This document shows positions 1 through 64,000 of a stretch of 64,000 nt of DNA, piece after piece (position 1 is the stretch's first letter; each line of letters begins with the position of its first letter). The translations under genes were made by a program, and so were the position numbers. Under the pieces are notes generated by a model. It had not been told where the DNA came from, made no database searches, and saw nothing but the letters and a program-made list of their open reading frames with translations. Origin of the DNA: Macrostomum lignano. Taxonomy: Eukaryota. The DNA lies in assembly GCA_002269645.1 (NCBI GenBank), contig NIVC01001177.1:124001-188000 (forward strand), in the 5' to 3' direction.

Positions 1-695
1 AAAGTCAGCCGCCCAAGCGCCCTAATCAGTGTTTCGCAGTTGAAGCTCTCTCGTCCAACGTCAGTGACAGTTATCCAACAATGTGTACATTAATTATAAC
101 AAACTTGTACAATTAGTACAGCCGAATTTTAAATCTACACTGTGGCTTCTGTTGTGAAAGTAAAATGGTAAAAATCATATGAGCAACGTTGTACAGTGTG
201 GCGGTCAATATTGTCTTAGTAGTATATTAACCCAATTAATGACTGTTTTTGAGCGCACCACACAATAATAGTAGTATAAAAGTAAAACAGTGTCTTTATT
301 AGTGAATCCTAATTGCGAAAATTCTGTTTATAATATTATTTTGTTTTACTCGTAAATTGATGCGAGTGTAATCCCAGTACTCGTAAAATAATAAATATAT
401 TTAGCTTTATTATCTATCGTTACATAAGCGTGGTTTGTAATCGCAATGCACTGTCCTTACACAGAGAATAATGCAAAGAGGCGCTCAGCCAGAATAAGTT
501 TCTTATATTCATTTATTTATCAATCTAATTACTCTACTTGAAGTAGGCGTAAAGAGTTTGTACTGACAGATTAGTAGATTAATAGTGCATTCCTGATCCT
601 GGCTGTCGCATCTGGAGGATGATTTCTATTATTTAACAGCGCGGTTGGGAATTTGGCAAGCTTTCTCTTAAAGGGGGATAAGGGCGGCTGAACTG

Positions 696-709
696 GTTGC
701 CATGGCAAC
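696..709. promoter_or_regulatory. RFX X-box, perfect palindrome GTTGCCATGGCAAC
   Basis: Exact 14-bp match to the canonical RFX site, in a CpG-retaining stretch upstream of the first gene. Confidence 0.7.
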
Positions 710-1526
710 GGTACGCGGACAGGCGGCTTTTGCACAGTTGAATAATTCTATTCTCTCTTCTGTCTCTCTCCCCGACTGAAAAAATGCTCACAGGCGTTGA
801 ATGTACACTGCCGGGACTGGGCTTGCGGTGAGACCACCAACCGATCGTGACACCTCTCTATATCTTCTCTATCTCTTAGCAAGTCCTATATTTCTAAACA
901 TGAGCGTCTGCTATATAGGTTCTCACTCTCTGCTCTTGTGCGGCTTGTTGAGCATAAGAAATTTTATTGAGCACTCTTTCTACTTCAGGCCCTGCATTCA
1001 CGCTTTAGTTCAGGCTTTTGTATTGGTAGCCATTGGCAACTGAAAAGATGCTTTTCTAACCCTCCCACCACCACCCGCTATCCCAACTCCCCTCCGCTCC
1101 AGCTTCTATTCAAATTATTTGAGTTTTCATCCCTTGGCCTGATCGCGGTGTACATGCAGTGTACAGTGCAAGCACAGAAAGCCATTGTTTGCCTGCTGTT
1201 GGTTGGCTTTTTATAAGTTTGAGATGCTCCAGCTGGCTCTCTGAGTCTGTCTGCCTCCCCCCTCTCTCTCCACACCACGCTCTCTTTCTCAGCAATTTGA
1301 GTGAGCACTCCTCTCTCTCTCTCTCTCATTCCTTTCTTTCTCTCTTTCTCAGATTGCATGCAGCCAGCCAACCAAGTGTGCGGGTGGACAGCCAGGGTGT
1401 TCAAGGCTTATATAGGAAAAGCGTGAACAAAGTCCTTGGCAGGCAAATAAATCTGATACTAAGGTTATAGTTTCTCTTGACTCAGGCTTCCATAAAGCTA
1501 GTATTTTCTAGAAATCCGAAACAATT

Positions 1527-3963
1527 ATGCCGGAGCTTTCCTACTTAGTTTGGGAGCTGCAGGCGGTTCGCCATCGCGAGTCGCTGCATCACAGGCGGGA
1601 TGCTGAGTCGCCCGGCTACATCAAGCGAGCCGCCATTGGGCAGCTGGGAGCAGTTGTAGTCTGCTTGTCTCTAGCCGTGGCTGGCAACGCGATCGCGCTG
1701 GTGGATTTGACCAGCTCAGATGTGGAGAACCAGCTTCAGAATGCTACTCAGGTGAGACTTTGTCAGAGTTGTACTGTATATTTTCCATGTATTTTTTATT
1801 TGTCATGCCGTATCATGCTAATAGGCTGTGTGATTAAAGGTGGTTTGGGAGGAGAATGAGGAAATGGAATTGAGGGAGAGAGAGGGAGGGGGAACGGGAG
1901 AGAGAATGGAGAAGGAGAGTGAGAGGGAGAGAGGGGAGAGGGGCAGAGTCAGAGGAAGGAAAAGAGGGAGAGGAGGAGTATCACCCGAGAGAGAGAGGGA
2001 GAGTCAGAGGGAAAAGGAGGGGGGAGGGAATGTAAGAGGGGGAAGACGGAGAGAAAGAAAGGTGGAAGAGGGAGAGAAAGAAAGGTGGAAGAGGGAGAGA
2101 AGGAAAGGTGGAAGAGGGAGAGAAGGAAAGGTGGAAGAGGGAGAGAAGGAAAGATGGAAGAGGGAGAGAAGGAAAGATGGAAGAGGGAGAGAAGGAAAGG
2201 TGGAAGAGGAGAGAAGGAAAGGTGGAAGAGGGAGAGAAGGAAAGATGGAAGAGGGAGAGAAGGAAAGATGGAAGAGGGAGAGAAGGAAAGATGGAAGAGG
2301 GAGAGAAGGGAAGAGGAAAGAGGGAGAGAAGGAAAGGTGGAAGAGGGAGAGAAGGAAAGGGGAAAGAGGGAGAGAAGGAAAGGGGAAAGAGGGAGAGAGG
2401 GAAAGATGGAAGAGGGAGAGAAGGAAAGATGGAAGAGGGAGAGAAGGAAAGATGGAAGAGGGAGAGAAGGAAAGGTGGAAGAGGGAGAGAAGGAAAGATG
2501 GAAGAGGGAGAGAAGGAAAGATGGAAGAGGGAGAGAAGGAAAGGTGGAAGAGGGAGAGAAGGAAAGATGGAAGAGGGAGAGAAGGAAAGATGGAAGAGGG
2601 AGAGAAGGAAAGATGGAAGAGGGAGAGAAGGAAAGATGGAAGAGGGAGAGAAGGAAAGGTGGAAGAGGGAGAGAAGGAAAGATGGAAGAGGGAGAGAAGG
2701 AAAGGTGGAAGAGGGAGAGAAGGAAAGATGGAAGAGGGAGAGAAGGAAAGGTGGAAGAGGAGAGAAGGAAAGATGGAAGAGGGAGAGAAGGAAAGGTGGA
2801 AGAGGGAGAGAAGGAAAGATGGAAGAGCCGTGGCATTGTTTTAAACGTTCTTTCAAGTGACAGACCAAGTTAACATGAAAAATCGATTAATACGTCGTTA
2901 GATCAGCATGTGAGGCACAAAATAGTGCGATTAGAACTTTCTCTGACACTGTTAAGAGACCCAATTACTCTTTTAGTGTTGAAAATCGTGAAATTTCCAA
3001 TCTCCGTAGTGTTCCGGTGAAACCTGCCTTTAAAACTATTTTTGAACGAAAAGCTTTATGAATATCGATAGAGCAATAAGAAAGGCACAACACATCAAAA
3101 GATGAACACTGGGTCTGCCTCCTATCAAAAGCAAAAACAATTTTTGTGCTAAAAAATAAAAACCTCCTACCTCTGTAGTGTAATTTTCGGCGAAAAGCTG
3201 CCTTCAAAACATTTGCCAAAGATTTCGAGTGTAAGCGTCCTATACATGTATATATGTTACTTGAGTAGTCCTTGGCCCCAGCAGCGATAGGGTTTGGTTT
3301 CATGCAATTAGCAAAGCACAATTGCGCAGAATTGTCTGTAGTACTGCATATTTATATAGTGATATATAGCTGGGGATCGGAGGTTTTCAACCTGTGTGTT
3401 TTACTAAAACTAGATTAATTTTCTCTTTGCTCTCTTACCTACCACAACCCCAGCTGAGAATCGCCTACATCGTGTTCCTCTGCCTGGAAGTCTGCCTACT
3501 CATTGTGGACTCGTCCTTGGCCTGCGTAGTTGGCAGCAGCTGGATGCGCGGCCGGATGGGCGCGGAGAAGCCCAACCGAAGGGAGCAACGAGTGCAAGTG
3601 TGCTCAGTCTTCATCATACTGGCGTTCAGCTTGCTGGCAGATTTCCCGCTCACACTGGGCAAGTTTCTGTTCCTCCACTGGACCCGATTCACGTCGGCAA
3701 CTGTTCGGCCGTACATCCTGCTGTCCGGGTTTCTCACTGCGGTGGCCTACGCTGGCAAAACGGCTCTGGGATTTGTGCACTACGTGTGGAAGCAGATGAC
3801 GCCTAGGGTGGATCCGCTGCACGAGAAGGCGCCGGTGTACTTTGAAACCAGCCCGCTGTGCGACTCGCTGCTGTGGGGCATCTCAATGATGATGCCCGTG
3901 GTGAATATGCTGTTTGCTATTGTGGTCATCTGCATGTCCTTCATGACTACTAAACTCAATTGA
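1527..3963 (+). CDS. Uncharacterised multi-pass membrane protein, join(1527..1751,3454..3963), about 244 aa; upstream exons near 783..827 and 1353 are possible
   Basis: Donor CAG|gtgaga at 1751 and acceptor cccag| at 3453 are both phase 0, giving a continuous ORF with about 5 hydrophobic segments. The start codon is uncertain. Confidence 0.75.
2062..2827. repeat. Purine-rich 23-bp minisatellite (ggaagagggagagaaggaaagRt)n in an intron
   Basis: About 33 near-identical tandem units; explains the five repetitive ORFs here. Confidence 0.95.
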
Positions 3964-4184
3964 GAATAGTTAATTGAGACTTTGCCAACTAAATGCACGT
4001 GTAGTACTCTAGAATCGTTATTTTGTAAGTGAGCACTGTGATATTTGTCTGTCGTACTTTTTTAATCTTGTAGGTAGTGCATGTCTTTTGCCAATCTTGT
4101 TAATTTGCTGATCCATTCTCTTGCTAATAGGGCTGCGAGCTTGCTTTGAACTTGATTTTGCAATTGTTTAATTGAAAATTTGAG

Positions 4185-4312
4185 CTGTTTTGATGATGGC
4201 GTGAGCTGTTTTGATGATGATATCAGATGTTTTGATGATGGCATGAGATGTTTTGATGATGGCTTGAAATGTTTTGATGATGGCATGAGATGTTTTGATG
4301 ATCTGATGATCT
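4185..4312. repeat. 21-bp tandem repeat (gatgttttgatgatggcatga)
   Basis: About 6 tandem units. Confidence 0.8.
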
Positions 4313-4339
4313 GATCTGTTTTGATTTTGACTGATGTCA

Positions 4340-4800
4340 GGTTATGTTTTGTCAGCTGCTTTCACAGGTGTGTCAGCTGCTTTCACAGGTGTGTCAGCTG
4401 CTTTCACAGGTGTGTCAGCTGCTTTTACAGGTGTGTCAGCTGCTTTCACAGGTGTGTCAGCTGCTTTCACAGGTGTGTCAGCTGCTTTCACAGGTGTGTC
4501 AGCTGCTTTTACAGGTGTGTCAGCTGCTTTCACAGGTGTGTCAGCTGCGTTTACAGGTGTGTCAGCTGCTTTCACAGGTGTGTCAGCTGCTTTCACAGGT
4601 GTCAGCTGCTTTCACATGTGTGTCAGCTGCTTTCACAGGTGTGTCAGCTGCGTTTACAGGTGTGTCAGCTGCGTATACAGGTGTGTCAGCTGCTTTCACA
4701 GGTGTGTCAGCTGCTTTCACAGGTGTGTCAGCTGCGTTTACAGGTGTGTCAGCTGCTTTCACAGGTGTGTCAGCTGCTTTCACAGGTGTGTCAGTTACTT
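4340..4800. repeat. 21-bp minisatellite (gctttcacaggtgtgtcagct)n
   Basis: About 22 tandem units. Confidence 0.95.
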
Positions 4801-5367
4801 TCGCTTCTCACATTTAACCAAGATTTAATGTATACCCCTTTCGATATTTTACAGAGAACAATATGTGCTACTAACTGATGCCGTTGTTATTTAAGTTTTT
4901 TCTATCTTTCAGTATGTATTATGCATTATGCCATGAATATACTTGAATTTGAATGCATGCATAATTTCAACTTGCCTTGAATTGAATGAATTTGTAACTC
5001 TTATCATTAATTCGCGTATTTTGTGACTGGCTAATGACACATAGGAAGTTGCAAAATGTGTGCCATAAAAAACAGATGTACAGTTGTGCTACAGTAATTA
5101 ACCAAAATTAAACTGGTTTATGACTTACATTAGACAGATATAATTGGGTTTATTTGCAATACTTATTGATTGGACTAATTGGACTACACGTCCGGGACAA
5201 GTGCGCGCTAATTGGGGCACACGGGGAAACATTAGCCTGGATTGATCTGATGCTAAACTAGGCTTAGCTAATGACCCGCTCCGCACGGCTGTGAGATTGC
5301 CAAGTCCTTTCTGTTGCCTTTGTTTTGTCTTCAATGCTCTCTCACTAGTCTAGCCTAACCAATATAG

Positions 5368-6318
5368 TGTCACTCTCTTATTCATTCCCTGCTGTCACTC
5401 TCTTATTCATTCCCTGCTGTCACTCTCTTATTCATTCCCTGCTGTCACTCTCTTATTCATTCCCTGCTGTCACTCTCTTATTCATTCCCTGCTGTCACTC
5501 TCTTATTCATGCCCTGCTGTCACTCTCTTATTCATTCCCTGCTGTCACTCTCTTATTCATTCCCTGCTGTCACTCTCTTATTCATTCCCTGCTGTCACTC
5601 TCTTATTCATTCCCTGCTGTCACTCTCTTATTCATTCTTTGTTGTCACTCTCTTATTCATGCCCTGCTGTCACTCTCTTATTCATTCCCTGCTGTCACTC
5701 TCTTATTCATTCCCTGCTGTCACTCTCTTATTCATTCCCTGCTGTCACTCTCTTATTCATTCCCTGCTGTCACTCTCTTATTCATGCCCTGCTGTCACTC
5801 TCTTATTCATTCCCTGCTGTCACTCTCTTATTCATTCCCTGCTGTCACTCTCTTATTCATTCCCTGCTGTCACTCTCTTATTCATTCCCTGCTGTCACTC
5901 TCTTATTCATTCTTTGTTGTCACTCTCTTATTCATGCCCTGCTGTCACTCTCTTATTCATTCCCTGCTGTCACTCTCTTATTCATTCCCTGCTGTCACTC
6001 TCTTATTCATTCCCTGCTGTCACTCTCTTATTCATGCCCTGCTGTCACTCTCTTATTCATTCCCTGCTGTCACTCTCTTATTCATTCCCTGCTGTCACTC
6101 TCTTATTCATTCCCTGCTGTCACTCTCTTATTCATGCCCTGCTGTCACTCTCTTATTCATGCCCTGCTGTCACTCTCTTATTCATTCCCTGCTGTCACTC
6201 TCTTATTCATTCCCTGCTGTCACTCTCTTATTCATTCCCTGCTGTCACTCTCTTATTCATGCCCTGCTGTCACTCTCTTATTCATTCCCTGCTGTCACTC
6301 TCTTATTCATTCTTTGCT
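5368..6318. repeat. 25-bp minisatellite (gtcactctcttattcattccctgct)n
   Basis: About 38 tandem units. Confidence 0.95.
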
Positions 6319-6944
6319 GTAATTTTTATTGATTACCCGCTGTCTTATTATTGAGCCAGTCGTAAGGTAAGTTTTAGTATTTAGGGTCAGGCAGTTCTGT
6401 ATTTCGCCAAGAAATTAAATTTAAGAAGCTTTAAACAGAATAAGATATTTATAGCTCGTAGATGAATTGAAATTTCGCTTACCGAAATAGAAGCTGCATT
6501 CACAGACACCGAATTACTGTTTTATAGCAAATCAGTAATATCAGGGCGATTTGAGAGTATATATTTTTGTACGAGGCCAACACTCTTAATATGTATTATT
6601 AATAAAGACAAGCTTTCAGCAAAAACACGGAAAACAATATTAACCTACTCGACTCGCTACTTCAAGTAAAACAGTACAGATTAAAGGTAACTGAAGCCCA
6701 AAAATACGACACAAAAAGCCGACAATCGGAAGTGACAAACAATATCGATCAGATCTCGAAACAAAACTTCGGCAAAACTAAAAATGTTTTTATAAAGGAC
6801 AAAAAATTACATGGGAAATCCAGAAAGAAAACTGAAAAGTGAAGAAATATAACTGTTTTATATCATCCAACAAAAAGGGATTAATCAAGTTACCTTTAAA
6901 TCTTTCCCAAGTGGCACCGCTACCCCAAAAGATCCTTTAGGAGT

Positions 6945-7180
6945 GCTACCCCATCAGTTATTCAGGAGTGACACCCCATCAGTTATTCAGGAGTGACACC
7001 CCATCAGTTATTCAGGAGTGACACCCCATCAGTTATTCAGGAGTGACACCCTATCAGTTATTCAGGAGTGACACCCCATCAGTTATTCAGGAGTGACACC
7101 CCATCAGTTATTCAGGAGTGACACCCCATCAGTTATTCAGGAGTGACACCCCATCAGTTATTCAGGAGTGACACCCCATC
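6945..7180. repeat. 25-bp minisatellite (ccccatcagttattcaggagtgaca)n
   Basis: About 9 tandem units. Confidence 0.95.
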
Positions 7181-7333
7181 TGATAATTCTATAATTATAA
7201 AGAAAAACACGGACAAAAGAGCAATACTGACGCACACACAACAGCGTTTACAAACTCCCAAATCACAATTATACTACTGTAAAGCTTAATAAATATTAAT
7301 ATATTTAATAGTAAGACAAAACTCAATACTACT

Positions 7334-7371
7334 TGCGACGCGTTTCGGCTAAAACTAGCCATCTTCAGGCA
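7334..7371 (-). ncRNA. Minimal type I hammerhead ribozyme (sense to the Penelope ORF)
   Basis: tgc CTGAAGA t ggct-agtttt-agcc GAAA cgcGTC gca: both conserved core boxes, 4-bp stem II, palindromic ACGCGT stem III, GUC cleavage triplet, 3-bp stem I. Confidence 0.8.
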
Positions 7372-9034
7372 CTATCGAACAGAATTTATTTCAACCTATT
7401 AAATACTGTGTAGACGACAAAATCACGTATTGAAAAGATATAAAAGGACTAAAGGATCAATGTACAGTATAGCAATGTTCATAATATTTTTTGTGGAATG
7501 ACAGGACAGAGAAAAAGAGAGAGAGAGAGAGAGAGAATGAGGCGTATGCGCCCCAAATGTACTCTAGCTTAAAACACCAATAGCTGTTCACTCGCACCTC
7601 CTCCAGATAGTTGGACATTGAGAGTGGGTTTGTGTAACTTAATGTGCAGAGCTTCAAGAATGTTAAGTTTATGCTCATTTTTGCTGTTGTCTATGACCTT
7701 GAAATGAGAGGTTATGTCTGGCTCATCACAACAACCATGGCATTGCAGCAAATGTTCATGAATCGGAGAGTTTCGTTGCCTATGTTCCTTGGCTCTCGTG
7801 AGTAGGTGTCGCTTGGTTTTACCAATGTAGGTAATGCTCTGGTCAACAGAGCAACGAAAACGATAGATGACACCTGCCTTGAGAGCACATGGAACACGAG
7901 ACTTTAAACTCCCAACAAATTGACTGACTTTATGAGTACGGAACACTACATGAATCTTAGTCTTAAAGAATTTTTGGCAAGTTTTGCGAATTTGCCTCTT
8001 AAACACAATCGAAGAGTTGCCCAAAAAAGGAAGAGTCAAGATTGGTTCTCCTGGTTCTCTATCTGGCCGCTTAGGTTTAAGCTTTTTTTCAATTTTTTCA
8101 TCTAAGAAATTACCAATAACCTTCATGATGTAGTTGATAGGGTATCCATTGGCAGTGAGAATATTGATAATGTTGGTAAACTCGTTGTGCAGCAACGACC
8201 AAGAGCAACATACTGTATAGGCACGATGAAGCAGACAACGAATGACTCCCGTCTTCCATTCCCTGGGGCACAACGCCTGGAAATTAAGCATCAATTTAGT
8301 GAATGTGGGCTTGCGATACACTTCGGTCTCAATAGCGCAGTCCTTCAGATGGATCTCGATGTCAAGAAACGGTAGTTTCTTTCCACCATATTCCACGGTG
8401 AATTTAATTTTAGGATGGGTGGCGTTTATTGTGTTGAAAAATTGCAGAAAGTCTTCCTCGTTATCAAAAATAGCGCATGTGTCATCGACATACCGTTTGT
8501 AAAATTTTGGAGCACAGCTTTTTTTCCATCCAGGTTTTCTCCCAATGTGACATGCAAACGTTAGCAAGAGTGGGGGCAAGAGGGCTGCCCATAGCGCAGC
8601 CGTCAATTTGCTGGAAATACTTATCGCCGAATTGGAATATCCCAGACGTGGCAATAACCAACAATTTCTTAAACACTTTCTCCGGGATTGGTGGCGCTGG
8701 GTTGTCTTTGAAGACCAAATTGGTAGCAATGTCGATCGCCAGATTCAGCGGAACATTGGTAAATAGAGAGGTGACATCGAAGCTATACAATTGATCTTCG
8801 CGAGATGGGGTGTAATTGCTGATGGCTGTTATGAATTCCCTATTGGACCGCAAACTGAATTCCTGAGGGATGCATGGCTTGATAAATGAGTCTAGAAATT
8901 TAGCCAGCTCATATTCAGCCGTGTTCAGCATAGACACAATGGGTCTCAATGGTTTGTCTTCCTTATGGACCTTGCACGAGCCATAGAGATTTCTACACAG
9001 TATTTAATAGGTTGAAACAAATTCTGTTCGATAG

Positions 9035-9072
9035 TGCCTGAAGATGGCTAGTTTCAGCCGAAACGCGTCGCA
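9035..9072 (+). ncRNA. Minimal type I hammerhead ribozyme (inverted copy)
   Basis: tgc CTGAAGA t ggct-agtttc-agcc GAAA cgcGTC gca; same fold as the 7334 copy. Confidence 0.8.
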
Positions 9073-9291
9073 AATAATATTGAGTTTTGTCTTACTATTA
9101 TCTGTTAAGAGTGCTTCTCTACCGCAATTAATATATTTAGTATTAGGAATAATATGTGTATAAGCGTGTTTTGTCATCCAGTAGTTAATAATGATATAAG
9201 GGGGAAATTAACGCAAAAATACTATTCCTACTACTAAACCCCAATCAGATTTGCAGTAGTATGTATGTATATGTCAAACAAAAAATCTATC

Positions 9292-10899
9292 TTAGTTATT
9301 ATTCCCATCTTTATTATTACTCGAACCCACGGAAGATTCCCCGGAGGAATTAGCAGAACCGGAACCAGCCGAAGCGACAATAGGCGGCGGCGCTGGAGGG
9401 CCTCTGGCCCTGGCCAGCCTAGGATTGATGCTCATCCTCAGAGTGCGCATAGCCATTGCCCGATTAAAATGTCGCTGAGTTTTCATTACTTCTCCGTAAG
9501 CGTCCAGGTTGGCCTCCGTGGTGGTGAGCAGTCCGGCTAGAACGCACAGCACCAGGAAGGCAATGATGGTCAGGGTGTACACCTGGCGGGATTTCACGCG
9601 GATTTGTGAGGAATATTTTTGTCTAAGTGCGCTATGCTAATTATTCAAGCTTTAAGGATAACGAAGGTCAAAGGCTCAAGTCTAAGGACATTAAAGGCCA
9701 CAGGGTTAAGCTTAAGAATATCAAAAGGTCACAAGGTCAAGCCTAATTATATCAAAGGTCAAGGGGTCGAGCTTAAGTATTTCAAAGGTCACATGGTCAT
9801 GCCTAAGGACATCAAAGGTCACAGGGTCAAGCTAAGCCTAAGGACATCAAAGGTCACAGGGTCGAGCCAAGCCTAAGGACATCAAAGGTCACAGGGTCAA
9901 GCCAAGCCTAAGGACATCAAAGGTCACAGGGTCAAGCCAAGCCTAAGGACATCAAAGGTCAAAAGGTCACCAAGAAAATAAAAAACCGGCGACTCTTACA
10001 GTCAAAGACGACTGGCCAGCTGGCTCCAGCAGGCGCAGCTGGGCCTGAGCCGGTTTAAACTCCGGTTTCAACGAGATCGCCTGTCTAAGATGGTGAGCAG
10101 CCTCGGCCGAGTGTCCGGCGGCGCGCAATATTTCGCCCAGAGTGAAATGCTGCAGCCAGGCGTTCCTATTGGCCGGTTGAGTCTCCAAGGAGCGGCGAGC
10201 CAAATAGGCCGCGTCCTCCAAGTAGCGGTGATTGAACAGCACCCTGGCCAGGTTCAGCAGTACATCGGCGTTGTTGGGGCTGACAGACAGGGCTTTGCGA
10301 AAGCATTCCACTGCGCTTAGGGTCCGGCCGTGGTAGCGCAGCAGGTTGCCGGCTTGGTTGAGAGCGTGGGCGGATTTCGGCGAGGCGCGTAGGCGCTCGG
10401 AGACGGCGCGAGCCACGTCGCGTTCGGTAGGGCGCGGCTTGCCAGGCTGTACGAATATGGAGAACACCTGGGTAGGGATTGGTGGGTGGTGGAGGCGCCG
10501 AGTTCGAGCTTGAAGGCATTGCTTATGTAACTATGGATATTCTAGTTCAACAAACACTTGATTTCCGATTTCACACTACTAATAGTAGTATTAGTAGTAG
10601 TTCCAATTAATACTAATATTAACAGGGGGTTGTAGCCTAGTGATTCAAGCGTCGGACTCACGACTGAAAGGTCAGGGTTCGATGCTTGACCTACTTGGAA
10701 AAATTTGTCTTTAAGCAAAGCATTAGATGGGGTAATTGAGGGTGTGTGTGGCGACCTTGGACTGAACAGCCATACGCAGTCTTCAGATGCGCCGCGCAAT
10801 AGCTGCGGCTGAGCTGTCGGTTGCACATCTGCCCATTAGTGCAGGTGTAATCAATTATTTTAATTATAATAGTTATTAATATTATTACTAATAGTACTA

Positions 10900-10959
<60 letters not shown>

Positions 10960-11962
10960 AAGTAGTAGTAGTAGTAGTAGCAGCAGAAGTAGTAGTAGTA
11001 GCTGTAGTAGTATAGAAGTAGACTACGATAAAGAAAAGTTTTTATGCGTTCTAAAAATCGCACTGTGATAATACTATCCAAATATTGAGTTGGGATTTAC
11101 TATGCACTAATAGGGTGGCAGATCCTAAGCAACCATAACCCTAAATCATGTGATGCCATCAGAGAAAACCGGCAACTCAAACCTGCGGTTCAGCCTGAGC
11201 TGGCAAACTGATTCGCGCTGCGATGCCTCTTAAATGATCATACTGGGTGGCATTGGCAAACGGCCGACAGTTCACTGGGTCGTCTGTGGCCGAGCCGCTG
11301 CCCAGGCTTGACGCTGACGAGGACGAAGCAGCGGCAGCAGCGGCGGCGGCTGCGGCAGCGGCGGCTGCGGCAGCGGCGGCAGCAGCTTCAATAGCATCCT
11401 CAGCGGCCAGCACAGACCACTCGCCGGTGTCTGACACCAGACGGGGCCTGCTGAGAATCGACATCACCAAATCGCTGTCGTCGCCATTGTTGTCATCGAC
11501 AAACCTTTCGCCGCCGCCGACGCTACCAGTGATTGATGACGAACTGGTTGAAGATGAATTGAACAGCATTGGAGTTACCCGGCTGTCAATCAGTTTCCAA
11601 TGACTGTGCTGATGGTGATAGCCGCCTGTACCAATACCTGTGATGGCGTCTGCGAATGCAGATTCACCTGCGCGGTCAAGGTGTTGAGGATAATAAGAGA
11701 TGTCAGGGTTTAACCAGTCGCCTGGCAGAGCCATAGGCTGATCGGCCTGCTGATGCAGCTGGTGCCCATCAAGCAGTGGACTGTGCGCTTTTGTTAATAA
11801 CAAACTGGAGCTCAGCAGTGTTATCAGGCACAATAGGCGACACAAACCAATGTCTGTGCTGATTGAATATCGCCTTCGATGATGATAATAATACTGCTGA
11901 TGGTGAATCCGATGCGGCAGTAGTATTGTCAGTAGTATGCGTAGCAGCATAGTTTTAGTCAT
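9292..11962 (-). CDS. TTC17: TTC17-like TPR protein with a C-terminal TM helix, complement(join(9292..9582,10000..10467,11183..11962)), about 512 aa
   Basis: Both introns are GT-AG and phase 0. NCR..QYDHLRGIAARISL followed by TPRs (ALNQAGNLLRYHG, VLLNLARVL, HFTLGEIL) resembles the TTC17 module. Poly-Ala tract in exon 1. Symbol means -like; orthology is not established. Confidence 0.7.
9650..9965. repeat. About 35-bp intronic tandem repeat (gtcaagccaagcctaaggacatcaaaggtcacagg)
   Basis: About 9 units, more degenerate toward lower coordinates. Confidence 0.85.
10625..10850 (+). mobile_element. tRNA-derived SINE (degenerate tRNA head plus about 150-bp body)
   Basis: A-box TAGCCTAGTGA at 10633 and B-box GGTTCGATGC at 10676 have tRNA-like spacing. 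The acceptor and T stems do not pair well, so it is not a functional tRNA. Confidence 0.55.
10888..11025. repeat. (TAG)n microsatellite
   Basis: Direct trinucleotide run. Confidence 0.95.
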
Positions 11963-12941
11963 GAGATTGAATAGTCATTATATTTCTTCATTTGACTGAA
12001 TGCAGATAGTTTTAATGTTCTTACATAAGAAATTTTAAGTACTTAACGTTATCCTTAATAATTTTTCCTTAGCTGATTAATTGAAGTAGCTTGTATCATA
12101 GATATATTATAATGATGACATTAAGATTGGTAGTAACTGGCACTAAGATTGATCTATATAAAAATGACATTCAATTTTTTTGTATCTTATTTGCTTCCAA
12201 ACTAATCTGCCTATAAGCTCTAACATTTTCTTTTTTGGCCATATAGAAAATTTCCTGTTTAATCTTGCTTGAATTTCATTTAACTTGTTTTGCATGGAAG
12301 TATTATTTTATTTATAAAGTGGTTCCTAAAGAATTCATACTCCAAAATGAATAAAGATTATAATAAAAATGCTATTTTTAATGGGGGGCAATAAAAGGCC
12401 ATAAGTACAGCAGATTCAAGGACAGGGGTGCCTTAAATTCACTGGCACCTTTTCCTGCTTGTTGCCAGAGAATCATAAAGACTCTTATGACAAATATAAG
12501 CTTTAATAACTGTTCAATCTAATACCTAAGAACAGTATAATACAATCTTTAATGACATCTTTTTGCTACAAAAAAATCAAACAATTATATTACTTCTACA
12601 AAAAAATGAATCATATTTTAAAGTTTAACATCAATAATATTTAGCAATTTTGAAAAGTTACTTTAGAAATGAAAAGCATATTTAAATTCAATATAGGTCA
12701 TATGAATTGATAGCTATAATCCACATTAGCAAAAGCCTACTTTATGAGAAAGCAATTAAAATATATTGGCAAAAAGACATTTTGGAAAGAAACTTGATCT
12801 ATTTGGGCAAATACATTTCAGTTTAATGGCCTTTAATGATAGCTTATAAGTATATGGCAAATGATTAATATTAGCTTAATGTATGATCTCTAAAATTGCA
12901 TAGGCTATATAACTTACACTTTGAACTTTTGACTAAAAATA

Positions 12942-13240
12942 CCCACTGGGAAAGGGAACATCAAAACAATGTCGAAATGATATCAAGATCTCGATTTCAT
13001 GTCATTTTAAAAAAAATGAAAATGGGATCGAAAAAATGATTTATTATTGCATAATTGTCCCTTTTTAGCCTTTTTTATATTTATTTGGCTTAAATTGGGT
13101 ATTTTTTCTATGTCATAAGTAAGTTGTTTTGTACGACATCGAAGTATTTTGTCGTATCAATGTTGTAACGACATCATTTTTTGCAATTGAACCCATATCC
13201 AAAGCATGACGTACTGACATTGTTGAAACAACATGGGTTA
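12942..13240. mobile_element. Degenerate MITE with CCCACT-type end
   Basis: TA-CCCACTGGG..aacaatgtcgaaatga matches the reverse complement of the right end of the 19638..19859 element. A degenerate right end lies near 13238. Confidence 0.35.
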
Positions 13241-13737
13241 CACATGGCATCACAGTTCTCCATTCCAGTTCAAAATCAAATTGCTATTTCATGTCATGCT
13301 TTAGTCAAGAAACTATTCTTAGCAGGCTGAGGAATTTTACTTGTTAGATCTATATTAATTGTATTAGTTGTGCAACTCGGATACTTCATACATAGGCCTA
13401 CAGGCTATAGTTACAAGCCAATTCAGTTTACAGTAGATATGATCATGCTTCATGTACATGGTTCTATTAGTAATTTTTTCAAACATGTGCATGTCATCTT
13501 AAATCTAATTTCAAATCATGATCAAATATCAAAGAATTGAAATCAATCTTTTTTATCCCTAATTAATTGAAATTTTAATGATTTACCTTATCAGTTTTGT
13601 CTATGCTAGGCCCTACTACAATTTAAATATAGACTAATAATACTTATGCTAATGCTAACCAATATCTAATTTTAACAAATCAGCAAATCTATTTAAGTGC
13701 TATTTCTAATTGGTGTAAAGACTAAGTAGACATGGGA

Positions 13738-13890
13738 CAGGCATAGCTGAGGGGAAGGGGACACTGGGGACATGTCCCCCCTGGAGGGCAAATTTTTTTA
13801 TTGCCTTTGTATTTTGCTTTTATTGCTAACATTGGAAATAGATTTATGGCTCTATCCCCCTCCCTGACGTGAATCCTGGCTATGTGCCTA
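13738..13890. mobile_element. CpG-decayed short MITE-like relic
   Basis: Ends caggcatagctgagggg and cctggctatgtgcct are imperfect inverted repeats; TG/CA steps suggest former CG sites. Confidence 0.35.
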
Positions 13891-14501
13891 TAAGTAGGCC
13901 TAGGCCTATAATATTGACCTAAAAATATGCTTGGCAATTAGGCATATAATATCTAGCATATTACAATGATAGTGCCATCATCCCATGGTAAATTTGTGTA
14001 CTATTATGTTTGCATATAGTGTAGCTGTGTCAAGCATATTTTTTTGGTCTTGGAATTTTTTAGCATATATGATATACATATAATTATATTGTAAGATTCA
14101 AAGTAGGATGTTGAATATATTAAAGTAAAACCAAGATCTATCTTATAAAAAGTATTAGACTATTATATATATTATCTTTTCAACTAATAGCATATTTATA
14201 ATCTATATCATAACCAACAAAGTAGAGAAATAAAATTTGCTTTTATTTATGCTTTTATCAATAGGCATAGACTTAGGCATAGACTATAGATATAGTTTTA
14301 GCTGTTTCCTTTTTGCATTCCTTTTTAAATCATAATATTAGGGCCTAGTCACTATTTTTAATATACGAGTATAGATATAGGAGTTGATTTATAATTTTAT
14401 ATCTAGTACATTTTTGCAAGCTAGAAAATTTGTAAAATAGGCATTATTAAATATATAAACAGATCTACAACTATTTGTCTACTACTAGACTAGGGTCTAT
14501 G

Positions 14502-14985
14502 AAATTTGCTTGCGAGAAGTTTGCTTGCCGAAGTTTGCTTGCGGGACTTTTGCTTGTGGAATTTTGCTTGCCGAAGTTTGCTTGCGGAATTTTGCTTGCC
14601 AAGGTTTGCTTGCCGAACTTTGCTTGCGGAATTTTGCTTGCCGAAGTTTGCTTGTGGAATTTTGCTTGCCGAGGTTTGCTTGCTGAACTTTGCTTGTGGA
14701 ATTTTGCTTGCCAAAGTTTGCTTGCCAAGCTTTGCTTGCGGAATTTTGCTTGCCGAAGTTTGCTTGCCGAGCTTTGCTTGTCAAACTTTGCTTGCCGAAT
14801 TTTGCTTGCAGGAAATTTGCTTGCTGCACATAAGCTTGCCAAAGTTTGCTTGCGGAATTTTGCCTGCCAAACTTTGCTTGCCAAATTTTGCTTGCAGGAA
14901 ATTTGCTTGCCAAATTTTGCTTGCAGGAAATTTGCTTGCAGGAAATTTGCTTGCCGAACTTTGCTTGCAGGAAATTTGCTTGCTG
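14502..14985. repeat. About 19-20-bp satellite built on tttgcttgc
   Basis: About 25 variable units. Confidence 0.9.
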
Positions 14986-16120
14986 ATTGAGGTTCACTAT
15001 CCAAAGTTTTTTTAGCGGAACTGTAAAGAACCAATTTTTGAGCTCTTTTATTTCTAATTTTCATTTTGTATAAGAATATGGCGGATTTCAAAAGCCCTAA
15101 TGCAGAAATGGAATAATTCAGGTTTTTTACTGGGAATATATTTCAACAAAAATTGGACAACAATACATGTCAAATGATTTAGGCAGCAAAATGTACAGAA
15201 TAGATTTTCCATATATAGCATGTACCACCGATCTGTGAATTGTTGACTCGTTAGGATACCCAATGCTCTGCAGTAGCGGATTTAGTAGGGTAAGCTGGGT
15301 GAAAACTTAAAATTTGGACGTCTCTAAATGTCTATTCTATATTTCGTGTCATTCTAAGCAGGTAAACCAAAGTTTTACCTGTCTCTCTTGCTGCTGATCA
15401 GTAGTAACCGCTGGTACTTAATTCTCCTTCTTAAAAGTTTTCAGGTCATTTTTGTGAAGAATTTTCCCAACATGCTCTGCCTTTTCTTTTTATATGGAGA
15501 ACCTTAATATCATACAAATATATTCGTATATATATACGAATAATATATGAGTACATATGCATATATATATATATATTATATATATATACATTTGTGACTG
15601 CTTTGTTTTTCAATCTAAAGTTATTTAACTGGCTTTGTTTTCCGTTCTGTTTGTACTTTAAAAACATACTAGAATAAAAGTAGTGTATTTTTGCATTGCG
15701 GGATTAATGCTGAACATAAAGAGTGCATGTAAAAAGTGCATGTAAAAACAAAACGATTTTATAATAACTTGTATAATAATGTAACGCTCATTACCTCCAC
15801 GGAACTTTGGGTTCTATTTTAGCTTTCGTTCCTCGGTGACAAGTACACTACTACTAGTACTCGTGCAAATCCACTAGTCCAAGTTCGTTTACATTTTTAT
15901 ACAATTAATATTAGTATATGCATTCATTAGCATCACTACAATTATCAACCTGCTCAGTGCTGAAATCAGGAACTAAAAAGATTTATACTATTACTGATCC
16001 CTAACTACCTATATTGAATCTCTAATCATTATACGAGTCGTATATACTAATTCTTAGAATGAAACTCTATACACCTAGTTTGAAAGCTTAGTGTCAAGTC
16101 AGTTTATGTCGACGCTGATA

Positions 16121-17103
16121 AGAATCTTTCAAAGCAGGAGGCTGATCGAGCTCCCCCCAATCACAGAGTGCGTGGCCCCGCTTTTGCCAATGACTGTGCA
16201 CCAGAATGCTCCAACTGCTGTTCGTAACCCTGAATGACCAGTCTGTGCCATAAATGGGCGATTTGCTAATGATGCGCAGCCATACATTAATGCCCTACAG
16301 AGTCGCGGCATCGATGCATTCTCGACTGAGGGTCAGACCCATCTGCTGCTCCTTCTCATGAGCGAGGTGGCTAAGCTCTGTTCCCAATTGGTGGATGTCC
16401 AGGGCGATAGGCGGACAGACCAGGGCAGTAATATGTCGAGGTCGCCAATACACGGCATTCCGATAGATAGGCTTGTCTCGTTGACCCGGAATTTAAATCT
16501 GATGTGGTGAGTGATACCAACTATACTTTCCAATGCCAGCATATGCCATTCATATATAAAGTGGTTTTTTACTCCATCATGTTTGTCAATGTTGCTTATT
16601 ATTTCACTTCCCATACATATCCAACAACAGTACTATCAGACAATTTTTAGATATTATTATATCCTAAAAGATATTTTGCATTTTAGGTACATTGCTTGCA
16701 ATGCCTTGGAGGCTCGTCTTGTGATCTTGTGATCTTGGAGAACTAGTCAGGATTACCAAGTGAAGGGCCAACCTACTGGGGGCACAAAGGTCAGCATTAT
16801 TGAATGCATTGAGCCGTTGATCATTGGTGAGTAGTTAGCCTTTTATAGTCCCACTAATCTACTTTATGAATGATAATTTTTCACATATTACGATGTTGTT
16901 TTGGTAAAGTATACACTTACCAAAAAGAAGAGACATTTGGTAGGAAAAAAGTTGTATACAGATAGTCCTTTTAAATATCACTCTACTTTTCAGATGCAAT
17001 GTCAAGTACCCAAATGACAGACGCAGCCGTCGGGGCCCACATTGGTCAATACCTGCGAGACGCGAATCAGCGACTGGGGAGGAGGATTGAAGTTAAACAG
17101 TGA
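16121..17103 (+). pseudogene. Spliced, degraded DUF4806-like gene (segments 16121..16506, 16687..16826, 16994..17103)
   Basis: Canonical splice sites. Peptides DPEFKSDV-VHCLQCLGGSS, DYQVKG..K..IIDA and TDAAVGAHIGQYLRDANQRLGRR recall DUF4806 (GG, W/YxG, WLxxAxxR). Contains an in-frame stop and frameshifts. Confidence 0.5.
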
Positions 17104-17231
17104 CAATGACAAAACAACATCTACGCACGCGCACTGCTTATTTCCCCTCATTGGATCTGGTCCAAAATCCTTTATAGGGTCAGACCTACTTTACATGATA
17201 GCCAACAGGGAACCTATACACCCTCTGACCA

Positions 17232-18760
17232 TTGCTTCTTAAAGCCGCCATACCCAGGTACCACACTCCTCCAGTGATGGATCCTCTTCAACCACGAATC
17301 CTCATGCTCCCAAGTCCCAGATATTGCAGTCGTCATGCCCACATTACTTTCCAATGTGATTCTTTCCACTTCAAAGATCTGCCTATTACTCCTGTTCTCA
17401 ATATTAATATCCTGTCAGTGCAGTCCCAGGGCTGGTCTGGCCACACCCAGGGGTGTAGTGGAGCCAGCACTGGATGCAGCTTAATGGATTGGCAGTCTTG
17501 GCAACTGCTGGCAACCGACTCGATGTCAGCATCCATTCCTGGCCACCAGACGAAGGTTCTGGCGACACTTCATCCGGGCCATGCCAAAATGTTCCAGGCC
17601 ATGCTGAATGCGAGTTCCCCAGATCACGCAGCCATTTTCCATGCTTAGCTCTAGTCCATGACAAAAGTAGGGCTCGAGCCGACTCTGGCCAGCCAGTGTT
17701 TATCATCCGGAGAACATCTCAGAGCTCCTCATCTCGCTTCGTTGCTGTCGCTACATCCGCCGCCATCAATGGGAACTTGCCCGTCAGCTGACAGACCAGA
17801 TTGTTGTGTGGGCTATTGTCCTTCATCTGCAGGGACAAGCGAGACAGGCCGTCTGCATTGCTGTGCTAAGCAGTCTTGCGGAACCAGATGCTGTAGCTGT
17901 ACCCTGACAGCAGCCGTGCGCATCTCTGAAGTTGCCGTGCTGCAGTCGGGGAGATGCCAACCTTCGGCCCGAAAATTGTCATCAATGGCTGATGAGCCTT
18001 AATAATCGTGAAGCTCGCGACTTTCTGATCCTTCAGCTGCCTGAGGCTCTCGTTGAAAACATCAGCGAACTCCTCTAGCATCTGGTCAAGAGGCCCACTG
18101 TTCTGCGCTGGCACCTGGCTGATCTGGTTGGCAAACAACTGAGTCCAGTTGAGTTGCACTTTTTCCAGCCAATTGAATCCTAGCAATGGGCAGGCTCTGG
18201 TCTGACTGGTGACCACCAGCGGCAGCTTATCATACTGTCTACCGTCGTAGTTGACCTTGACCTTGGCTGTTCCCTTGACTTGTATTGGCTTGCCTGTCCA
18301 GGTCCGGAGTTGCAGGCGTGTTGGTGTCAGCCAAGTTTGGCTGAGCTGCTTCCACACCAACTCCGGTACGAGGCTGACTCAGGCACCAGTGTCCAGCTGC
18401 ATGGTGAGGGGCTGGTCATTCACCAGCAGGCTTATGCTGATCTTCTTGGCTGATGCAGAGACTTGCGAAATCCTGTCTGTTGCTGCTTCCTCATCCTCAT
18501 CCATTTGCATTGCGTGCGCTGGTCTGTTCTCTGGCCTTCCGGCTTTCGTTGTACTGGAGGCTTTCTTGGTTGAGCGGCAAACTTTCTGCAGGTGTCCAAC
18601 TTTACCGCAGTTGTGGCACTTTTGAGTCTGGCACTACCTGCTGGACTGAGCTGACCTCTGAGCTCGATTTCCACTGCACAGTTTCCGACTGCAATCTCCG
18701 CCGCAAGGGAAATTTTCTTGGCCACATCCTAGGCTTACTAAACAAACTCCACCCCTACCA
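17232..18760 (-). mobile_element. Internally deleted Ty3/Gypsy relic (gag knuckle, protease, RNase H tail, integrase Zn finger)
   Basis: CHNCGKVGHLQKVC, DTGA protease region, TWTGKPIQVKG, EEFADVF, HQPLMTIFGPK..RQLQR, HPG..WPGMDADIESVASSCQDC. RT and integrase core are absent; no LTRs found. Confidence 0.85.
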
Positions 18761-19107
18761 TGGGGCCCCACCCCATAAGTCATGACATACGTCATTGCAC
18801 CACCTTGGTTAATTACCAATTAGAACTATGGGCTAGCTCTATAATACTAATTTAAGATTATTTAGATGCTTCTCATTGAGTTTTTGCTTTATGCTGTTAT
18901 CAAATTTGCTTTTTCTTCTTTTTTGAAGTTTTCCCTTTTTTGTGGTTCAATGTTTTCACAGTTTCTTTATAATGCTCGCTATAGCTCATTGAGCCCTGTT
19001 ATCAAATTTTAAATTTTTTGCACTTAGTTTACTAATATCACTCTTATGTTACTGTTACCAAAATAGTTTTTAGTTTTTTTACTTTTAGTTTATGGGTTAC
19101 AAACTTT

Positions 19108-19117
<10 letters not shown>

Positions 19118-19162
<45 letters not shown>
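19118..19162. repeat. (CT)n microsatellite
   Basis: Direct dinucleotide run. Confidence 0.9.
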
Positions 19163-19165
<3 letters not shown>

Positions 19166-19637
19166 CTATTCTTCTCTCACTTTCTCTCTTTTGTCTATTT
19201 CTCTCTCCTTTGTTCTCTTCTTGCCATGGTTATGTTTCATTTCACTAGCAGAAAAAAATAATACAAATTATACTTTTTTGTAATTATCTTCTGCTATTAC
19301 CTTGTGTGCCATTATATTTAAATACTAAAAATGGTTTGTCTTACATACAACCCTTTACTCATTTCAATACTTGCACAATAATTAAATTTACTAGTTTTTC
19401 TACAACTATAGCTATAGCATACTGGCACAAAATGGTATGCCTGTATGATCTGTGTGATTCTATGCATTTGTCTATCATTTTATACTGGAGCTTGAGTGAA
19501 GTTGAGCCAATAGTAAATTTACCATCTAGCAAAGAATCATTTTAAGCTATTCTACTTGTATATAATAGTTTTTATGGCTTAGAAAATGTTAAGCAGGACA
19601 TTATCTTTAGCAGATAGATTAAATTGCATTTTACGAC

Positions 19638-19859
19638 ACCCGAGGGCCGCGAAAACTACATGAAAATGAATATGACATCAATATGACATTGCGACATATA
19701 TACAATGTAAAAACAACGTATATACAATGTCAAAACAATATATATACAATGTCAAAACAATATAAATACAATGTCAAACAATGTAGTAGGGTGGGAAAAA
19801 CCACAACGTCGAAACGACATCGCAAAACGACATCATTTTGACATTGTTTTCCTAGTGGG
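19638..19859. mobile_element. Degenerate MITE of the same family as 12942, with internal short tandem repeats (tatatacaatgtcaaaacaa)
   Basis: Right end gacattgttttcctagtggg-TA; degenerate left end acccgaggg. Confidence 0.35.
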
Positions 19860-22800
19860 TACAATATAGTTTTGTAGCTTAATTAAACACAATGTAAAAA
19901 TATTTAATTTGTGTTTCATTTTGTTAAAAGTAAGTTTTTCACTTTGCAACTTACCACTATTTAGTATAATTTATGCTAGACTAGGTTTTACTTTGTTAAT
20001 AATAGTTTTACTTTATTCATTCATTTATTTTTATTTAGGTCCTTATTATATATTTATATATTATATATATTTACTATATAAAAAACCTATTATAACTTTG
20101 ATAGTAAATACATTATAAGGCATATAGCAATATCATTAAAAAATTAACTAATCTATACATATGAAAATATAAACTCTGTTTGCACATATACAAATTTGTT
20201 TGCTGTAGACTTTTAAATTGTACAACTAAATAATACCAAAGGTGGGGTAGGTGCTAAATTTAGCATCCACCCTAAAAACACATGACTAGGCCTACAATAG
20301 CAGAGTTAAAGAGAAGGGGTATAAAGGACATGTGTCCCTATTGAGTTTATTTTTTCATTGTTTATATAGCCTATATAGATTATATTATATTATCATGTAT
20401 TATCATACACATATCTTAATAATCTGTCTCCCATTCAAAATTTTTTAGATCTATGCCTATTGGATTAAGCAAATGGTTTATTTATTTTGTACAGAAGTAT
20501 ATAATATATATTTCATTAATATATCATAATTTCATTAAATTTTCTTATTAGAAAAAAAACCAAAGAAAAAGTATATTGGTATATATTTTAGAATGTGTCA
20601 AATGTTCTCATTTATTACCAAACCAAAGTGGCTATTACCAAATCTTATTACCCCCTTTTCCACACATCCCTGGATAGAATTTTTGTATGCATTCTAAATG
20701 TATTCCTTACAAATTGATAAAAAACTTGCACAATAAATACAATATTTATAGGTTTTTTGTGCAAAAAAACTTGTATGACTTTATTTGAAAATGTTGCAAA
20801 TTGCACTTGTTATAATAAAACAAAATTATTGCATTTAAAAGCAAAGCTACTAAGCATGACAATAACATTATTTAGAAGAATATAAATTTTGTTTTTTGGT
20901 ATTTATTAAAATATTATAGAAAAACCTATAAATCGCTGTTTATCAAAGTCAAGTCCAAAAAATTTGCACACAATTTACTATTCCAAAATTGTCATGAAAA
21001 GATTCTATCCTGCCATCTTAGCATATATCTAGCCTCACTTAATCAATTAAATTAATTATATAATTATTATGTTAATTAATATAATTGAATATTATGTTCA
21101 AAATTAAAATCAAGTATATATTAAAAGTATACTACTTAGTACTTGAGTTACCTTTATATAAAGTCTTAAGACTAAGTCAAAATTAAAGTTGTCATTTTGA
21201 AGTTGAAATGTTTATATCTAACTCTAATGACAATGTCATTATAATATATTTAAGATCATGTATAATTTCAATTTTAAATATGGTGATTTCAACTAAACCC
21301 CATGGCTGTCTCTAATATAAATTTATACGATAAAGGCAAAGCTAAATATATTTTTATATCATGATCATATATACAGTATAGCTGTATAGTTAAGGTCAGG
21401 CGGGATCCCAATCCCGAAATCTTAGGATCCCAAGGTCCAAGGAAAATTGGATTTCTGCGAGATTGGGATCCCAACCTAAAAAAACGGGAATTGGGTACAG
21501 ATCTTTTAGTTTAAAATTTGTAGAATTTTTTATTGCTTTAATGCATTTTGTTTTAATTATACTTGTTACATTGTTATCAGTTATCAGTCAGTAGGCCTAG
21601 TTACTTTAATAGCTAATATTTTTTTTAATTTTTGTCTATGTTATGTTATATATCTTTTTTATTTGTCTATATAAACTTACAAATATACAAATTACAATAT
21701 ATTTTAAAGACCTGATACCAATTCCCAGATCCTGAAATTATTCCAGATCCTGATCCCATCCAATGATTTCAATCCCTTCCAACCTCTACTGTGTATAGGG
21801 CATATACAAGATCATGTTAATAAAATCATAATCCTTCTTGATCTTTGGCTTTTATAGCTTTGTTGGCTATCCTGAAGAATCATTTGTTAAATTATATTTA
21901 TTGTTTAATTGATTCTTAGACTTAGCACTTGAGGAGTCCAAAAAAGCTTACTAGGCCCCTAAATTAAGTCACATTATAATAAGCATTAGAACAGAAAAAC
22001 AGCAACTTTGTTTTTCTAAGCAATATGTAATTGTCTATAGGGTTTGTTACATTGTTTGTTGCCCTGCACCTTTTTGCTACTATGCACGGACACTCCGTGA
22101 AGGATGTTGTGACTATCTGAAGTGAATTCCCTATACATCTCTACCTATAAAAGTCAAAACTCTGTGTGTGTGTTTGGACAATTTTGATCGTATATAATAA
22201 ATCGATTCACAGAAATCGTGAATCCATTTGAAATATTGACTTAAAATAAAGTATGGCAACAATATGTTTATAAAGTTGTGTTTCCTTTAGTAACTAGTAA
22301 TATTGAAGTACACAAAGATTTTAATGATAAATTTATTTTGTATTTTTAATATAAATAAGATACTTTGTTATGCCTATTAAATGCTTCAATGGTACGATTT
22401 AAATTAGTGTAATTACAGAATTACTTTCTACATGGCACCACCAGAACACCAAGAGAAAAATAGCGATTTAGATATTGGATTACATGAACCATAAGACTTA
22501 ATTTGTTAGCTTCAGTGCCATCCTCTCTTTTCGATTCATTAGTATCTCCGGGCCTTTTTGAGTATTGAAATACTTGGATTGAATACTTTTGTTATAGACA
22601 TAAATTCATAATCCAAATTACATAGGCAGATCCACACAAGACCACATCTGATAGTATTTCCATTTACTTAAATGCGTTTTATTAAAAATAACATATTTTA
22701 TAGGCCAATTTGTTAGATAAAGTGTCCAATTTCAAACAATTAGGCCTAGGCCTAGCCACAGGTATAGATATGGATCCAGAAAATTTTGAATAGGCCTAGG

Positions 22801-25080
22801 GGTGTAGATTACTGAGGTAGGCCTAGGTACATGTATATGTATATCATGTACATGTATATTTAGACGATAATGTGTATTTTCCATATAAAAAATAATTCTT
22901 ACTCAATAGAGGGTGCACACCCTGTGTGCCTCCCCCTAAATCTATCACTGATTAGAATAGCCAACTTATTTTTTTATTTTTTGAAATGACTTTAAATTTT
23001 GAATAATTTAGACCAATAATCAAGACCAGGATGATAAGTGCCATGAGTCTTATCTTTGCAATAAGTCCTTAAACCAAAAATAGTAGGCCTAAGTTAAGAC
23101 TTTTTATAGACCTAAGCCTTGTATTTTAGTTTAGGCCTATTAAAATGTATTTAAAACTTTAACTTATCCCACACAATTTCAAGCATTGTTTCCTATATAC
23201 TTTCCTGCATACTTTCCTGCTTACTTTTCTGCATGATTTCCTACATAATTTCTGGCACAATTTCCTATATACTTTCTCCTGCATAATTGATATATACTTC
23301 ATATGTACAATATACCATATATACTATATATACAACACAATTTCTTATTAATATTGTGTGACAACATGTCCAAATTTGTGCAGATCATGCGGGAAATTTT
23401 GCCAGATAAGCTAAACATATCTATTTAAAAGGGAGTTTTTGTGGTGTTTAGGCCTTCTCTAGTTATTGTTAAAAATAACATTTGCTTGCTTTTAGTTTAG
23501 TTTTAGTGGTCCAATCTGAATTAGGGAATTTATTTAGGTACTTAGGGTTAGGACTTAACTTGATGTCATTTCATGAAAAGTCATTTTGGTGAGAAATTTT
23601 GGCTAGAAGTCATTTTGGCAATAAATGTTTTGGCAAAAGCTTGAACAAATATTTATTAGAGTTTTTGTTATGATCTTTAAGTACCTATGGCTATATATCT
23701 GATTATAAAAATTGGTTTTCTCAATTATTAACTTTCTCTACTTAGCCTAGGTAAAAAAACAACTTTATTCAATAAAAGACATAGGGGAAATAGCAATTTG
23801 TTCTTTTTCATTAGTATAGTGTCAAAAGGCTTTGTAAGGATTTTTTTTCATATGGGTATACATATAAATAAATATAAGCTTATATATAAGTGTAAATTTT
23901 TTTTGTACTAATCACTTAAACTCATTGCCTAAAGTTATCACCACTTTCTAAGATGAATATTTAGATTATTTAGAATTCAAATAAATTGACTAAATATTCA
24001 GTTTGAATTAAAATTAGAAAGTTGATAATCTAAATACCTAATAGTTGCATTGATGTGGGACAGATTTAGAATGAGTCAAGAGTTGAGTATTGATATTATA
24101 GCTCATAAGTAAAGGTATGAATTAGGGATAAATTCATTGTGTAGGGATAAAGTATTGTGGAATTAAGGGCTACAAAATTTGCATTTAAAGAGTTAAGAGT
24201 ATTAGAGATTGTGGGCATGTTTCTCATAAATAAGATAAAGAATTAAGGATAAAACAACATATTGTATTTTGAATAGGAAGAATATTTGAGCAGTCACATA
24301 TTATGATCAGATTAATTCTGAGGCTTAGGAGGCTTTGGGGCTTTAGAAAAGTAAAATCAAGTTTATGGAACAGATTTATAGGTGCTGACAAACTTTAGGG
24401 ATAGGGTTGGCATTTGGTCTAGGCACATTTCATTAAACAAGAAGTAAAGATACAGGCCTATTGGTTAAAGGCTAGGCCTACTAAAAGGAATAGATCTAGA
24501 TATTAAATACTTAGCCTCTAACAGTGAATATAGTTAAACATTTCTATATAGGTTTAAGCATTTCAATTCATGGCTTCACCATGTCTATATAGCAGTTTTT
24601 TTGTTAAGAAAATGGCAACAGCATAGCAATTTGCAATGAATATGGCAAGGAATTTGCTCAAAGCTATTTGAATTGCTTAAACTTTTTGTCTTTACATCAA
24701 ATTTTTATCATTATTGCTTTAAATATATTGTACTTATAAAATGAAAAATGAAAGTTACCAGCACATATTTATAATTGCTTTGATAGCCATTTATCTGGAA
24801 TGAATTCATTAAGCTATCCATTAGCACTATTGACAAGTAACTGATAAGTAATGAGGTGGGCGTATTATTGACTAATTATTGACTATTATTGAAATATTAA
24901 TGTTATTAATGAATATTAATGAATTTGAATTAGTTCAGCCATTTTTTCTAAAATCAATCACCTAGATAGATACCCACTACTGATTTTTAGTGTATAGGAT
25001 AGTTATGAAAATTTCTTTTAAGCATGACAATTGCTTGTAGGCAAATCTTGTTATATTTATTGTTAAAAAACACATTTCAG

Positions 25081-28000
25081 ATGAATGACACATGCGAAAG
25101 AATTAACACATATGGCCAAAGTAAGTCTTCATTTATTATTGGCTATGAAGGCATCCCGCAGAACCTATTGCTAAATGCTGTTACCAGTGTGGTAAGTTAT
25201 AAATTGCTTTGTCTAAAGCAGCAACAACTCTTGTTTATTAATTATGACAAAGTATAAAATTACAACTTTCTGCATCTCGTTTTTAGATTTTGATCATCAT
25301 TTTCCTGATCATTCGGAAGGTGGCATGGCGGTACAGTCAGTCTGCTCTGTTGGATACATCAGAAGAATCGTGAGTCATAATGATAAGATTTGTATTTTAT
25401 GCTCTTTAGAATATTTTTAGTACTGCTATAATCTTTTCTCTAGAATTGTCCTCAGTTTTTTAAGTTAATCTTTTGACATTCATTTTGCTTCCCAGCTACA
25501 CTGATTTCAGATCCCCAGTTGCTGGGCAACCTCCCAGAGTGTCAGTTTCTGGGTCAGCCTCCCAGATCCCCAGTTGCTGGGCCAGCCTCCCAGATCCCCA
25601 GTTGCTGGGTCAGCCTCCCAGATCCCCAGTTGCTGGGCCAGCCTCCCAGATCCTCAGTTGATGAGCCAGCCTCCCAGATCCCCAGTTGCTGGCCCAGCCT
25701 CCTAGAGTGTCAGTTGCTGGGCCAGCCTCCCAGAGTGTCAGTTGCGGGGCCAACCTCGCAGAGTGTCAGTTGCTGGGCCAACCTCCCAGATCCCCAGTTG
25801 CTGGGCCAGCCTCCCAGATCCCCAGTTGCTGGGCCAGCCTCCCAGATCCTCAGTTGATGAGCCAGCCTCCCAGATCCCCAGTTGCTGGGCCAGCCTCCCA
25901 GACCCCCAGTTGCTGGGCCAGCCTCCCAGACCCCCAGTTGCTGGGCCAGCCTCCCAGACCCCCAGTTGCTGGGCCAGCCTCCCAGACCCCCAGTTGCTGG
26001 GTCAGCTCGCAGGCCGTGCCTACTAGTAAAACCTATCTGTATAGTATCGGATCTGGTTTTTATTGAGCACACCGATTAAACTAAATGCCATTAACTGCCA
26101 CCGTCAGGGAAGGAAGTTTCAAAAGGTGAGCTAGTATGCTGTACTAAGTCTATATGTCAGTTTTATAAAAGTCAATATTTCATATTGTATTTTATTAATA
26201 AAATTCCGCTTTAAAGTTTCGTTTTGTTATTGTTTTGTTTAATTAGTCTAAAAATACAGAATTTAATATTGAATTTAGTGTAAAGCAACATTGCATGGCA
26301 TTCTTGTCCATCTTGCTATGTTCCGATTAACATCATACTTTTTAGCTCCTGATGTTGTACATGTTTAGTTGAGAAATAAAATGATTCCTAAAATAAGGAC
26401 CCGGGCCTACTAACGATATGTAGGGTAAATAATATAAATCGTAGCAAATTGAAGTTGCATAAATCATATTGCATGATAGCAAATAATAAAATTAATTTAT
26501 CCTACGTGTTACTTTCGTTGTTTGTTTGTTTGTTTGTTCATTTTTGTTTCCATTCGCATATTGATTTGTCTGCTACCCGAAACCTGAACAAAAATTTCAG
26601 CTATTTAATTAAGAAACAGCGCAACTATAATGTGTACGTTTGCAATTTGGTGTTGGCGGTATTATTATTTATTGTCTTTGAGTGTGCGCTTGCTTAACCC
26701 CGGCCAGTTGGGCGTAATTGATGAATTTAATTGTCGCCTTTATAAACCAGAATAATTGCGTCATAAAATGTGACGCCTTATCTATAGTTTAATAATAAAA
26801 GCTTTAAACTGCAATTTTTATCATCAACTTGCACTAATTACCTAAAAAAATTAAACTAGTTTAATCTGTTTAATGGCAAAGTGGTGAGAGAAATTCGCAC
26901 TAATTCTATAATTAATCCATAACTGGTGTACGTATGAGGCGTTCCTTTGTTATCACGGGAGATAAATTCGTTGGCAATTCTGTGGTCTACAATTTGTAAA
27001 GTCATTTTTCGAAGTTGCTATAATTAACACTAGACATTAAAGTATAATTCATTGTCATGTTTGCAGAAGGGGTGTGTTAATTTAGGAAAATAATTGTAGC
27101 GAAATAGATGTTATAACAGATTGTATTAAATTAGATAGTTATCAAAACCGGATAAGACAGTCATCAGGGACCAGATTAGACAGTCATTTGAGATCAAATT
27201 AGACAGGTATTAAGATCAGATTAGACAGTCATTAAAAATCTGATTAGACAGTTATTAGAGATCAGATTAGACAGTCATTTGAGATCAGATTAGACAGGTA
27301 TTAGAGATCAGATTAGACAGTCATTGAATATCAGATTGGACAGTCATTAGAGATCAGATTAGACAGTCATTTGAGATCAGATTAGACAGGTATTAGAGAT
27401 CAGGTTAGACAGTCATTTGAGATCAAATTAGACAGGTATTAAGATCAGATTAGACAGTAATTAAAAATCTGATTAGACAGTTATTAGAGATCAGATTAGA
27501 CAGTCATTTGAGATCAGATTAGACAGGTATTAGAGATCAGATTAGACAGTCATTTGAGATCAGATTAGACAGGTATTAGAGATCAGATTAGACAGTCATT
27601 TGAGATCAAATTAGACAGGTATTAAGATCAGATTAGACAGTCATTTGAGATCAAATTAGACAGGTATTAAGATCAGATTAGACAGTCATTGAAAATCAGA
27701 TTGGACAGTCATTAGAGATCAGATTAGACAGTCATTTGAGATGAGATTAGACAGTTATTAAGATCATATTAGACAGTCATTTGAGATGAGATTAGACAGG
27801 TATTAAGATCAGATTAGACAGTCATTAAAAATCAGATTAGACAGTTATTAGAGATCAGATTAAACAGTCATTAAAAATCAGATTAGACAGTTATTAGAGA
27901 TCAGATTAAACAGTCATTTGAGATGAGATTAGACAGGTATTAGAGATCAGATTAGACAGTCATTAAAAATCAGATTAGACAGTTATTAGAGATCAGATTA

Positions 28001-31000
28001 AACAGTCATTAAAAATCAGATTAGACAGTTATTAAAGATCAGATTAGACAGATATTAAAAATAAGATTAGATAGGTATTCAGATCAGATTAGACAGTCAT
28101 TTGAGACCAAATTATGCAGCTATTAAGATCAGATTAGACGTTATTAGATGTCAGATTAGACAGAAAAGAGATGACAATTAACAAAGTCAGCTAATTCTAT
28201 TCTCGTCCTTCTAAGAAAGAGCAAACAGTGGCAGTCATAGAATCGCGCGGCCACCTCTTGAGCATTCTAGAATTCTAAAAGATATCATATTAATTTTTTA
28301 ATCATCCCTTCTAGCTGGTCGCAGTTCTTCTACGGCAACCTGAAGCGGCACCATCGAGCTAGCGCGGTGGCCTCAACGCCTTCGGACGATAATCGCCCTG
28401 GCGCGCAGGGCAACGAGTCGTCTGACGCCTCCTATTCGCCCAATTTATTGCCGGAATCAATGTCGGGGGCGCCTGAGTCTGCTGGCGGCGGCGGCGGCGG
28501 TCGGGTCGGTGGCGGAGCCAGCAACCTGCAGCAGGATCCTGTGAGTGGCGATTTTTTGGAGTGGGAATTTTAAGGTAATAAATGGGACTTCAAATCAGTT
28601 TAGGGGATTATTGGGGATTTCAAATCAGTTTGGGTGATTATTGAGGATTTCAAATCAGTTTAGAAGATTAATGGAGATTCTGAATCAGATTAGCGGATTA
28701 ATGGGGATTTTAAATCATATTAGGGGATTAATGGGGATTTCAAATTTAGTTTAGAGGATTAATGGGAATTCTGAATCAGATTAGTGGATTAATGGGGATT
28801 TTAAATCATATTAGGGGATTATTGGGGACATACATGCGCAACCTCCGAAATTCGGTCGGCCATGCGACTTAGTTTTAACAAAAATGCGACGTAGTTTTTG
28901 GCCAAAAATGCGACTTGCATGAAAAAAAACCCTAAAGCAAAATTAACGCAACTTTGGGTAAACGGCAGGAGTAACAAAACTGTCTTATTACATTGAAAAT
29001 TACATTTAAAATGCCTCGTCAGCTACTTAGTACTACTACTTAGTTATTTTTTCGGGTGGGCATTTTTGCGACCTCCTTGGTTGGCCGCCAAATCGGTCGG
29101 CCGGATCGGCCGACTCGGCCGACTGTTGCACATGTATGATTGGGGATTTCAAATTTAGTTTAGGGGATTAATGGGGATTTCAAATCATATTAGGGGATTC
29201 TTGGGGATTTCAAATCAGTTTAGGGAATTAATGGGAATTCTGAACCAGTTTAGGCGATTAATTGGGATTCTAAATCAGATTTGGGGCTTTCAAATAATTT
29301 AAAGGGATTTGTGGGGATTTCAGAAACATTTCATAGAATTTTAAGGAGATTCCGAATCCGTTTAAGGGGTTTTTAGGGATTTCGAGTCAGTTTCCATTCT
29401 GACGATGATTTTATAATTTGAATTTCTACTCCCCAATTCCTCCCCCATTTCTGTTCTAAGGGCCTGTTCCGCAGCCTGAAGTCATTTATACAGCTAACAG
29501 ACGAAGACATTGGTTCAGTTGCTGGCAAAGATGCTGTGCGCTACATCAAACTGCAGCGTTACATATTCGTATTGTTGCTAGTTGTGCTAGTACTGTCCCT
29601 GTCTATCGTATTGCCGCTCAATATTCACGGAGCTTTCACTGACAAAGTGGGCGATTTCTCTCGAACTACTATTAGTAATATTAAAGGCGAATCGTTTTCG
29701 CTATGGGTTCATGGCGTGTTATCGGCTGGTTATATGCTATTGGCTGCTCTGTTCATGTGTCACTACAGTCGGCACGTGGTGTCCTACGATGCTTATAGCG
29801 TGAATCCCAACTGCCTGATGGTCAAGGGCGTGCCAGAGCGGCTGCTAGATGAAGCTGTTATTATGGGCCACTTTCGGTGAGTGCTGCTGTCTGGGTGGGG
29901 TGGGGCGGGGCTAGGTTGTTAGTCACTCTGTGTGTTCTGGGTCTGTCATGTTATTCTGTCAATGTGCTGTCTAGGTGTGCTATGTCTGCGAAGTCATCGT
30001 GTGTTCTATGTCTGTAAAGTCGTGTTCTATGTCTGTAAAGGCATGTGTTCTGTGTCTGTAAAGCCATGTGTTTTATGTCTATAAAGTTGTGTTTTATGTC
30101 TGTAAAGCCATGTGTTTTATGTCTGTAAAGTCATGTGTTCTATGTCTGTAAAGGCATGTGTTCTGTGTCTGTAAAGCCATGTGTTTTATGTCTGTAAAGT
30201 CATGTGTTTTATGTCTGTAAAGTCATGTGTTCTATGTCTGTAAAGGCATGTGTTCTATGTCTGTAAAGTCGTGTTCTATGTCTGTAAAGTCGTGTTCTAT
30301 GTCTGTAAAGTCGTGTTCTATGTCTGTAAAGTCATGTGTTCTGTGTCTGTAAAGTCGTGTTCTATGTCTGTAAAGGCATGTGTTTTATGTCTATAAAGTC
30401 ATGTGTTTTATGTCTATAAAGTCATGTGTTTTATGTCTGTAAAGTCATGTGTTCTATGTTTGTAAAGGCATGTGTTCTGTGTCTGTAAAGCCATGTGTTT
30501 TATGTCTATAAAGTCATGTGTTTTATGTCTGTAAAGCCATGTGTTTTATGTCTGTAAAGTCATGTGTTCTATGTCTGTAAAGGCATGTGTTCTATGTCTG
30601 TAAAGGCATGTGTTCTATGTCTGTAAAGGCATGTGTTCTGTCTTATTTCACGTGCTCTATGTCTTTAAAGTCAAGGGCTCTATGTCTTATTTCATGTGCT
30701 CTGTGTGTGAAGTCATTTGTTTTATGTCTGATTTCATGTATTCTATGTCGATTTTCATTCTATGCAACCTCTGACTTTCTGACCACAAAATGCGCATTAT
30801 AAAGCCATTATCTTATACATTCTGTGAGGCTCTCTGTTCTGTCAGTGATGTACCAAACTCAACTGAGAAAGGTAGCACTATTATCTATGTCAGAGGTATC
30901 TATATCATATTGTTTATTGTTTCAATAATTTTTACAGCGAAGCCTATCCTAACGTACTGGTTGAGAAGGTCAACTTTGTTTATGATACAGCTAAACTGCA

Positions 31001-34000
31001 GAAACTGCACGATGAAAGGTAAAAAAAGAGATTAAATTTTAATATTTCTACTAGTAGTAGAAATACGAGAAAATCGTAATAACTTAAGTAAAATATACGG
31101 AAAAATGTTAGAATCACGCATTTTATAAAAAATAAACAATTTTTTGCCTAATCCAGCATATTCATATCTGCCGTGCTGCAACTCTGCCGAGAAGAAGCCG
31201 AAGCTGCAGCGGACGCAGCGGCAGCCACCGGTGCAGCCTCCTCATCCACCACTCCGATAGCTGAACCGCCGCAGGTGTCCGTAACTAAGTGCCGTTGCAC
31301 TTGGCTGTGCGGCGGCTGCTGCTGCGGCACCGAGGATGCCGTCACTTACTACGCTGATAGATTGGAGAATATCAGCAAGAGACTGACGCATGAGGCTGAG
31401 GTGAGTGCTAGCGGTAGTAGTAGTAGTATCTTTAGTAATAGTAGTATATGTAGTAGTAGCAGTACTAATAGTAGTAGTAGCAGTAGTAGTAGTAAGTAGC
31501 AGTAGTAGTATCTGTAGTTATAGTAGTATTAGTAGTAGTAGCAGTAGTAATAGTAGTAGTAGTAGTAGTAGTAGCGGTGGTAGTAGTAGTTGTAGTAGTA
31601 GTAGCAGTAGTAATAGTAGTAGCAGTAGTAGTAGCAAGTTGGATCTAAATCTGTTTTATCTGTATTAGTATAGGTATTGATAGTAGTAGTAATCGTAGTA
31701 CATAAAGCTATTAATACTAATTATTACTAACTAAACCGACTTGCCAACCGCAGGTCTCCAAGAGCCGCAAACTGCCATTCATATTCGTTGAATTTGCCAC
31801 GCCAACCGATGCCAGTCACGTGCTGTCGGATTACCAACGTGCCCAGGGCCACCTGTGCGGCCTGCTGCCATTCAATAGGCGTGGCCCGGCACGCAGCGTC
31901 CACTCCGAGGTGTTGCAGACCGACTCGTGGACGGTGGGTTTGATCGATTGTTGCCCTGGCCTAGCTACTAGCTAGGATGGACCTACCTGTCCATCACTGA
32001 TAACCTACCCATCTATCAAAGATAACCTACCCATCTATCAATGATAACCTACCCATCTATCAATGATAACCTACCCATCTATCAATGATAACCTACCCAT
32101 CTATCAATGATAACCTACCTGTCCATCAGTGATATCCTACCCATCTATCAACGATAACCTACCTGTCCATCAACGATAACCTACCTGTCCATCAGTGATA
32201 ACCGACCTGTCTATCAGCGACAACCTACCCATCTATCAACGATAACCTACCTGTCCATCAATGATAACCTACCTGCTCATCAATGATAACCTACCTGTCC
32301 ATCAATGATAACCTACCTGTCCATCAATGATAACCTATCCGTCTATCAATGATAACCTACCTGTCCATTATTGGTAACCTACCTGTCCATCAATAATCAC
32401 TGTCTGTCAATTTTTACAATCCAAATGTTTAACAAGCTAAAGGAACCTGGTTCGATTCCGTGCTCACGTGACCACATTAATTTGCTTTTCCATGGGGAGG
32501 ACCAATCCCCAACTCCAAAGGCGGAACTGCCTAACTAACAACCCTTTTTGGCACCCCAATTTTAAGGTTGAATACGCGCCCTACCCTGAAGATCTGAACT
32601 GGCACAATCTGAGCCATGCGGCCAGCCTGGTGTGGTATCTGCGAGCCGCCATGATCAATACTGGCCTAGTGCTGTTGCTGTTCTTCTTCACTACGCCGGT
32701 TTATTTCATGACTATGCTCAAGCTGAATCGGATTAATGATGCCGTGAGTTAAAATGGGAAAATATCAATTGTAATTAGATTAGTGCGCAATAGCCAGTAC
32801 TTGCGCGCTTGTGCAAAATGTCTGTCTGTCTGTCTGTACTTGCGCGCTTGTGTAATTGTCTGTCTGTCTGTATTTACGCGCTTGTGTAAATGTCTATCTG
32901 TGTACTTGCGCGCTTGTGTAATTGTCTGTCTGTCTGTATTTACGCGCTTGTGTAAATGTCTATCTGTGTACTTGCGCGCTTGTGTAATTGTCTGTCTGTG
33001 TACTTGCGCGCTTGTGTAATTGTCTGTCTGTCTGTATTTACGCGCTTGTGTAAATGTCTATCTGTGTACTTACGCGCTTGTGCAAAATGTCTGTCTGTGT
33101 AGTGTACTTGCGCGCTTGTGTAATTGTCTGTCTGTGTACTTGCGCGCTTGTGTAATTGTCTGTCTGTCTGTACTTACGCGCTTGTGCAAAATGTCTGTCT
33201 GTGTAGTGTACTTGCGCGCTTGTGTAATTGTCTGTCTGTGTACTTGCGCGCTTGTGTAATTGTCTGTCTGTCTGTACTTACGCGCTTGTGTAAAATGTCT
33301 GTCTGTGTAGTGTACTTGCGCGCTTGTGTAAATGTCTGGCTGTGTACTTGCCCGCTTTTTGCAAATATCTGCTTGTTTAGTAACAGACAAATTTACAAAA
33401 TATTCTAGTATAATTGTTATTATTCATATTTGAAAACACAATTTCAGTTCCAACGCAACGTAGCCACCCAGTTTCTGCCAACCCTGTTTCTGTGGTTCTT
33501 CTCAGCCATACTGCCGCTAATAGTCTACTATTCAGACCTATTTATTCAGCACTGGACAAAGTCCACTGAGCACTATGCTATTATGATCAAGTGCACTCTG
33601 TTCCAACTGCTCATGGTGCTCATTCTGCCCAGTTTCGGCCTGTCCCGAGCGGACGAATTCTTTAAATGGATATTCAGTTTGAATTCGAACGATTCTGCGT
33701 TCCGATTGCGCTGGCACTGCGTGTTTGTCTCCGAGAATGCGTCATTCTTTGTTAATTACGTCATCACTACGGCAATGATAGGGTGTTGCGCAGATCTGTT
33801 ACGCTTCTCCGAGCTTATTAACTACGCTTTTCATTGGTTCAGCGCTAGATCGAGTGCTGAAGCGAAGCTGGCTTATAAGAAAGTTCAATGGGAGAATCAG
33901 TACGGCTTCAACCTGTCCTGGATGCTTTGCATATTTGGCATTGTAATGACTTACGCTAATGTGGCCCCGCTAATACTCGTGTTCGGTGAGTCACGGAAAG

Positions 34001-35739
34001 ATAGCGGCAACATAGAGGGTAGAAAGCGGATTAACAGTGGGTAGGGAGTGGATTAACAGGGGGTAGGGAGCGAATTAACAGGCGGTATGGAGCGGATTAA
34101 CAGAGGGTAGGAAGCGGATTAGCTTTGGATAGGGAGCGGATTAACAGGGGGTAGGGAGCGGATTAGCTTTGGATACGTAACGGATTAACAGGGGGTAGGG
34201 AGCGGATTATCAGTGGGTAGGGAGTGGATTAACAGGGGGTAGGGAGCGGATTAGCTTTGGATAGGGAGCGGATTAACAGGGGGGGTAGGGAGCGGATTAT
34301 CAGTGGGTAGGGAGTGGATTAACAGGGGGTAGGGAGCGGATAGAACTGGGGAGGGAGCGGATAGAACTGGGGAGAGAGCGGATAGAACTGGGGAGAGAGC
34401 GGATAGAACTGGGGAGAGAGCGGATAGAGCTGGGGAGGGAGAGGATGGACCTTAAGGAGAACAGATGAATAAAGTATTTATTAAACCGCTGTAATCTGAG
34501 AGCAGGGAGATGAATATGGTTAGTATTTGAATAAGAATATCTGTCGCAATGAAATAAACGGAATCTATCTCCATGTCAATCCCAGGTATCCTGTACATGA
34601 TCATGAAAATGATAGTAGACCGCTACAATATTCACTACGTCTATCTGCCATCGATAATGGACCGCGACGTGCACAGGCTGTCCCAGTCTCTTGTACTGGT
34701 CTGCGTATTCCTTGGCGAAATATTTATTGTGGGTTTCTTTCTAATTCGAATTCCTGGGATGTCCGACGCTCGCACAGTGTTCATGTTTGTGGCGGTTATT
34801 ATCAGTTTGGCTTACATTTTCGGCAGGCTGATGGTGCACATGCTTAGGAAGGCTGGCTGTTTTGGAGAACAGGTGAGTGGGGGGCTTTCCATTGATGTTT
34901 TTTTCGTGGCATCGTTACTCTAGGATTGAGATGAGTGGTTGCTATGGTAACCAGAACCTAGGTTTGTGGTTGCTATGGTAACTAGAATCTAGCGGTATGT
35001 GTTTGCTATGTTAAATGGAATCTAGAGGTTCCTGTGGTTGCTATGGGTACTAGAGTATAGAGGTTTGTGGTTGCTATGGTGACTAGAATATAGAGGTTTA
35101 CTGTTGCTATGGTAACTAGAATATAGAGGATTATTGTTGCTATGCTATGGTGACTATAATATAGAGGTTTATTGTTGCTATGGTAACTAGAATATAGAGG
35201 TTTATTGTTGCTATGGTGACTAGAATATGGAGGATTATTGTTGCTATGCTATGGTGACTATAATACAGAGGTTTATTGTTGCTATGGTAACTAGAATATA
35301 GAGGTTTATTGTTGATATGGTGACTAGAATATAGATGTTTATTGTTGCTATGGTAACTAGAATATAGAGCTTTATTGTTGCTATGGGAACTAGAGTGTAG
35401 GAATGTTTGGTAACTATGGCAAATAGAATCTAGATACGCGTGGTTGCTATAGTAACTAGAACCTAGAGATGCGTGGTTGATATGGCAATTAGAATTGAAA
35501 GATGTCTAGTTGCTTTGGTAACTAGGATCTAGAAATGTTTGGTTGCTATGGAAACTACAAGATAAAGATACGCGGTTACTAATGCCATCAAACAGCCTAT
35601 CAATCCCACTTCCCCAAATTTCAACCAGAGCTTCGATCTGGGCTGCTTAGAGAACTGCGACAAAACGCCTTACCTACCGAAAGTGCTGCTGAGACCGCCT
35701 GGTGGCAGCAGGAGTTCGGGACTTCCCGCCGAGCATTAG
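25081..35739 (+). CDS. TMEM63: TMEM63/OSCA (CSC1-like) mechanosensitive channel, join(25081..25191,25287..25369,28315..28540,29461..29876,30938..31018,31157..31400,31754..31933,32567..32743,33448..33985,34586..34872,35629..35739), 817 aa
   Basis: All ten introns are GT-AG and phase-compatible, totalling 2454 nt. Motifs GIPQNLLLN, RKVAWRY, GKDAVRY..LQRY, EAYP, AP.PEDLNWHNL, QFLPTL, VDRYNI..Y. Confidence 0.95.
25508..26005 (+). repeat. 28-bp minisatellite (cctcccagatccccagttgctgggccag)n, locus 1
   Basis: About 18 units in TMEM63 intron 2. Confidence 0.95.
27160..28150. repeat. 23-bp minisatellite (gagatcagattagacagtcattt)n
   Basis: About 43 units in TMEM63 intron 2. Confidence 0.95.
28575..29400. 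repeat. About 30-bp degenerate repeat (gggatttcaaatcagtttaggggattaatg), interrupted by a MITE
   Basis: Tandem units in TMEM63 intron 3. Confidence 0.85.
28829..29138. mobile_element. hAT-type MITE, 310 bp, young copy
   Basis: 14-bp TIR CATACATGCGCAAC / GTTGCACATGTATG (13/14), perfect 8-bp TSD ATTGGGGA (28821-28828 and 29139-29146), subterminal CGGCC repeats. Confidence 0.9.
29990..30625. repeat. 23-bp minisatellite (tgtctgtaaagtcatgtgttcta)n
   Basis: About 28 units in TMEM63 intron 4. Confidence 0.95.
31410..31636. repeat. (AGT/AGC)n microsatellite
   Basis: Fills most of TMEM63 intron 6. Confidence 0.95.
31985..32390. repeat. 22-bp minisatellite (tgataacctacctgtccatcaa)n
   Basis: About 18 units in TMEM63 intron 7. 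Confidence 0.95.
32795..33350. repeat. About 32-bp minisatellite (tacttgcgcgcttgtgtaattgtctgtctgtg)n
   Basis: About 16 units in TMEM63 intron 8; CpGs are intact. Confidence 0.95.
34025..34440. repeat. G-rich 21-22-bp minisatellite (gggtagggagcggattaacagg)n
   Basis: About 19 units in TMEM63 intron 9. Confidence 0.9.
34935..35580. repeat. About 33-bp tandem repeat whose core is an RFX X-box (GTTGCTATGGTAAC)
   Basis: About 19 units in TMEM63 intron 10; six carry the exact 14-mer. Confidence 0.9.
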
Positions 35740-36255
35740 TCTATTAGTCTAATTAGTCTTGGCTTGGGCGTCAATTTGTCATTTTTAAAATCGAACTTCG
35801 GTTTCTTTCGTTTCTTACGACTTTTAAGCTTTATAATCTGCTTACGTCAGGGATGTGGATCGTATATTTTGAATTTGGATCTTTCACAAAAATTCAAGCT
35901 ACGAAGTATTCATTCTCTGTTGTATGTGTGTGCGTCATTTATCTGTTGTGATCGTTTCTCTATTTTAAGATTTCATTTATTGATTTATGTTAATTTGTTT
36001 ACTACGGTCCAATTGCAAAGGTGAAAGATTTTCTTTCTGTTATATTCTACTTGATTTATAGACCACACTTGTTAAGATCTAACTAAAGATATTGACCTCA
36101 TTCATTGCAGGATGTACAGTCTATAATAGTCGTGTAGTCTTTGTAGATATGCTTCTTTGTCTTCTGTATGTTTTGTTTATATAATAAGTGCATGATGACT
36201 CGTGTATCTTGCTGGCTGAATTTGCGTATTTAAATCTACGCGTGTACCTGTATAG

Positions 36256-37275
36256 ACAGGACCCTTCCAACAGGTGATATAACCCTTCCAACAGGTGATA
36301 TGACCCTTTTAACAGGTGATATGACCCTTCCAACAGGTGACAGGACCCTTCCAACAGGTGATATGACCCTTTCAACAGGTGATATGACCCTTTCAACAGG
36401 TGATATGACCCTTCCAACAGGTGATATGACCCTTCCAACAGGTGATATGACCCTTCCAACAGGTGATATGACCCTTCCAACAGGTGATATGACCCTTTTA
36501 ACAGGCGATATGACCCTTTTAACAGGTGATATGACCCTTCCAACAGGTGACAGGACCCTTTCAACAGGTGATATGACCCTTTCAACAGGTGATATGACCC
36601 TTTCAACAGGTGATATGACCCTTCTAACAGGTGATATGACCCTTCCAACAGGTGATATGACCCTTTCAACAGGTGATATGACCCTTTCAACAGTTGATAT
36701 GACCCTTCCAACAGGTGATATGACCCTTTCAACAGGTGATATGACCCTTCCAACAGGTGATATGACCCTTTCAACAGGTGATATGACCCTTTCAACAGGT
36801 GATATGACCCTTCTAACAGGTGATATGACCCTTCCAACAGGTGATATGACCCTTCCAACAGGTGATATGACCCTTTCAACAGGTGATATGACCTTTCCAA
36901 CAGGTGATATGACCTTTCCAACAGGTGATATGACCTTTCCAACAGTTGATATGACCCTTTCAACAGGTGATATGACCCTTCTAACAGGCGATATGACCCT
37001 TCCAACAGGTGATATGACCCTTTCAACAGGTGATATGACCTTTCCAACAGGTGATATGACCTTTCCAACAGGTGATATGACCTTTCCAACAGGTGATATG
37101 ACCTTTCCAACAGGTGATATGACCTTTCCAACAGGTGATATGACCCTTTCAACAGGTGATATGACCCTTTCAACAGGTGATATGACCCTTCCAACAGGTG
37201 ATATGACCTTTCCAACAGGTGATATGACCCTTCCAACAGGTGATATGACCCTTCCAACAGGCGATATCCCATATT
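36256..37275. repeat. 21-bp minisatellite (aacaggtgatatgacccttcc)n
   Basis: About 48 units. Confidence 0.95.
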
Positions 37276-37974
37276 CCAACAGATGGCATCTCTGTTAATA
37301 TTTTTACATTAAAATGGCTTACCTGTTGCCTGGTACATGTACTTTATAATGTATAGCATACAGTATGGTGTGAATACGCGTTACTAAATTTAGATCAGAA
37401 TTGGCCATAAAAAATGAATTTTTCTTATTAATTGAAATGGCCCTTATAATGGTTATTAATCTTTTATTGGTAACTGCAACAATGAATATAATTTTTTATG
37501 CCTTATTTCATAGCTTTTCTAACTACATTTGCTAACAGGCAGTCATTTTCCTGTGTTCCTGTGCTTATATATACTAAAAGCGGTTTTCCTTGGGCCATAA
37601 TTTTTGTCACTTATTATTTTTTGCTTTGTTAGTTTTTGTGTCTTATCAAGCCAATTATTATTTAACCATCTTCCTAATTATTGTGTTTTAATCACTTTTT
37701 CTCACTACTCAAGTCGCTGTCAAAGACGAACAAAGACGCAATTATAAGTGAATATAATAATTATTCATTGAAAACTATTTTTCTGTGGCTTATATTGGTG
37801 CAAGTACTCGACTAGCTGTTGTGTAATCTGGTGGCTCGCTAGAACAATTATTCTGACAATAGAGACTTTCGGCTGCGGTACAGCACCGTGTCCTACTGGC
37901 TTTTCAATTGTAGACTCAAGTTTTCTGTCATCTGTGTTCCTGGATTTATTATTTTTTCCTTTGTTCTGGTGTTA

Positions 37975-39657
37975 GACTGACGTCCCAGTCTGTAATTGGA
38001 GGCTGACACCCCAGTCTGTAATTGGAGGCTGACTCCCTAGTTTTTAATTGGAGGCTGACACCCCAGTCTGTAATTGTAGGCTGACACCCCAGTCTGTAAT
38101 TAGAGGCCGACACCCCAGTCTGTATGTGATTGGAGGCTGAATCTCCAGTCTGTAATTGGAGGCTGACTGCCCAGTCTGTAATTGGAGGCTGACACCCCAG
38201 TCTGTAATTAGAGGCTGACACCCCAGTCTGTAATTGGAGGCTGAATCTCCAGTCTGTAATTGGAGGCTGACTGCCCAGTCTGTAATTGGAGGCTGACACC
38301 CCAGTCTGTAATTAGAGGCTGACACCCCAGTCTGTAATTGTAGGCTGACACCCCAGTCTGTAATTAGAGGCTGACACCCCAGTCTGTAATTGATGGCTGA
38401 CACCCCAGTCTGTAATTGATGGCTGACATCCCAGTCTGTAATTGGAGGCTGACACCCCAGTCTGTAATTGATGGCTGACACCCCAGTCTGTAATTGGAGG
38501 CTGACACCCCAGTCTGTAATTGGAGGCTGACACCCCAGTCTGTAATTGATGGCTGACACCCCAGTCTGTAATTAGAGGCTGACACCCCAGTCTGTAATTG
38601 GAGGCTGACACCCCAGTCTGTAATTAGAGGCTGACACCCCAGTCTGTAATTGATGGCTGACACCCCAGTCTGTAATTGGAGGCTGACACCCCAGTCTGTA
38701 ATTGATGGCTGACACCCCAGTCTGTAATTGATGGCTGACACCCCAGTCTGTAATTGGAGGCTGACACCCCAGTCTGTAATTGATGGCTGACACTCCAGTC
38801 TGTAATTGATGGCTGACACCCCAGTCTGTAATTGGAGGCTGACACCCCAGTCTGTAATTGATGGCTGACACCCCAGTCTGTAATTGATGGCTGACACCCC
38901 AGTCTGTAATTGGAGGCTGACACCCCAGTCTGTAATTGATGGCTGACACCCCAGTCTGTAATTGATGGCTGACACCCCAGTCTGTAATTGGAGGCTGACA
39001 CCCCAGTCTGTAATTGATGGCTGACACTCCAGTCTGTAATTGATGGCTGACACCCCAGTCTGTAATTGGAGGCTGACACCCCAGTCTGTAATTGATGGCT
39101 GACACCCCAGTCTGTAATTGATGGCTGACACCCCAGTCTGTAATTGGAGGCTGACACCCCAGTCTGTAATTGATGGCTGACACCCCAGTCTGTAATTGAT
39201 GGCTGACACCCCAGTCTGTAATTGGAGGCTGACACCCCAGTCTGTAATTAGAGGCTGACACCCCAGTCTGTAATTGATGGCTGACACCCCAGTCTGTAAT
39301 TGGAGGCTGACACCCCAGTCTGTAATTAGAGGCTGACACCCCAGTCTGTAATTGGAGGCTGAATCTCCAGTCTGTAATTGGAGGCTGACTGCCCAGTCTG
39401 TAATTGGAGGCTGACACCCCAGTCTGTAATTAGAGGCTGACACTGACACCCCAGTCTGTAATTGTAGGCTGACACCCCAGTCTGTAATTGATGGCTGACA
39501 CCCCAGTCTGTAATTAGAGGCTGACACCCCAGTCTGTAATTAGAGGCTGACACCCCAGTCTGTAATTGATGGCTGACACCCCAGTCTGTAATTGATGGCT
39601 GACACCCCAGTCTGTAATTAGAGGCTGACACCCCAGTCTGTAATTGATGGCTGACAC
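37975..39657. repeat. 26-bp minisatellite (ggctgacaccccagtctgtaattgga)n
   Basis: About 64 units. Confidence 0.95.
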
Positions 39658-40336
39658 TCTAATACTTTTTTCAAGAAGACGATTTCTGCCAAGAAAGCCA
39701 TAATAAATATTTATAAAAAATCCGACTTTAAAAATCTAGATCTGGCGGTAAAAATATTTTCCGTTTTGCAACTATATATTTCAAGAAAACGTAAAAATCG
39801 CTTGTTATAAAAAGAAGTTTCCATTACTTTTGTCGGTGAAGTTGATCATTTAGCCGGTAAGCCAAGGTGAAGAATCCGCATTTTCTGCAGCAGCAGTTAC
39901 TGCCATAAACAGAAAACATGATCAACTTCGCAGGCACAAGCAGCAGCTACTCCTAGTAGCTACAATGTATATACAGTTAAATAAGCAGCCTCAAGTAAAT
40001 TTAATTGGGAGCGTTTTGGCGGTAGTCTCTAACAAATTGAATTATTTTTAGGGTAATTAACTTATATTAACAGGTACATGTAATAGTACACACGGAGTCA
40101 ATTAAAAAGGACGATATGCTTTTTGAAATTGTCTAAACTGTACTACAGTACATTTACTACAGTATATAGATCAATCCCAAGCACTCACATTTCGGACACT
40201 TACAGTATTCGTAAACCCTATTCTCTACTGATTTTTTGTGACGAATGCAGGCGCGATATTTTAAAGTACAGCGCAGTCTATACTACTTTCGATTGGCTGG
40301 AAATGTGACATGCAGGTCTAAGCAATAAAACACTCT

Positions 40337-43300
40337 TTAATCAGCTTCCTCATCTTCGTTCAGTGTTGGCATCAGCTGACCGGACGAGGCTGCACTCTTA
40401 GATTTGTTTGCTATTAGGCGACGCTGCGGTGACGCGGGTGGAGGCGACGAAGTTCGCGGTACGTCTGCGGTCGCGTCGACGGTCGCATGGGCAACTTCGG
40501 GACTTGGCGGCGGAGCGCCCGGACCGGCGGGTGCGGCAACGAGCAGCGTTGCTTTTGCTGGGTTGTCCTCGTCTTCTTCTTGTTGTTGCTGCTGTTGCTC
40601 CTGGTCGTTTTCGCCGATGTCGGATTCGTTATCGTCTTCTGTAACAACGTCTGGTGCCGGAGTGGTCAGCGACAGGCAGACGCCGGCAGTGGCGGAATCG
40701 ATCTCACGACGTCCCGATTCAACGTTGTCTAGCGAAGCCGCAGTTGTCAGACGGGTGCCGTCTCGGGTGGTCGGGTGCGGCGCTTCCGTCGGGTAGGCGC
40801 CGGCCTCAGACCAGGGATCGTCCAGCTCGTAGGTTGGACGATTGAGAGCCAGCAGGGTGGCCAGGGCTGCGTCCTGGAGCGGGTTTTGTTATGCAATGCT
40901 TGAGAGACTTGAGGTAGCGCACAAGCTAGCATTGATAAAGGTTACGCAAGGATGACGGATCGTTAAGGTGACGCAGGAATGAAGCATTGACAAGGTGACG
41001 CAAGGATGACGCATTGATAAGGTGACGCAAGGATGACGCATTGATAAAGATGACGCATCGATAAGGTAACGCAAAAATGAAGCATCGGTAAGGTGACGCA
41101 AGGATGACGGATCGATAAGGTGACGCAAAAATGAAGCATCGATAAGGCGACGCAAGGATGACGCATTGATAAAGGTGACGCAAAGATGACGCATTGATAA
41201 AGGCGACGCAAGGATGACGCATTGATAAGGTGACGCAAGGATGACGGATCGATAAGGTGACGCAAAAATGAAGCATTGATAAAGGTGACGCAAAGATGAC
41301 GCATTGATAAAGGCGACGCAAGGATGACGCATTGATAAGGTGATGCAAGGATGACGCATCGATAAGGCGACGCAAGGAATCCGTGGCAGTGACGGACGGA
41401 ACCAATCCACAAACACAGAGGCAATGACAAAATCTCACCTTGGTCCCTGGCTGCCTACTCGGCAGCACCTCATCCAGCAGGGTAGATCTATCCGACCGAC
41501 ACTCAACAGCCACCGAAGTGGAGCCTCCAGCTGTTGAGGCTCCCGACGATCTGGCCGACAATTGCGTGGAGGCTGCTGGCGTAGTGTCGGCTGAGACAGG
41601 ACCCAGCATCAGCTGGCAGTCTCTGCCCACGGCCCGTTTGAACTGGCCGACAACCTGGTTATTTGGTGGTTTAATGTGCGTCGTTGTACTGCTTAATTTA
41701 ATCACTGTTTTATTTGCGAAAGGTTTTTAGCAGAAAAAAACTCTTACTAGTCTCGATCCTCCGCCGCCAGTGTGCGCGTTGCTTTTTCCCTGCCCGACGC
41801 GTCGCTGATCGACCGATTTTGTTCCAATCGGGGGTAAACGTCGTTTTTCAATCGCTTCCTCTCCGACAGCTCCTGGCGAGCTGTCCATCAGAAAGACCGG
41901 CATTTTAGTCGTATGCTTCTGAGGCTCTCGAAGATTCCTACCCGATTCGCTGTTGTGCAACTGGGCCCGGCGTTGCCGCAGCACGTAGCGCTCGAATTCG
42001 CTGCCGGAATCCTGCGGTGCCGGCGCTGCTGCCGCCGCTCCAGTGGGGGTGTCGGCCGCCTGCTCCACCATTCTTGTCAGGCTCTCATTCGTCATTGGCT
42101 CTCTACGCGTTGGCGGAGGGAGGTGGGTGGTCATTTCAGGGGAAGAGGAGAGGGTAGGGGATTCCCGGCCTGTACGTCTCCGGTAGGGAATCCCTCGTTG
42201 AGATATTTTTAGCTATTCTTGAGAAGCAACATCATATCCAGCAGGGAGTTAGAAATGTTTATGCCGCACCGCAAGTCTGGGAATCCTTCAATTATTGGAT
42301 CTATTTTTAGCGCACCTGAGGTTTGAAAACGTTTTACACGACACGGACGATACGAGATTATAAAAATTTAGCATAATCAATTTTTAGTTGTAACAATTAA
42401 GCTATAGGTTAAATAAACTTGGGTCATTAATTAGGCTTAAAAGTGCATAATTGTTTTTGAGACGTTAGTTAATTTACTGTTAATCAACATCAAAATGATA
42501 ATCTTTTAATGCTACACTTACTACTTGTATATGCTACTAAAAATTACATAAAAGTGTTTCAACTAAAAAGTACAGAATTTACTTATACGCATTGTCTCAC
42601 CCTCGATCCACGCCTCGCAGCACCTCTGACAGCAAATCAGAGGGCAACTTGAAGAGATCAACGCTAAATTTAAATTTTTGGTGAATTAATTAGAAGTAAA
42701 AATTGACTAAAATAAACATCAATAGCACTCTGCATAAGTTTCTGTGAATGTACTTTTTTATAAACATGTTTGATGTACCTGGTAATTAATTAAGTGAGCG
42801 GTGCAAATAAAAAAAATTCAAGTGAACTTTATTGTGTGAGCATTAGTGTACATTGTCATGTAATCTTGTTGTTTGCCTATAGTTGCATTACAAATAATGT
42901 AAACAAATTTCTGTAGATTTTAATTCTCTTTTCGACAACTTTTATGCCCCTACGAAGATGAAAGAGAGAATAAATGTTTATTAGATCGCTAAAGATGTTT
43001 ATTATTTGTCATGTCTGGCTAAGAAAGACAAATTTACTCACTTCTTAGCTGCCGAAGATGGAGCCATTGATCTGAAAAACCTCTGCACCCTAGCGGTTGA
43101 CAAGTGGGACCGCTCGACGGCTCTCTCCTGGAATTGGGAAATACTTGATCGACTTCAAGATACACAAGGTTAAGTTGTGCAATACAAATGATAGAACTCA
43201 ATTCTTACCTGCAGGAAAGCCTGTCTCTGGTTATAAGTATCTTCCTGCAAGTATTGGCCCAGCTCCTGATTAATATTCACGCAGGCCAGGGTTGGGTCCG

Positions 43301-44601
43301 GGTCGCTGCGCCTGAAAAGTGCAGCCGGGTCCGTTGTTGGAGTAAATAGTTGCTGCTCAGTGGAGTTTACTCAATAGATGGAGAGAGTGGAGAGAGGGAG
43401 AGATACAGAAAAGGAGAGAAGAGAGATGGGGCAAATGAGAGAAGGAGAGATAGAGAATAGGAGAGAAACGTGATAGAGAAAAGAGAGAAGGGGAGATAGA
43501 GAGAACCGTGGGGACCAATTCGGTGACAATACCATGAAAAAGTAAAAATAAAAAATTCAGGCTTTATATTGAATTGAATCCTTTCAGTGGGGGGGGGTAG
43601 TTTAACTTTAATGATAAGAGTTATTAAGGTAAAACACAGATTATAGAAAATTTCGTAAAACTGCGTTATCTCAATCCTACCTGAGCGGTCCCTCTTTCGG
43701 CTTTCGATTTGGATTCGGCACCCAGACATACTCTCGGCTGTGCTGATGCAGCGCCGCGTACTGTCGGCCAACGTCTTCATGCTGCTGATTCGACATGTCC
43801 TGAACACATAACGATCGTTGCTTGGCAACCGGGCGACGCCATCGACCTTGGCTGGGATGAGACAAGCCCTTGTCATCTAGTTCGTCTTCGTACTCCTCGT
43901 CCGCATCCAGATCATCTTCGGCATCAGCGGCGGCTCCATCACCGCGTGGAAGCTGACCTCGACGCGGTTTAGGGGCCATCTGTCTGCTCAGGCTTGACAT
44001 TGGGGTGGGCATGTGCTTGATTGACAGCTGTCCGGCTGAGATGCCTCTCCCGGCCATCGAGTGCCAATCGTCAGCGTCAACTGCATGACCGTCGATGCTG
44101 TTAAACAGTTCGTCAACCATATTGTGCACCTTCTGCGTCGGAATCTCTGCGACTGAATTTTTATCGTTATACAAATATAAATCATAATTTATCAAATATT
44201 TTAATTATGTTTGAAGTTTAATAGTTTTAGAGCTTATTAACAGTCAGACAAGGATCTTAATAAATAAGGTTTCAAACGTGCATTATATTATCGACTACAA
44301 ATTCACGTAGCGTTTTGATAAATTACAGATGTGTCTAAAAAAGAAAAAAGCGAATAAAACTTAGGTATCATTTAAAATTATTACAACAAATACCTCTCTG
44401 AGTATCTGCTGGTCTTTCCAGCGTTTGCTTGTGGGCTTGAATTTCTGTTGGAGGGACGCCTTTTAGCATTAGAAGATAAGCATTTCGCCTATATAACTTT
44501 CTTGATGCCCAACATGATGGATGAGAGCAACCAACATCGTTACAATGGTTTACAACCAAAGTAGGAGTCTCCATACGTGATACTGCAGTCATTAAATCCA
44601 T
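40337..44601 (-). CDS. Uncharacterised, largely low-complexity protein, complement(join(40337..40873,41439..41654,41748..42102,42601..42663,43042..43127,43209..43311,43681..44152,44394..44601)), about 679 aa
   Basis: Seven GT-AG introns chain in phase, totalling 2040 nt; the 42102 acceptor is least certain. N-terminal CNDVGCSHPSCW resembles the C-x3-C-x-HP-x-CW motif of C9orf43/DUF4647. Confidence 0.75.
40945..41385. repeat. 27-bp intronic minisatellite (gataaggtgacgcaaggatgacgcatt)n
   Basis: About 16 units. Confidence 0.9.
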
Positions 44602-45515
44602 TTTCCAATGACATTGGTCAATACAGTGCTTTCCTGTTTGAAATCTTTACTGATATTGTTCAACAAAAAACCTCAGGACACTGTCAAGTTAAAAATAAAA
44701 GAGTTTTTAGCTACTAATTACATTACATGTAAAATAAAAAGCAAATCGACTTCTAAAATGTTTAAACTTTTTTCAAAGCATAAAAATCTGCTAAGTTCAT
44801 AGCTTATATATATTGTTAATACTTTTTGTTTTAGTTAAAAAAACATAAACTCTTAACTCGTTTTTGAGCCTTATCATTTTCCGGTGCACTGTGTAGAATT
44901 CTATTTTCTATGACCAGCGAACTGTAGTACTACATTTTCTATCCGTAATGGCGATTTATATATGACAGAGAAAACAGAAAGACATCTAAAACGATGCTAA
45001 CACACTTTAATAATAAAAAGTTGATAAAAAATAGAAAAAGCACTTGCTTCATTGAATGCGATAACTCCTAAAAAACGCAGTTAACCGGCTTTGATAAGCA
45101 GTTTTGCAGAATTTTGTGCTTTTAATCGGCTTTGACTGTAGAAAAAGTCTTTTATTTGCTCGGTCAATGAATACTGTTAGCCGCTTTTTTTCCAAAGTGC
45201 ATGAGAACAATTTTTTGAGAACTACGCTAGTAGTTACGTTTATTACTTAGGTTAGTACTACGTTAGTACTACGTTAGTACTACGTTTGGGTTAATAAGTA
45301 TATATTTTTCGTGTTTTTCTGACTTCTTAATGATAATAGATTCGTACACAAAGAGTCGAGCGCTGTACTATTGAAAGAATTATTTTTGTTGTCATTTATA
45401 AATCTTAAGAAAAACTGTTACACATAAATAAAACATAGGTCTATCAATCATTTTATTTCTAATTCACCTAGTCTAGAACTTTAGGTCTTATCCCTTCAAG
45501 CTTTGTAGTATATAG

Positions 45516-48500
45516 TAGGCTGTCCAGTGAGTTTCTAAAGTTTATGGTATCCTATTTTTTCTTGTCTAGCATGATAGAGGGTCTTGAGTGATTTCCAAAA
45601 TGGCCAAGATTGTTAAGATTGGTCAAGTGATAAAAAAGTTATGGCTATTTAAAGATTCAAAATTTGCGTTTTTTTAGATATAAAAATTACACTATGGGCT
45701 TGTTCCCTTTTTGATATCAGTTTTGAAAAAAGGTACTTTAGTAGAGTGTAAAATAGTCATTTTTTGTCCAAATTTGCTACTTTTGGTCTTATTTCAAAGA
45801 TCTACTTGTTTTGCTTCTTTTGCCATGCTTTTTCTGTCATTACATGGTTGGATATGAAAAATATGCTTACATGTTGTTACAAAAGTTGAAAAAAATGGCA
45901 TATGCCGGAGCATGATTTTTTAATTCTTTTGTCAGTAAGTTAGAAACTATCCTGCCTTTTGTAGTGAGACTTTGCAAATTAAAGGTAAACAGTGGTTTGT
46001 ACTCATAGATAAATTTTGGAGTTTCTATTTAGGGTGGAACATTTTTTAAAAACTTTTTATCTCTATTTTTGTCACTTATTTTAGCTTTTTGGCTCATCCG
46101 GGCAAGTTTTTAGAACTTTTTTGTCTACAAGTTGAAAAATATCTTGGTTTCAGCAGTGAAACTTTACATTTATATGACAAACAGTTGTTTCTACAACTGT
46201 GTGTACCTTCTTTCTTTATATGTAGGTTATAGAAAACATTTTCTACTTTTTTGTTGCCTTTTTATCACTGTTTTTTAGCTTTTTGGCATATCTGCAGCAC
46301 ATTTTCTGTTTGATTTTGTCCATCAGTTCACAAGACACAATTATTTTGCAAAAGTGTATATTTAATTTTAAATTTAAGTTAACCTTAAAAGTAAACAAGT
46401 TAAAGATCATTTACTAGATTTAGGCTCAGTCTTCAGGCATGGTCATAACTCGTGCAAGACTCATAGTCATATCATACATAGTCATTTAGGCTCAGGGGAC
46501 TTCAGTCAACTCTCAAGAAGTTAAGTTGAAACAATTATTCATTATATATAATTATATGTATAATATATGTTAATTATATTATACTTATACTATAACATAT
46601 AGTTATACAGTCTCATAGCTATATATATAGTCCTGGCTGGCCTATGCCAGGCTAGGCCTAGGGTTCATACTATCTTGTACTTGTAACTGAGACAGTGAAA
46701 GTCAAACTGGTTAGTCATTTTAGTCCATTTATAATTACATATTATAATTATTATTTACCTTTCTGACCCCTGCTCTTTTTACTGCATTCCAGCTACTGAA
46801 GTAGTGAAGATACAAAAGCTACAATTGCTTTTCTACAATTGCCAGATTTATTGTCAACTGAACTGTTTTATTTAGTTTAGTGTCCTCGTGTCCTTGACCC
46901 CACTCCCACTTGTCCAAGTCCAATGGATCGCCTGATCCCCATCTCCATTGAGAGAGCCATCAAATTTGTCGATAAAGCCAAGGCCAAGGGCGAGAATGGC
47001 GCCAGTCGAGCGACCCGCCTCCTGCGTGCCATGGGCCTTCCCCCCACAGCTGTCAGCTTGCGTTCGAAGGAGGCATTACAATCACTAATTTGCAGATTGA
47101 CACTGGCTTGGGCGCCAACCGCACCGTCTGCCTGTCGCTGCGTGAGGTGGAGGGCGGCACTGCGGAAGTGTATTTCCGCGAGTTCGACGCCAGCATGGAC
47201 GATCTGGTGTACAACTACTGCGCCCTCACGCTTGGAGATCGCAGCGACGAGGAGCGCCAGGAAATGAAGAGCAACGTGGTGATGACCCTGAAGTTTCTGA
47301 TGACGGACCGGCACGTTGTCAACAAAAGCCTTCACGTTTGTACACCCTTTTGCCGTTTGGCCTCGGACTTAATTGCTTAATTAATAATAATGCCCTACTA
47401 GTACTACTTAGTACTTATTAATATTATAACACCTATTTTTGTAAACTTTTAAGTAATATAACTAGTAATTTAAACCAAGCCGGCAGTAAACGTAAACTGA
47501 AACACAATAATAATAATAAGTAATACGGTTGTTACATTTTTTCGTACAAAAATGAACATTAAAACAGCTTCTGCTCAACGACATGCGCTCCCAGCTAGCC
47601 GATCGGCAGGGAGCGCCGGCGCCTCCTCGCATGGTGGCCCTCTTCTGCGGCATGCACGTCATTGTGAATTTGGCTGGTGTTGCAGACAAGGCGCTGCTCG
47701 ATTTCGAGAAGTGCGCCTCGTTGGGGCCCCTTGGCGCTGCTGCGTGTGCAGGTTTTTACCCGTCAAAGGCAGAGTCTGGCGCCCAGCGGCTGATCCGCAC
47801 TGTTTGCAAGGCCTTTCATCACCTAGGCAGTGAGCAATGCGGTGTCTTTACATCGCTGGAGTCCTACTTGGCGATTCACGATAAGCCGGCCTTCCGAATG
47901 GAGGACTTCAGAGGGAATCGCCTTTATGTGATTTTCCCCAATGGCGGCTTTCTCTACCGGCAGAAGGACGTGCTATCGGCCTTTCTGTCCGCGTCGGAGG
48001 GTAAGAACCGCCTGCTGCTTGCGGTGGAAGCTGACCTCGCCTCCGGAGTGCTGCTGGCTGGCTGTCGTGCCCTTGGGTTACTCGACCTGCTGCTCATCCG
48101 GCCTCTGTGGACGCTGCTGCGCGACTCAGGCGTCACGCTGATCGATATGAATCGGCACTATGAGACTGCCCATCGTTGGCTGCAGAGCGTCGCCTCGGCC
48201 GACAGTGTCGCCCCATCGGTTGAGCTGCAGGGCCCGTTCCCCGAGCTGGCGCACTCCGTACTGCGGGATGCTGACGCGCAGACCTCCTGGGAGGCGCTGA
48301 CGACTGCGGAGGCGTCCCTGGAGGAGAACAGCCTTGTCGGCCAAGCCCTTCAGGTTAGTTAAAAAAGCTAGGACTATGAACAGAAGCAGACAAAAACATC
48401 AATAGTTATGTGTCAGTGATAAATGAAATTGTTTGAAAAAAATTCCACTACTATTTTTCATTCTCTTCTACACCAGGTCATCTGCGCCCACATGTTGGTG

Positions 48501-51383
48501 CTGCTTCAGAGAGAAGTGGCAGACCACCTTGACGGCGGCCGCCTACGTAGCCTCTCCACTGAGGACTCAGCCGCGGCTGCACAGGCACCGAAGGACAACG
48601 TCGCCGGGGAGCGAATGTTTGCGGCACTAGACTACTCAGTCCAGGGCAAGCCGCACATGAGGCTTCTGGCCAGGGAGTCCACCGTCCTGTTCGGCCAGAA
48701 TCGCACCGCCGACTGGCTCCGGGAAAAGTCCGAGGGCGAGAAGGACCTCATCTTGACCCGGGCCCGGGCCCTTGCGCCGCTGATGGAGAGTCGGGCAGCC
48801 AGATTGGCAACCCTGAATCGTGAGCGACGCCAGGAGCTCATGCGGCGCAAGCTCGATGAGAGGCAGCGCAAAAAGCAGCAGCGTGCGGCCAACCTGCGCA
48901 ACACCATCAGTGGCGTCGAGTCATACGGAGGCATGTGGCGCACCGCAGAGGGTATGGCCAGTAATCTGGCATCGCTGCAGCCTGCCGAACAGGAAACTGC
49001 AATAAAGGCGCAACTGCGGCTCCACAAGTGTACCAGTAAGTCTGAGCAAGCTGCGTTACCTTTCTTATTCAAAACAGTGACATAACAATTTACAAATGCC
49101 AAAAAAGCTCGTAACTTTATGTAACTTGTCAAAGAAAAGTCTGATATAAGTGGAAAAAGTGTACATTTACAAAAATATTACTTCATTTATCACAGAGATG
49201 GTCCTGCCGAAGGATAAGAGCCATCTGCTTAACTTCTCGGCTCGTGGCGTGCGCTTTTCTTTGGCCCAGCTGCACCAGAATCTGGAAGAAGTTCTGGAAA
49301 TTCTGGCACAGCAGACGGAGGCAGCACAGCAGTCAGCCACGCCACATTCCGGCTCGACCCTGGCATCCGAAGTTCGCGAGGAACGTGTCAAATCCGCCGT
49401 CCAGGCCATTTTGTCCAAAGCGAGCGGGCCACCTGCTGCCTCCACAGTGAAGAAGGCCAAGCCCCCCAATGCCAGTGTGCAGCGCGGTAGAGGACGTGGC
49501 CGTGGCAAAGGACACCAGCGTGAAGGAGGCCGAGGCCGAGGGCGTGGTCGCGGCGCCCGGCCTTCAGCTACGGTCTCCAGTGATGAGGCCAGCGCGGATG
49601 CCCAGCCAGACAGCACGCAATCAGGCCTGCCGCGTCTCTATGCCGGTCTCCGCATCGAAATGCTCTTCGCGTACGTCGACGAAGACTCCGACGTAGCGGA
49701 CTATGAAGAATGGAACGCTGGCTACATCATCCGGCAGGTGCCAACGCCAGGATTGAGCCGCGACGTCCTCGACCAGCGCTTCCTAGTCGAGTTTGACGAC
49801 TTTCCTGGAAAGCCGGTGCCCTACGACCTGTACCGCGACTACATTCGCGGCGACCTTCGCATCCTGGCCAACGACTGGGACAGTGATGATTAAAAAGCAA
49901 ATGTTAATTAAATTAAACGGGAGTCATTGCCTCATTGAATACTAAGTGTAAAAAATGAATGACAAATGGGCAAATGGCTTAAAGAAAAACAATATACCTT
50001 CTACTTTCTAATTGCATAGTACGTTTATTTTTATTTTATGAATGCTTTTAAAATTAAAGTGTAAGAAGGACCACAAATGTAAATACACCTTAAACGTCGA
50101 CATTGTTTAAGAAGTGAACTTGTAGTATTAAAGAAAAGGTATTTAATTAGTGGTAAAAAATGACCTTGCAAAAAAGTCACTCACTTGCAAGGAATCTCAA
50201 GGACAAATTCAACTTTTTAAAGTTAAAACTTCAGTAACTCTGAATAATATGTAGTTAATAAAATGGTTATTTGTTAAAAATATATAAATAGTACTAGTAG
50301 TAGTAGTAGCTCAGAATTAAAATGCTTCTCAATACAGATTGACTTAACTAAATTGCCTACGTAAAATGTTGGCCAATTTAGCAGTAGGATGGGAGTTAGA
50401 GTCGCTGACCAGGCGACTGCCAGGGATCACTTGTTGGGATAGCTATATACTGATTACTGGGGGTCAGAAATTCAGCAGCTTTCCAATGGAAGCCTCCACA
50501 GTGACCCCCAAGGCTGAAATAAATCATGACTGCATTAAGTTTCACTTCTCCTTTCTATTTTTTGCAATAAAGAACTAAAAAGTAATGAAAAATTCGTTTT
50601 TTTCATATTTTCTATGTAAGTAGTACAAAGTAGTTTGCATGCACATGAATGCAGGAAAAACAAAAAGAAAAGTTTCTCAAAACGGACACACAATGAGTGG
50701 GCTGCACACGTTTCATCTATTTTACATTTCAATAGGGGCGAAGAATGTGCAAATACAACTGCGTCGGTCTGTTTAAAAAAAAATGACAAGCCTTTTTCTA
50801 TTTTAAATGGCAAAATACATGTAGAAGTATAAAAAATATAAAGTTCAATAACTTTTTTCGGACAACACCGATGCACAAGCAGTTCTTTGCGAACGGCTGG
50901 TATGAAGTGCCACTTTCATACATTAAACTGAATTAGTGCGTCGGAGATCGACTAAATACTTTTTTTGGGCAACAAAATTTTTTATCGCTTTATATAGTCC
51001 ATAAAAAAACTTTTTTTCTTTCAAAAATACAGTTACTGGTTTGTCTTAAATGTGAACATTGCATATTAGTAGCGAAACTTTGTTAAAATGTACCCTTTTG
51101 TGGAAAAAAAACTTTTTTTGAAATGTGATTTTCATTTCAAAATGGAGCCAATGCGATTCGTTACCGTAAAATGTATCCACTTTGACTGGTCACCGCATTA
51201 ATTGTAGTGCATTGTTTTGTCTCCATTTTTTTTTTAAATAACAACAGTGTTCTTTACTTTTTAGGGTATACTTTGGTTTTTCTTTATGTGCAATACTTTT
51301 TTTCTGGTACGCCAACAAAAAATATCATTTTTTGCTAAAATTCGTGTTTTTTTCAACTTACGGTAATCTCACTGGACAGTCTA
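45516..51383 (+). mobile_element. hAT-like (probably hATw-type) DNA transposon, 5868 bp
   Basis: 16-bp TIR TAGGCTGTCCAGTGAG / CTCACTGGACAGTCTA (15/16), perfect 7-bp TSD TATATAG (45509-45515 and 51384-51390), and an internal spliced transposase. The subgroup call rests on recalled 7-bp TSD length. Confidence 0.85.
47096..49893 (+). CDS. Transposase, join(47096..47335,47568..48353,48477..49035,49196..49893), at least 760 aa, with an RG-rich segment and a C-terminal Spindlin-like Tudor domain; 5' exon unresolved
   Basis: The four exons splice in frame with no stops. Motifs FLMTDR, FCGMH..NLA (CxxH), FRGNRL.V.F and PKDNVAGERMF (NxxxERxF) are typical of hAT-clan DDE enzymes. Confidence 0.8.
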
Positions 51384-51489
51384 TATATAGAAATAGTTAA
51401 TATAGTAGTATTGTAGTAGGGCCTAGACCTAATATAGGCCTACACGAAGATAGATTAAATATCAGAACATCTGCACGATTTCTTTCAAT

Positions 51490-54400
51490 ATGAGCGAGTT
51501 ACCCCTAATTCCGAAGTGCAAGGAAGTTATTTTTGATACTGGCAACATTCTTTCATGGAGCAGGTTGAGAAAGAAACCACTCGTTTCTGGAACAGATGAG
51601 GTATGTCTATTGTCTAATGTTATACCTATATATCAATGACATTGTTTTGAATTCAGTATCATCATTTTGTTGTTTTGTTTCATTTTTAATCTTGGTGTTT
51701 TAATTTCTGTCCATATTTCTACCTTAGGGTCTACTTAATACTAGAGGGGCCTAAGTCAAACAACTAAAGAATAAAGTCAAGGGCAATTAGTAGGGGGCCT
51801 ATTGTATCTTTCATATTTAGCTTTGCCTTATAGCTATTTATTTTATAAAATATTTAGCCCTTTTAATGTTTTAATAAAATAATAAATCTAAAATATGCTC
51901 TAAAAAGGTTGTAGGGCCCATAAAAGAAATATAGGCCTAGTAATGGTAATAGTGTAGTTTACAATATATATAGGGGCCTAAGTTATAACATTTATAGGCC
52001 TAGCATGGACAGCATATTGTCTTGTACAATAATAATATATTATTATTATACAACAATGTACCTGGTCTGGAATATTAGAATAGAGTGAGTATTGCCATTG
52101 GTCAAGAATTGTTCATACATGCACAATAGTCAGCCAAGTCGGCCAATTTGGCAAACCAATTTGGCGGCCAACTAAGTGAAGTCACAAAAATGCCCATCCA
52201 AATAAGTACCTAAGTAGTACTAAGTAGATAATGAGGCATTTTGCCTTAATAAGGCAGTCATAAATTTCCTGCCATTTACCCAAAGTTGCATTAATTTTGC
52301 TTTAGCGTTTCTTTTATATGTAAGTTGCATTTTTGGCCAAAAACTTGCATTTTTTGTTAAAACTAAGTTGCATGGCAGACTGAATTTTGGAGGTTGCGCA
52401 TGTTTGTTAAGGTTATTGAATATTGTTAACCTCTGGAATTATTGGATTTATCATTGATTAGCCTAATAAAAATTGGGTTAGGGCCTAGATTATAGGCCTA
52501 GCCTTATAAGAATAGCTACAGAAATGGCATATAATAAATTGCCATAGAAGTAGTTAAATTATAATGCTACATGTACATTATACCTTTGCAAAGTTTATTA
52601 TATGAGGGGTGTCCAAAAATAGTGATACTTTTAACTGTAGCTCTTGTTCTATAGCTTCCAGTGATTTAAAATTTTATAAACTGATAGCAGAAAATCTCTT
52701 CTACAGACTGCTTTTTGAATTTTTAAATTGATACTAGATAACAAGAGTTGTACCCATGAAAGTGGCAGTGCCTGTACCATAGAGTTACAAATTATAGGCT
52801 GAGCTTCACGAGATCCATGCTGAGTAAGCTTTGATGAATTGTTGATTTTGGCTTGTCCAACTTGTCAGTGATCTCTCTAATGGTCATTCGGGAGTCCTCA
52901 TCAAGAAGATCCAGAATGGAGTCCGCCAGTACATCAGGTCAATGAAAGTATGGCCACCCTGTCCGATGCTGATCTGCCAAGTCAGTCCTTCCCTTTGCTG
53001 AACTGCTCAATCCATTGATAAATTGTCATTTTGCTGACCACAGAGGATCCATGTGTAGAGCAAATTTTGCATGAATTTCTAAGGCTTTATGGCCAGCGCC
53101 CCAAAGAGTGAAGATGGTACTTTGCTGAGCAACAACTGAGTGCACATCCATGTGTGTTGTCAAGTATGGGCAATGAAATCATGAACGAATCGCAAAATGC
53201 AACTCCTCTGTTTGCAAGTAAAGTAATGAATTTAATGCTTTATTTTTCTGCGCATGATCCTGTCCATAGAAAAATTTCAGTCAGTCACAGTGAGCATCAT
53301 TTTGCAATTGGGCTTTGGTATTGCTTAAACAAGACATTTATCGATGCCTTCTTAATGAATGAGTACAGAAGTCAACTATTATAAATTTCAATATAGTTTG
53401 TGTAACTCTATGGTACAGGTGCTGTTGCTTTTGTGGGTATAACTTTTGTTCTCTAGTATCAATTTTTTAAATTCAAAAAGCAGTCTGTAGAAGAGATTTG
53501 CCACTATCAGTTCATAAAATTTTAAATCACAGGAAGCTCTAGAATGAGAGCTATGGTTAAAAGTATCACTACTTTTTGGACATCCCTTGTATTTCATACC
53601 ATGCCATGCAGTGAATTGGCAATGAAATTTTGGGTCTAAAAATTTGCTTTTTGGCTTATCTATAGATAGTGTAATAGGTGTCTGTACACAGGCATAACAA
53701 AGCCCTAAAAAGAATATAAAAAATATAATCATTGTGATATTAGTTTTATATTGCAATTATGTAAGTCTTCCATATCAGTTTTTGACACCTATTTAAAGTG
53801 AAAGTCTGCCATAGCCACACTTTGGCAAAAGTTGTTGTGGTACTGGTACTACAATTTTGCAATAAATGTCTATTTTACCTAAGTATAATGCTTATAAATG
53901 TATTCTGTGTAGTGTATGCACAGAATCTAAAATTGTATTCCAATATAGTTTAGCACAATCAAAAGTTTTTATAGGAGATGGATAGACCCAAGTAAAGGGA
54001 TGGCTCTGTATTTTGGCAAAAATTTGCTTGGTCCCCCCATTGATTTTTTCTGGTTTCTGCTTACAGGCTAAGGCAAAGCTGACCATCTTTTCTACCCTTC
54101 TGGTTATACCCCTATTCCAATAGAGAATTGTAATAAGCCTTTTATCTAGTGGGGCATTTGGTGTTTTTATATTGATAGTAATAGCCAGAAATAATTCAAT
54201 TCAATGTTGAATATGATACTACTATACTTTTTCCAATAATTGTATATTATTTAAAATAAATAATATCATATAGGCCTATTGATTTGGCTATCTCTATTAT
54301 AGAAAATTTTTAGTAAGTTTTCAAGTTTAAAAGTCATCAGTATATAGACACCTTATTTCCAAAATTTGTTTAAGTAATAAAAAAGTTATAGCATTTTTTG

Positions 54401-54982
54401 TGTCAAACAATGTTTGGTTTCATTTGTATGACTATTGTATCAGTCCAGAATCTGATTCTAATTAACACAGATCCTTGACAGCACAGACTCCCTAGTGAAG
54501 TGCTGGTTAAAGCAGCAAGCAGATTCGGATGCCCTGCAGAAAGCTGAGCAGATCAGAGTTTGCTGTCCAATTCATGGCAACCAAGCTGAACTGGAGCGAT
54601 CTCAGATGACGCCTGAGCAGCGTGCTGAACTGCGCATTAACCTCAAGGTGAGACATGGTCTAGTTCTTTTACCTCTTATAAATTCATTAGTGACACTGAC
54701 TGACTGAATGGCTGACTGACTGACTGACTGACTGACTGACTGACTGGCTGACTGACTGACTGACTGACTGACTGACTGACTGACTGACTGACTGACTGAC
54801 TGACTGACTGACTGATTGACTGACTGACTGACTGACTGACTGGCTGACTGACTGACTGACTGACTGGCTGACTGACTGGCTGACTGACTGACTGACTGGC
54901 TGACTGGCTGACTGACTGACTGACTGACTGGCTGACTGACTGACTGGCTGACTGACTGACTGGCTGACTGGCTGACTGGCTG

Positions 54983-55013
<31 letters not shown>

Positions 55014-55754
55014 AACTAGTAGATAACTAATTAACTAACTATCTAACTAGCTAATTAAATAAAACAGCTAGGAGGCAATCCAGTTACTAATCCCTTTTAA
55101 GTTGTAATTCTACCTAATAATATATTTAATAAAAATGTTGCTGGACAATTGACTAATCAACCGACTGACACACACGCGCAGGTGACCATCTGGCCAAATG
55201 CTTACCGCCACGGCGCAATCAGCGAGGCCGTACAAGAGGCTTTGACCTCGCTGTCGGCCACAGACTGCGACAGCATAGTCCTGAGCATCGCCGGCAACAG
55301 CTGGTCAAGGCCGCCTAACGCTGGCGGCCTGCTATTGAACGACGTGAAGCCGCTGTGGCTGGAATTGGAAGAGCTGCACTGCGCCGATGTTGTGGCCAGC
55401 TTAGGCGCCGCTGACTTTGTGCCGGATCTGCTTGAGTCGCTGCACCAATGGGCTAAGGAGAAACCGAGGATCTGCCAGCTGCATACTCAGGTGAGGCCCT
55501 GGCTGTTAAATTAGTAGTAGTGGTAGTAGTGGTAGTAGTAGTAGTAGTAGTAGTGGCAGTAGTAGTGGCTGTAGTAGTGGCTGTAGTAGTAGTAATAGTA
55601 GTAGTGGCACTAGTAGTAGTAGTATTTGTAGTAGTAGTAGTGACAGTACTAGTAGTAGTGGCAGTAGTAGTAGCGGTAGTAGTAGTAGTATTGGCAGTAG
55701 TAGTAGTAGTAGTAGTAGTAGTGGCACTAGTAGTAGTAGTAGTAGTAGTGGCAC

Positions 55755-55799
<45 letters not shown>

Positions 55800-55802
55800 C
55801 AC

Positions 55803-55856
<54 letters not shown>

Positions 55857-55859
55857 CAC

Positions 55860-55892
<33 letters not shown>

Positions 55893-56596
55893 CAGTAGTA
55901 GTGGCAGTAGTAGTGGTAGTAGTAGTGGCAGTAGTAGTGGCAGTAGCAGTGGCAGTAGTCGTGGCAGTAGTAGTGGCAGTAGCAGTGGCAGTAGTCGTGG
56001 CAGTAGTAGTGGCAGTAGCAGTGGTAGTAGTAGTGGCAGTAGTAGTGGTAGTAGTAGTGGCAGTAGTAGTGGCAGTAGCAGTGGCAGTAGTCGTGGCAGT
56101 AGTAGTGGCAGTAGCAGTGGCAGTTGTCGTGGCAGTAGCAGTGGCAGTAGCAGTGGCAGTAGTAGTGGCAGTAGTCGTGGCAGTAGCAGTGGCAGTAGTC
56201 GTGGCAGTAGCAGTGGCAGTAGTAGTGGCAGTAGTAGTGGCATTAGTAGGCCTAGTAGATCAAATCGACAGTACACCTGCCGCAACCAGCGGGGAGGCCA
56301 GCCAGTCACATTCTGAATCCCCTAACCTTCAGGTTGCCTGCACAACGCCGTTACGATTGCGTAACTTTGCCAGCGCCAACGGAATGCAACTGCTGACCCA
56401 TAGCGATAGTCCAGATCCGTTGCCTAGCGACCGGTTGCAACAAGCGGTTGCTAAGGCCTTCAATCGCGAGTCGGACGGCCAGGGCTGGCAGCCTCGCTGG
56501 CTGGTCCGTGTGTCCAGCACCGTTCGCGACCGGGGCGTAGTGAAAACCTGGGGCTACGTGTACAAAGTTCAGCGGAATAACATTGTGCCAATGTAA
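51490..56596 (+). CDS. GCLM: Glutamate-cysteine ligase modifier subunit, join(51490..51600,54471..54647,55182..55490,56333..56596), 286 aa
   Basis: TGNILSWSRLRKK, DVKPLWLELE, LHQWAKEKP, QLLTHSD and WLVR.S..VRDRGVVKTWGY match GCLM. All introns are GT-AG and phase 0. Confidence 0.92.
52114..52406. mobile_element. hAT-type MITE, old inverted copy of the 28829 family
   Basis: Colinear reverse-complement alignment with 28829..29138 and the same TIRs. Most CpGs are mutated and no TSD is recognisable. Confidence 0.85.
52601..53591 (-). mobile_element. Non-autonomous mariner relic in GCLM intron 1
   Basis: TA-flanked inverted repeats of about 45 bp (tatgaggggtgtccaaaaa-tagtgatactttt versus tacaagggatgtccaaaaagtagtgatactttt). 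Minus-strand HTH peptide GRTDLADQHRTG..LLDEDSRMTIREITDKL..TIHQSL; DDE domain absent. Confidence 0.8.
54705..55040. repeat. (TGAC)n grading into (TTAC)n microsatellite
   Basis: GCLM intron 2. Confidence 0.95.
55513..56250. repeat. (GTA/GCA/GTG)n microsatellite
   Basis: GCLM intron 3; source of the poly-Val and poly-Leu ORFs. Confidence 0.95.
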
Positions 56597-57249
56597 GATT
56601 TTAGATTATTCATTCTTAATAGTTGGTTGGGACAATGACTACTAAATCAGAACGGTTTAGGCCTGGCACTTGGTTTCTTGGAATCGTTTTTGAAGGCCTT
56701 TAAAAATAGTAGATTATTGTTATGTTTCATATTATATTACTTAAACTCATTTTATTTCCAACAACATTTAGGCATTTTCCCTCTATAGTTTTTGATTGAG
56801 TGTGTTTTTATTTGGCAATAGAAAAAAATTATGTTTTTCTTATGGCAATCTAAAATAAAACATTATTTAGTTCTTTCTGGCATATGATATTTTTATACAT
56901 TATTTCTAAATGTTTTTCATTAGCAGATTTAAACTATTTGCATGCAACGAAACGGTTATTAAGAACTTAGTGCCGCCACTTCAGTATGAATATGTTTCTT
57001 ATGCATCCGTATTTTATAGTTTATTTTGCAATACAGTTCTATTCAGTCAGATCTGCAGATCGTCAATGATAATAGCTTTTTTCTTAAGATTTTCGTTGTT
57101 CCAGCTTTTGGTATTTGCGTATAAATTTTGTGTATGAAATATACAGAATTTGTTCAGCAGAACAAAATTGCGGCACTCTAGATATGCTGCGATTCTCTAA
57201 TGCTACATCTTTTAATTTCTGCGTTTTGGCTGAGTTTTTTATTACCCAG

Positions 57250-57795
57250 TTCCCAGGTCAGCCTCCCAGATCCTCAGTTGCTGGGCCAGCCTACCGGATC
57301 CTCAGTTCCTGGGCCAGCCTACCGGATCCTCAGTTGCTGGGCCAGCCACCCAGATCCTCAGTTGCTGAGCTAGCCTACCCGATCCTCAGTTGCTGGGCCA
57401 GCCTCCCAGATCCTCAGTTGCTGGGCCAGCCTACCGGATCCTCAGTTGCTGTGCCAGCCTACCCGATCCTCAGTTGCTGGGCCAGCCTACCCGATCCTCA
57501 GTTGCTGGGCCAGCCTCCCAGATCCTCAGTTGCTAAGCCAGCCTCTCAGATCCTCAGTTGCTTAGCCAGCCTCCCCCAGATCCTCAGTTGCTGGGCCAGC
57601 TTCCCAGATCCTCAGTTGCTGGGCCAGCTTCCCAGATCCTCAGTTGCTGGGCCAGCTTCCCAGATCCTCAGTTGCTGGGCCAGCTTCCCAGATCCTCAGT
57701 TGCTGGGCCAGTCTCCCAGATCGTCAGTTGCTGGGCCAGCCTCCCATATCCTCAGTTGCTGGGCCCGCCTCCCATATCCTCAGTTGCTGGGCCAC
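57250..57795 (+). repeat. 28-bp minisatellite, locus 2 (cctcccagatcctcagttgctgggccag)n
   Basis: About 19 units, intergenic. Confidence 0.95.
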
Positions 57796-59633
57796 CGCCA
57801 CTACCTGGCGAGTTCTACTCGTACATGCGCGAGCTACATGTACACATGAATCAGCACCACCCGAGAGCGTACATGGACATGTGAATTTTTGCTACACGGC
57901 CTCCTAACTATGGCTAAATGTAAAGGCCGTAATTGCAATAAGCTGCCGACCCCAATCATACATTTTCAACTCAATCTTTATTTGCAGATCTTCAATACAC
58001 GTATAAAATGTAAACTTCGTGCACCAGGGCAAGCTTCAGTTTCTGCATGTGGGACACTTAAGCACAAAATAAAGGTCAGCAATCAGATAGCAACACAGGT
58101 GTCCTAAACTAAAATTCACTGCTGCAAACAAACTTGTTTTTTTCTCCAATATAATCTAGTCCGCGCGAGTTTACGGTATTTGCGCGCTAAAGCCTTTATC
58201 AGTTCGGCACTTGAAACCAGCCGCCTCTCGGCGCTGGTTGGGTAGCCATTCTGACCGAGATAATATCAGGATTCAATTCGTGCAAAACGCTTTGCTTACG
58301 ATCGAGTTTGGAAAAATGATGAGGCAATTCAAAGTCGGATAAAAAACGCACAGCGGCGGCAGTTAATGGTGACAGAATTTTATAATTTCACTTTTTTGAG
58401 CGCCAATCCATTTAATTAGATTCAAACAGTCGTGCGCAAACCGCACTACTTGATTTGATATCGGTGTATTTATTAATTTTAGTTGTTAATGCAAATACTT
58501 TTGATTTTTTCTCTAGACTCAAACAAGAAATGGCAGCTGTCCAGACGGCCCATGGAGTATATTTGTTTTATTCGCTACCAGCCTGAATAATAATTGATAG
58601 CCGAAAAAACACAACCCGGAAACAGGAAACAAACTAATCGTGCACGCAGTCAAACGGGTTACAAGTAGCATTTTAGTAGTATGCAACGGGTGTCTAGCAT
58701 CAGGAAAAAGATTTTTTATTTTTTTCATCATTTACCGTATAATTTGTTTAATAGAGTACTAATATTATTATATTAATTGCAACAGCGAAGTAGGAACAGG
58801 AGGGAATCGGATGAGTTATGAGGACAATTAATTTCGAGACTTTGCTTTACTCACCCTTTTCTAATAACGGAAATGCGATGGGAGATTATTAATTTTTAAT
58901 TACTAAGCGTCCGAACAGAGGATACAGGGCGGTCTTTTGAAAAACTGCACAGTCACAAAAAGTCATACTATATTTTGCGAATGAAGATTTTATAACACCT
59001 TTCTGGGATTAAAAATCAGAAATTTCTATTCCGCTGTCGGTGGTATATTGGCAGCCTGGGAATAACAGTCGGCATTTACAGTGCAGATTGCAATTAGCAT
59101 ATAGTTACTATAAATAACTTACTAAGACAACGAGCCCCTTTAAACGCTGTTTCATTTTGAATGTTGAAATTATCATAACAGCAGGCAAATAGATTAGGGA
59201 GAGTGATGAAAAATGAGGAGGCGACAAATGAAGAAAGTGTCCGACAAAAAAATCAAAAAAGAAAACACGAACAAACAAGCAAACAAGACAAGACAATTAA
59301 GACGAGACGGTCTGATTCTGGATGGAAGGGAATTACCGAAGCATGTAAAGATATTGGCAAAATACAAGCTACCAAAGAATAATTAGAGACAAGAAAAAGA
59401 GGTCGAGAAACTGAGACTAAGCGTTTTATCTGCAACTTTAAGCCGATTGGCTGGGAGGGGGGCTAGGAATATTGCACCCACCTCACTCCGCGAGACTCTG
59501 ATTGGCTTTAATTAAATCTCTTTGTTTCTCAGCCCCTCTCTTGCCCTACGCAGATAAGTTAGTCAATAGGCAATGATGCAGAACACAGGCTAGTGCTGAT
59601 AACATCAATCTAACTGTTCCATGCTTCTGTCTT

Positions 59634-62715
<3,082 letters not shown>

Positions 62716-64000
62716 TATTGTTTGAGTTTGAGAGTTCAAGAGCATGCATTGAAATATTGGATAAGATATAGAAATAGCAGTTAATATAGTTAGATAGCAA
62801 TCTATAAAGAAGCATTTGCTTAACTAATTAAATTCAATTTGATAATGTTGAGAAAGTTAAACATAAACTTAATAATATAATTCTAATGTTTTGATATAAA
62901 GTTTTGTATTCAACTTTTTTAAGAAATTAAATTCATATTACTCTAGATTATGATTATAAAATATTTTTTTAATGAAATAATAAACAATTGCTAGTTATAG
63001 ATTTTTTATGATATATTAATATAGCAATGTATTTTAAGATTTTTAAGTAGAATATATATGGATCACTTTACAATATATTAATTAATGACTAGACTAACTG
63101 GTATAGCTGTGATAAGCTTGGAAATAGTATATGTAATGCATAGGCATAGCTAGTAACTTTTTAAGAGACTAATCATTTAATATAAAGAAGTATAATAAAA
63201 CCATAAAAAGGAAAGATGAAAATGGTATTTTGGTAAAAGTGGCTTTTTATTTACCTTTATAGCTTTTTTGAACCTTTACTAAATCCAAAGGATAGCCAAT
63301 TTTCATTTGGTACCACCTTAGTCTTAGATCTTAAAGCCATAAACTAAAAGACAATTTTAACTATTTTATTTAAGATATTTTATAGCATATAAACCTATAT
63401 ATGGCTATATTTGAAAAGTCAGGACAAGTAGAAATATCATTATTAGGGATAAAAATAAAAGTTTTAACTAGCTTTTTTCAATCAAAGAGTAATTAATATT
63501 TATTGAAATTTCTCAAAGACATTTTTGCCTTGACTAACAATTAATTATAATTTGCCTTTTTAATAACACTATAAAACTAATAATATAACATGTCATTTTT
63601 TATTATTTATAACTATATATATCATATGCTTTTAAAATGTTATTTAAACACTTTTGTTCAATTTAACACTGATTCTAATTCTAATATATAAAAGTCCCAA
63701 ACTATAGGCCTATATAAATAAAATTTTCTAAATGATTACACATGATGTCACCCAGACCAAATATCCAATATTTAGGCGTATTATCGTACAGCTAGTTTGT
63801 TAAAGAGCTAAGCTATCTGATCTAGACTATATTATATAAATAAAGTTAAGGGGAAAATATTAGTAATACTCCCAAATTCCAATGCCAATGGCAATAGAAA
63901 GTAGAAACTCGACTCGAATTGTGAAGCTCAGTAGGTCGAGTAGGCCTAGACCAAGCAGTTCGCAGTTGCAGATGCAGCATGAAATTGAGCAAGATTTTGT

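Follow-up and report, generated by a model that had tools for sequence, protein, structure and literature searches.

Chromatin-guided integration has been documented for retroelements, which use chromodomain integrases or retroviral host tethers, and for the domesticated RAG recombinase, which is derived from Transib and in which the PHD finger of RAG2 reads H3K4me3. RAG1/RAG2 offers a functional analogy to the locus described here, since in it DDE cut-and-paste machinery works with an H3K4me3-type reader, but its reader has another fold, resides on a separate subunit and belongs to a domesticated system. The chromodomain integrases of chromoviruses (Ty3/Gypsy) and the Tudor-carrying Gypsy-10_Ec32 of Ectocarpus, which in 2025 brought the first claim of a Tudor domain borne by a TE (PMC12477816; within the literature searched), are alike in placing a Royal-family reader-type domain at the C-terminus of a DDE enzyme. 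They are, however, LTR retrotransposons with integrases, whereas here the carrier is a DNA transposon and the domain is predicted to be of the Spindlin type. The literature searched contained no description of a Spindlin-like domain on a DNA transposon, nor one of any eukaryotic transposase of the cut-and-paste kind that has a Royal-family reader of its own. The original prediction, too, named no description of such a fusion for hAT elements.

The locus is from Macrostomum lignano. We propose that it is a deleted copy of a transposon encoding a transposase joined to a Spindlin-type barrel that may act as a chromatin methyl reader, an explanation that, taken whole, we hold about as firmly as we doubt it.

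A deleted copy of a cut-and-paste transposon

The window, that is the whole stretch of DNA analysed, comprises 64,000 nt of the forward strand of assembly GCA_002269645.1 (NIVC01001177.1:124,001-188,000). Its positions 45516-51383 are an internally deleted, non-autonomous copy (W) of a cut-and-paste DNA transposon of about 7.3 kb. The termini are 19-bp TIRs, the left being TAGGCTGTCCAGTGAGTTT (45516-45534, + strand) and the right, in reverse complement, TAGACTGTCCAGTGAGATT (51365-51383, - strand); within the window the motif is present at these two ends only. The TIRs were recovered as an inverted-repeat pair (I11). On the left, blastn similarity to the full-length copies L001 and L002 sets in at about the TIR (from 45506-45511), with identical termini. 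A 7-bp target-site duplication, TATATAG, adjoins the element on both sides (45509-45515 and 51384-51390), and in other copies different 7-mers adjoin the same junctions.

Copies of the full 7.3 kb, about 99.9% identical, occupy other loci, where the duplications differ. W, L001 and L002 lie in unrelated flanks, and over 5.9 kb the three are set apart by about 8 sites (~99.9% identity). Perfect 7-bp duplications are found at W, L001, L002, the second element of L003, and L008; the targets are AT-rich non-genic sites, and internal-deletion derivatives occur in the family. That the window element is a transposon is in our view close to certain. The TIRs, the differing duplications and the near-identical copies in unrelated flanks support a real cut-and-paste element, as had been predicted, and one that was recently mobile. 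An A stands at position 6 in 6 of the 7 perfect duplications, as it does in the right-flank 7-mers of L006 and L007, but as a target motif this was dropped, the sites being too few. The element has no convincing subterminal repeats.

The gene in W is 100% identical to the NCBI protein BOX15_Mlig018636g1 (P0001), with which the exon junctions of the gene model agree, and all of its exons lie on the + strand. Of exon 1 there is a remnant at 46923-47074, found by tblastn with P0001 (residues 1-52), that ends at the deletion junction, 47074/47075 by comparison with L001. The deletion amounts to 1422 bp (L001 10153-11574); with it are lost residues 53-397 of P0001, among them D385, the first catalytic Asp. 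The loss of this residue makes W non-autonomous and, together with the break of frame after exon 1, leaves it unable to make the fusion protein. The 1422-bp internal deletion was overlooked in the original prediction.

The exon at 47096-47335, defined by splice sites and frame, encodes D469, the second of the catalytic Asp residues (in LMTDRH; codon 47306-47308), invariant in the family alignment. Splice sites, frame and family alignment likewise define the exon at 47568-48353, which holds CGMH, the CxxH motif (47646-47657), together with most of an alpha-helical insertion, and the exon at 48477-49035, which encodes a coiled-coil segment and a putative catalytic Glu (the E of GERMF, codon 48609-48611). 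The spliced product of a full-length element would be a single protein of about 1150 residues. Its N-terminal region and a coiled coil would be followed by a DDE core with CxxH and a helical insertion of ~300 residues; a further coiled coil, the RG-rich linker and a single Spin/Ssty barrel would complete it.

Affinity of the transposase

Transposons of the hAT superfamily (Hermes, Ac, hobo) resemble the M. lignano element in cut-and-paste movement, in short TIRs starting 5'-TAG(G) and in the occurrence of internal-deletion derivatives. The two also share the order D, D, CxxH, E with an insertion of ~300 residues ahead of the E, and an ER-x-F motif around this last catalytic residue. In the family alignment D385, D469 and C505xxH508 are invariant and E785 is conserved, the residues being assigned by motif alone; the C/DxxH past the second D and the long helical insertion ahead of the E are where a hAT transposase would have them. 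The spacing is 73-84 residues from D1 to D2 and 307-344 from D2 to E, close to the Hermes values of 68 and 324. In a Foldseek search with a model of the core (pLDDT 62.6), Hermes chains took ranks 1-5, 7, 9-11 and 16 of 350,542 PDB chains, as best but weak matches (E 0.011-0.66, TM about 0.2) to a low-confidence model; neither P-element transposase nor RAG was among the matches listed. Of the termini, TAGGG (L003 and L008 subfamilies) fits 5'-YARNG, and TAGGC/TAGAC (window) and TAGCG (P0016 family) match its first four bases only.

Unlike hAT, with its 8-bp duplications, the family has 7-bp duplications in seven insertions, from three subfamilies and a distant relative. Moreover, the M. lignano protein has ~300 extra C-terminal residues, comprising a coiled coil, the RG linker and the predicted reader barrel. 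None of the family members or profiles matched the Pfam hAT dimerisation domain, BED finger or DUF659, or showed sequence similarity to a solved hAT transposase in the PDB, and the UniRef label 'DUF659 domain-containing' of P0003 was not reproduced with current Pfam. The missing matches, the uniform 7-bp length of the perfect duplications and the poor core model would fit a transposase outside hAT, from another C/DxxH superfamily (P, Kolobok, MuDR, Dada) or an undescribed one. We regard this as a possibility of the lesser sort, against which stand the dominance of Hermes among the top Foldseek ranks, the catalytic spacings, the TAGGG/TAGGC termini and the 7-bp duplications that Repbase gives for some hAT families (PMC4455052). 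The P superfamily was rejected, with no THAP match in Pfam and no P-element transposase among the Foldseek matches listed. Dada elements have no TIRs, carry N- and C-terminal zinc fingers, have a D2-E distance of 176 and target RNA genes (snRNA/tRNA) (PMC3706591), and are ruled out by the TIRs, the AT-rich non-genic targets and the D2-E distance of ~316 found here; zinc fingers are absent by eye. The predicted hAT-like identity is thus only partly supported, the D-D-CxxH-E layout, the 5'-TAG termini and the weak Hermes matches pointing to it and the lack of a Pfam or PDB sequence match and the 7-bp duplications pointing away.

The C-terminal domain and its relatives

The last exon (49196-49893; acceptor AG at 49194-49195, stop TAA at 49891-49893) joins the preceding one at KCT/K/MVLPKDK, as in P0001, and encodes a conserved segment, a linker, an RG-rich stretch and the Spin/Ssty-like domain. 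Position 49480 begins a codon in frame, and 49480-49893 translates as QRGRGRGRGKGHQREGGRGRGRGRGARP...LYAGLRIEMLFAYVDEDSDVADYEEWNAGYIIRQVPTPGLSRDVLDQRFLVEFDDFPGKPVPYDLYRDYIRGDLRILANDWDSDD, followed by the stop. As had been predicted, an RG-rich segment (49480-49563; 8 RG dipeptides in 28 residues) precedes a domain of ~80 residues. Since L003, a ~40%-identical paralogue, also encodes an RG-rich stretch and the domain, and the domain recurs in relatives, the segment is not just an ORF that arose by chance. The frame is kept open into it by a run of 6 C (49462-49467, + strand). In L001 and L002 the run is 1 nt shorter (5 C) and the protein is truncated ahead of the domain. The annotated P0001 owes to a 5-C run a frameshifted tail without the domain, and the L008 copy also follows the frameshifted reading (by tblastn; deduced from the frame, not from the C run itself). 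The 5-C run in the full-length copies is either real or an assembly error. Because gene models are frameshifted or truncated, the domain is nearly invisible in public protein sets.

The domain is very probably a homologue of the Spin/Ssty (Spindlin) Tudor-like repeat, as the original prediction had it. A profile of eight family domains (A7) matched only Spindlin-1, -2, -3 and -4 in the PDB (17 chains, E 1.1e-7 to 6.4e-6; next match 0.15), with an alignment that covers Spindlin repeat 2. The A4 profile found Spindlin at E 4e-4, and the domain of P0016, the distant relative, did so as a single sequence at E 2.3e-5. By hhalign the family domain scored 92.9% against Spindlin; a control, the C-terminus of amphioxus P0007, scored 0.1%, and P0007 was rejected as a fusion carrier, its C-terminal barrel not being detectably the same domain. 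The link emerged only with seven or eight family sequences in the profile. Searched alone, the window domain gave no match to Pfam Spin-Ssty or to the PDB chains, a word-indexed protein search gave no matches, and a two-sequence profile run exhaustively with HMMER against 1.84 billion representatives returned five family members and no Spindlin. Neither the window domain nor those of six relatives reached the gathering score of PF02513; the P0016 domain scored 14.4 bits, where the cut-off is 25.

The homology extends over the whole of Spindlin repeat 2 (PF02513), with the same order of modelled strands and helix and the same L-x-D-Y-x-x-G-D-L tail. AlphaFold2 models the domain as a small beta-barrel (49651-49863, + strand; pLDDT 85.5) of the expected order, b1-b2-b3-b4-helix-b5. 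Foldseek with this model returned generic SH3-like barrels, all weak (E >= 0.06), with no Spindlin in the best 50. Of the predicted fold and homology, then, the barrel itself was modelled with confidence, but neither the best 50 Foldseek matches nor Pfam singled out Spindlin.

An aromatic cage had also been predicted, with about three of its four positions aromatic, on the basis of a Spindlin-1 repeat-2 sequence that agrees with that of the PDB chain. The cage residues of SPIN1 repeat 2 we take to be F141, W151, Y170 and Y177. The HMMER alignment places at these positions F (codon 49666-49668), W (49711-49713), F (49792-49794) and V (49816-49818) of the window domain, confirming the F, W, F assignment. 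Among the eight family members, an aromatic residue stands at each of the first three aligned positions in 8/8 (at the second it is always W) and at the fourth in 6/8. The fourth is V in the window subfamily and His in P0011; in most relatives all four are aromatic. Conservation of the aligned cage positions across the family is thus shown, although the aromatics could be structural rather than functional.

The domain recurs in other M. lignano paralogues, in three metagenome proteins and in P0016; a second core profile search gave no further homologues. P0016 is probably from another animal. Its 1028 codons are uninterrupted by introns and the same at four loci, and its element has the TIR TAGCGATTCCG and 7-bp duplications. 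The motifs are D388, D461, C507xxH and E768, and the C-terminal domain is present. That a relative with 29% core identity has the fusion in a single uninterrupted ORF indicates that it is old and maintained. An argument for selection from the window and L003 was dropped, since in a global alignment linker and domain have too similar an identity (34% vs 39%).

Proposed role of the barrel

In the mechanism we envisage, the barrel would bind methylated lysine or arginine on chromatin, H3K4me3 being the obvious candidate because Spindlin repeat 2 reads this mark. It would anchor the transposase or transpososome at nucleosomes that carry the mark, and the tethering would bias the sites at which the element lands or from which it is excised. 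In the original prediction such reading would serve to choose target sites or to evade silencing. That the barrel reads a methyl mark we would place midway between likely and unlikely. A part for such a reader in target choice is somewhat doubtful, and the broader proposal, that an old hAT-like clade steers its transpososome by a built-in Spindlin-type reader to marked chromatin such as H3K4me3 promoters, is more tentative still.

RG/RGG motifs serve as substrates of PRMTs, methyl-arginine is bound by many Tudor domains, and repeat 1 of Spindlin-1 reads a methyl-arginine. The barrel might then be a Tudor-type reader of methylated RG, either in its own linker, for self-association or auto-inhibition, or in host RG proteins such as those of the PIWI pathway. 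It would serve oligomerisation, regulation or interference with silencing, not target choice. The RG-rich stretch does adjoin the domain upstream in three lineages (window, L003 and P0010), but P0016, P0011 and P0013 keep the domain without it, and the best match is to the methyl-lysine-reading repeat; we think this reading improbable. Much the same low probability attaches to a barrel that has lost methyl reading and become a general SH3-like module for DNA or protein, like the C-terminal domain of retroviral integrase or Spindlin repeat 3. The generic Foldseek matches, the Val or His at the fourth cage position and the presence of one repeat instead of three fit such a module. Yet the Trp, lost in the non-reading repeat 3, is invariant in all eight family members, and two further positions are always aromatic. 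The introns and the annotation as a hypothetical protein would suit a domesticated host gene, and the Spindlin resemblance might be due to chance, but both are very improbable. The near-identical copies with TIRs, differing duplications and unrelated flanks, along with the internal-deletion derivatives, refute domestication, and the E-values (1e-7 and 2e-5), cleanly separated from the next match, refute chance.

Should the barrel read a histone mark, the family would be a natural self-targeting DNA transposase and a DNA-transposon counterpart to the chromodomain integrases. It would bear on how transposons choose safe or permissive sites and could be a template for chromatin-directed gene-delivery vectors; Macrostomum, as a transgenic model, allows testing. 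In Spindlin proteins three repeats are packed in tandem, whereas every family member has a single C-terminal repeat, here joined to a transposase. A single-repeat reader may also tell something about how the three-repeat Spindlin genes arose, with capture in either direction.

The element and its copies

The gene lies on the + strand, with GC-rich exons in AT-rich surroundings. The splice model consists of an exon 1 remnant (46923-47074), exons at 47096-47335, 47568-48353 and 48477-49035, and a last exon at 49196-49893, with canonical AG/GT sites throughout and matching phases. Across the parts present, the spliced product matches the NCBI protein BOX15_Mlig018636g1 (P0001) with 100% identity, and the three downstream exon junctions are those used in P0001. 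Position 49480 is a codon start within the last exon, and 49480-49893 encodes, in order, QRGRGRGRGKGHQREGGRGRGRGRGARP, an acidic/Ser linker, LYAGLRIEMLF...EEWNAGYIIRQVP...FLVEFDDFPGKPVPYDLYRDYIRGDLRIL...SDD and a stop; frame and translation thus bear out the sequence originally noted there to the base.

P0001 is encoded at two loci in unrelated contexts (L001 and L002), one adjoining a PARG gene and the other within a kinase gene. Co-linearity of either locus with the window is confined to the interval from ~45506-45511 to 51387-51402. The three copies have identical termini and differ at ~8 positions in 5.9 kb. Inverted repeats close the shared block (left, TAGGCTGTCCAGTGAGTTT; right, the reverse complement of TAGACTGTCCAGTGAGATT), and perfect 7-bp duplications flank it: TATATAG in the window, CCTATAA at L001 and GTATAAT at L002. 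The copies, each with a target duplication of its own, are the product of recent transposition and not of polyploid duplication.

Full-length copies measure 7290 bp. Relative to them, the window copy is short of 1422 bp (L001 10153-11574), and across the junction exon 1 runs straight into the end of intron 2 (GGAGGC/ATTACAATC). Lost with this stretch are residues 53-397 of P0001, the invariant first Asp (D385) among them, and the frame opened by the ATG closes after 114 codons. As a deletion derivative, the window copy is therefore non-autonomous, its 3' exons still intact.

Affinity of the transposase

Neither Pfam nor PDB yields a sequence match to the transposase core, whether the queries are single sequences or profiles. 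The invariant D385, D469 and C505xxH508 follow the hAT layout together with E785, which is conserved and lies in an ER-x-F context; the spacings (D1-D2 73-84 residues, D2-E 307-344) fit as well, those of Hermes being 68 and 324. The termini, starting TAGGG/TAGGC, also count in favour of hAT. In a Foldseek search with the core model, Hermes chains occupy ranks 1-5, 7, 9-11 and 16 (E 0.011-0.66, TM ~0.2), and no P-element transposase or RAG is among the matches listed. However, the model is poor (pLDDT 62.6), and the clean duplications are all 7 bp, which counts against hAT. The original assignment as hAT-like therefore stands in that wording, short of proven hAT. The C/DxxH motif is common to hAT, P, Kolobok, MuDR and Dada (PMC8869645), and Repbase includes hAT families whose annotated TSDs are 7 bp (PMC4455052). 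Dada was excluded, since it lacks TIRs, has zinc fingers and a short D2-E distance, and targets RNA genes (PMC3706591).

The C-terminal domain and its reading frame

The original prediction placed a Spindlin/Ssty-like Tudor domain at the C terminus. As a single sequence, the window domain matches nothing in Pfam, PDB or a word-indexed protein database; queries that also draw on its relatives do match. With a seven-domain family profile, the top 17 PDB matches are Spindlin-3, -1, -4 and -2 (E 4e-4 to 0.06). Adding P0016, a distant relative, returns the same 17 chains at E 1.1e-7 to 6.4e-6, the next match being at 0.15, and this eight-domain profile covers Spindlin repeat 2 in full and extends weakly to repeat 1. 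The P0016 domain alone finds Spindlin-1 (E 2.3e-5), and its Pfam matches are sub-threshold and mutually consistent (Agenet 0.004, PTM/DIR17 Tudor 0.01, Spin-Ssty 0.034). In hhalign, the family aligns to Spindlin-1 repeat 2 with 92.9% probability over 62 columns at 32% identity; the control, an amphioxus C terminus, gives 0.1%.

The AlphaFold2 model of the window domain (pLDDT 85.5) has strands at 10-17, 27-39, 52-57, 65-67 and 78-80 and a helix at 69-75. In Foldseek against PDB it gives only weak matches (E >= 0.06), to SH3-like barrels (ribosomal protein bL19, R67 DHFR, an SH3 domain), and Spindlin is absent from the best 50. The predicted fold class therefore appears to agree with Spindlin, but structure alone does not single Spindlin out.

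The aromatic cage of Spindlin-1, which we take to be F141, W151, Y170 and Y177, was mapped through the HMMER alignment onto eight family members. F141 corresponds to F (EMLF) in the window and is aromatic in 8/8, W151 to W (EEW; W in 8/8), Y170 to F (VEF; aromatic in 8/8) and Y177 to V (KPVPY; aromatic in 6/8). Three of the four positions are thus aromatic in the window, as originally proposed. By sequence comparison, the Trp is the residue missing from Spindlin repeat 3, which does not read marks.

For the window's element the domain is absent from public protein sets because of a C run at 49462-49467. The run has six C in the window and five in L001 and L002 (locus position ~13962), and tblastn places a fourth copy, in L008, in the frameshifted reading too (from the alignment, not from a direct reading of its run). 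Five C throw the annotated protein into another frame, in which it terminates with neither RG stretch nor domain; the public model of BOX15_Mlig018636g1 is frameshifted here, and its terminal 81-residue tail is spurious. Since the domain conserved in paralogues is reached only through the six-C frame, six C is ancestral. A single older long-read assembly is the source of all the five-C loci, and the remaining homopolymer differences among copies go in both directions. Either a real mutation that the full-length copies have in common or a systematic error of that assembly at homopolymers could account for the five-C run.

Distribution and possible role of the fusion

Further M. lignano subfamilies are 40-57% identical. 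In L003, an element at 8908-15467 (TIR TAGGGTGTCCAGTGAG) has a last exon with an RG-rich stretch and then LEGRRVEVLFGYTDGEVWEQGVVVRHVPGTNADILEHKFKVVFDDHGSTTFEYNLYEDYLKGDLHVLSDDE. A third subfamily (TIR TAGGGACTCCAGTGAG) is represented by short deletion derivatives, of 2.0 kb in L003 (17477-19484; duplication TTAAAAG) and 3.0 kb in L008 (9217-12203; duplication TCTAAGA). A gap of 157 bp separates the latter from a further copy of the window's family, and the only exon it keeps is the last, with a reader-type domain (P0011). When the domain was run exhaustively through HMMER against 1.84 billion representative proteins, five relatives emerged and no more: two M. lignano proteins and three encoded on metagenome contigs. 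One of the five, P0010, has the catalytic-Glu region and coiled coil on a single ORF with the RG repeats and the domain. The most informative relative, P0016 (29% core identity; from an ENA assembly; TIR TAGCGATTCCG, 7-bp duplications CACATAG and CTATTAC) is an uninterrupted ORF of 1028 codons, identical at four loci, with D388, D461, C507xxH, E768 and a C-terminal ...YRRIRHRFECDGSLEWFEGTVLSYCTDTGEFTVQYDHEQGVYSYTLLEDLEAEDLIVQ. Transposase and reader-type domain therefore share one polypeptide, and their fusion is old.

In L005 (ENA ERZ25072283, with L004), P0016-family 5' and 3' terminal pieces lie 2.5 kb and 6 kb from the body; the other DNA between suggests nested insertions. P0007, a 26%-identical Branchiostoma transposase relative, has a long acidic repeat and, following it, a different barrel-like end of ~120 residues (HVIVAYEDDWAVGQVTKL...). 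Between this end and the Spin/Ssty-like domain hhalign detects no similarity (0.1%), and Pfam offers no more than chromo-like hints below threshold (E 0.037).

The element is a mobile DDE element whose enzyme bears a barrel of the Spindlin type in which the cage positions are conserved. The barrel may bind a methylated residue, and the transposase would thereby be tethered to chromatin. The RG stretch that accompanies the domain suggests a rival reading, with methyl-arginine as the ligand, in cis or on host RG proteins, but several lineages retain the barrel without it. Alternatively, the C-terminal domain may be SH3-like and read no mark. Several M. lignano insertions sit near annotated gene starts, though this is anecdotal and the sample far too small for a test: L001 lies 1.7 kb and 4.0 kb from divergent gene starts, one L003 element 1.35 kb and 0.9 kb from such starts and a second ~1.1 kb inside a DnaJ gene, and one M. 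lignano copy sits deep within a kinase gene.

A full-text literature search pairing Spindlin or Spin-Ssty with transposase or transposon gave nothing relevant, and one across Tudor domain, chromodomain and DNA transposon found no transposase-reader fusion. The single relevant paper from the latter describes a Gypsy element whose C terminus bears a Tudor domain, to the knowledge of its authors the first such case reported for a TE (PMC12477816). Against this literature, a cut-and-paste transposase with a Spindlin-type reader-like domain is a new form of the known reader-integrase fusion theme.

Elsewhere, the window is unusually rich in minisatellites (12-28-bp units, up to 64 copies), at 2041-2827, 4350-4802, 5368-6320, 25508-26006, 27151-28163, 29975-30749, 36260-37267, 37977-39657, 55512-56249 and 57259-57794, which yield many long spurious ORFs. 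One 28-bp unit repeats at 25508, 57259 and 60170; the last array (60170-60534) adjoins the downstream exon of a two-exon Hsp70-family gene (60490-61815, - strand; Pfam HSP70, E 2e-81 and 7e-103) that by eye resembles the ER chaperone BiP. A retroelement remnant at 7569-8949 (- strand) has a reverse transcriptase (RVT_1) and then a GIY-YIG nuclease domain, an order typical of Penelope-like elements. One exon of an RSN1_7TM (OSCA/TMEM63-type) channel (33430-34044, +) and one of a TPR-repeat protein (9967-10467, -) belong to host genes unrelated to the transposon.
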